Shown in pieces: positions 1-64,000 of a stretch of DNA of 64,000 nucleotides (positions are counted from its first letter, which is position 1; each line of letters starts with the position of its first letter). The stretch comes from Octopus sinensis (taxonomy: Eukaryota): contig NC_043003.1 in assembly GCF_006345805.1 (NCBI RefSeq), positions 52,390,001 through 52,454,000 on the forward strand. The letters are read 5' to 3'. Below the pieces are notes generated by a model. It saw only the letters and a list, made by a program, of their open reading frames with translations. It ran no database searches and was not told where the DNA came from. The position numbers and the translations under genes were made by a program.

Positions 1-104
1 CTACATTGTTTATCTGGTTACTGTACTGTATTGTATGTTTCAATGCCTTGTGACTAATAAAGAAACAACTATTATTCATGTTAAGTAAAATTAAATAAAT
101 AAAA

Positions 105-355
105 GTCGTTCCCGATTCATAGACTTATAAGGTCGGTTTCTTGGATTCTGTGGCATATATCTTCCACCCTCGCCTCGCTGGACGGAACGCCGGTCCGTCG
201 CAGGATTGCTCATTTTATTTTTGCTATGTGAGTGGACTAGGGCAATGTGAAATGAAATGTTGTTCTGAAGAACCCAACACATCGTCCGGCATAGGAATTG
301 AAACCACAACCTTACGATCATGAGTGCAGCGCCCAACCACTAGGTCACGCGCCTC
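105..355 (-). mobile_element. tRNA-headed SINE (family A), degenerate
   Basis: Reverse strand begins tgaggcgcgtgacctagtggttggg...gtttcaattcc (A/B-box-like head); body motif ggacggaacgccggtccgtcgcagg is shared with the copy at 41397-41691. Confidence 0.7.
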
Positions 356-417
356 AACATTCCTTAATCGGAGAACCCTTCCTCACAAATTTCTGGCCTT
401 GAGCTTATGATATAGTG

Positions 418-750
418 AAGGCGCATGGCTCAGTGGTTAGAGCGTCGAGCTTACGATCGTGAGGTTGTGAGTTCGAATCTCGGACCGGACTGCGTGTTGT
501 GTTCTTGAGCAAGACTCTTAATTTCACGTTGCTCCAGTTCACTCAGCTGTAGAAATGAGTTGCGACGTCACAGGTGCCAAGCTGTATCGGCCTTTGCCTT
601 TCCCTTGGATAACACTGGTGGCGTGGAGAGGGAAGGCCGGTATGCAGGGGCGACTGCTGGTCTTCCATAAACAACCTTGCCCGGACTTGTGTCTGGAAGG
701 ATAACTTTGCAGGTGCTATCCCATGGTCATTCATGACCGAAAGGGGTCTC
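418..750 (+). mobile_element. tRNA-headed SINE with CORE-like central domain (family G)
   Basis: A-box tggctcagtgg, B-box gttcgaatc, then gttcttgagcaagactctt...gctccagttcactcagctg; homologous copy on minus strand at 37265-37850. Confidence 0.8.
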
Positions 751-1047
751 AGCTTTTGATAGAAATATTAGTTTCAAATTTCAGCTGCCCGCCCTATGTT
801 GGAAAATATTATCCTTGTTACATGCCATTGCAAGACATATTTCATGTGTTCTCATAAATGGATTACGTTTTGTCTTAGATATTTATGCGGAAATGTTATA
901 TAGAAAGTGATGAGATTATCGTTTGTTAACGATCTTTTTTTTGTAATCATATTTACATAAAACATCCGGCTTCTAGCAAAAATATCTCGAACCTTCTCTC
1001 CTCCAGGGAAGATTAATCTTCGAAACAGTAAAACAAAACGAACAAAA

Positions 1048-1217
1048 TATTCTTTTCTACTCTAGACACGAGGCCCGAAATTTTCGGGGAGGGGACTAGT
1101 CAATTAGATTGACACCAATACGCAGCTGGTACTTAATTTATCGACCCCGAAAGCAAAGTCGACCTCAGCGACATTTTAACTCAGAACGTAAAGACTGGCG
1201 AAATACCGATAAGCATT
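1048..1217 (-). mobile_element. SINE family D (D2 tail), 5'-truncated
   Basis: tattcttttctactctag...ggcccgaaattt...ctggtacttaatttatcgaccccgaaag...aactcagaacg matches other D copies. Confidence 0.75.
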
Positions 1218-1219
1218 AT

Positions 1220-1279
<60 letters not shown>

Positions 1280-1305
1280 GTATAATCTATCTATCTATCT
1301 ATCTA

Positions 1306-1354
<49 letters not shown>

Positions 1355-1355
1355 G
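1218..1355. repeat. (CA)n plus (TCTA)n microsatellite
   Basis: Direct reading of tandem units. Confidence 0.95.
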
Positions 1356-2262
1356 TTTCTCTGTTTGCCTGTCTTCTCTCTCTCAGCAATGAAAGAGAGT
1401 GGTAAGAGCCAAAGGATGATAAACAAATGCGGACCGACGAGGACTCATAGCCCATCACAGGAGAAAAATAAAAGAAGTGAAAAGGCCCAACTCCGTTTTA
1501 GAACTGTGAAAGAGAACTATAATCAGTGGGACGTGTGTGAAACTCAACAGTTCTCGATAAAAACAACGATGAATTGATTGATTTAATGCATGAACTGAGG
1601 GAATACATGCCAACCAAAATGTGCTGGGACATCAATTTGAAGGGTTTTATTTGAAGTCTAGTACTTTTTTCTTTACCCGAATCTCTAAGTTACAGGATGC
1701 AGACAAAACAATATTTATTGTCAAACGGTGAAAATTAAACACACGACAGGCCTACGCAGAGTTTCTCTTTGTTATACTCGTTCAAAAGGATTTTGTTGGC
1801 CCATGCTATAGTAGAAGATAGTCAAGAAGCAAAGCAGAAATTTTCACCACACGGCTATGTCTTTGCTCTTAATCTCGCTGAGCACGTGTAGAAACGATAT
1901 CGTAGTTTTATTGCCTCGCTTCGTCGCTGTCAGCAGGCACTATCAGTGTAGTGCTTTCAAGGCAAGCTTCATGTTTGCAACACTAAATGACTAAGAGTTA
2001 TAGTCACTGCTAGCATGTCAGTTTTATCTAACTTCCTGTTTTAACATCCACCAACTCCCTCTTTTTTTTAGATATTGTTGACATTAATTATCTACTGCAC
2101 CTTACCAATTCTTTAAATTATCCGCTTATCTAGCGCCGTCCATTAATGAGCTAGCAAGCGCGCAAATCGAGTTCAGAAGTTTTTTCTTTGTTTATATCGA
2201 CACTATCGGAATAACATTGCTATCTAATCTAACAACAAAGCAAAATTTTATAGCTATGTATA

Positions 2263-3527
2263 CGAAGGTGGGCTGCAAAGTTAATAGGCTGACCGAGAAG
2301 GAGTGACGCTAGAGCTGTGAAATCTTGCATGCATTAATTTTAGCTCTTATTAATAATTGAAGTGTTTCTTTACAGCTAAACCGACACCTGACTGTTCTAA
2401 GAAGACTTCAAATGCAACTAGTAGCGACTTCTCTTGAAAATTGACAAAATATGGCATCGTGGTGTTATCAAGTACCTGCAGAAAAAGGGTTTAGCCCCCA
2501 AGGACATTCACGCTCACAAAGTTGCTACATTAGGGAATGACACTTCAGCTTTACCAACAGTGAGCAGCTGAATTTAGGAAGGGAAAGGAGAGTCTAGAAG
2601 ATGACCGAAGGTCTGGACGTCCTGTAACTGCCACCGCCAAGGAAAAACATTGAGTGTGTTCACCACACGGGGAAGGGAAGACAGGATATTGCGTACAAAT
2701 CAAATAGGCAATGCTATTAGTATATCCCGTGAGAAATTTGAGAATATTCTGTACAATGAAATTGGTAAGACGAAAGTGTCTACTCGGTAGGTGCCATGTC
2801 TACAAACACCTGGCCAAAAGCGCAACAAGCTGATTACATTACGGGAAAGTCTGCCATTGTTCACAGCAGATCCAGCTAGTTTCCTTGAACGTTTCCTTAA
2901 GTCAGGACGAGTGTTGGGTTCATCACTTAGAAGTAGAGACAAAGAGGCAAGCTATACAATAGAAACACTCCTCACCTGTTCCAAAGAAGGATAACGTTGT
3001 TTCATCTGCAGGGAATGTGACGGTCTCAGTTTTTTGGGATGGAAAAAGCATTGTGTTTATTGACTATCTACACCATCAAGGGAGAGTACTATGCCAACTT
3101 GAAACAGTTACAAAAAACTACCCAGATCAAACGCTCAGGAAAACTGACGAAAGAGGTCTTGTTTCATCAGGATAATATTTCAGTATACAAGTCATTGGTT
3201 TCAATGGCTGCTGTGCGCGACTCTGGATCTGAACTGGCTGATTACTTTCTCCATTCTCTTGATTAGGTCCCATCTCACTATCATCTGTTCTCCAACATGA
3301 AAAAACACTTGACTGGGAACTAGTATCGCAGTGATGATGACGTCATATCTGTTATTGATGACTTATTTGATTAACAGGAAGAAAACTTCTTCACCAGTCC
3401 AAGTACTGCAACACCGATGGAAAAAATGTGTGGACCTCGAAGGGTGCTATGCTGAAAAATAAACCTCATTTGGTCACATTCCATGAGAATATATTGGTCA
3501 GCCTATGAACTTTTCAACCGACCCTCG
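2263..3527 (+). mobile_element. Full-length degenerate mariner (irritans/Hsmar2-like), ~1265 bp
   Basis: Imperfect ~32-bp TIRs (cgaaggtgggctgcaaagttaataggctgacc vs revcomp cgagggtcggttgaaaagttcataggctgacc), left TA; broken transposase: IWHRGVIKYLQKKGLAPKDIH, R*VPCLQT (WVPRLLT motif), VLFHQDN; stops and frameshifts. Confidence 0.85.
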
Positions 3528-3609
3528 GAGGCACCAGTTGAACCTCTACGGTACCGTTCTGCAGTGGCGCTTTCTGTGTCGTTCCACCCAACATAGAATG
3601 AATAAATAA

Positions 3610-3843
3610 TTAAATAATAGCAGACGTTCTCTGCTCGTAAATAATAAAAAAAAGGCAAGTCACGATAATTAACACACAAACAGTTGCAACAAGAACACTA
3701 ACAAAAATAATCATGGCGTCGCTTCGCTGACGAAAATTAGGACGGCTGTGGTCCATATTGTCTGCACGCTCGTTCGTGGCCGGTAAGGCCGATGTGGGAT
3801 CGACATATCCGATTGCAGTGATGACAGGGGTATGGTTGTCCAT
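3610..3843 (-). CDS. Candidate 77-aa single-transmembrane ORF or orphan exon
   Basis: ATG in aaaataATGG context; hydrophobic stretch AMIIFVSVLVATVCVLIIVTCLFFIIY; non-repetitive segment between two TEs; no recognised homolog. Confidence 0.25.
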   Translation of the reverse strand: MDNHTPVITAIGYVDPTSALPATNERADNMDHSRPNFRQRSDAMIIFVSVLVATVCVLIIVTCLFFIIYEQRTSAII

Positions 3844-3849
3844 TATTTT

Positions 3850-5760
3850 TTTTGCCTCTGACGTTTCTCTTCAAGAGAGACACACCAAGAGATCTCAAAG
3901 GAGGAAACAACATCGCTGATGGTATGTCGACAAACGACGCGGTCAGCAGTTAGAGTGGACTACTCACGATAATCAATGTCACAAACGCTAAGGGACTGCT
4001 TCAGGCAGTCCTTGTAACGCTTCCATGGTGCTCCCTGATGCGGTGGTGAGTGGTGAGCTCACCGTACATGATGATCTGGGATAGGCGGTGATCTTTCATC
4101 CTGCCTAATGTGCCCTGCCTAACGCAGTTGTGTCTCAAGTAAAATGGTTTCCAGGCTGGTGACCTTAGCTCGCTCAAGGACCTCAGTGTTGGTGATGTAG
4201 TCGCTCCGGTAAATGTTGAGGATGGTACGGAAGCAGTATTGGTGAAAACGTTCAAGGAACCTGAGATAATAGTAGTAGGGGACCCATAACTCAGAGCCAT
4301 ATTGGAACGTCGTGAGAACGACGGCCCTGTGGACGCTGACTTTTGTGCTGATCCTAAAATGCTTGTTGTTCCACACACGTTTGTACAGTCTGCCAAATGC
4401 TTTGTTTGCTTTTGCAAGTCTGCTGTCAATTTCTTTGTAGAAACTGGCAGCTGATGAAATGGTACATCCAAGATAAGTGAACTGCTGTACTAACTTCAGT
4501 TTTCTTTCAGCAATGGTGATGTGGGGTAGGCTGTACTCTTCCCGAGGAGCTGGCTGGTGTAGGACTTCAGTCTCTTTCAAGCTCATTTCCAACCTGAAGA
4601 GCTGGGCGGCCTCTGCAAAGCAGGATGTGATGCGCTGCAGGGCTCTTTCTCTGTGTGCGACAAGCGCGGCATCACCTGCAAAGAGGAGATTCAGGATCAG
4701 TTGCTCATGAGTCTTGGTCTTTGCCTGTAGGTGCCAGAGGTTGAAAAGATTGCATCCAGACGGTACATGATGTAGACGCCGTCTTCAGCGTCGAGGTCTG
4801 CAGTGGCCTGCTTGAACATCATGCTGAAGAAGATGCTGAAGAGAGTTAGTGCCAGGACACAACCCTGTTTTATGCCGTTGTTAATGGGAAATGGCTAAGA
4901 TATGTCGCTATTCAGGCGGGCTTGTCGTTGTTGGTCTTTGTGAAGCTGGATGATCATGATTAGGAATTTTGGGGGACAGCCAAATCGGTTTAGGATTTGT
5001 CACAGGCCTTTCCTGCTCACAGTGCCGAACGCTTTCGTCAGATCGACAAATGTTACATAAAGTGGTTTATTTTGCTCGCGGTACTTTTCTTGGAGCTGTC
5101 TGAGAATGAAAACCATATCTGTTGTGCTCTTGTTGGCCCTGAAACCTCATTGGCTTTCTGGAAGATGATTTTCGGCAATAGACAGAACAAGTCTGTTGAG
5201 GAATAATCTTACCAGAACTTTTCCTGCAATGGATAGCAGGGTGATCCCCCGGTAGTCTGAGCAGTCTAACATTTCCCCTTTGTTTTTGTACAGTGTAATG
5301 ATGACAGCATCGCAAAGATCTTGTGGCAGCTTGCCCTGTTCCCAGCATGCAACGAGGAGCTCGTAGAGTTTAGCATGTATGACAGGACCCCCATGCTTCC
5401 ATATCTCTGGTAGTATGCCATCGACTCCTGGTGCCCTTCTACTCTTCAGCCATCCAGGGATGGAGGCTCGTCTAGTTCCACTCAGACTGGTTGCTGCTGG
5501 ATGTGGAGGATTGCGTTTTCCTGGACAACTCGGGCTGCACTGAAGACGGCCTGAAAGTATTCAGACCAGCGGTTGAAGATGGATGCTGTGTCTGGGAAGC
5601 GCTTGGCCTTCTGAGCTGCGCAGGGGACTCCGGAGTTGATGTGCTTGATGTGTTGGGTTGTAAACTGCCTTGAGTGCTTCGCAGAACCCACTGTAGTCGC
5701 CAGAATCAGCGCACAGCTGTGTTCTCCGTGGCCCACCACTCATTCTGAACTTCATGGAGT
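3850..5760 (-). mobile_element. RTE-clade LINE, 5'-truncated, frameshifted RT
   Basis: Minus-strand LLFAGDAALVAH (FADD motif mutated), FTYLGCTIS...EIDSRLAKANKAFGRLYKRVWNN...TKVSVHRAVVLTT, RLSQIIMYGEL; typical RTE RT and C-terminal region. Confidence 0.9.
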
Positions 5761-5879
5761 TTGCGTTGCAGAAAGCTGCAGGCTTGGCGAAAGGCCGCTT
5801 TACTCAGTGGCGTAGTAACCCTTAGGTTACTGACCTCACTTAGGCACCTAAGCTTAGACAAGAAACCCAATAGTGCTAG

Positions 5880-6190
5880 CCCCATAAAGGCACTCAAAAC
5901 AACACACTCAGAACTTACAAAGTCCTCCATGGAGTACATAAGATCCCACTTCTCGCCCAATCTTTTAGATTTGTACCTACACGACATATCTAGACCTTCA
6001 CAAAGTGTACACACAGCTTTCTACACAACCCTTAATCTCATATACTCGTACTACAATCATTCTCTCTATCAAACCAGTAATATAGGAGAACATCAAATAC
6101 AACTAACCTTTTCACTCAAGAGATTAAACATTCGGGAGCCAAAAAACATTATGAGCTACATACAACTCCTCCACAACATTCATAACCATA
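5880..6190 (+). mobile_element. Highly degenerate LINE RT fragment (clade uncertain)
   Basis: FSPNLLDLYLHDI resembles the RT LSPxLFNxYxxDI motif; followed by TAFY..LNLIYS (decayed YADD region). Confidence 0.3.
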
Positions 6191-7880
6191 CATAAACTGG
6201 GACTCTGTCGGTTACGATGACGAGGGTTCCAGTTGATCTGATCAACGGAACAGCCGGCTCGTGAAATCAACCAGATATAAAAATAGGTTTGCAAAGGGCC
6301 AATACACCTACTTAGAAAAATTCAGAGTCACAGAAGCAAGGATGGCAATTCAAAACTAACAGTCAGAGTCGAGAACAGTGGAGAACGATATTGATAACCT
6401 ATGCTCCACATAGAAACTAAGGGCTCAAGTAAAAGTAAGTTCGAAGTACCCAAAGCACCATCTCAAGTTGTACATACAAAAAAGACTGCACAACAATACA
6501 AAAATACTGGAAATATCACAGTAAGTTCTAATTACCAAGTCCCAATATTTCGTCTCTCTTTACGTTCGAAATGCTGCTAACCATTTTCCCCAGTGTACTA
6601 ACAATTCTGCCAGCTCTCCACCTTCGTCGCCTTTCCAATATTGAGTCGACTTTGCCTTTCATCCTTTAGGGCATTGACAAAATAAGTACCAGTTGTGCAC
6701 TGGGGTCGATGGAATCGACTTGCCCTCACTTTCTCAAAATTGCTGGCCTTGTGCCAAAATTTGAAACCAATATTGATAATAATATCAATTATTACATCAC
6801 AAAACTATCTCGTGAAGAATAATAGAAAACAAAACAGGAATATAAGAAAAAAAAAAACAGAACGGTTTTCTGTTCTCAAGGAAGTCAGCAAATACAAAAT
6901 AGAAGCTACAATGAAAGAGATTACAAGAGAAAAAAAGGGGACAACGATAGAAATTGAAAAATGCTAAAGACTAAGATGGGGCCACCGCATGTCATGTTAA
7001 ATCTATGGTAAACATACTCTATGCATGGCCATTATCTGTGCTCATCAGGGCTGCACTAACTTCATTACCTTCAGTTTCTGTTTACTCCGCAAACATGTAT
7101 TCAAAATGTTCAGTTCTATAGATGCCCATAAGCAACTTAGATTGAATAAGAAAAAGCCGACGTTTTCATGGAAGCTAAGTTATAACTGTTATAGACTTTG
7201 AGAATCTATCAGGTACGTTTCACAATAGGTACATGTTTCACAATATCGAAGTCTACTTCCTTATCAATCTGCTCTTTATCTATTCTTTCGTCTTTCAAAA
7301 CGTCTAGTGTCTCGTTGGCTGTTTGAAGGCCAACTTCATACAGTTCCAGGGAGAGATAAACTCTTCTTATGTTTTTATTCGCAGTAAAAAGTATCAACAT
7401 GAAATGAAATAGAACTAGATATGCTCCTATCGTCTAATAAAATTGTGTGTTGAATGACTTAGAATACATGAAAACGAATAAAAAAATTCTATGGAAGCAA
7501 ATCTTGCAACATATTGAATTGATTTTGGACAGTACTCTAATGAATAAAGAGAAATCCACAGCTCCCACAAAAAAGGTATTTAATTGAACAGGTGAAAAAA
7601 GCAATGTGGGATGTACCAAATATAGTCGAAAGTCACATAATTCACACTGCGACTGATTTAACGTCTGTTCAACCCAAGCTAAATACTGTGTTAAATAGAT
7701 TAAAACTCAACATTAAAACAAAAAAATCAATATTCCATAGAACCATTCGTATCAAAATTATGCTTTTTGGTCAAGGATTGCCAGTATTATGTCTCCAACG
7801 AAATGAGTCGAAATACAATTATCTGTATTCAAAGATTCAAAGAAAAAGTTCACCAGTGAATGTAATCAGTGTATTCTAAT

Positions 7881-8200
7881 ACTCCGTCAGTTACGATGAC
7901 GAGGGTTCCAGTTGATCCGATTAGCAGAACAGCCTGCTCGTGAAATTAACGTGAAAGTGGCTGAGCACTCCACAGACACGAGCACCCTTCACGTAGTTCT
8001 CAGCGAGATTCAGCATTTCACAGAATGTGACAAGGCTGGCCTTTTGAAATACAGGTACTACTCATTTTTGCTAGCCGAGTGAACTGGAGCAACATGAAAT
8101 AAAGCGTCTTGCTCAAGGACATAATGCACGGCTGGTAATCGAACTCACAACCTTACGATTGCGAGCTGAATACCATAACCACCAAGCCACATACCTTCAC
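7881..8200 (-). mobile_element. tRNA/CORE-like SINE (family B)
   Basis: Head on reverse strand, CORE-like tccttgagcaagacgctttatttcatgttgctccagttcac; tail matches 26438-26730 and 6195-6275; near-TSD gtgtattcta/gtgtatacta. Confidence 0.8.
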
Positions 8201-9724
8201 GTGTATACTAGATAAAGATATTCAGCCAGCACAAAGTCACACTCTTATCTCTGGAGAACGATAACGAGATCCAAAGAAGATAAACAAGATGGGCTACAAG
8301 AGCCAAATAGGACTGCGGGTCAACGACAAACATTCTGGTTATTTCAAACACGCATAAGTTACATTATACTAATAAGCTACCGTCCACTCATCATGAAAGG
8401 AAATTGCTGCGCAATGGGGCTGCAAAAAAATTTTCTCAGTATGGTTTGTAGGAGGTGCCATAGAATCGGCTATAATGGAAAATTATGCCAAACGTTCGAA
8501 AATCTAACAAATTAAACAATGAAGATTTCCTAAATTGTATTACGAATTATTAGGCATATATTGTACATAAACATGTAGATAAAGCTTTAGAAAAATATTT
8601 ATCTTAACCCAAACAAACATTTGTAAAATAGAAAACTGATACAGGATCTCAGTCAATGTATTCTACTTCCACGAGTAGATCATTTGATACTTGTAGTCTG
8701 CTGATTCCTACGTCTGAATTATCAGGTTGGGCAAGATCTCCTTGATTCATGTGAGATAGAACTAAGATATTCAGGGCCTCAGAGAGAAATATTGCAATGC
8801 GGAACAAGATTGCTTTAGGGCCCCGCGGGTTGTGACATTCTCAAAATTGATATTTAAGGCCCAAATGAATCTTAAATACTCAATTTTGGGTTCTTTGAAT
8901 AATTATTTTTTGCAGAAAAAATGGTTATAATAAATACCAATAAAGACAGATTTTGGTTTATGATTACGAAAACACGACTAACATGTTAAAATATCTGAGT
9001 TTATCTGAATTATGACTACTAGTAAACTTTCGTAAATGCTATATTTTCTATGCACTAGAATGACCAGATAACAATATACGTTACACAAAGCAATGATAAA
9101 ACTATTCAGTGAAAGAAATGAATTTCTCTGGCCCGTTATCTGCGAACATTTTGTATAAAATTATCAAAACCAACTTCTCTGATAAAACTTGAATCAAAAT
9201 TCAATATTACTAAGTTAACAAATCAGGTTTCAACATGGCAGAGTTTTCGACGTTTGAGTTTTCTAAAAGATTCTGTTGCAGCTACCGCAGCTGGAAATGT
9301 TAACAATAGTCTCAAACTGTCACAAACATTTGGAAACAGCTCACAGAGTTTATATTTAATTAATAAATTTAATCAACGGCAAATGTGTTCCAAATTTTTT
9401 TCTCTGTACTAACGGTAAGTAAATATGGCGTTTCAGTAGCAAAAATTTCATCATTTAAGTTAATAAATTATCGATGTGCTAACTTGTGACTTTTTTTGCA
9501 GATACAGTGGAGTATTTTTTAGAAGAAACAGACACATTTTAACAGACGTTTTAATCACAGAAACGTAAATTTAACTCTGCAATAACATTAACTAATCAAA
9601 ACATAGCACGGATTTTTTTCGAGTTTGGCCTCTTCTGTTGTATCATCTGCACCTGGCTAGCATCAGGTGTTCTGTCGTTGTGTGCCTTTCTTTGCTTCTG
9701 ATTAACTCTTTCGCTGCCTTGAAG

Positions 9725-9962
9725 GCTTTGGTCAATCAGATCGACTCGAATATTTAGTTTTTATAATCTCGTACTTATCCTACTGTCTCTTTTTGCCGAA
9801 CCTCCAGGTTACGTGTACGTAAACAAGCCAACAACAGTTGTTAAGTGGTAAGAGACAAACGCAAGCGCGGACGCACTCAGTTTTCTAAGAATCTATGAGT
9901 CAGAAAAAATAGGCACTTGTACATGTGTCAATAGAGAGGGTATATTAATTATTTATGCAATA

Positions 9963-10014
<52 letters not shown>

Positions 10015-10550
10015 CTGATTCCTTCACAGTTTCCACCTACCAAATTTCACAGTAGGCGTAGGAGTGGCTGTGTGGTAAGTAGCTTGCTTACGAACCACAT
10101 GGTTCCATATTCAGTCCCACTGCGTGGCACCTTGGGCAAGTGTCTTTTACTAAAGCCTCGGGCCGAACAAAAACTTGTGTGTGGATTTGGTAGACGGAAA
10201 CTGAAAGAAGCCCGTCGAATATATGTATATGTGTGTGTGTGTGTGTGTGTTTGTGTGTCTGTGTTTGTACCCCAACATCGCTTGACAACCGATGCTGGTG
10301 TGTTTACGTCCCCGTAAATTAGCGGTTCGGCAAAAGAGACCGATAGAATAAGTACTAAGCTTACAAAGAATACGTCCTGGGGTCGATTTTCTCGACTAAA
10401 AAGGCAGGGCTCCAGCATGGCCACAGTCAAATGACTGACCACTGATTGGTGGGCGGGGTATATAATAGAAAAGACAGACCCAAAGAGCCACGTAGCGGGA
10501 CTGAATTGGAAACCACATGTTTCCGAAGCAAATCTCTTAACCACATAGCC
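9725..10550 (-). mobile_element. Old family-C SINE, split by a younger family-C copy
   Basis: 3' module at 9725-9860, internal (CA)n and middle at 9960-10050, head at 10440-10550, all reverse orientation. Confidence 0.6.
10053..10437 (+). mobile_element. Family-C SINE (bipartite, internal microsatellite)
   Basis: taggcgtaggagtggctgtgtggtaag head, ggcaccttgggcaagtgtctt CORE-like segment, internal (TG)n, 3' module ...ctccagcatggccacagtcaaatgactga. Confidence 0.85.
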
Positions 10551-11936
10551 ATATGTATATATTATATTATCAATGAACCGAAATAATGAGTTTTTGAAGG
10601 ATACTTAATATAGCGAGCTTTTCGTTTTGAATGTGTGCGGAGGGAGGTGTGGGGCTTGTGTCTTAAATCGTATGCTCTCTTATCAGCTGTGCAGATATGT
10701 TAATTATAAAACTAACTCTTAATTTACACATTACTGACTAATTGCTGACATGTTGCACATATTAGTCAGTTATTATCATGCTTTGAAATGTGTTTGATGA
10801 ATTTACCGAATTCAATGATCTGAACACTTGCCCTCTTCACCCACGTACTAGACAGTCTATGCTTTATGTGTATCACAATGTGTTTACCGTAACATAATTT
10901 TTTCAGGGCGAATGTATTATCCATGGGCACTCAGATGTTGTTCCTCTTTTATAAACTACGTAGAGTACCTTAATCATAATCCAGTAGAGTGAAACCCTGG
11001 TTCACTTATAACATACAATATCACAGTCGTAAAGATACAAACTAAAATTTTCTGCAATGAGAAATTTGCTATGTGCGTGTGCAACGTGTTAAATGTTAAT
11101 ATCAATCAATCAATCAATTAATCAATCAATCAAGGTAAAACCAAACAAAACTAAACAAACTGTAAGTAAACAAGAGAATGAACGTCGGCGGATTTGAATT
11201 CCTAAATAAAAAATTATGGAAATATTTCTAATGTCGTTCGAATTGATTCATGCTTTTCTATTGTTATTGGTATAAATGTTACAACTGCTATTAGTTCTAT
11301 TACAGCTATCACATTTTTTTTACTACTACTACTACTCGGGAATGGAAAACATCTTTAAGATAAGTGTTACAGAACAACAAGATGTAACGTTATCATGCAT
11401 GTCACTCAACTTTGCAACATTAGTCGGCATATCTTGTGCAGAAAAGTAAATCAACATGTATAAGGAAATATATATAAAGTGAAACAGATAAAAAATCTCC
11501 CAGATTATTGCAAGCATAAAACAATGGAAAAATTTTTACAGCCACAATTTTTACTTTTAACTCCATCCGGTAAAGTGATTACAATGATATTGCATTTTTC
11601 AGAATATCTTAAGCAAGACCACAACAATTGAGGAAGGAAAAACATTATTATTAATAAACTATATTTCTACAAATATTCATGAACGTATTAAGTTATGTAA
11701 ATACTTTACAAATTGCCTTAGCGAACTAGAGACCCTCTTCTTTTAAAACAAATGTTGAAACTAAACTGGATGAAATTTCTTACAGCTGTTAATAATATGT
11801 GTTGTGCATTAACTGCAGCAGTTGCATTTCAAAGCTATGTATAATATTGTGCAATGTGAAATTTATCATGTGCTCATGAATATAATAATATAAATAATAT
11901 CAATCAAAGTGTGCATGCAGTGGTTCAACTGTCATA

Positions 11937-12802
11937 TGGGTGGAAAGTAATTAGGCATTAGAAATTGCTTATAGAATTTTTAGTATCACTAAAGTCATGA
12001 CGAAAACACTTTTTAAACAGACAACACTAATAGGGATTTCTTATTTTCTTATCTTATTTCTTATTTCTTATTTTCCAGATGGCCTGTCGCTTGACTGATC
12101 AGGAGCGAGCTAAGATAGCAGCACGCTATGAAGTGTGGAATTCCATTGTTTTGGTTCAGAGATGGTGGCGTTCATGGGAAGGTAAGCATGCAACACTACG
12201 TTCGGAGACAACTTGGTCATGCAAAGCTGATGACCACGGGCTCTGTGAACGATGCAAGAAGAAGTGGCCATCCAACCATATCCCGATCGGCAGAGAACGT
12301 GGTAACAGTGCAGGAAGTGTTTAATCGCATCCCACAAAAACCAACACGTCAAGTAGCTCGGGAAAGTGGACTAAAAAGACAAACAATGCGTACGGTGTTG
12401 CATGAAGAATTGAATTTTCGTCCGTGGAAACCCCATTACGTGCAGGAGCTAAAACCTGAAGACTGTGACCGCAGAAGTTCAGAACTTCAAGAAGTCCAGA
12501 TCTCACTCTATGTGATTTTTACCTGTGCGGTTACACAAAAGAAGGGATGTACAAGACAAAACCTTGGAGACACGGATTCAGGAGGTTCTCAGTGATATTC
12601 CAGATGACGTCCTTCAGAAGGTTGTTCATTCCAGCCCTGGTCGTTTGAGGAAACTGGTTGACGCCACAGGTGCTTACGTTGAAATATGAAGATTTACTTT
12701 CATTTTCCCGTGTAATAAAGAACATTTGTAATTTGCTTCGATAATTTTATAAAAGGAATATGGATTTTATTACCAATTTCTAATGCCTACTTACTTTTCA
12801 TC

Positions 12803-12805
<3 letters not shown>
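11937..12805 (+). mobile_element. Internally deleted Tc1/mariner-superfamily element (DUF4817-type HTH N-terminus)
   Basis: ~30-bp TIRs gggtggaaagtaattaggcattagaaattg vs revcomp ggatgaaaagtaagtaggcattagaaattg; MACRLTDQERAKIAARYEVWNSIVLVQRWW..., TGSVNDARRSGHP; jumps directly to a decayed SPDLTxCDFYL-type region and RLRKLVDATGAYVEI*; central catalytic region missing. Confidence 0.8.
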
Positions 12806-12858
<53 letters not shown>

Positions 12859-12966
12859 CAAATACATATGTGTGTGTGTGTTTGTATGTGCGTATTCACA
12901 CATATGTATGTATATTTATGCATGCATGTTTATATATATAGGTATATGTATATGTATACTAGGTAT

Positions 12967-13382
12967 CTATTTCACTGGTAAGGTCAGAATAAGTCAAAAA
13001 CATTTCCAGCGTTGCTCCCCGTATTTGCCGGAATAGTTAGAATAATGTTACTTGTGGACTAATATAGTTTTTTTTTTCTCGCCACACAGCAATTTCTAGT
13101 AAACTTTTCAACGCTCGTTATGTTGGTTATGCTAACATTCAATTGATTCATACGGTAAAAGGAAAAATTTTCTAAATTTTTTGAATATCCACAGTAATTT
13201 TTCCTTTTTCCGAACGGGTTAATTGAATGTTAACATAATTGTTAAAAGTTAACTAGAAATTGCAGTGCGACGAGAAAAAAAAACAATATTAGTCAATAGC
13301 TAATATTATTTTAATTATTCCAGCAAACGGGGAGCAACGCTGGAAATGTTTCGAGCTTATTGTGATCTTACCAGCGAAATAG
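12967..13382. repeat. Foldback/MITE-like long imperfect inverted repeat (~200-bp arms)
   Basis: Left ctatttcactggtaaggtcagaataag...aaacatttccagcgttgctccccgt...aaaaggaaaaatt mirrors right aatttttccttttt...acggggagcaacgctggaaatgttt...cttaccagcgaaatag. Confidence 0.85.
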
Positions 13383-13512
13383 TTCCCCGTATTTGCCAAA
13401 GTATTGATGGAAGAATTACAGAGTAAACTTATAATATTATTTGGTGGTTGGCGTAGTAAATTTATATTTGTTTAGAAAATATCTCAAACTAGAAACAGTA
13501 AAATTCAAATAC

Positions 13513-14466
13513 TTACTCATTTCTTCTGTAGCAGTTGAACATGATTCCTAACTGTTGCCGAAAGTTAGTATCACAGTTGATGTAAATGCAAACATTAAGT
13601 GAAATTCCAGTCAGTTGGATCAAATAGCAGATGGTTTTTGCAAGGTCTAAACCAGCCAAGGCAGTGTCATCTGTTTTGTAAACAGAATCGACAATCATTT
13701 CAATACAGATTGGTAAGGTTGTTGCTAGGAACAACCAAGTGAGTTTCATGACAAGGCGTGTCATTCGGGCAGCTCGTTGAGTGATGTATGAATTGGCATT
13801 TCTTTGGCCCTCGGTGAGTGATCTACGAAAATTACTTTGCTTTTTCATAACTAACATGAAATATATGTTACCTACAAGCATGATGGTGAAGGGAATCAGG
13901 CACAAAAATGCCAAATCAATGAATACAAAAACAAAATCTTCGAAGTGTTCTATATCCGCATTTTTGGAAACACAATCATTGTTCTGTACTTCATTTGTGA
14001 AGAAGTAATGACAATCTACCAAAGCTAGGAAAATGAAGACACAGACTAGTACTGTAATTGATACTTTCGTAGTCCATAGTCGTTTAAAAGTGAAAGGTCT
14101 GTGAATAAGAAGACAACGTTGAATAGTCATAATGACAATAATCCAAGCTGAATATTGCATACTAACGTAAGTAATAAATAAATTGAACTGGCATCCGAAA
14201 CTAGAAAAGCTACGCATATTAACATTTACTACGTATTCAGTCCAGTATTTAGGAAGAACAGTACACAGTATAACCATGTCAGTTACTGCCAATACACTTC
14301 TGAAAATTATTGAAGAATTTACCCCCTCTTTGCGTTTGAACACTAAAATAGTAATAACAAGACAGTTTCCTGTAACTCCAACAAATAACAGGATCGGAGA
14401 GAAAAATCCCCACATGACTTTGGACGCAGTTTCTGATGAACTGTAATCTGCTGAACTATTATTCAT
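13513..14466 (-). CDS. Rhodopsin-like (class A) orphan GPCR, peptide-receptor-like, 317 aa, uninterrupted ORF
   Basis: Seven hydrophobic segments; TM1 GVTGN, TM2 LAVTD, TM3 Cys (GCQF) and QRC in place of DRY, ECL2 Cys (DCVS), TM5 LCLIPF, TM6 TTLP, TM7 SLNVCIY; N-glycosylation site in MNNSS; first ATG at 14466 (the track start at 14496 is TTG). Confidence 0.92.
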   Translation of the reverse strand: MNNSSADYSSSETASKVMWGFFSPILLFVGVTGNCLVITILVFKRKEGVNSSIIFRSVLAVTDMVILCTVLPKYWTEYVVNVNMRSFSSFGCQFNLFITYVSMQYSAWIIVIMTIQRCLLIHRPFTFKRLWTTKVSITVLVCVFIFLALVDCHYFFTNEVQNNDCVSKNADIEHFEDFVFVFIDLAFLCLIPFTIMLVGNIYFMLVMKKQSNFRRSLTEGQRNANSYITQRAARMTRLVMKLTWLFLATTLPICIEMIVDSVYKTDDTALAGLDLAKTICYLIQLTGISLNVCIYINCDTNFRQQLGIMFNCYRRNE

Positions 14467-14496
14467 TGTTGAGAAGTTTGGTAATCCGATAATCAA

Positions 14497-14530
14497 TCCT
14501 GGTTAAAATGTCCTGTGAAAAGAATATATT
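14497..14530 (-). promoter_or_regulatory. Candidate splice acceptor(s) upstream of the GPCR ATG
   Basis: Minus strand tattcttttcacAG|gac (AG at 14514-14513) and ttttaaccAG|gatt (14500-14499); in-frame TAA at 14505-14503. Confidence 0.45.
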
Positions 14531-15802
14531 ATATGGTTTGAAAGAAAGGCAAAAACACTAGTTGTACAACGTTTAATTGGTTAAACAATAAAGAATACAA
14601 TATATTATACATGTATTTACGTATACATACATACATACATACATACATACATACATACATACATACATACATTGCTTTCTTGTGAGGGTTTCGAACATAT
14701 ATGCCGTGAATATGAATGATATGAAAAAAAACTTTGGTCTGGTTACGACATTTTCAAAAGATACAAGAATGGAATTTGGCCAGGATAAATATATTCTTAA
14801 ATGGTTGTAAAACTAGAGAGAACTCCAAGCCCATTTAATAACATTTCTGTCAGTTTCTTCGATAATTGTTAAGATGAATTAAAATATAGTTCAGATGAAT
14901 GGAAGATGAATGAAAATATCGCCTATGATATTTAACAAGGAATTTGGTTTTTAAGAAACTCACAATATGTTTGCTGTAGCAGAACGCATACCACCATTTG
15001 GGCTTATTAAACTGAATGCCTGATAAGATCCAGGATATTGATGAAAACTGATAACTCATCCCAAATATTTCAACACCAACACTGATATAGACTACTTCGG
15101 AAAATTATTTCAAGGTAGTAAAAGCTTAACATCGATTCAAACAGTTCTTGAATGTCACATTGTATCCTTTCGACATCTACTAACCATCAAGTGTCAAAGT
15201 TCTGCCATTGACCACATCTGCATACATGAGGCAGATAACATCATGGGAGCTGGACAAGAGAAAGTATTCCCTGAGTGATGTCCCGGGTCATACACCTAGA
15301 AAAGTTGCACAACCCTATTGCAACAGGTCACCAGAAGAGAAGATGTGTATAGATCACCAAAATGTCACGCAGAGCTATATTGAGAGTGACAACAACATTG
15401 ATAACAGAGCAGTTTATTTCGGACTAGTAACTGGAATATTAACTTTCACTTTGAAGGATAAGTTTTTACATTATAGGAGTAAGAAATAACAACAACACAG
15501 AAAAAAAAATTGATGCACAATGGAGACAAGAGAGCAATAGAGATAGGAGAGCGCAATAAAGAAAAGAGAGCACAATAGAACTAAGAGAGCAGTTACAACA
15601 ATAAATGCAGACTGTGGAATTAACATCGAAGAAATCACCACATCATAAGTAATCGTCTGAAAATGTCATCGCAATACTTCCTACATATGAAGAGTGATGT
15701 AAATTGAACATTATACAAAACAGTTCATAGGAACGATAATCCTGAGATATAAATATCGGAAGCTATAGTGAAGTGAAGGGCATAATAATACATAATACAT
15801 AA

Positions 15803-15960
15803 GATAGTGAAGATGCCGACGACCGCTCGGTTCAAAGTCTCTCTTGACCAGAAATAGCCTGAACTCTTTGCATGAACACCGTCCCTGTACATAACTCCAT
15901 GTCCCTATACATGGCCTTGCTTTTTGCTTTTTGAGCCCAAAAAATTAACTTAACTTAACA
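15803..15960 (+). mobile_element. CR1-like LINE 3' terminal fragment
   Basis: Homologous to 16752-16905 (gtgaagatgccgacgaccgct...gcctgaactcttt...catggccttgct...aattaact tail). Confidence 0.8.
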
Positions 15961-16016
15961 TAATAGACAGAATACTAATGGCATGTTTCTGCCCAGGCTT
16001 CAATATCATGTAATCA

Positions 16017-17379
16017 TGTAATGAACAGCTTCCTAGATTCGAAAGTCAGGATTCGAAACCAAATCTACATTTTTCTACCAGTTCCATTCCTATTGTCTCG
16101 GCTTTTGCACTTTGATATTTATGAGAGTCAACAGTCAGACTTAGGTACTAGCGTTTAAGTGAACAATCTTGGGTTAAATACAGTTCGAGAGGGATAAACT
16201 CATTACTTTCCAATTGTTCTCAGCTTTTTCACTTCAAAATTCATGAGAGCCAACTAAATGTGACAGTTGACTCGCATAAATATCGAAGTGAAAAAGCCGA
16301 GAACAATTACATCCAGTTTTCAAACATAAATACAGTAACCAAATTCAGTCCTTCCTTCTTTCTTTCTATGCCGACGAGGATGCACCTTATTCGAGAAACT
16401 CCACTCCCTCTTCTCCTTATCTCCTCAAAGACATACAGCATCTCGAAAGAGTCCAGAAGCTGGCTACCCGCATGGTTCATGGTCTCAAAAATTTGTCCTA
16501 TGAAGAAAGGCTGAGGACGCTCGACCTTTATTCTCTTGAAAAACGCCGCCGCCGTGGTGATCTCATTCTCGCCCACAACATCATAAGCGGAAAGTGTAAC
16601 ATCTCGAAGGAGCTGTTCTTCACTCCTGCTCCAGAGCGTCGGCTGCGGGGTCATTCCGAAAAGCTCTACCTGCGACGATTTCATCTCAATCGAAGGAGAG
16701 GAGCTTTCTCCGTCCGGGTTGCGGATCCGTGGAACAAGCTGCCAGACGAGATGGTGAAGATGCCGACGACCGCTTTGTTCAAAGCCTCCCTTGACCTCAA
16801 GTGGCCTGAACTCTTTACATGAACACCACTGTACTTAACTTCATGTCCCCCTACATGGCCTTGCTATTTGCTTTTGAGCCAAATTAACTAACTAACTAAC
16901 TAACTAACTACTTGTCTACACTTACTCTTTTTCTTTTTCCCTTTTCCTCCTGTTATCTGGCAGTCAACAAAAAATGAAGCTACGTACCTACAGGATGGCA
17001 AATTATTTGTATCTTACATTGGAACAATGAAAATAAAAAGGGCCATTTCAATTAACAATATATTTCTTCTCATTTTAATTGCTGTATATCATCGTTTCTG
17101 GGCTGTCAAGTAGACAGGGTGAAAGTTGTACGGTCGCTCGATGACAATCCATAAATGAAGAGAGCGAAACAGATGCTCTTCGGTTAGGCGCCAAGTCTCT
17201 CACGACCTAATACCGATATAACCGAAAGAAATTAACTTAAACAATATAACCTACGTGTGACATTTGGCTCTCATGAATTTCGAAGTACAAAAAGCCGGGA
17301 ACAACAAGAAAGGAACTGGTAGAAAAATGTAGATTCCGTTTCGAATCCTGGCTAAGAATTTAGGAAACTATTCATTACA
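16017..17379. mobile_element. Element with ~120-bp terminal inverted arms and repeated ~45-bp subterminal units (MITE/foldback-like), interrupted by a CR1-like insert
   Basis: 16017-16135 is the reverse complement of about 17262-17379; internal hairpin at 16212-16308 is built from the same unit. Confidence 0.55.
16410..16911 (+). mobile_element. CR1-like LINE 3' end with open ORF2 C-terminus and (CTAA)n tail
   Basis: PYLLKDIQHLERVQKLATRMVHGLKNLSYEERLRTLDLYSLEKRRRRGDLI...FSVRVADPWNKLP; tail ttaactaactaactaac. Confidence 0.9.
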
Positions 17380-18632
17380 ACTATAACAGACCATACATAA
17401 CGATCTAGGGGAAAAGAAATTAGGTACAGTTGCTCAGCTGATGTTAATAATTACAGGAAACGAGAACATCTACACTGAACTAATGAGAAATCTGCAGTTA
17501 TTCCACCTGGTTTATAACAGTCAGTATCTACTAGTAATTATTGGAGCACTTGAATAGGTAACTAATTACCCCAGTATAAATCTAGATTTCACAAAATCGG
17601 AAAAAAAACTAGATTTCACAAAATCGGAAAGAATACGTTGAATCAAGCGATTACAACTGCAAACTATCCGTCACTCCCAAAATATGTAAAACAAGATGTT
17701 TAGCATGTATTATGATCCACATTTGCAATGACACCCATGTCTATTCCTACTTATGCATGTATGTACACGCAGATGTACATGTGTGCATGTATACATACAT
17801 GCTTGTATACCTACCTACCTACCTATCTACCTACCTACCTACCTTATTTCATTTTATTAAATTTGTCATAAAGACAGTACATAGATTAGGTAGCTTGCGG
17901 GCTGGACAATACATTAATGAAATGAATGATAATGATGCAAGGATGATAAGGATGGGAGAAGACAGAAAGCGCCCGCCGGCCCTCTGCTTCTCTATAACAT
18001 TGTTCTTTAATAAATCATAACATAAAGCAATGAACCTCTTACAAAAATGACTACAATTTTAATGTAAAATTTACATATTTCGGCACTAAGCCTATTCTGT
18101 CCCTCGGAAAGGAGCCCACCTACCTACTTACCTCCATCCATATATACAAAGCTGCAGCTGATGCGTAAATTATAATTAAAGAGTCGTGTTTACTTGTTTA
18201 TAGGCTACAGATTGGCTCTTTCTTCATTGGTGGGAAATTTGAAAGCTAAAACCGAGAAAATGAATGTACATACATGCGTATACACATACACACGTGTTCA
18301 GATAGCTGCCTACATGTAAGCATGTTTGAGTGCGTTCATACATACATACATACGTACATACATACATACATACATACATACATACATACATACATACATA
18401 CATACATACATACATACACAGAAACACGCACACGCAAATTCACACACACATATATATATATGTATACAGAGAGAGAGAGAGAATAAGAATGAGAGAGTGT
18501 GAGAGAGAGAGAAGGAGAGAGGGAAGGAAAGAGAAAGAAAAGAGAGAGAGAGAGAGAGAGATAGAGAGAAATTGTGTCGTTGGAATTCGGTATTTTTTTG
18601 TTCGACAGCATCCAAGAATAGAAAGAAAATAT

Positions 18633-18789
18633 TTAATTCCTTAGCATTCAAATTATTTTGTCAAATGTAAAGCTTTGATTTTAATTAATCATGCATTGTC
18701 TCATAGGCTCTGAGATTTCGATGATGCGATTGTTTACTATTAGAATGACATTCTAGGATAAGTGTGAGAGGTTGTATCTCACCAGTTTG

Positions 18790-18847
<58 letters not shown>

Positions 18848-18876
18848 ATCACACACACACACACACACACGCACAC

Positions 18877-18942
<66 letters not shown>

Positions 18943-19001
18943 CACAAACACAGGTATACTATTTGGGCCAGGTATGGCCGGTTTAAATGCTGAAGGGTTA
19001 A
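18633..19001. mobile_element. piggyBac-like MITE with internal (CA)n expansion
   Basis: TTAA at both ends; termini ttaattccttagcattc and aatgctgaagggttaa are imperfect inverted repeats; (CA)n at 18792-18945. Confidence 0.55.
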
Positions 19002-20568
19002 GGTATGTTAGCGAACTCAGGGAAAATATTCCGAGTAGATCACTTTGTGAGGAAGTAAAAGGTACATAAGAGTACCTCGATTTTATCTGTTTGGTTGTCT
19101 TCTATTTTCACAGTGTGATGCCCTAACCATCAACATAATCAAGTCCGACAGATGATACTCCCCTAAGTTACTCCGATCCGGCACGGCAACAGGTATTGAC
19201 ACTGTATCTGTTAATCTAGAGTGCAGTGTGGTTCGTGTCATATTCTTTTGAGCCCTAAGTATATCTGTCCCAAATTCTGGGAAACATGAAACCCAAGAAG
19301 AGTGGTATCTCGGATCCCGCATACCATTGACCTATCATTTCTAATATAGCAAATGTTTTTTAAATGATAATAAACGAAGAAAATGAATAAATGTATATGT
19401 GAATTAAGAGTAACATGTTAGAACTCTCAACTCTAACGTTTCTTAAATGAATGTAATCAACATCATCTCTAAGAATTACATCGAAATTTTGTTCACCAAA
19501 CGCGAATAAATTTAATGAATAAAGTGTTGGATTATGAATGAATGAATGGATGGATGAATGAATGAAATAATGAATAAGTAATATCAACTCTAGTTTAATA
19601 AAAAATTAACTAATACTAAACGTCGTTAAAAAAATTGAAATCAGAGAACTTATGACTAATGAATGTGACCCACACAACGAAGACATGTGACACAAATAAG
19701 AAACAACAGATCAAGAAACGGACTGCAAATCAGAAAAATATAACTTAGAAATAATATATAAAAATGTAAATCACTACTACTTACATTAATTTGTCAACAA
19801 AACATGGGTAAAGTTTCCGAAAGCCGGTCCGTCTTTCTTTGACATTTTCTCTGAATCACTCTGATGTGCTCGCGTTTCCTTCCAAATATATTATGTCGCT
19901 TCAACAATAAGCCGGATACGCAGAGGTGTCTTTACGTCACATTGTCATACAATAAAGTTAACGCCAGTTTAAGCTGATAATAATTGGACAAAAATGGGAA
20001 ATGAGAGTTGCTACGTAATCCAAGCTTCATGATAATACCGAACAATTATCATTATTCTATTTTAAAAAAAATTACAAAATAAGTTGTTTCACAGCTTAAA
20101 TAACATCGACGTCGATTTTGTTTCCGGCCTTCAGAGTTGATAAAACATGTACTTGTAATATGTTTCCCCTCTAACAAGAGTTATTTGTTAACATCGAATA
20201 AAGAGAAAAGAAATGTTGTTAGACGGAAAGTATTCATAATCCGTATGGAAAGCGAGGTAAATATTTCCTGAAAGAAGTTGGGAAATATCTAAAATAAAAT
20301 AGACAGACACCCACAAAATTTATTAATCACGTACACAGCTACCCTCTTCGAATGATAAGAGAACGTTTGTATTAAAAGAGCCAATCATAACGAACTGTTT
20401 GCCATGGCAATGTTGACTGATAACGTTTAACAAGTTACACTATGTTTTTGTTTCATATACGTGTATGTGTACATATACATACATGCCATGCATACAAACA
20501 TACATATATACATACAAGCATACATACAAACATACATACATACATACATACATGCATACATACATACA

Positions 20569-20599
<31 letters not shown>

Positions 20600-20774
20600 G
20601 GACAGATAGACAGACATATACATATGTGAGTGTATGCACACATACATACATACACACACGCACGCACACACATACACACACGCATGCAAACACACACACA
20701 CATACACACACGCACGCACACGCACACACACACACACAAATTTACACGTGCTTGTGTATACATATACAAATAGA

Positions 20775-21135
20775 TCAAGCGTGGATGAGTGGCAAGACGT
20801 TTACTTCGTAACCACGCAGTTCTCAGTTCAGTCCCACTGCATGGCACCTTGGGCAAGTGTCTTCTACTATAACCACGGGCCGACCTAAACCTTGGTGAAC
20901 GAAAGCTTGTATATATCTATGTGCGTGTGTGCTTTTCTATTTGTGTTTCTACCCCACCACTACTGGACAACCGTTGTTGATTTGTTTACGTTCTCATAAC
21001 TTAGCAGATCAACAAAAGAGATTGACAGAATATGAAGCACGTTTAAAGAAAAATAAGTAATGGGGTCTGTTTGTTTGACTAAACTCTTCAAAGCTGTGCT
21101 CCAGCATGGCCGAAGTCCAGTTACAGAAACAAGAG
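20775..21135 (+). mobile_element. Family-C SINE, degenerate
   Basis: ggcaccttgggcaagtgtcttctactata...gctccagcatggccg. Confidence 0.7.
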
Positions 21136-21165
21136 ATATAAATTAAAAGTTAAAGCGAAACCCAG

Positions 21166-21198
21166 GTGCACGCACACACACACACATACTCGCACTCA

Positions 21199-21258
<60 letters not shown>

Positions 21259-21277
21259 CTATCTATCTATCTATCTA

Positions 21278-21345
<68 letters not shown>

Positions 21346-21355
21346 TCTATCTATC

Positions 21356-21415
<60 letters not shown>

Positions 21416-21435
21416 CTCTCTCTCTCTATATATAT
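21166..21435. repeat. (CA)n, (TCTA)n and (TCTG)n compound microsatellite
   Basis: Direct reading. Confidence 0.95.
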
Positions 21436-21578
21436 ATGTTGAGGTTATAAGAGGTAATGGTGTCATTGAGACCCAAAGGTGTTATGTAATGCTGAATAAG
21501 TGCTATAGACAGACCATAGTTAAGTTCCAGGTGATTTTGCGAATAAGGGGTTCAACGTTGGTCATATGTCAGCGTGTG

Positions 21579-22189
21579 TATATAAGAATTTTTTGTGTAA
21601 TGAGATAAAAAACCAAGGCTGTGTAGATATTAGAATATCTATAGATAGAAGATCTTACGGCTGTTTCCAGGATATTTATTAATTATATCCCTTCATCAGA
21701 GACGGTGTGAGAGGATGGTTAAGTAATAATTAATTTGGATAGGATACAAGAGAGTGAGGTGGAGGAAAGAAAATAGATGTGAGATATGTAGGGATATTGA
21801 ATTTGTAGATCCATTTTTTTAGGCAGAATGGTATATATGTAAGATTCCAATACCTTATTTTAAAAATCCAATAGTATTTAAAATTGTTCATTCCAACAAT
21901 TTTAATACTGTTGGATTTTTCTCATAAGGTATTGGAGTCTTACTTTCTGCCTAAAAAATGGATCTAAAAATTCAATATCCCTACATATCTCATCAATTTT
22001 CTTTCCTCCACCTCACTCTCTATTTTGCATCCTATCCAAATTAATTATTACTTAACCATCCTCTCACACCGTCTCTGATGAAGGGATATAATTAATAAAT
22101 ATCCTGGAAACAGCTGTAAGACTTTCTATCTGTAAATGTTCTAATATCTACACAGCCTTGGTTTTTTATCTCATTACGCAAAAAATTCT

Positions 22190-22195
<6 letters not shown>
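21579..22195. mobile_element. Inverted pair of Penelope-like pseudo-LTR ends (~305-bp arms, 6-nt loop)
   Basis: 21579-21888 is the reverse complement of 21895-22195; arms contain a decayed ORF end (HKVLESYF...) and a hammerhead-like motif. Confidence 0.75.
22071..22122 (+). ncRNA. Minimal type-I hammerhead ribozyme-like motif (mirror copy on minus strand at 21652-21703)
   Basis: GTCT-CTGATGA-A-GGGATAT(aattaataa)ATATCCT-G-GAAA-CAGCTG-TA-AGAC: helix I gtct/agac, helix II, palindromic helix III; one extra G before GAAA. Confidence 0.65.
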
Positions 22196-22261
<66 letters not shown>

Positions 22262-22269
22262 TATATAGT

Positions 22270-23647
22270 TAATCCAAACAAGAAAGCACAAAAAAACACA
22301 ACACGAGGACGTGGAACAAATATAGTATTATTGGACGCTCAGGAAAGAAGGAAAGAAGGAGGGTTTAACGTTTCGAGCAGAGCTCTTCGTCGGAAACATA
22401 GGAGAAGGAAAAATCCAGAGAAGGGAAGACAGAGGAAAAAAATTGCCAACGGTACACACGCGGTCACATAATCCGAAATGTATAGTCGAGCAAGGAATAC
22501 AGTATAATTATAATACCTTATGCTCATCAGAGTTAGCCGATATGGGAGGAGAATATGACAACTCCTCTCTATTGTTGGAGGTGGATTAACACGACCGCTA
22601 TGAAAAAGGTGGTGGAACGAAAAAGGGCCAGAGGATTAGGTTAGGAGTTATGCTCATTGGTTGGGTATGCTGCAAGGTCGGTAAGAGGTATCTTGAAATG
22701 TTTGTAGGGAAGCATCATTATGTGTGGTGCCCCCATGGGGATAGGGTGTGTGATATGTGTAGTGTGACGCATGCATAATTTTTTCCGGGGGTGTAGATAT
22801 ATATAGCTGTGTTCGTTGGTCTGTTTTCTTTCTGTAATGGTTAAGGTCCTGGGGTTTTTTATGTTAGTGTGCGGTGTACAATGTGTCTGTGTGTGTGTGT
22901 GTGGAGGAGTCTGTATATGTGCGGGAGTACAATGTATGTGAAGGGGTGTATGTTAGGAATGAGGCAGTCTATCTTGTGGGGTGTTCGCCTTATAGGGGTG
23001 TGCGTGTATGTACATGGGTGCATTGGTGAGTGTTTTGATGAAACTTTTGCCGGGCCCGAAGGTATTGGTGGAAAGTTGAGGCAGGGGGCCTGTGGTTGCA
23101 GTTATGGTGGGGCGCACAAGTACGATAGGATTTATTTGTTTTCATATGGGCAAGGATTAAACATCTCACTTCTGCTATTCAGGTAAACACCCGGGGATTG
23201 GGTACTTTTTAACATTGCTCTCTTCTCAGCCAAGCATAACCTGCACTTCCTGCTGCTATTTAAGCATCGTTTGCATTTCTCCAGGATCTTCCACTTTATG
23301 CTGTATTTTGTGGCGCTTTCTTTCAAAGACCACACTTGCTTGGTTAGGGTTGTGATGCTGCGTCTCTCCGGGATGATGAAGAAGGACTTGTTGTTAAAGC
23401 GGGTTCTGAAGGGATCTTTTATTACCCTCACATACTTCCACACGCTCGGTTGTCCATTGGATCCTTTAGCTGTTACCTTTGCCTCGTATACAACTGTTTC
23501 CGTGTTGCAATGGTCGTTCAGCGGACAAGTTGTGTTGCCTCTACATTGGCATCTAACTTCTGCCACGGGTGTAGACCTACTCATACCCGTTTCTCTGTCA
23601 CTTTGATGACATGCATTGATGTTTTTCAATATTATACATACATACAT
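22270..23647 (-). mobile_element. Penelope-like element relic: GIY-YIG endonuclease region, 3' region and hammerhead-bearing end
   Basis: 23647-23132 reads CQCRGNTTCPLNDHCNTETVVYEAKV...KYV...FRTRFNN...YSIKWKILEKC...KCRLCLAEK...LNSRSEM, the typical PLE GIY-YIG pattern; linkage to the 22270-22470 end is inferred from orientation. Confidence 0.75.
22363..22397 (-). ncRNA. Minimal type-I hammerhead-like motif (U4C variant)
   Basis: Minus strand GTTT-CCGACGA-A-GAGC(tct)GCTC-GAAA-CG-TT-AAAC; all three helices pair, palindromic ACGT helix III. Confidence 0.6.
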
Positions 23648-23716
23648 ACATCATACATACATACATACATATACAAACACACATATAAATACATATTGAA
23701 AGTAATAGAAATGAAA

Positions 23717-23755
<39 letters not shown>

Positions 23756-23879
23756 TATATAATAGACCTTTATATAAATAAATAACGTGAAATACACGAA
23801 GAGACGAACAAAAAGACAAACAGGTCATTCAAGCCTTCATATATATATATATATATATGTATTATTTACACTCTAACTC

Positions 23880-24051
23880 TTTTACTCATTTACTTGTTTC
23901 AGTCATTTGACTGCGGCCATGCTGGAGCACCGCCTTTTGTCGACCCGAAGCTGTAGTAGAAGACACTTGCTCAAAGTGCCACGTAGTTGGACTGAACCCG
24001 GAACCATGTGGTTGGTAAGCAACCTACTTACCACTGAGCCACTCCTGCGCC

Positions 24052-24052
<1 letters not shown>
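23880..24052 (-). mobile_element. Family-C SINE with internal deletion (head fused to 3' tail)
   Basis: Tail tttacttgtttcagtcatttgactgcggccatgctggagcaccgcc directly joined to tagtagaagacacttgc...cactcctgcgcc. Confidence 0.75.
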
Positions 24053-24054
<2 letters not shown>

Positions 24055-24134
<80 letters not shown>

Positions 24135-24172
24135 TATATATATATATTATATATATATATATTATATATATA

Positions 24173-24233
<61 letters not shown>

Positions 24234-24248
24234 ATATATATATATATA

Positions 24249-24307
<59 letters not shown>

Positions 24308-24308
24308 A

Positions 24309-24362
<54 letters not shown>

Positions 24363-24420
24363 TAATATATATATAATATATATAAACACACACACACACA
24401 CACACACATATATGTATATA
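24055..24420. repeat. Long interrupted (TA)n tract
   Basis: Direct reading. Confidence 0.95.
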
Positions 24421-24711
24421 TATGTATTTACATATATTTGCGCTGAATCTCGACAAAGCTATAAATAATAACATGTAAATATTAGGACCAAAAACCCTTT
24501 TGGACAGAAAAGCATTTTGTGCTTTCGGGATCCATTTTTCCCAAAAAAGAATTATTTCGAGTTCTCCCGAAAGTTTATGGAATTCTTATGATTAACATTA
24601 TATTTGTGTGTGTGTGCATGTGTGTTTGAGTGTGTGTGTATGTGCGTGTGTGTGTGAGTGAGTGTATATGTATGTGCGTGTATGTAAATAAGTGAGTTTG
24701 TGTGTATATGC

Positions 24712-24799
<88 letters not shown>

Positions 24800-25356
24800 T
24801 AAATGAAAATTAGAGCAACAAAAATTAAAAATCAACTAACCGCTAAAATCTTTCTATAGGTCATTGTATCCGGTAAGAAGTAAAATGTCAAAATATTTTT
24901 AAGCTCCCCTCACCTATGCAAAGTATTTAACATCCGTGTTTGCAAAATAACAAAGAATACATAAAGAAAAACAACTGAACTTTAAAAAAAATTTTTCTAA
25001 GTTTTTTTTTTTTTTCGCATAGCGATGTACTACCCGTATTTACTTGTGAAATATTTTATAGTGGATCTTGCGTTACATAAACTCAATGAAATATGTGTCT
25101 AGTAAATCTTGGCAATCTTACTCTAAATTTCGTAATGTCAAAAGGCCCACTGAAAAATATGTCATGCAGAGTAATAGTGAAGAAACGTCGATTTGTTTTC
25201 GTTCTCATAGTCATATAATCCCAAAGTTGTTTTAGGAAATATCTTTTTAATGTGTGAAATTAAATATATTTTAATTTTCTGATATAATTAGTTTCTTAGC
25301 TATGCTACCAGTTGTCAGAATCACTGCAGGGTTCGTTTGCAGTTTGCATATTTGTA

Positions 25357-25930
25357 TTGGGTTGTCCGGAATGTTCGTGCCGATTTATAGTAGCTTACCT
25401 TTCGACTTATTTTAGAACATGTTCGAGTCGATAAAATAGGATTTGACTATACCTCCGTTTAGAGCACAGTTTAAGCTATCTTTTCGTGGAAGAAGGTTTA
25501 TGTTTCTATAACCTGTGTTAATTCTGTAACCCTTTAAAATGGAAGATAAGAAAGTTCATTTTCGGCACTTGATGCTTTTCTTTTTCCGTAAAGGGAAAAA
25601 TGCCTCACAAGCAACCAAAGAAATATGTGCAGTTTACGGTGATGTTTCTTTATCCGAAAGAACTGTACAGAAGTGGTTCGCAAGGTTCCGGGCTGGAGAT
25701 TGTAGCCTTATTGATAAAGAGCGATCATGCAGACCATCCACTACAGACGATGACCAAACCAAGTCATTAATTGAGAATAAACCACATTGCACAACCCGAG
25801 AATTGGCAGGAAGCCTCAACCCATCAAAACTCGTCGTTCATGAGCACTTGGTAAAACTTGGGTAATAGCAAGTATTTATTGACCTTTTTATTTCCTTTAA
25901 AAATGGGCACGAACTTTCCGGACAACCCAA
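25357..25930 (+). mobile_element. Mariner (mellifera-like) deletion derivative retaining the N-terminal HTH half
   Basis: TA-flanked; TIRs ttgggttgtccggaatgttcgtgcc and ggcacgaactttccggacaacccaa; ORF 25539-25865 MEDKKVHFRHLMLFFFRKGKNASQA...WFARFRAG...RSCRP joins the 3' UTR. Confidence 0.92.
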
Positions 25931-26437
25931 TAGTTCTGTTTAAAAGATCGGCAAATCATATTTAATTGCAAGAAACTTGATGGAAACCAACAATTCGAAA
26001 CTAGTTGATTCTTTGTCGACAGTTAGAGGTTACAATATCTTTGCTGACAATGAAGTGTTGTAATATCAAAATCCCTTTACATAAAAAAAAAAAAAACTCA
26101 ACAAATTCGATTAAGCTATACTAATAGCTAGATGCACGTACACTTAGGAAAGTAAATAGATAACAATAAATCCTGTTTTCTTTTAAGAAGGGGTAATGTC
26201 CATGACTTTTGCAAACCCTCCCAAACAAGTGAGATTAATAGAATTGATATAGGAGAAATACAGGTGAAATACATGATTCCAGTTCTGGGAAGGAAATACT
26301 AAACGAATTGTTTAATGCGGGGGTTGGTAGGTTTGAAATAGTGATGGGAGGACGATTGGATTTCAATGGACTGAGTATGCAACTAGTTAGTTCAGAGGAT
26401 TGGAGGCAATTCTATTAACATTAGAGTAGGTAAGACT

Positions 26438-26730
26438 GAAGGCATGTGGCTTAGTGGTTAGGGTATTCGACTTACGATCGAAAGGTCGTGAGTTCAATTT
26501 CCGGCGACTCATTGTGTCCCCGAGCAAGACACTTCCTTTTACGTTGCTCCAGCTCACTCAGATGGCAAAAATGAATAGTACCTGTGTCTCACTTAATCTC
26601 CCTGAGAACTACATTAAGGATACACGTGTCTGTGCAGTTTTCAGCCACTTGCACGTTAATTTCACGAGCATGCTGTTCCGTTGATCGGATCAACTGGAAC
26701 CCTCATCGTCGCAACCGACGGAGTGCCAGT
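26438..26730 (+). mobile_element. SINE family B
   Basis: gaaggcatgtggcttagtggttaggg A-box, gagttcaatt B-box, CORE-like segment, tail ggatcaactggaaccctcatcgtcgcaaccgacggagtgcc. Confidence 0.8.
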
Positions 26731-28732
26731 TTAAAGAATAGGTAGGGAGAAGAAATAGCTTGTATAATAGTTAGTGGTTGAAACTAACTATCCCAAGCAT
26801 AAACTTAAGTTAAGTGCTCTGACATGTTTCATGGATGTTTGGTTGTTGTTCAGAGACAAGCACCTTTTGCCCTTTTGATCACCAATTCCATATTGCAAGC
26901 ATTCAATAAAATTCTGCTACTTCTATTTCTCAACACTATATAAAAGTAGTAGTCTAATTTTAAACTCTTCCTTTGTTTACGACCTAACAAGGCAACCGGT
27001 TCTTTCCATCACCATCGAATTTACGGTAAATTCTAAGCTTTACTATGTCTGAAGATCACTTGTGGCCACCACAAGAAATACTTAAGCTCTGATTAATTTC
27101 TGATCCTTCACAAAGCTCAAGTAACACCTATATTGCAATACTGGATACATTTTTGGGACTATATTGTTGCTACAAATATAAATATAATAGACTAAGACCT
27201 AAAGAAGGCCATCTCACGAAGCAGCAAAGATCTAATAACCAAGTTTCAAGCACTATTATACAAACTGTTTCTTCTCCCTGTCTGTTCTAATACTAATAGA
27301 ATTAATTCTAATCCTCTGAACTAACTAGTTGCATACTCATTCCATTCAAATTCAATCGTCCCCCACCATCACTATTTCAAACCTACCAACCCCTGCATTA
27401 AAAAATTCGTGTTGTATTTTCTTCCCAGAACTAGAACCATCTCACACCTATGTTTTTCTTATATCAGACCCATTAATCTCACTTGTTCAGGAGGGATTGC
27501 AAAGGTCATGGACACTGCCCCTTCTTCATAAAAGGAAACCGCGTGAGAAAAATAAGTTGTGAGAATGGTAGAGAGAGAAGGAAAGCGTGAAAGAGGGGAG
27601 AATAGAGAGTAAGTGAGAGGGAAAGAGAGGGATAAGGAAAGTGAGGGAACGAGGGAAAGAGAGTCAAGGAAAGATACAAAGATCATATAATGTTGATACA
27701 TGAACAACTTATATCCTTTATTATTTTTGCACAAGGCCAACAGTTTTAAGGGGCAAGGAAGTCGGCTACAGTACTCGACTGGTACTTGTTTTATAGACTC
27801 TGTAAGGATGAAAGACAAAGTCGACCTCGGCGGAATTTGAACTCAGAACGAAATGCCGGCAAGCATTCGGTGCTCTAACGATTCAGTATGCTTGCTGCCA
27901 TATACATTAACAACACATGCCAGTGAACCCAACATACTGCAGGTCTATTTAGCTATTTTTGAAAGGTCTAAGAAACAAGAAGATGGCATTCGCTGGCTAG
28001 ATGTTCTTAGTGAAATTGAAGCGACATTCTTGATACCTGTACAGCTTGTGAAGTTCCGTCAAAATCAGGATTAACTTTGCAATTGCTTCTTCGGAAAATG
28101 CTGCCACATTACTTCTACGGAGACCGGGCAACACATTTTGCTTTCAAGTCTCTTCTTAAACTCGTGTACGTATGACGAAACCATTTGCAACATTGCTCAG
28201 AATTTGAGAACCGGATGAGTTCTTAAGCTGTTAGATGATTTTCTGGATTAAATACAGACTGGCACTCTAGAAAGTTCTGGAAACCCTGGAAATTGGAGAA
28301 GTTGTGAGAGAGCAGGGATCTAATGGATGTACTCAGTAGTGTTTGTTGCCAGGTGACTTCAGGATTTTGTTCTGTCAAGATAAAATTCAATATGCGCGCG
28401 CGTGTGCGTGTGCGACGGAGAGTAGCGAATATAATGGTTTGAGTGTGTAACTACAGGTTAGTAGGCGCAGGTGACAAAATCTAGTGCGTGTAAAAATAAT
28501 GTCATTTTATTCACTACTACTTCTCAGTCAGCAATCAGTTCTCCACTTTTTATCTCATACATTATACACCCTCCTTTCATATAAACCGCCTGCTTTCAAT
28601 TTAGCTGACTCTAAAGCCTGCATTTGTCCCCACACCCACGTTAATAATCACCATATCCCATTGTTATCTTCACCTTTCTTTTTATTTGTTTATAATTTAT
28701 TGTAGTGGAAATACCGACCTCCTTTTAATATA

Positions 28733-28963
28733 CAGGGGTTGGACAAAATAATGGAAACATCTAAAAATTTAAAATGAATTTTAATTACCTTTTTCTGATG
28801 ATATCTGAAAAGAAACAATTATTTTAGCAAAACATATTAAACAACACTAATGATAAATAAAAAAAACAAACTTAAAAATAAACAAGCTTTTGACGGTTTT
28901 ATAGATATTTCTAAATTATGATGCTATGATGCGAGGTGTTTTCATTATTTTGTCCAACCCCTG
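28733..28963. mobile_element. Tc1-like MITE, 231 bp
   Basis: TA...TA flanks; 27-bp TIRs caggggttggacaaaataatggaaaca and tgttttcattattttgtccaacccctg (1 mismatch); non-coding interior. Confidence 0.9.
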
Positions 28964-29629
28964 TATGAGTCAAGTTTTTAATATTTTACACCTCTTGTTT
29001 AAAAAAAAAATCTTTCCCCTTTCTCTCCTCCTCGCTGCACCTTGTTATTCTTTTTTTTTCCATTAAATATTGGCACAAATCTAACATATCTGTCTATCTA
29101 GCGTATCAGGTAACCATGTTAGGTCATTTGATAGGAAAATTCCCTGGTTACTAGTTTCGAGGGATAAGAGTTGATATGAGGTTTATAAGAGTTGATATGA
29201 GTTTTATTGAAAACTCTTGCAAGATCTTGTGTCCTTGGGAAGTCTTTCAATGAAAATTTTGGCATTCTATCGATTCCTGGCTTTTCCAGTTGTGTTACTT
29301 CTTAATACACCGTTCCCACTCTTATTTCCTGTTCTTATTATCTAATACGGTTTACATAAATGAATCTATAATAAGCAGTAAATATATTTTCACATAGTGA
29401 AATGTTTGGCAAACGTACTATATGGCATTTGTTTTGATTTATGTTTGTCAGGTCTACATCCGATTAATGTACTCTGTCTAATATTAGTAACTCTATGTTG
29501 ATTGCTGTGACACAAATGACAGCTAGACGTCAACTTGATAAACAAATCAACAGGCTTGTGAAATATGTCACAAAATGATCTACTGAGAACAAGTTACTTA
29601 TATCTATAATACCGTTTTAATAATCCCTT

Positions 29630-29832
29630 CTACTAAAAGCCTGAAATTATGCGAGAGGGGAGCAGTCGATTACATTGACCCTAGTGTTTCACTGGTACTT
29701 AATTTACAGGCCCCGAAAGGATGAAAAGCAAAATCGACATCGGTGGGATATAAACTCAGAAAGGAGCGATGGGCGAGATACCGCTAAGTATTTCGTCCGG
29801 CGTGTTAACGATTCTGCCAGTTCGCCGCCTTA
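29630..29832 (-). mobile_element. SINE family D (D2), degenerate
   Basis: Ends ...attctgccagttcgccgcctt (reverse complement of the D head). Confidence 0.7.
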
Positions 29833-29844
29833 ATATATATATAT

Positions 29845-30079
29845 ATTTTTTTTTTACTACCCACAAGGGGCTAAACACAGAGGGGACAAACAAGGACAGA
29901 CATAGTTATTAAGTCGATTACATCGACCCCAGTGCGTAACTGGTCCTTAATTTATCGACCTCGAAAGGATGAAGGGCAAAGTCGACCTCGGCGGAATTTG
30001 AACTCAGAATGTAACGGCAAGCGAAATACGGCTACGCATTTCGCCCGGCGTGCTAACGTTTCTGCCAGCTCGCCGCCTA
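29845..30079 (-). mobile_element. SINE family D (D1)
   Basis: tttactacccacaaggggctaaacacagagggg...gctcgccgcct. Confidence 0.85.
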
Positions 30080-30218
30080 GATGGAAACTAAGTATCAAGT
30101 GTTGCAACTAAATACCATATCATCGTGATCGACGAGGAGTTCTTTTCCCAGACTTGCAGTGCTTTCTTCTTGAGGTGGGTCATTTTTTTTAAATATCATA
30201 ATAGCAGAAACAGAAACA

Positions 30219-30450
30219 AAAGGCGGTGAACTGGTAGAAACGTTAGCACGCCGGGCGAAATGCTTAGCGTTATCTCGTTTGCTGCTACGCTCTGAGTTCA
30301 AATTCTGCCGAGGTCGACTTTGCCTTTCATCCTTTCGGGGTCGATAAAATAAGTACCAGTTACGCACTGGGGTCGATATAATCTATTTGTCTGTCCTTGT
30401 TTGTCCCCTCTATGTTTAACCCCTTGTGGGAAGTAAAGAAATAAGAAACA
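30219..30450 (+). mobile_element. SINE family D (D1)
   Basis: aaggcggtgaactggtagaaacgttagc...gagttcaaattc...ccccttgtgggaagtaaagaaata. Confidence 0.85.
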
Positions 30451-30594
30451 AGAAACAGTAACTATGGAAGAAAAAAGAGGAGACAACTTTGACGGCCTAA
30501 GCTCATGATATTGAATGGTTCAAATAGGTGGCCATTCAACCTGACCACCGAGTAGATGTCGCTGTACATTGAAAGACCAGGAAGCATCATGCAA

Positions 30595-30830
30595 GTGACT
30601 CAGCAAGGGCGACCTAAAGAAGAAGACCGAAAGCCTAATCATTGCTGCCCAGGATCAGGCTTTGAATACCAACTCAGTGAAAAGGGGTATATACTACACA
30701 AGTGCACCGAACCTCTTCAGAATGTGTAGAACGAGGGTCGAAAGCGTGACTCACATTGTTAGTGCTGGTGAAAGTCTTGCACAGAAAGAGTACAAGCACA
30801 GACACGACAAGGTAGCCGAAAACCTTCACT
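30595..30830 (+). mobile_element. R4/Dong-like (REL-endonuclease) non-LTR retrotransposon fragment
   Basis: Open frame LSKGDLKKKTESLIIAAQDQALNTNSVK...RMCRTRVESVTHIVSAGESLAQKEYKHRHDKVA: AAQDQAL followed by a decayed CCHC-RHD region typical of R4-clade elements. Confidence 0.7.
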
Positions 30831-31299
30831 GTACTAAAGATAAAGTAGGCATTGATTACGATAAGAGTTGATCGTGACATAGAAATGGCCATCTGAAAGT
30901 CTGTACTAAAGCTCTGATATGCAACCCACAGGAGAGGCTCTCCGAACTAACTACATTAAACATCATGAATGTCCGTAGATTTCCCGATTTTTGTAGTGAT
31001 AAAACCAAAAAGCTCTCGTAAATCAGAAGCTTAGTAAAATTCGGCGGTTTCACATTTCTTTGCCTCTCACTCTAAGAAAATCAACGACTGAGTAAACGCA
31101 GTTAAAGACACGTTATTTGATTCATGTCCAAAGCAAACCAGAGACGCGTGTAGTTTCGGATAAACTTACATCTCAATTTTCATTCAAGACCAATTCGTTC
31201 CTGTCTCTAGAGTAAGCCCTTAATGACTTTTGAATTTAGACACTATGAAAATCGATCTTTATATCCTATATCTCTACCAGTGAGTATCTGAAAATTCAT

Positions 31300-31650
31300 T
31301 TCCCAACCACAAGATCCCGGATTCAGTCCTACTGCGTGGCACCTTGGGTAAGTGTCTTCTATGGCCTCGAACCAACCAAACCCCTGAGAGTGGATTTGGT
31401 AGATGGAAACTGGAAGAAGTTCGTCGTATATAAGTATATCTATATATGTTTAGATGTGTGTCTTTGCGTCTGTGTTTGTCACCCCACCAAGTGCAGGTGT
31501 GTTTACGTCCCCGTAAATTAGCGGTTCGACAAAAGCGACTGATAAAACAAGTACCAGCCTCTAAAATTTAAGTACAGTCAATATATTTGACTGAAAATTC
31601 TTTAAGGTGGTGCTCCAGCATGGCCACAGTTTAATGACTGAAACAAATGA
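31300..31650 (+). mobile_element. Family-C SINE (5'-eroded); opposite-orientation C remnant follows at about 31790-32050
   Basis: ctgcgtggcaccttgggtaagtgtcttct...ggtgctccagcatggccacagtttaatgactgaaac. Confidence 0.75.
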
Positions 31651-32530
31651 TAGAAGTGAAATATACGTGCAGCCTTATACTATGAAACGATCGCGGGTTT
31701 CGTTCCTCTTTTATAATACGCGCATCCCGGTCTAATCCATAATAATCTTACACCACAACCAGGCTAAAACCCTGGAGATAGTATTTTACGTTTTACTTGT
31801 TTTAGTCACTGAACTGTGGCCATGCTGAAAGATGCAGTCAAACCAATCGACGCCATTACATTTTTTAAAAGTCTGGTACTTACTGTCTCTGTCTCTTTTG
31901 CCAAACTATGTTATGTGGATATATACAAGCCAACACCAGTTGTCAAAAGGAGCTGAAAGACAAATATAACACAAACATAAAGACACACACGAGCGTACCA
32001 CGCAATGGAACCGAACCGAAAACCATATTGTTGGGAAACAAAGCTTTTCAAACTACACAGTTATGTCTGTATACTTTATTCATTCACAGGCATAGACAGG
32101 ACGAGCAGACGACACTATTATTTGGAATATTGCATATAAACACAGCTGTCTTGTTGAAGAAATATACGGAAGTTATTTCGAGAGAGGAATTAAAAAAAAT
32201 GTTTTTAAAAGGAAACTACGTGAATTGCATCTTAAAAAGAATGAAGGTTTAACTACAGCTGCAGGGTGGAGCAACAATGCACAGATTGCAACTAAGTTTG
32301 AAATAGCATAGAACACTTGGAGATAAAAAATGCGCAGATGTTTTTTTTAAGCACCGTCACACAAATGGGCCAGTCGTGACGAAAGTTGTAAATGACCAAA
32401 TTTTGTAAATAAAATTAGCGAATAATAAATCATAAAGAAGGATGTCGTGAGCAAGAAGTTCGCTTTGCAGCCACGTGGTTTCGGGTTCAATCCAACCGCA
32501 TGGCACCTTGGGCTACTGTCTTCTACTATA

Positions 32531-33675
32531 TATACTTATTGCAGCAGTTCTTCAGTTTTTCTAAGCCCTGTGAAAAGAACTTCGAAAGTTGGGTATCCAA
32601 CCAGGCTTCTGTTGCAGCAATCACTTCCGAATCGGAGTGAAATTTCGTTCCCTTGGGATGTTTCTTCAGTTGTGGAAATAGGTGATATTCGGAGGGACTA
32701 AGTCTGGAGAGTATGGTGGGTGGTCGACCAATTCGAAGCTTAAAGTCGCGTATTTTACGTAGAGTTTCATGTGCATTTTCCTCCAAAAATATGACACCAC
32801 GGTTCAGCTTTCCATGGCGTTTCTGCTTCAAAGTTTCACGCAGTTCTTTCAACAGAGACATGTAGTATTCTGCTTTGATGGTATACTTTGACAGGTATTT
32901 TGTCCCAAAACTCTGAAGCCAGAATCTTTCCAGCTCACTTCTGGATTCAAAAATTTTTGAGACGCAGTGAACCTCTGTGACACAGCTCCATCGATTGAGG
33001 CTTACTCTGGGGATCATAACAAGGGATTCAAGTCGCATCCATGGTGACTGAGCGAGCTATGAAATCAGCCTCTCCCGCGGCAAACCGTTCTAAAATCGCC
33101 TTTTATGTCGTCATTCTGATGCGCTTCTGATCTGCGATCAGATATTTCGGCACCCATTTTGCGGAAAGCTTTCTCGTGTCCAGAATGTCGAGTATGATGT
33201 AGCCAGCTCTTTGGCGAGAAATCCTCAGAGTCTTAGCTATGCCTTTAGCTAAAATCCGGTGGACCTCGAGAATCATGACGTGCACAGCGTCGGCTTTGTC
33301 CTCTGTGGTTGCGAAAGTTGGCCGTCTTGATCGAGGTTCACCAGTGACTTCGAAATGACCAGTCCGAAACCTTAACACCCAGATATTCATTATGGAGTAA
33401 GATGAGCAGCCATCTTTCAAGATTTCCTTCATCTCACCATGGGATTCCGCCGCTCCTTTGCCTTGCTTCAATTTTATCGCTCGCGATTCAATTTTACAAA
33501 AATCAACTGCAGGAGCTGCCATCATGCATTAAATCTGCAAAAAGGAGAAAGATATATTGTATACCATCATGATTTTTGAATATTTTCTAAGTAGTTGTCC
33601 TGCCTCACCCTTGTAAAGGTAACATCTCTATCTTTTCGCGATATTCTTAAAGCCATGAATTTTTCAGCACTTTCG
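32531..33675 (-). mobile_element. Mariner (irritans-like) relic, one end lost
   Basis: Minus-strand KLSAKWVPKYL, YYMSLLKELRETLKQKRHGKL, LSPSEYHLFPQLKKH...FHSDSEVIAA; TIR-like tacgaaagtgctgaaaaattcatggc at 33677; distal end replaced by a SINE head at 32437-32530. Confidence 0.85.
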
Positions 33676-33693
33676 TACACACACACACACACA

Positions 33694-33766
<73 letters not shown>

Positions 33767-33935
33767 ACAGACACACACACACACCACACACACACACATA
33801 CATCGTCAGTAGCTCATATATCCGATAAAGAAATACACTCTAATGCAATAGAGCAGTAATATATGTCAAAATTTATGGCCGCTCATATAGTTGTCATTGG
33901 TTTCGCACCTATAAAGAGTTTAAACCTGCCATTTC

Positions 33936-33993
33936 AGTCTGACGAGTCGCCTATACTGGTAATCACTTTATAGGGGCGAAACCAATGATCACT
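33936..33993 (+). ncRNA. Minimal hammerhead-like motif within a 42-bp inverted repeat next to (TA)n
   Basis: AGT-CTGACGA-GTCGCCTATA(loop)TATAGGGGC-GAAA-CCAATGA-TC-ACT; helix II with one bulge, helix III with one mismatch; IR 33875-33916 and 33966-34007. Confidence 0.5.
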
Positions 33994-34013
33994 CTATGAG
34001 CGACCATAACTTT

Positions 34014-34300
<287 letters not shown>

Positions 34301-34810
34301 ATAATTATTACAAAAATGGAGATAAGATTAATAAAAATTTATCAATACATTGATAACACCTACTATTGTTTCGATTCATCGCTTATAGTATAAAATCAAT
34401 CAAATTTAATTTAATTTAATCAATTTGGTTAATCATGATAAGCCAGAATATCATCAGGAAAGAACGTACAAAGAAATTTATGTATATCGTATTGAAACAT
34501 AACGAAAACATTAAATAATCAAACAGGAAAAATACAGTGTCTCATTAAAATTAATACATAATATAAAAATATAAACAATTATAAAAATAATGTTAATGCA
34601 GATGTTTGATTGATTTTATACAATAAGCAATGAATGAAACAATTGTAGGTTTTGTCAATGTAGTAATAAGTTTTTATTAATCTCATCCCCATCTTCTCTC
34701 TTGGTTTTTATTATAATAATATCTATGTGTGTGCCTATATTATAAGGTATTCAACCAATCTAATATTGGATATTTCTATCCCTCTGAGGTTTATATATCC
34801 TCACTTGTAC

Positions 34811-34896
<86 letters not shown>

Positions 34897-35701
34897 TATA
34901 CATATACATATACATACATTCATACATACATGGTCGCTGTCCCCTCGTTATCGAGTATGTTCATTGCACGAAGCTTAATCAATGTTGTTATCGTGCAATG
35001 CCTGTGCAAGAAGATTTTTTTAAAGTGAGGAAAGGCTGTGGACTGAGTCAATCTCACTCACTAAGCAACAGCAGCCATAATCCGAAAAGAAGAACAAGTC
35101 AACATCATCGCTAACCACTGAACCGCAGGTTTTATGTCGAAGTTATTCCAGTTACCTGAGTTACCTTCTCCTAGAAGGATGCCATAACAAAGGCTAGGAG
35201 TCCTTCACTCCCAATGGTTTAACCGCGCGATCGGGTATTCAGTCCGATTACTTTTATGTCCCCGCGCATGATACAGCCTTAAGACATTTATTGGATGGCC
35301 GTTGACTCTCAAGACTTCCTCCGCCCTTTGATGGGTTTTGTTTTTCATCCCGCAGGGTGGCCAATAAACACCCTCCTCACCGAGCAAGCTTGGTGGGGTT
35401 GCCAGTTTAGTCGCCGACGACCCGACCATGCAACAGGTTGTACTGGGTTACATGTTACCAGTAGGACTCGAAAGTGACCTGATATACATACATACATACA
35501 TACATAATTAGGATAAAGTCGTTATTTAATGATTTGTCAGTGGCCAGCGTACTAACAAGACTATAATGGTTAATTTATATTGAAGTATAATTATAGTATA
35601 TAATTATAAGAGCGTTGGAACGACTTCTAGCGGACGAGCGTTGTCGTTCCAACTCCCTTATTACAATTATGTTTTATAATTATACTTAAATATATTTATG
35701 T

Positions 35702-35758
<57 letters not shown>

Positions 35759-36504
35759 GAGAGAGAGAGAGAGTGCGTGTGCGTGTGTGTGTGCGTGTGC
35801 GTGCGTGTGTGTACGTGTCTATGAGAGCTGAATGTATATTTATTTAACCTGCTGACTTCCATAGGGTTACAGCTGTTTCGCAACCTTCATGTATCATTAA
35901 TTTCAGTATAGAAGAAATTATTATATGTACGTGTTTACATTGATATGTGTAGCTAACTTTATACAATACAGAGTAAACATTGTATTACGGTGGTCTGATT
36001 AGCTTTCTTTATTTGCATTGATTTATGAATATATACTTTCATATATTGTATTGTATCGTATTGTGAATAAACAATTCTATCGTTGTGATTGTTCTTCTAT
36101 GACATGATTGGTTGTTGGCTGTGTGTAAATGGCGAGTAACACTCACGAACAATTTACAAAAGCTATATTTACTTTACTGCACATAGTTTTTGTCCTTTTG
36201 AGCTTTGGATGGAGAATAAAAACAACAATTTATACACAGTGTGAGAGACAAACTCTTGGATCCACGACAAAAGAATGGTGGATGGTACGTAAAGATCTGT
36301 GACCAAGGCCGCCACAACTGGAGAAATATCGTGCTAAGTTCATGACGGCAAATTTGTACCTTCAAACAGTAAAATAAACAAACCAATACCGGTTGTCAAG
36401 CGGTTGAGGATGACAAACACAAAGACACATACACACGTACATGTGTGTGCGCGTGTGTGTGTGTACGTGTGTCTGTATAAATAGATATAGATAGATAGAG
36501 GGAA

Positions 36505-36511
36505 ACAACTA

Positions 36512-36570
<59 letters not shown>

Positions 36571-36587
36571 GTCTGTCTGTCTGTTCG

Positions 36588-36658
<71 letters not shown>

Positions 36659-36675
36659 GTCTGTCTGTCTGTTCG

Positions 36676-36755
<80 letters not shown>

Positions 36756-36779
36756 CCTATCTGTCTGTCTGTCTGTTCG

Positions 36780-36855
<76 letters not shown>

Positions 36856-36870
36856 CTATCTATCTATCTA

Positions 36871-36915
<45 letters not shown>

Positions 36916-36938
36916 TCGTCTATCTATCTATCTATCTA

Positions 36939-36981
<43 letters not shown>

Positions 36982-36982
36982 A
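36505..36982. repeat. (TCTA)n/(TCTG)n compound microsatellite with higher-order repeat
   Basis: Marker tctgtctgttcgtctatct recurs four times at irregular spacing of roughly 90-140 bp. Confidence 0.9.
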
Positions 36983-37215
36983 CTGAAGTGTCACGCCGAT
37001 GCACATTTAAGATTAAATTCAATAACGAATTTAATCTTACAAATGCATCGTCGTAGCACGCCAGCAAATAGTTCTTAGTGCAGTGAAATTAAATTCTGTT
37101 AAAAGTTCACGAGTATAGTATTGGGCATTCATTATACACTGCCTGAACTCAACTACCAGCAACTAATATCCTTCATTCTATGTCTATCTTGGCAACAGAT
37201 AACTACACTTATTGC

Positions 37216-37253
<38 letters not shown>

Positions 37254-37264
37254 ATACACACACA

Positions 37265-37850
37265 TGAAGATCCCCTTCGGTTACGAATGACCATAGGATT
37301 GCACCTAGAAAGTTCCGGCCCCGAGGTACAAGTCTGAGCAAAGCTGTATGTGGAAGAGCAAAAGTGACCCATACATACCTATTTCTTTACTACCCACAAG
37401 GGGCTAAACACAGAGGGGACAAACAAGGACAGACGCGCGGATTAAGTCGATTATATCGACCCCAGTGCGTAACTGGTACTTATTTAATCGACCCCGAAAG
37501 GATGAAAGGCAAAGTCGACCTCGGCGGAATTTGAACTCAGAACGTAGCGGCAGACGAAATACGGCTACGCATTTCGCCCGGCGTGCTAACGTTTCTGCCA
37601 GCTCGCCGCCTTTTATGACCCATACATACCAGTCTTCCCTCTCCAGCCACTGATGTCCACGGGAAAGGTAACAGCCGATGCAGCTTGGCACCAGTGACGT
37701 CGCAACCCATTACAACAGCTGAGTGCACAGGAGCAATGTGAAATAAAGCTCTTGCTCTAAAACACAACCCACAGCCCAGTCCGAGAATCGAACTCGCATT
37801 CTCATGATTGCAGGTCTGACGCTCTAACCACTGAGCTGTGTACCTTCACT
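37265..37850 (-). mobile_element. SINE family G, split by a nested D1 SINE
   Basis: Homologous to 418-750; the two halves rejoin at the duplicated tgacccatacatacc. Confidence 0.8.
37380..37615 (-). mobile_element. Young D1 SINE with 15-bp TSD
   Basis: TSD tgacccatacatacc at 37365-37379 and 37616-37630. Confidence 0.92.
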
Positions 37851-38149
37851 CCCGCCCCATGTAACAGGCTTCTTTTAGTCTCCGTCTACCAAATCCACTC
37901 ACAAGGCTTTGATCAGTCTAGTACAAGACTTTTACTCACTGCTCCGCGCAGTAGGATTGAACCACTGGCCCCCTGCCCTAAAATTTCTTTTCTATTCAGT
38001 TGTTTAATTCTTGTGCCAAGAGTAGAAAAGTTATTTCAGATGGACTTGCCAGTAGCCTATAGTCATATTATGTTTATAATTAACAAAGCATATCAAGAAA
38101 GAATAAGTAAAAAAAAATTGAACTTCTGGACGAGTAACGTGAAGGAGGA

Positions 38150-38400
38150 TATAAAGAAAAGATCGCGCTATGCAAGCGCCTACTTTCTTCTTCGTATTTC
38201 ATTGGAGGAAAGAAGGATGATAACGACGAAGAAATCTTGGTTAGATCTTTCTAAGAAAAATGAGATTTCGTGTGTTATGATTGTAATAGAAGATGGCGAT
38301 AGCAATGATGACCTGTTGACTACAGATGATTAAAGAAATTTGTTTAAAAGCTCTCCTGACAACAGTGTTTTTGAAGGTTTTCACTAGTATTAACTGATTT
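38150..38400 (+). mobile_element. Possible pogo/Tigger-like transposase C-terminal relic
   Basis: Across frames EEILVRSF..., ISC...EDGDSNDDLL and terminal VFEGFH*, reminiscent of the pogo-type I..SFKKCGIS..DG.EDD...FEGF ending. Confidence 0.3.
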
Positions 38401-38548
38401 TATCTCACATTTGAATATATTACAGTGTAGCTCGTAATATTTTCTTTTTTTTAAACAATCTTTTCATAAATAGTGGTTCATTGCTGACAGGAAGGATGGT
38501 AAGTGGTGGCAGTGTGTGTGTGTATGTACATGTGTGTGCGTGTGTGTA

Positions 38549-38602
<54 letters not shown>

Positions 38603-40355
38603 TGCAACTTTGACCCTCTATAAATCCTAAATTTTATTTTAGAATTTATGGGAGTAAATGTCTTTGAAGACTCATTGTTGAATGCTCGAAATGAGTAGAC
38701 AGCAGACAATTGATGAAGGGTCCTTTCTTTGTGTTTACTCGTCCTGTTTTCCAATTTTTCCTCGTTGTCTACATATTTCATGTTAGTTGCACCATTGATG
38801 GCGTCCTGTACCCACATGCATGTGTGTGTGTATGTATATATATATATATATATATATAATTTTTTTTTATCACATACATACATACATGCATACATACATA
38901 CATACATACATACACGCCAGGTTTCTTTCAGTTTCCGTCTACGAAATCCACTCACAAAGTTTTGGTCTGCCCAAATTGCCCTAATTTCCACGCAGTGGGA
39001 CTGAACCTTGAACAACTTGGTTGGGAAGCTACGCTTGCACCTGTCCCCTTTTATTTCAAAGATCCCTAACACATAATATAGTGCTCCCAAGGACATGACC
39101 GTGACACTCTGGACGATCGCCAGAGTTGTCGGTACACCGAGCCAGACTTGGGTGGCCGAGTCAGCTGATAATGCATGTACTGAGCCTGCACGCGGCACGC
39201 AAAGCAAAAGGTAACTCTAACCAGCTTATTCATCGAATTCCAATAATAGGATGATAAAATAATGAAATTAAATGTCAATGAGATGCAGTTATAGAAAATT
39301 TTATATCATTTTATATGAAACGAGAGTATTTATGAACTTTCTTTATATAACCAATACTCCACCTTTTTATTGTTTCAAAAGTCTACGCTGTTTAATGTTC
39401 TGTACTAAATATTTTCCCATGTGGCTAGAATTTACTCAAAGAATACATGTTTGCTGCATCTCTGACAAGTGTTCATGTTGCTTATCTCTCCATTCATAAA
39501 CGTATAAGTGGAAAGACTTATAAACTGGTGTTAGGAACATATATTACTTGAGCTGTTCCATTTTGTGTAAAGTACTTCAGATAAACATTTAAGAATTCAA
39601 ATGACATCCACACTGTTCATGCATATTGAATTCCTTAAACAACAATTTTCCTACTTCAAAATCCTAAGTCTCCTTTATCATTGTTTTCGTTTCTCTTTAA
39701 AAAGGTGATATGTATTCCAATCTGCCACAATACAGCATGTTTGAACTCTCTGTTGTTTCGGGCTATCTGCGTTATCTACGTCTGGCAGTAAATCTATATC
39801 TGATCCTTTTGAATAAGAAACTGAAACCACCCGTCTGGGCATATCTCTAAGGATTCCAACACAACCGAGTCCATGACCCCACAGGATCTCACATGTAGTT
39901 TACCAACAGCAATACGGGCAAATAACATTTGGAAAAATTCACTCACTACTAACTGGGAAATTTTTATTTATCGCTAGAGAAAAGTAAGAGATAGCTTTGT
40001 AAATAGCCTTGTTTGTAAGTATTTCTGAGTATGCCTTTTAAATAAATTTGGTGTCAGAGATGCAACAAGCACGTATTCTTTGAGTAAATTCTAACCACAT
40101 GCAGGCAGAATATGTTTAATGTAAAATGTTACACAACGCAGCAAGCGCTCGGGAACAGGATGTTCGGGTAGTGCGCTTGCACCAGCTAAAAGATTTTTTG
40201 GGGTGCAAAAATCAAAATTTGCAACCACTAATTACCTATCCAAGTCTTAGGAAAAGTGTCTAAAAATTGATCCGTAAAAAGTTATATTTGTTCTCCAAAC
40301 AAGAACAAAGAACTAAAATAAATAAAAAGAAACCTCCCAAAAATCCCTAAAAAGA

Positions 40356-40390
<35 letters not shown>

Positions 40391-40396
40391 TATACA

Positions 40397-40435
<39 letters not shown>

Positions 40436-40782
40436 CAACAACAACAGCCATGGTCACTCCTCAATACTAACACAATCGATGATCTATTAAACTCTACAAT
40501 GAAGAGCTCTTCACTTTCCAGCTATCCAAGTTTCTCATTTCCTCTGAATACAATTGACTCCATCATCTTTACCTTTGCCATCATGTTCTACTACTATGAC
40601 TCTTAGCACGCCTAAACAACAACAACAACAACAACACAAGACCAACATCCACAGTCACTCTTCAATACTAGTACAATTGATGATGACCTATTAAACAACG
40701 CAGTTCTTAGATCTTCTCCGCAGCCAGGTCACTCAAATTCCTCTCAGAATAACACAAAAGATCCATAATCACCATTGCTACA

Positions 40783-40792
<10 letters not shown>

Positions 40793-40859
<67 letters not shown>

Positions 40860-40864
40860 ACTAC
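40793..40864. repeat. (CTA)n trinucleotide tract
   Basis: Direct reading. Confidence 0.95.
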
Positions 40865-41396
40865 TCCAATTAGTGAAGAATCACTTCTTTCTCTCACCCT
40901 CCCCACCACTGTTCGTCTCAATCTGAATGTATACCTCATAATTCCATAATAAATCTACCAACTGTAAATAAAGTAAAATTATTAACACGCGAAACCCCAA
41001 AATATGCTGCTATTCTCAACGCGAGAGACTATGCATACACAGTGACTGCAACTTCACTCATTTACCTGGGACAAGACGCACAATTCGTACAAGCACTACC
41101 AGCCAACGCCGAAGCACATATCTTACAACACCACCGCCACCATTAAATGCTAAATCATACTTAATAGCTTCTACACATGTAATCCGGAATCCTAAAATCT
41201 GCTGCTATTCCAAATTCGATAAATTATGTCTGAAATGTGACTCTCTCTTCGCTCATCTTCCAGGGACTCGACGCACTATTAAAAGCATGACTCCAAGGCA
41301 CCACCAAATCCATAGTAGAAACATTCCTTACAGTGGCAGTGTTGATCCAGACTTCCGCCGAAACCCAGAAGTCACCCAGATATCCATCGGATACAA

Positions 41397-41691
41397 TTTT
41401 GTTTGTTCCTTCTCGAGCCATGTCTGGCTCATAAGGGCCGGTTTCCCGGTTTCCTTGGCGTATAGGTTCCCCACCTGGACGGGACGCCGGTCCGTCGCAG
41501 GTGAGCTGCAAGATGCAGGAGGAAAGTTGTGGCGAAAGAGTCAGCAGAGATTCGCCATTACCTTCTGTCGGAGCCGTGAGAAGCTTAGGTGTTTTGCTCA
41601 TAAATACACACATCGCCCGGTCTGAGATTCGAACCCGCGATCCCTTGACCGCGAGTCCGCTACTCTAACCACTAGACCATGTGCCTCCACT
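41397..41691 (-). mobile_element. SINE family A with 11-bp TSD
   Basis: Head gtggaggcacatggtctagtggttagag...gggttcgaatctc; TSD atcggatacaa at 41386-41396 and 41692-41702. Confidence 0.9.
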
Positions 41692-42047
41692 ATCGGATAC
41701 AACAGTAAAATCAACACCAGCAAACCATATAACTACAACCATATTCAACAGTGCAACCATAACACCTCCAGACAACAACTCCTCCCAAAACAAGAAAATT
41801 ATTTTTTAGCCATGATAAATCTGGCAAAAGAAATAAAGAATAAAACCTTTCCGTACTCACACAATACCAACCACTGCTATTACCCCAGGGCACTACCACG
41901 CACTTGCTATTATTAACTAACAAAGTCAACTCAATAATAATAATGAATGTATAATGTCTTTCACACTTCACAAATCGAACAAAAGTATCATAACTTAGAA
42001 ACTTTAGACACCGAGAAAAGACTATATGTTTAGTACTGAGAGAAGCT

Positions 42048-42633
42048 TGTAGTGATACTATGACGGTGCGCGCTCGCGCACCGTCCATTTGTATTTCGCG
42101 CGTGTTGGTGCCTTTACCAAGGCAGAGAAAGGAAGGGCCCTCTCGCGCATGCGCGAACCACCGGAAGCACGACCCTGGCCAAGGCAGGGGGATCGTAGAA
42201 CGTTTGACCGCTAGCAGCAGCAGCGGCGACTTGGGACAGCAGCGACCTAAGGAGCAGGACGTTAATATTTTCTCTCCGTTCGAACTGATTCTAGCAGTCC
42301 TTACCAAAAGGCCTTTAACCAAAATTGTTGCAGACCAACATCGTCTCCATTGTTCGACGCCATCTTGAACCCGTTCTGTTTTTGCGGCTGAATATTGTAA
42401 ATATTACAATCGATTAACTTTCAGCCTTGCGCGCCCAGAACCAAGGACATCAGATAACACACTTATTGTTATTGTTATCAAGAAAGAGAATAAAGTAGTA
42501 TATATATATTTTACGTCTGCGTCTTGTTGTTTCTGACTGGTAGAGAATCTGGATTATTAAAGCAACGGCTAGTGATTGCTTTCTTGTACCCCGAAAGTAC
42601 AAGACAAGATACTCACATCATAGGTTCGTTACA
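42048..42633 (+). repeat. 5' LTR
   Basis: tgtagtgatact...gttcgttaca; AATAAA at 42489-42494; CpG-rich 5' part. Confidence 0.93.
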
Positions 42634-42634
42634 C

Positions 42635-42655
42635 TGGTGACCTCCCGACGTGATT
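42635..42655 (+). other. Primer binding site, tRNA-Trp-type
   Basis: TGGTGACCTCCCGACGTGATT vs TGGTGACCCCGACGTGATT (complement of the eukaryotic tRNA-Trp 3' end) with a 2-nt insertion, 1 nt after the LTR. Confidence 0.8.
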
Positions 42656-44133
42656 CTGGTCTAAAACCAGAGATCACTTAACAACAAAGAAATCCAGTTT
42701 TCTGCGAAGTCGGAACACGATTTAACTCTACGCATCATCTTTCGACGATTTGTTTCCGGCCACTACAAACAGTTGTAGAAGGAGCCTCTTTCTTATTCTA
42801 CAGCCATGATGACGAACGCCATCAATTCATCGATGCTTTTTCTCTGCCTTCGTCATCACCATCGTCGTCTGTCTTACTTCACGTCGTCGCTATCTTCGTC
42901 ACCATCATCACTAAGAACGATGTTGTCTCAAGTCCACTACAGTCGCCACCACCACCGTCGACCTCCACAAGATGTACATAGCAACTCGCGGAAGTTTGGT
43001 CCACTTGCCGTTTGTGCATTAGCACACCAAGAATTCACAGCCCAGCACTATCTACGAGATTTCTTCTGTTCCAGTTAACCTGTTCCAGTTAACACGATAT
43101 GTGTTCAATCGGCATCTGCATTTGTGATCTCAACATTCTGTTACAGAACGAACTGCTATTGTACATCAGGCTATTACAGACTGGTAAATTAACTCTTGTC
43201 TGGGATAGCCATGAGAGACATTTTTCTATGCGCTGTTTTTATATTTTGCTCGCATTCACCTTGTATGTATTTCTGTCGCACACACGTACACACACATAAA
43301 TGCTCTCTCTCACATACATACGTCACACATGCTTTTCTCGCTTGTTTTTTTTCCATGCTAAATTTGCCTTTTGTGGACACCCCTCATTTCTATAGACCCT
43401 AGGTCGGTCACGTATACATAGAGAGGGTTGTTTGTCCATTATAACGCGCCAGCATGCCATACCTTTGTTCCTGTACGAACGAGGCATATAATCGCTCAAC
43501 CACTGGCATATTCTTGCTGTTTTTCGGTCTGGCAAGCACTATTGCATTTCATGCGTTTTTTGCTTCGCACGTGTACTTGCCTTGTTTTTGCAACACGTTT
43601 GCGTTGGCTTAGTTCTTTTCCCGACTCATAGGACGTCGGATGTTCACATGCGCTGCGCCATGTTTAGGCGTAATTATTTTTCCCTGTTAGACCACTGTTG
43701 GTCACGTAATTAACAGAAAATTATCTGTGTCGCGCATCACACCCGCATGTTTGCACTTTTGCCTTTTGTGTTACTAGCGAGCTTCTGTCAATTCCATTTC
43801 CTCTCCTGCAGCAATTGATTTAACTGCTATTTTGCAGGATCAACCACCTTTAGAGAAGTTGGATTTAATTTCGCCTAGGTTCATTAACTGTGAGTTTTGC
43901 TTTTCCCTCCGCTCCTTTCAGCGGAAGGCTCTATACTTTGTGACGTATACACTTTCATGCATGCACTCTTGATTTTTGCTCATTGAGTATTTTTTTTCTC
44001 TTTTTCCTTTAGTAAATTTCTTGTGTATGTTATAAATTTTGCCATTATATTATTGTGTGCTATTTGGTTATCTGGTGTCCACCTTGAGTTTTGCAGTCAC
44101 TACAATAAGTTTCCTTTCGTGCGTACGCACTGC

Positions 44134-44140
44134 AGGGGAG
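44134..44140 (+). other. Short polypurine tract
   Basis: AGGGGAG ending 3 nt before the 3' LTR TG. Confidence 0.7.
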
Positions 44141-44143
44141 CCT

Positions 44144-44729
44144 TGTAGTGATACTATGACGGTGCGCGCTCGCGCACCGTCCATTTGTATTTCGCGCGTG
44201 TTGGTGCCTTTACCAAGGCAGAGAAAGGAAGGGCCCTCTCGCGCATGCGCGAACCACCGGAAGCACGACCCTGGCCAAGGCAGGGGGATCGTAGAACGTT
44301 TGACCGCTAGCAGCAGCAGCGGCGACTTGGGACAGCAGCGACCTAAGGAGCAGGACGTTAATATTTTCTCTCCGTTCGAACTGATTCTAGCAGTCCTTAC
44401 CAAAAGGTCTTTAACCAAAATTGTTGCAGACCAACATCGTCTCCATTGTTCGAAGCCATCTTGAACCCGTTCTGTTTTTGCGGCTGAATATTGTAAATAT
44501 TACAATCGATTAACTTTCAGCCTTGCGCGCCCAGAACCAAGGACATCAGATAACACACTTATTGTTATTGTTACCAAGAAAGAGAATAAAGTAGTATATA
44601 TATATTTTACGTCTGCGTCTTGTTGTTTCTGACTGGTAGAGAATCTGGATTATTAAAGCAACGGCTAGTGATTGCTTTCTTGTACCCCGAAAGTACAAGA
44701 CAAGATACTCACATCATAAGTTCGTAACA
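44144..44729 (+). repeat. 3' LTR
   Basis: tgtagtgatact...gttcgtaaca. Confidence 0.93.
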
Positions 44730-45330
44730 AGCTCATCTAATCCCAGACATATTGGATGCGGAAGTGCATATGTTAGGTTATGTACTACGCATAACTGACC
44801 GCAGAATACAGAAACAGGGAGTAGCGCTCTTTATCCAGAAACAAATGTTCTCCTCTTCCACTTCCAATATAGTGTGTGATACACTAATAATGCATGTCAT
44901 CGATTTCAGTATGATCATAGGCATTACCTACCGACTTCCTGACGCGCTTAAGCACGGAGATCACTTCAGTGACGCTCTGTGACTCATAAGTCAAACTCTA
45001 AGTGGGGTCAGCCCACAGGCCAATGTACTTTTACAGGAGACTTTAATTTTCCTAGTCTCAGCTGGCCTGAGGTCTATATCCAACCTGGAATTAAACAACT
45101 GAACAGGAAAGATATGAATGCTTTTCTCGATACCACTAAATACTTCCTCATGCAACAAATCATTACCAACCCGACTAGGGGAAATAACATACTCAACCTA
45201 GTCTTTACCATCAATACAGACTTCATTCACAATGTTCAGATTATTCCAACTGCTATTTCGTTCTATAACGTAATACAATTATCTGTATATTGTTCGAAGA
45301 GGGCAACACACACACACACACGCACGCACG

Positions 45331-45391
<61 letters not shown>

Positions 45392-45899
45392 ACACACACA
45401 CACAAATAACATCAAGCATGACACATCCTCCGTCCATGAACTTGAATTTTTGGAAGACCGAGAAGGAAATCGAAATTGAAATCCTCGAAACAAACTGGTC
45501 TCAGTATATTGGCAACTTCAATGTTAACGAGAGAATGAAGTTTCTGTACGAAGAATTAATTAAGATCTGTTGAAAGCATACCCCATATAAACACGCCTAT
45601 TCCTCCAAGAACTTGATTCAAAAAGATAGACTTATACTAATGCGTAACAGAATCAAATAAAAAAAACTAAAAAAAAAAAAAAAAAAAAAAACTCTCTCAA
45701 GAGATGAGGTTAAGAAAAAGTAAAAAGAATAAAGAACATCGAACTGGTCTAAAACTATTTCATGAAAAAGAAATTTCGCTCAGGGAACATCGAGCAGTGG
45801 AGAATATAAAGTCTAATCATAAGCCCTTTCCTACTTTACTAAACAAAAAATCATCTAGTCACAACCAGATTGGCTCTGTAATGGACCAAATTGGATCTC

Positions 45900-46325
45900 T
45901 TTTTCTCTTTTCTCTTTTCTCTTTTACTTGTTTCAGTCATTTGACTGCGGCCATGCTGGAGCACCGCCTTTAGTCGAGCAAATCGACCCCGGGACTTATT
46001 CTTTTTTTTTATAAGCCCAGTACTTATTCTATCGGTCTCTTTTGCCGAACCGCTAAGTGACGGGGACGTAAACACACCAGCATCGGTTGTCAAGCGATGC
46101 TAGGGGGACAAACACAGACACACAAACACACATACATACATATATATATATACATATATATGACAGGCTTCTTTCAGTTTCCGTCTACCAAATCCACTCA
46201 CAAGGCATTGGTCGGCCCGGGGCTATAGCAGAAGACACTTGCCCAAGATGCCACGCAGTGGGACTGAACCCGGAACCATGTGATTGGTTAGCAAGCTACT
46301 TACCACACAGCCACTCCTGCGCCTA
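45900..46325 (-). mobile_element. Family-C SINE inserted in the CR1-like LINE
   Basis: Near-consensus full-length copy with internal (TA)/(TACA) tract and ctttt-repeat tail. Confidence 0.88.
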
Positions 46326-47347
46326 TATATACTAATGATTAATAGTATATATCATATACTAATGATTAATCACAAATACGCATCCTCTTGAGTCAACAGT
46401 ATAACTGCATTTTGCCAACATATAGTTAACAAAATAATATATAAGCCAAACAAATTTTTTGATCATTAGAACTCAGATGCAGAGACACATCTAAAAATTA
46501 ATGATGTTATGGAAGATGATATACTTACAGCTATTAATGATGTAAATTCAAGCTTAACATCTGGATCAGATGGTCTCCCAGCCATACTGTTAAAAACGAG
46601 AAAAAAAAACCTTGTGAAACTATTAAAGATACTAATTCAAAAGTCGCTAGATACCGGCATATTCCCAAAACTACTGAAAGAGCCAATAGGAAGTTGCCAG
46701 GATGAAGCAAAAAATTACAGACCTGTTTTAGTCCCATCTCACACACCTAAAATTATCAAAAGTATTGTCCAAAAAAGAATATTTACATACCTTGAGGAAA
46801 ACAATCTCTTAGATGACGCACAACATGGTTTTTAACAGGACGAAGTTGCCTGTCACAACTATTACAGTACCATAGCACTGTTCTCAATAATCTCATGTAT
46901 ACACTGACTGTATATACCTTGTATTCACTGACTGTATACACCTTGATTTTGCTAAGGCCTTTGGCAAGATTGTCAGTGGAATCAGCTATCATAAGTCAAG
47001 AAATCACAGGAAAAACTCGAAGAATGACTCTTTGACTTCTTACACAGTAGGAGTCAATATGTTACTGCAAATGGCTTTCTCTCTGCTAAGTCACCTGTAA
47101 TAAGTGGTATACTCCAGGGAACGGTTCTAGGACCATTATTATTTATCCTCACCGTATCAGGTATAGCGTTACAAGTTACGGTAGCGATGCACAAATATCG
47201 ATCGTTACCCAAGCTCCCGAAGACATCATCACACTCCAAAATGAATTAAACCTCATTTGTCAATGAGCAAATAAAAAAACAATATGAAATTTAATATATT
47301 ATATATCGGTGGAATTGTTATAACGGCTGATTGGTTCCACTTTTATA

Positions 47348-47579
47348 TATTTCTTTACTACCCACAAGGGGCTAAACACAAAGGGGACAAACAAGGACAG
47401 ACAAACGGATTAAGTCGATTACATCGACCCCAGTTCGTAACTGGTACTTAATTTATCGACCCCGAAAGGATGAAAGGTAAAGTCGACCTCAGCGGAATTT
47501 GAACTCAGAACGTAACGGCAGACGAAATACGGCTACGCATTTCGCCCGGCGTGCTAACGTTTCTGCCAGCTCGCCGCCT
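47348..47579 (-). mobile_element. Young D1 SINE with 17-bp TSD
   Basis: TSD ttggttccacttttata at 47331-47347 and 47580-47596. Confidence 0.92.
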
Positions 47580-49269
47580 TTGGTTCCACTTTTATAATGT
47601 GGTGTTTTATCTTATTTATATAGTTTCTATTTGGAATAGATAATACATATATTTTATTTCTTGAGTAAGAATCTATATTGATAAACCTGTCACTTATAAC
47701 TTAATTATATGCATTATCACTATACATAAACCTCAACTCAAGCTACATAAACGCCGTGGTGAAAAGTATATATGTCAAGATGCTTGAAAGGACATGTTGA
47801 ATGTGCATGTATGTTGAAGATAAGTTCGTGTTCTTCTTCACCGCTATAAAAACAGTTTCATAATTGCCGAAATTAATTTCATTAACAGGTTGGAAAGAAG
47901 TGAAGAAAGAGAAAATGTATACTACATTGGTTTATTTATATACATTTAATATTTACAGTACATTTAGAAGTAAGTAAATTTGTCGTAGAGAGTTACGACA
48001 TAAATTTATTACTACCTAATTCCTTCATACTATCAGAGTTTACACATCAATTCAAATAAGTCTTGTTGGATTTAAGTAATAGACATGGCATAAAAATAGC
48101 CAATATCTCAAAGGAGTGAGTGTCGTGAAGTTTATTAACAACCAGCGATCACTATTGTGAGTGTCGTGGAGTTCAGTCGCAACCAACGATCAGGGTTTTT
48201 ATAACTGCCCATACCTGAACCGTATTTCGTGAAAGAATTCTCTTTGACGAAAGTTTAGAATTCAAATATGGGCAATAATTTTAACCAATGGGAAACCAAC
48301 AATTATACTTGTTCGGGAAACATGACCATTAAGTCATATTACCATCTTTTATGACTTGCTTGCTGCTCATTACAATATCAAAATTCCAGATTCTTCATTA
48401 CGGAGGGAATATACAAAAATCACAATATTTGACACCAGTTAACTCAATGATTCAAAACGCTAATGACATACGGGTCTTAGGAGTAATTATGTCAAGACAT
48501 ACGGGTCTTTCATATGCCACATCACCAAACTGACCTCTAAATGCAGACATCTCACAGGATGGATCTTACGAACCTTCGTAACAAGAGAATCGGACACTTT
48601 GGAAAACCTTCGTTCTGAGCAGATTAGATTACTGCTCACAGCTTTGGTCTCTTAACTCATCCTGTCTCATAGGAGAAATTGAAGGGTTCAAAGAACGTTC
48701 ACCAGTAAAATAATTTGGTTAAAAGCTTTAATTGTCGGGGACATTTGAAAGCGCTACGTCTCTACTCTCTTTAATGTCGAAGAGAGAGATATACTATCTC
48801 CTGGAGGTGCATGTTTCAAAGTTCGGCAATAGAGAGAATTTTAATGCACAGACTGATAAATACTGTCAGCTTCCAAATGTATCAGCTTCGAGATCACGAG
48901 CAAAAACATTTTATTGTATCAGTCAAATATTTAGAGGTCCTTAACTTTTGGCTAAATCAGGATCTTGCCTTCACAAATCTGTTTCTGTACTACCATCTAA
49001 TGAAAGTAGTGTAAACAAGCCGAATGTGATTAATGATATTGACAAGCAATCTATTGTTCCATCATCCCCCGACCTGCAGCCGGTAAATTCTTGTTATGTA
49101 ATTCATGTAAATCATAATGTGGGGGTTGATGTGTCTAATATAAGAAATTACAATAACAACTCAAACATTATAAACACAGCTTCTGATAGCAACTGTTGTA
49201 TCTACATAGACTTTAACAGTATTACACAGATGAGTCCAATATCGCCGTTGAAGCTTATGATAATAATAA

Positions 49270-49680
49270 CATGATTACCTATAATAAATATAATTGTAGA
49301 GATAGAAACCAATGTCCGCTTCAGGATCGATGTCTATGTAAAATTGTAGTATATGAGTGTACCGTAATGACAAACACTAATCCTTTCACTTATATCAGTT
49401 GTCCTACTGACCAAAAGAAGCGATTGTGCAATCATTTCTCTTTTTTTAAACTCAGACATAAGGCTAATAGCACATCATTATTCACGAAAATTTAAGAACT
49501 TAAGGATAATGATATTAAGTTCGACATAATGTGGTACATGATTCGTAGAGCTCAACCATACTCCAATCGCGGGTATAGGTGTGGACTGTGCTGAATGGAG
49601 CTATACGAAATATTAAAAAAATAGGAACAATGATAATTTAATTAATGATAAATTAGATCGTGCATTAACAAAATCCTTTG
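49270..49680 (+). mobile_element. Penelope-like GIY-YIG endonuclease relic
   Basis: YNCRDRNQCPLQDRCLCKIVVYEC...TYI...NHFSFFKLRHKANSTSL...RAQPYSN...CGLC. Confidence 0.75.
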
Positions 49681-50093
49681 TACTTTTAAATAATTTAAAA
49701 GTTTTACATAACCCTTAAGCCCCTGTTTTATCTAACCATCTGGCCACTATACTCTGTCTTTAACTTCTATCACGGTCTGTGTTGTAAAATTACTAATGCG
49801 GTTATATAGTAAAAGATTACCTAGCCTCCCATACCTCAACTGAATTCTTGTTTTAGTTAGTTATAATTTGATTACTCTAATATATCTGTTGCATCTATAT
49901 CATAGGTATTTTAATTGGTACTAAAGACGTGTCTATAATGTAATTGATTTGGCCTCCTACCATACCGTTATTGTATTTTATTACATTTAATTATATCTCA
50001 TTATTTTATCACACCCATTACTTATACCTGTATTAATTGAAAATATAATTAAAAGCTTGCTCTGTGCCTGCAACTACGTAATCGATCCTAGTC

Positions 50094-51105
50094 CGAGTTT
50101 TATTTCATCAATTTTAAAGATTGTTTTATATACTCTGAGTTTGTTTTTAATATTTTCTTTTATATATATTACATTTTTATCATATTGCTGTATTATTGTA
50201 ACAATTCTGCATTTCTCAATGTATACTTTATTATACTTTATTATGAAGTATACCTTATTATACTTTATTATACTTATAAACTAATAATACTACTTCGCAT
50301 TTTCATTTTACTATTATTAACGCGTGCATTTCTACTGATATTTGTAGTGACGCTATCCAACAGCGCGCGCGCGCGCAACGCCACTTCAGCACGCGTGTGC
50401 GGGGGTTTGGAGCCTTCTGGTGAGGCAGAAGGGAAGCGCCCTCTCGCGCATGCGCGAAGACCGGAAGAAGGGAATGATGATGTGGCATTTAGCTGACAGG
50501 AGGCGTGGGAAGGTAAAACCTTAACCAGAAAGCGTCTAGAGACACGTAGCAGTCGGCAGAAGGCTGCCCACACCAAATTGTACCAGACCATATTTTCTTC
50601 GCTCTCTAAGGACGCCATATTTGACCAATTCTGTTTGCTGTTGAACTTGTAAGATTCTTACAAGCGTTAAATTTCAGCCTTGCCACATCCAGAACCAAGT
50701 GGAACCAAATATACCACCTTATTTCTTACTGTTATAAGAAAAATAAAGAGTATATATTTTTACTGTTGCGTTTGTGTTCTTTTGACTGGTAGAATCTGGA
50801 AATCAAAAGAACGGAAATTGTGAATGCACCCGAGTTGCACCCCCAAAAGTGCAACGAGTTTTATTTCATCAATTTTAAAGATTGTTTTATATACTCTGAG
50901 TTTGTTTTTAAATATTTTTTTTTATATATATTACATTTTTATCATATTGCTGTATTATTGTAACAATTCTGCATTTCTCAATGTATACTTTATTATACTT
51001 TATTATGAAGTATACCTTATTATACTTTATTATACTTATAAACTAATAATACTACTTCGCATTTTCATTTTACTATTATTAACGCGTGCATTTCTACTGA
51101 TATTT
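50094..51105 (+). repeat. ~250-bp direct duplication (50094-50343 and 50855-51105) flanking an LTR fragment
   Basis: Copies near-identical (cgagttttatttcatc...ctactgatattt) apart from a small T-tract difference. Confidence 0.9.
50343..50855 (+). mobile_element. 3'-truncated LTR of a sister family to the 42048 element
   Basis: Starts tgtagtga; shares ccctctcgcgcatgcgcgaa..ccggaag, tttcagccttgc..ccagaaccaag, AATAAA and gactggtag(ag)aatctgga; lacks the terminal CA end. Confidence 0.85.
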
Positions 51106-51121
51106 ATATTTTTTATTTATA

Positions 51122-51286
51122 TAGGTGCAGGAGTGGCTGTGTGGTAAGTAGCTTGCTTACCAACCACATGGTTCCGGGTTTATTCCCACTGCGTGGTACC
51201 TTGGGCAAGTGTCTTCTACTAGAGCCTCGGGTCGACCAAAGCCTTGTGAGTGGATTTGGTAGACGGAAACTGAAAGAAGCCCGTCG

Positions 51287-51317
<31 letters not shown>

Positions 51318-51560
51318 TTGTATGTATGTATGCGTGTGTATATGTTTATGTTTGTGTGTTTGTGTTTGTCCCCTCAACATTGCTTGACAACCGATGCTGG
51401 TGTGTTTACGTCCCCGTAACTTAGCGGTCCGGCAAAAGAGGCCGATAGAGTAAGTACTAGGCTTACAAAGAATAAGTCCTGGGGTCGATTTGCTCGACCC
51501 CAGGACTTTTGCTAAAGGTGGTGCTCCAGCATGGCCGTAGCCGAATGACTAAAGCAAGTG
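51122..51560 (+). mobile_element. Family-C SINE
   Basis: taggtgcaggagtggctgtgtgg...internal (TA)n(TG)n...gctccagcatggccg. Confidence 0.88.
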
Positions 51561-52884
51561 AAAGAGAGAATCGGATTATTTATAATCTATAATACGAAAT
51601 ACTTTTATATATTATGTACACATATCCCTTATGTTGTATGCAATATGTATAAATGCTTGCTTTTCGATTTATTTCACACATTTTAAATTCATAATATAAA
51701 TGCCTCTATGACTGCGGTTGTCCTTATCTATTTTATACGCCTCAAATCGTGGCTTAGAAATTTGTACCATACTTTTTACTTTGATATTTTCTTATTTTTC
51801 GTATATTTTGATTCATCTTACAACATTATATTTATTTACTGAATTATGATTATTATATATTCTATTACTATTTTTTTCCAATTCATTTTTTACATGTTAT
51901 TGTATTTTATCCTATTACATGATTTTATTTCATTATACTGTTTTTAACTACTCTTTAATTATTTAAAAAATTCTATAAGTTTCTTTGCATTTCCACTTTT
52001 TATTATTATCCAATTAGCTGAATACATGTCATTGATTGGTTGAAATTACCGAAATACGAGAACTTTAACGTGAAATAACTTCGTTTTTCTCAAAAATGCT
52101 AAGAGTGAAAGATGTTTTATATGACACATTCTACCAGTGTCCGAAGTTTGAAAGTGTTTAGTTACAAAAAATTATTTTTTATATCTGTAGGTCAAAAGGT
52201 AAAGATTCCAATTTTGTTGTTGTTTTTTTATCATTATATGTAGGGATGAGCTACTTCGCTATCTGATTTCCTCCTACCCCATCTTCTAACCTCTTTCATT
52301 GCTATAAATCTTCATTGCCCCCCACCACCACCTGCCCACACCTAACATCACAGTATTTTCTCCTACAGTACTACCAAACTGAACAAACGTTCATTTTTAT
52401 GAGCGGCACTGGTCATAAAAACAAGAAGTAGCCCAAACTGTTGAATTTCCAATGTTTTTGAATGTTGGCTTTTGAATGTTGTGATTCATGTATTTACCTA
52501 ATGGAACAGTTTTTTCTAATGATGTAATTTCTCCATTAATCAATTAAAAACTCGTTGGGAAAAGCTGTAATTGATTGATACGTTATCCATCTGTTGTTGT
52601 TTATCTATTTATTATTTACCTCTCTCAGAACCAGTTCCTTGCGTGGATCCGAATTATATTATGGACCGTACTTTTAGTGCAATGTGTGTACCCTAGATTA
52701 TCCTAAGGGCTCATGATATACTCAGTCGGGTACAGTTAATCGTATGCATAATCTGAATATCTTCCTGACTATACTTCGGTACCCGCTTATGTATTCTTCT
52801 ATTTTTGTTATGTACGCATTTCATTCTTCGACCCGACTTTGTGCCTTACCATTTAAGTACCTGATTCACACGAATCCTGATACA

Positions 52885-52894
<10 letters not shown>

Positions 52895-52983
<89 letters not shown>

Positions 52984-53023
52984 AGAATTCATAAAAAACA
53001 ACAACAAAAGACGAAGACAGGTG

Positions 53024-53080
<57 letters not shown>

Positions 53081-53195
53081 TGTATTTAAACACACACAGC
53101 TACACATATATAGACTTACTTGGAAATGGATGCGTGGCGATCAATCAAATAATAATATGAATAAAATATATATAATATATACATACATACATACA

Positions 53196-53231
<36 letters not shown>

Positions 53232-53243
53232 TACATATATATA

Positions 53244-53318
<75 letters not shown>

Positions 53319-53345
53319 CTATATATATATATATATATACATACA
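52895..53345. repeat. Cluster of (TC)n, (TA)n and (TACA)n tracts
   Basis: Direct reading. Confidence 0.95.
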
Positions 53346-53509
53346 TATTACGTTTGGAGATGATGTACAGGTATTATATATTAGCAGAAATGAGGTACTC
53401 AGAAATCCGATGGTTTTATATTTAGAGATATTTATTAGTGTTACATGTTTTTATACACCATATATCATATATTAGCGCTTTCGTCCATTCTAGTGGAGTC
53501 TTCAAATTG

Positions 53510-53552
<43 letters not shown>

Positions 53553-54585
53553 CACATATACATACACACGCGCGCGCACACACACACATACATATGCATA
53601 TATGAGTACAGAACATCCTCAACAGTAAACAACGTGAAATACGAAAACAAATTAGTTCAATACGCAAACAACGAGAGAAACAAATGGAAAACAAGACAAG
53701 TAACATAAAGAACGACCCTTCATCAGTTGTCGGCAGTCTATCTACTCCTCATTTCGAGCATTGAACGACACTATAAGTCTTCGAAGACAGTTGCTCCCAT
53801 AAGTACCAAAATAAAATTTGGGATTTATGGAGGGTCAAAGTTGGGAACAAAAACAGAACTGGAGACTTACAAGGAAATCGAACGAAAACAAATATGGAGG
53901 GACTCATCCCCACCTCCTCCAAGCTGCCCTTTTGGCAAAAATTTGAAATGATAATAATTATAATTATTATACCTGTGTTTGTTTTGATATTAAGATTGAA
54001 AAAGATCGAACTTGTTTGTAAAAAATTTTGGACCCGGGTTTGCACACCATAAGCAATTTTCATTCCCGGGCCACTGCAACGTTGGCTTCTTTAGAATTGG
54101 AAAACCTTACAAACTGAAAAGAATAGAGTTTTTCCTTAACTGACGATAGTCTATTCTTATCCAGAATAGCAGCTCATGCAAGGTTTGCAGAATCGACAGC
54201 GTTACTAAATTACCTTCACCCAAAATAGGGTCTTGAATTTCGTAGTAATCAACGGCCAGCTATGGTCAAATGGTGACAGGAAGGACTTGAAAGTTCAAAG
54301 ACTATGTAATAACAAAAAAAAAAAAAAAAAAAGGAGCTGTTGCTTTGCAGGTTGTATTATATCAAAAGCTAAGAGACCAGCCCTAACAGAAAATCGCTGC
54401 TGAAGAAATGCTTTCAGTAGACTATCAGCAAATTGACAAGCTTAAATAAGAATGCAATAACACCAAGATTAGAGTCTCTGAAGTGACGTCCTCACCTTTT
54501 AAGTAAACACTGGTCGCCATTCAGAATAATGAAATGTACTTAAATCCTTAGACGTGGGGTCGTCCAACCCCGATGCAGACAAATA

Positions 54586-54780
54586 TTAGGTCGTCAAGTA
54601 TGAAATTTGTAGAAAAGAAAAAAAAGTTTGCTAATGTTTTATAAATACAAGAAATAATTTTATTCATCAAGGTATGCACCTATATTGTCAATATACTTTT
54701 GCCAGTTCAGCAGTAGCTTGTCCAGCCCGGAACTGTAAAAGCCTGACAATCTAGAGTCAATAAAATCTCGAAAGGCCCGT
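54586..54780 (-). mobile_element. Mariner 3' end fragment
   Basis: Minus strand FRDFIDSRLSGFYSSGLDKLLLNWQKYIDNIGAYLDE*, followed by a TIR-like end (ttaggtcgtcaagtatgaaa on plus). Confidence 0.6.
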
Positions 54781-55499
54781 GTTATGCGTGTAGTTTGTTG
54801 TATCAGGAAAGACAAGCAGTTGAAAGCCATTGTTATTATTTACGTGTTTATTGACGTTGCTTGATTACACGGACGACATTAGCGTAGTGATACATTGTTT
54901 ACTTTTCACACAGTTCGTACTATTCACTACAAAATAGTGCCAAGAGTAGGGAGTAGTTTGGCATTCGCAAACACACAGATATGAATATGTAACAGCCCGT
55001 TTTATAACATAGTCGGAATTAACTATATAAAATAGTGCCACGCTTGCACCGAACTCGACGATGATCCTTTCTTCAATCACTAGGTAGCAGGTAGCCTACC
55101 AATCCAGACTGGTCAATTTACTACTGAAGAGGTTAAAAATATAGACATACAGTCCATTCTTCGACGTACACATGTTGGAGTTCTGTAATGTGATATATAA
55201 AGAGAACAACAACAGCCTTCTCAAAGTCTTCAATTATTTCATTTCATTAAAAAAAAATGATTTTCATCTGTCCCAGATCTACAGAGGAATTATACTCCCT
55301 CATCTAGCCTGAGCATCTATAATCCCATGCTCCATACCCCTTAACAGAATTTTTCTTCATATTGATTCCACCCAACAACAGAAGAAAAACAACTGTCACA
55401 AGGGCAGATCTATTCTATCGTAAATTATTATCGTTAGATAAATCATAAAAGAGCTTAGAATCTTCATGCAAAAAGTTTCAATTTACTTGTGAATTACTC

Positions 55500-56400
55500 C
55501 TAAATATTTGATCAACAGAAGTATCAACAGAAAGGCCATGTTGTGTACCCTGTTGAATTACAGTCTCCCAAATGAGATTGCCAAAACCATCACCACTATG
55601 TATGAAAATCCATCAGGCAAAACCATCACCACTATGTATGAAAATCCATCAGGCAAAGTACAGAAGGCCAGGCTAGAAAGTTATCAATAGTGGAAGGAAT
55701 ACGTCAGGGAGATGCTCCTGCTTTTTTTTCTTTTTTTGCCTGTCTGTGGTCGACTACATTCTAAGGTAAAGTCTTGATTCCAACCGAAACAGAAGTCTCA
55801 CCATTAAACAGAAGTGATTAAAACTTTAGTGGAGCCTATATCTTTCTTGCTTTAGCTTGGCTGATGGCCTGGACCTCACAGATCATCAGCTATATAGTTC
55901 GCAAGACTTGAGAATGCTGCAACCAAATTTGGCCTCTTTCTCAAAACAAAGAACAAAGTACATGGCCATCAATGAGTATGGAAGCCACTTGTCAATTTGC
56001 TCCAAAGCCGAGATACAGCTGAAGGAGTTGAATGACTTTAAGTATCTTCAGTCGTTGACTGCAATAAAGACTTCCTGATGCCCGGAGAAACTTGACGCGT
56101 CTCTAACAAACTTCACAACACCAAGTAATTATTTCGAAGTCAGATAGACTGGTTCTCTTCAGATCGTATGAGATTAGAATTCTTTTCTACAGAGCATTGA
56201 CTATGAACGAGCTTCACAGTCGTCTTGATACATACACAAGGCTCCTCATGAGGGTTCAATGTATCTCATTATGTGACTACATGATCAAAGAAGAGATTTA
56301 TCAACACATTCCACCCATCTCTTCTATTGTTGCATGGTCGATTTTGCTGTCCACTGTTGTTGTTTTGAACACCAGGCCATATCGGATGTTATTTTGTGAA
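55500..56400 (+). mobile_element. Degenerate RTE-group RT fragment
   Basis: SINRKAMLCTLLNYSLP...MYEN, GIRQGDA, KYMAIN, NDFKYL, RLDTYTRLLMRV; internal ~35-bp tandem duplication around 55585-55656. Confidence 0.65.
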
Positions 56401-58659
56401 CTTCTACATCATAATTAAGGAAGACGACCACTCAGCTACATTGTTGTTATTGACAGAGACACACAACATGAAATTGAGGACTTAACAAAACTAATGAGGG
56501 ATAGATATCTCTAGTGAAGCATGGTGAAATGCATCGTGGTTGTGGTTTCTTGAAGAAGCATTCCTGCCTACCAAATCGAAGCATAACATTCTGGTTTCTG
56601 ATTAAGTTAATTTGCACTAATTTTGTAGATTTACATACCCACCAAAACTGTTCCGTTGGTTGGACTCCCACAGAAAAGCTTCTAAATGTGTTGACCATCT
56701 GTGATACCATGCACATACAGTGGTAACTAGCAAGAACTACGATCCAACAAGACATCTCTTCCACCATATTCGAACAGAGTACTTCAAAACTAGAAAATAT
56801 TCTCACTAAAATCGTTTCCAACATGTAAAGTTAATAAAAACAGTTAAGAATTACCTTCTTTGGTCCTTTGAGTATCTGCCATTCTCCTTCAGTAACCACT
56901 ACCATAGGCTCTTGCCAAACTAGATTTATTAATACAAAAGACTCGCTCTTATCTGTCACTCCCCACTGGTTGCTTCTCCTTGTGAATTTGGAGGTATTAG
57001 GTTAAAATTATAATTTTTTAAGGACAATTTTGTTTTTAGTTGTGGTATATTCCATTTTAACTGGAATTGAAAGATGTCCAGTTGAATTTCCATAAGAAAT
57101 AATTGGTCATATTTTTAGGGTTTTATATTTTGAATTCGCACTTGGCACTTTTGACCTAGTTTGGTACAAGGACCCCTTAGCATATATTTTCTCAGATTGG
57201 TAGCTTCCATTCAGACTGCATTATTGCAGTGTGTGTCAACTGGGCTCTCATCAACTCCCTGTACCATTACTAGTGTATTTTAGAGTTTAGTAATGTATCC
57301 TTACTTTTCTTTTCATACGCTAACGATCTAATGGCAACTCATACTCACAACACACACATCTGTGTAGATGATGCAACCCTTCTGCCCTTAACTTACGTCA
57401 GACAGAAACTGCTCTTCAAACAGATATCTTGATATGATCTTTTAAGGGAAGCAAGATGACTTTCATCAGAAATATAAATTACTACACTTAAAAAAAAAAC
57501 CGGTGTGTTTAACTAGCTATGAATGACACACGAATAGAATCTTTAAAGTAACATCAAAAACAATGCTGCTTAACAGATTGGCAACGACCATTTACTATTA
57601 TATTGCAATCTCTAGCTCAAATGCATACAGCTTCCCTTTTTTACTTCTTCTTTTTCCACTAAAACAACCCCTCTCCTTCTGAACTAGCTGACTACTTACT
57701 TTCCCGCCACCTACATCATATCACCCACCCCATATGCCCTACATGAAATCTGAACATGGTGGCTTGATGTTTCTTAACCATTTAAAATCCCTTCTATGAT
57801 AAATGAGCCAATTTGTATTGGCAAGTCACCTAAGAGGAGATTATCACCAAGTTTGGAGTTGGGTAAGCTCTATGTTAACATACTGTAAATAATCTGTAGT
57901 ATTGAAACGAAGCTTCTAGGTACCGGTCAGTAATTTCTCCTACAATGCAGATTGTTCTGAAGTTCCCTCACAAATGTCCTGGCAGCTACAGGATTGTTTT
58001 TATTGTGGATGTTGCTAAGTTCTTCTATTTCAGACTCGATGTGTACTTCTAGTGCTTCTTTGTATGCTTAATCAAGTATGACTTTAGCTGAATCGAAGTT
58101 CCTTTCAGTATTCTGAGCCCTTTCTTTGAAGACCGCAACCATGTGAAACTGCTCCATTTCTGCAAACGGTGACTTCCAAGTATTCAATCAGAATATTACA
58201 CACAGTAGTCTCACCAGCTCTGCCCCTCTTCTTTGATTTCTGTCCTAGCATTTAATCTTCTTTAGTACAATCTGCATTAATGCTATATATCGATGCAACC
58301 AAATCAACGCATTGCTGAACCTGCCACAGGAGGCCTATCACTAAAAGAGATCTCCTGCCACAACATTTTGAAAAACACACATCTATACTATAATGAAGAA
58401 AACTGCTTCTTAATCAGTCAGTAGAATGTACCTTTTAATAGAAGAACGTAACTCAAGTAACTGCCCAAGAAATTCTCAAAAATTCCAATTTTAATATATT
58501 CTTATGAAAATATGGTTTTCAAGATCTTTTTATTATTGAAGATTTCAACTACACGATTCGATCTGAAAATAATTTTTTTTTCCTTTACGAGACAGTGTTT
58601 ATTTAACGTCTCTGCTTATATTTCAGCATAACTACAGAAGTGTGCCTCCCCACAACCCG

Positions 58660-60090
58660 ACTATGTTTCCTCATAATCTTCTGAAAAATGGATATTTTTA
58701 ATAAATTTTCTATGGCGCAGATTACGAGTATGTCGGAATTTGTTGTGAAAATCTTTTTTCGGTCGGGGGGGGGGGGGCAGAGAGGAGTTTTAGGTAATCC
58801 ACACACCTTGGCTTTGCTTCCATAGAACAACCAGAAAATGGATATTTTTTTTTTTAAATGAGATTTTCTACAAATAACTTTCATATGGTTCAGATTACGA
58901 TTATATTGGAATTTAATGTGAAAAACTGGTGGCAGGGAAACACTTCAAACATCGTAACTTTGTTCCCTCATATTGTTGATGTCGATTACAATTATGTTTA
59001 AAAAGATAAATAAATAAAAGAAAAATTAGTTTTCAGGATTTTTCTACCCTTTTCTGAGAATTCTCAGAAAGAAATCTTTGTAGAAAGAGAGCACAACGTT
59101 TCTGTCCTCATTTTTTTTCTCTCTCTCTCTGGTCGCGTAATCATGTACCTCCCTTACAGCAAGACATCTGTTTCTGTCTCACTATAATCCTTCATCATTT
59201 GACACAAAATCCCCCTCCCCTCTTAAAGGATCCTTGTCTTGCAAGTTACTTGGTGACCCTGCTAGTGCTGATACCACTTAAAAAGCATCCAGTCCATACT
59301 GTAAAGTGGTTGGCATTTGGAAGGACATCCAGCTGTAAAAACCATTCCAAACTGACCTCGCCTATGTTTGTGTCTTGTAAAAAGTACTCAATTCACCCTG
59401 CGGAGTGGTTGGTGTTGGGAAGGGCATCCAGCTGTGAAAACCCTACCAAAACAGACACAGAAGTTTGGTGTAGGTTCCTGCCTGACTAGCTCCTGTCAAA
59501 CTGTCCAACCCATGCCAGCATGGAAGGAAGGCGTTAAATGATGATGATGATGATGTACTTCTTTCATTATTTTGTTGCAATCTAGACCTTGTGCGATTAT
59601 AACAGAAAAGATTGCGTTATTACAATCTTAATTTCCTTTTAACAAATACAAAGCAAGCCCTCCCTCTTCATGGTCATTTAGTATGCTAGAAATAGCAGAA
59701 ATCACATGGGTCTCAAAAGTAATTTTTGTTTTCAACCTAACTATATCTACATCTTCAAAACATCTACCACAAAGTTGAGATGCGTGAAATATCTGCCTCA
59801 AACAAATTCCGATATGGTCGTAATTCACATCATCTAAAAGATATTTCTAGAAAATTTCTTTAAAAAATATCCATTTTTATGAAAGTTATGAAGAAACAAA
59901 GTTGAAGCATGTGAATTATCCAAAAATCCTGTCCCTCTAAGCCCTGCCCCACCTCTGAAAAAAGTTTTTCACAACCATTTCCAATATAACCGTAATCTAA
60001 ACAATCTGAAACATATTTGTAGAACATTTCATAAACAAATATCCATTTTTCAGAAAGTTATGTGGAAGCAAAGTTGGGGCACATTTATAG
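58660..60090. repeat. Two tandem ~150-bp units and two inverted counterparts (foldback-like) with a SINE inside
   Basis: gaaaaatggatatttt...cagattacg...ggaattt...gtgaaaa twice at 58660-58935; reverse complements at about 59790-59900 and 59950-60090. Confidence 0.55.
59140..59555 (+). mobile_element. SINE 3' portion with (TGA)n tail (family F)
   Basis: Duplicated ggttgg..ggaaggr catccagctgt module; tail tccaacccatgccagcatggaa...ttaaatgatgatgatgatg. Confidence 0.65.
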
Positions 60091-60259
60091 AGTTATGTCC
60101 TAAATTTACTGAATTAGTGAGTACTATTAGATGTACTATTAGGTACAAAGAAAAATTAAATGTAATATATAAGAAAAATTACACAAACTGAATCAAATAT
60201 CATTTAGCAACATGCAGAAAACCTCCTGAAGGGCAGTTTTTCTGTTAATCCATAAAATA

Positions 60260-60812
60260 TTGGGTTGTCCGGAAAGTTCGTGCCGATTTATAGTAGCTTA
60301 CCTTTCGACTTATTTTAGAACATGTTTGAGTCCATAAAATAGGATTTGACTACACCTCCATTTAGAGCACGGTTTAAGCTATCTTTTCGTGGAAGAAGAT
60401 TTATGTTCCTATAACCTGTGTTAATTCTGTAACCCTTTAAAACGGAAGATGAGAAAGTTCATTTTCGGCACTTGATACTTTGGGAACCAGACAAAAATTG
60501 CTGCAGCTCGGCTGGGATGTGTTACCCCACCTTCTATATTCACCAGATATTGCTCCTTCGGATTTCCAGTTATCCAGGTCTCTGCAGAATAGTCTTAAAG
60601 GTAAAAATTTCTATTCCTTGGATGACGTAAAAAGATACCTTGATAAATTCTTTGCCATGAAACCACTTCAATTCTGGGAAGAGGGTATTTTCAAGTTAAA
60701 GGAAAGATGGAGACGCATTGTGTAACAAAATGGTTCATATTTAGTTGATTAAAAATGTAATGGCAAGTATTTATTAACCTTTTTCTTTCCTTTAAAATTC
60801 CGGACAACCCAA
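60260..60812 (+). mobile_element. Mariner deletion derivative of the same family as 25357, retaining the C-terminal part
   Basis: 5' TIR/UTR nearly identical to 25357-25570; jumps to LGTRQKLLQLGWDVLPHLLYSPDIAPSDF...ERWRRIV; right TIR partly deleted. Confidence 0.9.
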
Positions 60813-61297
60813 CATTTGCATAAATAATGGCTTTTCTGCCATGTGAACATTTTTACTATAGTTCCTTAAATAGAACTATGATATTTCCTTATACAAGCAA
60901 GCTAGCATTTAATAATTATACTTATCTTTTGAAACCATGTCAACAAGTTTTACTTATCAGTGTCAATGGTGTGAATTGAATAACTTAGACACAATATGTC
61001 ACATTTTTTGGTGTTGGGGGTAAAGGGAAGGGGAAAGTGTAGTTGATTAACATGGACTTCAGTTCTCGACTTATGTTTAATTTAATACCCTTCTTCTCCA
61101 CCGGAAAATCAAATTATTAGAGAGTGTGTCAATGAATTCTTAATTTATTCAGGTTCAGGCGGCGGACTTCAGTAGCTACAAAAATAGAAAAATAAAAGAA
61201 AAAAGAAAAGACGCCCCGCCATAAAAAAAAAAAAAACTTATTTTAAGACAGATTAAAGTATTATATGTTTTTCTGAGACTTAGATATTTCTAACGTC

Positions 61298-61440
61298 CAG
61301 GTGTAGGAGTGGCTGTGTGGTAAGTAGCTTGCTTACGGACCACATGGTTCCGGGTTCAGTCCCGCTGCGTGACACCTTGGGCAAGTGTCTTCTATAGCCT
61401 CGGGCCGACCAAAGCCTTGTGAGTGGATTTGGTAGACGTC

Positions 61441-61504
<64 letters not shown>

Positions 61505-61700
61505 GTGTGTCTGTGTTTGTCCCCCCCCACATCGCCTGACAACCGATGCTGGTGTGTTTACGTCCCTGTAACTTAGTGGTTCGGCAAAAGAGACTGATAG
61601 AATAAGTACTAGGCTTACAAAGATTAAGTCCTGGGGTCGATTTGCTCGACTAAAGGCGGTGCTCCAGCATGGTCGCAGTCATATGATTGAAACAAGAGTA
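61298..61700 (+). mobile_element. Family-C SINE
   Basis: Head, internal (TA)n(TG)n and 3' module all present. Confidence 0.88.
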
Positions 61701-62777
61701 AAAAAGAGCTTGACTCTCATTGCTTTTCTTCTGGAAGTTTCTTTCTGTTTTTTAACTTGAAACATTTCTTCATAACAAGAGGAAGAAGTGGCATTTATGA
61801 ATTTTTGCAGGGCCTCTGAAACTGGTGGGGAAAAAAGTTACATAAGAATAGATGTGCCACATATCTTTTATTGTTCATTTGTTTCAGTCAGTGGGCTGTG
61901 GCCATACTGGAGTATCATCTTGAAGTGTTTAGTTGAACAAATCAACCCCAGTACTCACTTTTTAGTTGGGAATTTCTAAGGGCCTCTTATGTCGAACCAT
62001 TAAGTTATGGGGCTGTTGTCTCATAACACTAATTGTCAAGCAGTCGTTGGGGACAAATACAAAGACACGCATTCACACATAGATATACACACATAGATAC
62101 ACGCACACACACACACATATTTATCTTATATATAAGTGGCAATTTCAGGCTATCTGTTACCAATTTAGTGCCTAAACTACCAAACCAATATTCACGAAAC
62201 TTTGCATACATGTAACACTAACATGCAATTCAATAATAAGCAAATTGGATTTCAATAAAAAATCTATGATGTACACTCCAGGGGCGTTGGGCGAATTATA
62301 TGATAAAATGAGACGGTTGCAAAATTATAAGTATGAGAGAGAGAGGGTGACTTGCATCAGTGAAGGCGAGAACAGCGATAATAATGGAATGATAACGTTA
62401 CTATAACTGTCATATGAGGTAGTAACACAGAGAGAGGATGACTTCTATCAGTGAAAGCGAGAACAGCGGTGAGAATGGGGTGATAACTGTCAAATACATG
62501 CGACGCCGCTTACATACTTTCGTAAATATATACATACAACGCACACACATACACACACAGGAAGGTGGGTGTGAGGAATACATAGCATTAGGGAGAAAAG
62601 GGTATGTGGCTTTTCTGCTATCGCAAGGAAACACTCACACACAGACCCACACATACATAAATATGTGTGTGTGCATACATACGTACGTTTGTAAATTTGT
62701 GTTTCTGTGACGTCCTATAACTGTCTCTCTCTCTCTACTTTTGTGACTTACACCTAACTCCAACTAAAACTTGTATA

Positions 62778-63378
62778 TTATTTTCTACTCTAGGCACAAG
62801 GCCCGAAATTTGGTGGGAGGGGCCAGTCGATTAGATCGAGCCTAGGACGCAACTGGTACTTAATTTATTGGCCCTGAAATAATGGAAGGCAAAATTGACC
62901 TCGGCGGAATTTGAACTCACAACGTAAAGACAGAAGAAAAACCTATTTCTATTTCTTTACAACCCACAAGGGGCTAAACACAGAGAGGACAAACAAGGAC
63001 AAACGGATTAAGTCGATTATATCGAGCCCAGTGCGTAACTGGTACTTATTCAATCGACCCCGAAATGATGAAAGGCAAAGTCGACCCCGGAGAATTTGAA
63101 CTCAGAACGTAGCCGCAGACGAAATACCGCTAAGCATTTCGCCTGGCGTACTAACGTTTCTTATTTCTTTACTGTCCACAAGGAGTTACACACAGAGAGG
63201 ACAAACAAAAGGATTAAGTCGATTATATCGACCCCAGTGCGTAACTGGTACTTATTTAATCGACCCCGAAAGGATGAAAGGCAAAGTTACCTCGGCGGAA
63301 TTTGAACTCAACGTAACGGCAGACGAAATACCGCTAAGCATTTCGCTTGGTGTGCTAACGATTCTACCAGCTCGCCGC
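62778..63378 (-). mobile_element. Three stacked family-D SINEs (D2, D1, D1)
   Basis: Three successive aactggtactt..atcgaccccgaaa..gaaaggcaaagt modules; the first two lose their heads where the next tail begins. Confidence 0.85.
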
Positions 63379-63910
63379 TCTTTAAACACACTAATTGATT
63401 TATACCTAAATTATTTATTATATATATATATATTCCAGGGTGCACGAATTCTGGACAAAGATCCAAAGTATCGCTGATGACACCTGGTAGCCATAAGTGG
63501 TGAACGTGCTCTGCAGACACATTACCTGGGACCAACATCTGTACACCCACACATCGAAGTTACTGGCCCCTATCCATATACACACACACTTATACATTCT
63601 CACATACATACGCATGCACCTTCCTTTGGGGATCACCAATACTTTATTATCTCCCCTTCTTTCTACCTCTCCTGTTAAAGCTTTTTCCTCAACCAGTCAC
63701 CATGCTTGATCGCCAAATCCACAAGATTTTTTTTATTCTCTCTCTGTTTATTTCCTCTTATTCCTTTCTGTTGAAGAGCGTGGATTTTTTCTTCTTTTTT
63801 CACATATGCTGTTGTATTTACCTTTTGTATTCTGTTATTAATTAATACTAGTTTTTATATTCTTTATTTTTTTCTATCTTTTATTTCCTATTTTTATATT
63901 TTATTTGTAT

Positions 63911-64000
63911 AGGCGCAGGAGTGGCTGTGTGGTAAGTATCTTCTACTATAGTCTCAGGCCGACCAAAGCCTTGTGAGTGGATTTGATAGACGGAAACTGA
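63911..64000 (+). mobile_element. Family-C SINE head with internal deletion, runs off the window
   Basis: taggcgcaggagtggctgtgtggtaag joined to tcttctactatag. Confidence 0.7.

What the first reader, a model, noticed from the sequence alone, without database searches (positions are those of the whole stretch)
42048..44729. Young, complete, non-coding LTR retroelement primed by tRNA-Trp: candidate undescribed non-autonomous family
Seen: 586-bp LTRs with 5 differences, AGCT TSD, tRNA-Trp-type PBS with a 2-nt bulge, short PPT, and a 1.5-kb interior with no usable ORF. Only faint gag/protease echoes remain (RKFGPLA.C near 42990; LVWDSHERHF near 43190), which is weak inference. A heavily decayed interior between near-identical LTRs implies recent mobilisation in trans. 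It is larger than typical TRIMs and smaller than typical LARDs. Established: 4-bp TSDs and tRNA-Trp priming occur in Ty3/Gypsy elements; coleoid genomes are described as SINE/LINE-rich, so a recently active non-autonomous LTR family is notable.
Basis: partly seen in the sequence, partly recalled or inferred. Interest (0 to 1): 0.72.

Follow-up and report, generated by a model that had tools for sequence, protein, structure and literature searches.

The report
Young non-coding LTR retroelement in octopus
This is a real, recently inserted 2.7-kb LTR retrotransposon copy in an Octopus vulgaris/sinensis chromosome that has all the signals needed to be copied but no genes of its own, so it is an ordinary though uncatalogued-looking kind of genomic parasite.

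Summary
The structural observation is confirmed base for base. There are two 586-bp LTRs (42048-42633 and 44144-44729) with 5 substitutions and no indels, TG...CA ends and an AGCT target-site duplication. A primer-binding site matches the tRNA-Trp 3' end 18/18 apart from a 2-nt insertion, and a short purine tract precedes the 3' LTR. Removing the element and one AGCT restores the reading frame of an old LINE endonuclease, so it is a true insertion. The 1510-bp interior has no ORF above 99 codons, which is no better than shuffled sequence. The host is Octopus vulgaris/sinensis. A tRNA-Trp PBS with a 4-bp TSD are two published hallmarks of the CsRn1 clade of Ty3/Gypsy, which is common in cephalopods, and that clade is the likeliest helper. 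An older relative of the LTR (~70% identical) lies at 50343-50854, so the LTR lineage is not unique. I could not test whether this is a multi-copy non-autonomous family, because no cephalopod genome or repeat library was searchable. Verdict: a new member of a known kind, of modest interest.

The parts
42044..42047 (+). Left copy of the 4-bp target-site duplication AGCT
   Evidence: Joining the flanks with one AGCT restores a LINE endonuclease frame.
42048..42633 (+). 5' LTR, 586 bp, TG...CA
   Evidence: 5 substitutions against the 3' LTR. CpG o/e is 1.17 against 0.78 for the window.
42062..42085 (+). Perfect GC-rich palindrome GACGGTGCGCG-CT-CGCGCACCGTC in U3 (also at 44158-44181)
   Evidence: Read from the sequence; coordinates. 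Only partly conserved in the old relative.
42143..42156 (+). Palindrome TCGCGCATGCGCGA containing the NRF1/EWG/P3A2 consensus GCGCATGCGC (also at 44239-44252). Candidate promoter element.
   Evidence: The 20-mer CCCTCTCGCGCATGCGCGAA is identical in both LTRs and in the ~70%-identical old LTR at 50439-50458. Consensus from PMC10810270. Binding is inferred, not shown.
42358..42366 (+). CGCCATCTT, a YY1-type core (AGCCATCTT in the 3' LTR at 44454-44462; CGCCATATT in the old LTR)
   Evidence: The same core is in the YY1 gel-shift probe of PMC1904287. Function is inferred.
42489..42494 (+). AATAAA poly(A) signal followed by the GT/T-rich block 42515-42535. It puts the R/U5 border near 42505-42515 (3' LTR copy at 44585-44590).
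   Evidence: The block is conserved in the old LTR (50742-50747). The U3/R/U5 borders are inferred.
42582..42604 (+). U5 hairpin (8-bp stem, 7-nt loop)
   Evidence: -8.4 kcal/mol, z = -5.5. The old LTR keeps the hairpin (-9.8 kcal/mol, z = -5.8) through two compensatory pair changes (C-G to G-C, U-A to C-G).
42635..42655 (+). Primer-binding site complementary to the 3' end of tRNA-Trp, with a 2-nt TC insertion
   Evidence: The duplex with the tRNA 3' 18 nt is -30.2 kcal/mol against -36.3 for the uninterrupted site.
42515..42760 (+). Structured U5-PBS-leader domain. U5 (42526-42553) pairs with the leader (about 42693-42720) around the PBS. A hairpin at 42650-42677 follows the PBS.
   Evidence: MFE -69.4 kcal/mol, z = -3.15, 1 of 200 shuffles as stable; post-PBS hairpin -12.9 kcal/mol, z = -4.6. 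A role in packaging or priming is inferred.
42634..44143 (+). Non-coding interior, 1510 bp
   Evidence: No ORF above 90 aa, no relevant Pfam family, no gag/pol homologue, and no other copy in the window or in 50 kb of O. bimaculoides. CpG o/e is 1.0.
44134..44140 (+). Short polypurine tract AGGGGAG, 3 nt upstream of the 3' LTR
44144..44729 (+). 3' LTR, 586 bp
44730..44733 (+). Right copy of the target-site duplication AGCT
50343..50854 (+). Older relative of the LTR, about 70-74% identical in the aligned blocks. It starts at the same TGTAGTG terminus and lacks the last ~31 nt.
   Evidence: nhmmer E = 1e-132.

Best explanation
It is a copy of a non-autonomous LTR retrotransposon in the Octopus vulgaris/sinensis genome, inserted recently into the endonuclease region of an old LINE. 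Proposed mechanism: RNA polymerase II starts in the CpG-rich U3, at NRF1-type and YY1-type motifs that are conserved in an older relative. The transcript ends at the AATAAA/GT-rich signal of the 3' LTR. This RNA encodes nothing and is packaged into particles made by an autonomous Ty3/Gypsy element, most likely of the CsRn1 clade. Host tRNA-Trp primes minus-strand synthesis at the PBS, which sits inside a structured U5-leader domain. The short purine tract primes the plus strand. The helper's integrase joins the TG...CA ends with a 4-bp stagger, giving the AGCT duplication. Shown: the anatomy, the insertion, the absence of coding capacity, the youth of the copy, and the existence of an older LTR relative. 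Inferred: the promoter motifs, trans-packaging, the identity of the helper, and that there is a family with several copies.
For: LTR pair, TG...CA ends, TSD, PBS and PPT are all present. The empty-site join restores ...ICLVLREA|HLIPDILDAEVHMLGY... of a LINE endonuclease, with weak Exo_endo_phos_2 (E = 0.005) and RVT_1 (E = 1e-5) hits downstream. The interior shows no coding signal: the longest open stretch is 99 codons against a shuffle mean of 121, six-frame Pfam gave nothing relevant, and phmmer against 1.84 billion proteins gave only two spurious repeat proteins. LTR divergence is 0.85%, against about 9-11% between this window and the collinear O. bimaculoides DNA. So the insertion dates to roughly a tenth or less of that species split. 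CpG is not depleted, at o/e 1.0-1.17 against 0.78 for the window. The leader is structured (z = -3.15), and the U5 hairpin is kept by two compensatory changes in the old LTR. A tRNA-Trp PBS plus a 4-bp TSD are stated hallmarks of the CsRn1 clade (PMC2582038). That clade was found in 9 of 12 cephalopods, and Gypsy made up 100% of the complete LTR elements in O. bimaculoides (PMC6238403). The host was identified.
Against: Only this one full copy could be examined. No second copy of the interior was found in the 64-kb window or in 50 kb of O. bimaculoides, and no cephalopod genome or repeat library could be searched. No autonomous partner was seen. The PBS carries a 2-nt insertion, which costs about 6 kcal/mol. 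It should tend to be corrected by copying of the tRNA at each cycle, so it may be a post-insertion mutation rather than a family trait. The PPT is only 7 purines and is not flush with the LTR. Two plus-strand frames have fewer stops than shuffles (12 and 12 against 18.6 +/- 3.9; both <= 12 in 0.2% of shuffles). That is a faint hint that part of the interior once coded.
Confidence: 0.6

Rival explanations
1. One-step deletion derivative. A full-length autonomous Gypsy RNA was packaged by its own proteins, and reverse transcriptase jumped from the leader to the 3' non-coding region. The integrated copy therefore lost gag-pol in a single event. No non-autonomous family exists.
For: Only one copy of the interior is visible. 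The cis signals at both ends are intact. This mechanism gives young LTRs and a non-coding interior just as well as the best explanation does.
Against: 1510 bp is long for a leader plus a 3' untranslated region. No partial gag or integrase ORF ends remain. The interior contains microsatellite-like and T-rich stretches (43274-43330 and 43990-44020).
Confidence: 0.22
2. Old autonomous element that decayed and lost sequence in place, with its two LTRs kept alike by gene conversion.
For: Gene conversion between LTRs is known in other genomes (general knowledge). Two of the five LTR differences cluster in the last 11 nt, which could mark the edge of a conversion tract.
Against: The interior shows no gag/pol homology at all, while the old LINE in the flanks still scores for RVT_1. 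The TSD, PBS, PPT and leader structure are intact. CpG is not depleted in the LTRs or the interior.
Confidence: 0.08
3. Not a retroelement: two solo LTRs that landed 1.5 kb apart, a segmental duplication, or an assembly artefact.
For: None specific. Pairs of repeats with a spacer are often mislabelled as LARD or TRIM (PMC5718144).
Against: The TSD is shared by the outer flanks only. The PBS and PPT abut the inner LTR edges. Excising the whole unit restores the LINE frame.
Confidence: 0.03

Closest known systems
CsRn1 clade of Ty3/Gypsy (CsRn1, PwRn1, AgCR, Kabuki)
   Same: tRNA-Trp primer-binding site and 4-bp target-site duplication, both named as shared properties of the clade (PMC2582038). 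The clade is widespread in cephalopods (PMC6238403).
   Different: This element has no Gag (so no CHCC motif) and no Pol, so it cannot be placed by phylogeny. Its PBS has a 2-nt insertion. The link is a lead to the helper, not proof of membership.
TRIM (terminal-repeat retrotransposons in miniature), including animal TRIMs of ants, cestodes and bivalves
   Same: Non-coding LTR-PBS-interior-PPT-LTR architecture, presumed to be mobilised in trans (PMC10886601; PMC3532108).
   Different: TRIMs are under 1 kb with short LTRs. This element is 2682 bp with 586-bp LTRs. It has no small-RNA-derived pol III promoter like those of Cassandra, Helenus or Ajax (Rfam scan empty over the element).
LARD (large retrotransposon derivatives of Triticeae)
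   Same: Long non-coding interior between full-size LTRs, dependent on an autonomous Gypsy partner (named in PMC5718144; details from general knowledge of Kalendar et al. 2004).
   Different: LARDs are several kb larger and were described in plants. Conservation of the interior among copies, which is their hallmark, could not be tested here.

Membership tests
LTR retrotransposon (structural definition) | Two direct long terminal repeats ending TG...CA | tested here: met
   586-bp LTRs, 99.15% identical, TGTAGTG...GTTACA. An older relative starts at the same TGTAGTG.
LTR retrotransposon (structural definition) | Target-site duplication of 4-6 bp and a restorable empty site | tested here: met
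   AGCT on both sides. The joined flanks give a continuous LINE endonuclease frame.
LTR retrotransposon (structural definition) | tRNA primer-binding site next to the 5' LTR and a polypurine tract next to the 3' LTR | tested here: met
   The PBS matches tRNA-Trp 18/18 with a 2-nt insertion, 1 nt after the LTR. The PPT AGGGGAG is short and lies 3 nt from the LTR.
Non-autonomous LTR retrotransposon family (TRIM/LARD class) | No gag/pol coding capacity | tested here: met
Non-autonomous LTR retrotransposon family (TRIM/LARD class) | Several copies with the same non-coding interior at different sites with different TSDs | not testable with these tools
   No cephalopod genome collection is available. 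The protein database, metagenome, viral and prokaryote scans gave nothing related.
Non-autonomous LTR retrotransposon family (TRIM/LARD class) | An autonomous partner sharing LTR ends, PBS or PPT | not testable with these tools
TRIM | Total length under about 1 kb with LTRs of about 100-250 bp | tested here: not met
   2682 bp with 586-bp LTRs. Size criterion from PMC10886601.
LARD | Large size (over 4 kb) with a conserved non-coding interior | tested here: not met
   The element is 2682 bp. The size criterion is from general knowledge, and conservation was not testable.
CsRn1 clade of Ty3/Gypsy | PBS complementary to tRNA-Trp | tested here: met
   with the caveat of the 2-nt insertion. Criterion from PMC2582038.
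CsRn1 clade of Ty3/Gypsy | 4-bp target-site duplication | tested here: met
   AGCT. Criterion from PMC2582038.
CsRn1 clade of Ty3/Gypsy | Gag with the CHCC motif, and RT/RNase H/IN grouping with CsRn1 | tested here: not met
   No gag or pol is present. The element can at most be a dependant of the clade, not a member by phylogeny.

The most novel reading that the evidence does not exclude
A recently active, multi-copy non-autonomous LTR family in Octopus vulgaris/sinensis of intermediate size (between TRIM and LARD). It would be driven by a CpG-island-like NRF1/YY1-type LTR promoter and would parasitise CsRn1-clade Gypsy elements. It would keep a bulged tRNA-Trp PBS as a family trait and be absent from current repeat libraries.
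Probability: 0.3. Interest if true: 0.4.

Novelty: new member of a known kind. Interest (0 to 1): 0.3.

Why it matters
If a family of such copies exists, LTR-element machinery has been active in Octopus vulgaris/sinensis recently enough to mobilise passengers. Octopus repeats are dominated by SINEs (~40%) and LINEs (~30%) (PMC8967140), and LTR elements make up under 1% of mollusc genomes (PMC6238403). The family would then supply polymorphic insertion markers. It would also be a compact natural substrate for studying cis requirements (PBS, leader structure, LTR promoter) of CsRn1-type elements in a cephalopod. As a single copy it is routine repeat annotation.

Tried and rejected
1. Gag/protease remnants. 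Six-frame Pfam at E <= 10 gave only irrelevant weak hits: DUF7813, DUF4667 and SPOC. phmmer of the 90-aa ORF against 1.84 billion proteins gave two tandem-repeat proteins. Their scores come from summed repeats, and the one DNA locus I fetched (L017) shares nothing with the element. Rejected.

2. Other copies through LTR-encoded ORFs in the 5.8-billion protein collection. Both LTR strands were tried and gave no hits.

3. DNA scans.
- Metagenome: the LTR 20-mer gave 14 loci. Twelve are high-GC bacterial chance hits, and two AT-rich contigs share only the palindrome.
- Viral contigs: three patterns, 0 hits.
- Prokaryote genomes: one Rhizobium chance hit.

4. Orthologous site. The O. bimaculoides locus obtained through the neighbouring GPCR (L015) is collinear with window 2-22588 only, so it stops 20 kb short of the element. 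Exact-product look-ups of window ORFs and of the O. vulgaris and O. sinensis GPCR proteins were not on record.

5. Host tRNA-Trp. No tRNA gene was found in the window or in L015.

6. Rfam over 40000-47000. There were only sub-threshold miRNA-like hits on microsatellites outside the element.

7. Captured SINE or other window repeat in the interior. None was found.

Full report
**Observation**

The repeat search and a direct alignment show two 586-bp direct repeats at 42048-42633 and 44144-44729.
- They differ by five substitutions and no indel: 42312 C/T, 42358 C/A, 42478 T/C, 42623 G/A and 42630 T/A.
- They begin TGTAGTG and end GTTACA/GTAACA, and they are flanked by AGCT at 42044-42047 and 44730-44733.
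- One base after the 5' LTR lies TGGTGACCTCCCGACGTGATT (42635-42655). The published complement of the tRNA-Trp 3' end is tggtgaccccgacgtgat (PMC4635179). The complement of a human tRNA-Trp gene continues ...GATTTGAAC (10.1101/400127).
- The site therefore matches 18 of 18 positions, plus one further T, if a TC dinucleotide is looped out. The pattern occurs once in the window against 0.02 expected.
- A 7-nt purine run, AGGGGAG (44134-44140), lies 3 nt before the 3' LTR.

**It is a true insertion**

I joined the flanks with one AGCT removed. This gives an uninterrupted reading frame across the junction...LRNFRHREKTICLVLREA|HLIPDILDAEVHMLGYVLRITDRRIQKQGVALFIQKQ....
- After a frameshift the frame continues into ...FTGDFNFPSLSW....
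- The joined peptide gives a weak Exo_endo_phos_2 match (E = 0.005), and pieces downstream give RVT_1 (E = 1.2e-5), both below Pfam's cut-offs.
- The element therefore landed in the endonuclease part of an old, decayed LINE.

This excludes two independent solo LTRs or a segmental duplication.

**The interior is non-coding**

The 1510-bp interior (42634-44143) has no ATG/GTG/TTG ORF above 90 aa.
- Its longest open stretch is 99 codons, below the mean of 121 for dinucleotide shuffles.
- Six-frame translation against Pfam at E <= 10 gave nothing relevant.
Both are tandem-repeat proteins whose scores are summed over 4-6 repeats.
- The DNA encoding the better hit shares nothing with the element. 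The "gag/protease echoes" are therefore not supported.
- One oddity remains. Two plus-strand frames carry only 12 stops each against 18.6 +/- 3.9 in shuffles, and both frames are this low in 0.2% of shuffles. This may be a faint trace of former coding or only local T/C-rich composition.
- The interior shows no similarity to any other repeat in the window, and Rfam finds nothing in the element.

**Host and age**

A single-exon GPCR ORF at 13513-14496 (minus strand) is 100% identical to annotated proteins of Octopus vulgaris and O. sinensis, and 89% identical to O. bimaculoides.
- Collinear non-repeat blocks between the window and the O. bimaculoides locus L015 are about 85-92% identical.
- The two LTRs differ by 0.85%. 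Both figures are sums over two lineages, so the insertion dates to roughly a tenth or less of the time since those species split.
- CpG is not depleted in the LTR (o/e 1.17) or the interior (1.0), against 0.78 for the window.
- Because the interior cannot have lost all coding signal in that short time, the RNA or cDNA that produced this copy was already non-coding. As a contrast, the far older LINE next to it still scores for RT.

**Cis-acting anatomy (inferred from sequence)**

An older relative of the LTR lies at 50343-50854. It is about 70-74% identical in the aligned blocks, with nhmmer E = 1e-132. It starts at exactly the same TGTAGTG, which supports the LTR boundary.

Blocks that survive between the two lineages mark likely functional parts:
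- CCCTCTCGCGCATGCGCGAA is a 20-mer identical in all three LTR copies. Its core is the NRF1 consensus GCGCATGCGC. NRF1 has invertebrate homologues, EWG and P3A2 (PMC10810270).
- CGCCAT(C/A)TT is the core of a YY1 probe (PMC1904287).
- AATAAAG plus TATATAT plus a GT/T-rich block (42489-42535) is a plausible poly(A) signal. It places the R/U5 border near 42510.
- TGACTGGTAGA is also conserved.
- A U5 hairpin (42582-42604) has a stem kept in the old LTR through two compensatory pair changes.

The U5-PBS-leader segment 42515-42760 folds with z = -3.15 into a long U5:leader stem that encloses the PBS. A stable hairpin follows directly after the PBS. This is the usual layout of retroelement leaders. 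The bulged PBS still pairs with the tRNA 3' end at -30.2 kcal/mol, against -36.3 for the uninterrupted site.

**Which helper**

[quoted passage not shown] PMC6238403 reports three relevant facts:
- The CsRN1 clade was found in 9 of 12 cephalopods.
- Gypsy made up 100% of 275 structurally complete LTR elements in O. bimaculoides.
- LTR elements make up under 1% of mollusc genomes.

The element meets the two cis criteria of the clade. It has no proteins, so it cannot be a member by phylogeny. A CsRn1-type element is the best guess for its helper, but this is a lead and not a test.

**What could not be done**

The tools hold no cephalopod genome collection or repeat library.
- LTR-encoded ORFs on both strands have no relatives in the protein collection.
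- The metagenome, viral and prokaryote DNA scans returned only chance matches.
- The O. bimaculoides locus reachable through the GPCR stops 20 kb short of the orthologous site. Other exact-product look-ups failed.
- Copy number, polymorphism, the autonomous partner, catalogue status and the host tRNA-Trp sequence therefore remain open.

**Explanations**

- Best (0.6): a member of a non-autonomous LTR lineage mobilised in trans, probably by a CsRn1-type Gypsy.
- Main rival (0.22): a single template jump during reverse transcription of a full-length autonomous RNA removed gag-pol. This gives the same picture without a family. Against it, 1.5 kb is long for a leader plus 3' UTR, and no ORF stubs remain.
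- In-place decay with LTR gene conversion (0.08): this fits poorly with the intact TSD, PBS and leader, the undepleted CpG, and the total absence of pol homology.
- Artefact or chance pair of repeats (0.03): excluded by the empty-site test.

**Comparison and verdict**

In architecture and presumed mechanism the element works like a TRIM or LARD. By size it is neither: TRIMs are under 1 kb (PMC10886601), and LARDs are several kb larger (general knowledge). Such size classes are conventions. Arkhipova (PMC5718144) notes that these types are not prominent in animals and are often mis-called, but here the terminal nucleotides, the TSD and the empty site are all verified. It is a new member of a known kind. 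Interest is modest (0.3) unless a multi-copy, currently active family is shown.

**Note on handling**

I also wrote it to a scratch file for local BLAST, and I deleted that file later. The element carries no gag, pol or env.

Noticed in passing
window 50094-51104: A-B-A structure. A 250-bp direct repeat (50094-50343 and 50855-51104, 99% identical) brackets the 512-bp, 3'-truncated old relative of the LTR. This is far too long for an integrase TSD. It could be a tandem duplication or a repair-mediated capture of an LTR cDNA fragment. It remains unexplained.
   Followed up: partly
window ~41990-47250 (+): Decayed LINE. The endonuclease frame is restored across the empty site, and RT pieces lie at 46470-46832 and 47028-47246. 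The LINE is interrupted by the LTR element and by SINE-like repeats (46105-46329, 47348-47581).
   Followed up: partly
window 13513-14496 (-): Intact single-exon class-A GPCR ORF, 100% identical to the O. vulgaris 'C-C chemokine receptor type 1-like' and O. sinensis 'apelin receptor isoform X2' proteins, and 89% to O. bimaculoides. This identifies the host.
   Followed up: yes
window 29599-30388, 37380-37614, 47348-47592, 62800-63365; also 10053-10400, 20776-21082, 46001-46329, 51118-51502, 61304-61654: At least two SINE-like repeat families with many copies in both orientations at 70-95% identity. This fits the SINE-rich octopus genome described in PMC8967140.
   Followed up: no
window 21579-21758 / 22016-22195: A 180-nt inverted repeat, 94% complementary, with 257 nt between the arms. 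Possibly a MITE-like element or head-to-head SINEs.
   Followed up: no
window 12128-12595 (+), 32526-33038 (-), 60453-60722 (+): ORF fragments that look like mariner/Tc1 transposase pieces on reading. They were not tested against Pfam.
   Followed up: no
window 42623 and 42630 vs 44719 and 44726: Two of the five LTR differences fall within the last 11 nt of U5, next to the PBS. They may be chance, or they may mark the end of a conversion or template-switch tract.
   Followed up: no
L002 7150-7850 and L004 830-1490 (metagenome contigs WLWD01000288.1, WLWI01000664.1): AT-rich, eukaryote-like contigs carrying AACCCTCTCGCGCATGCGCGAGAGGGTT-type palindromes about 630 bp apart. They share the NRF1-type core with the LTR but nothing else.
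   Followed up: partly
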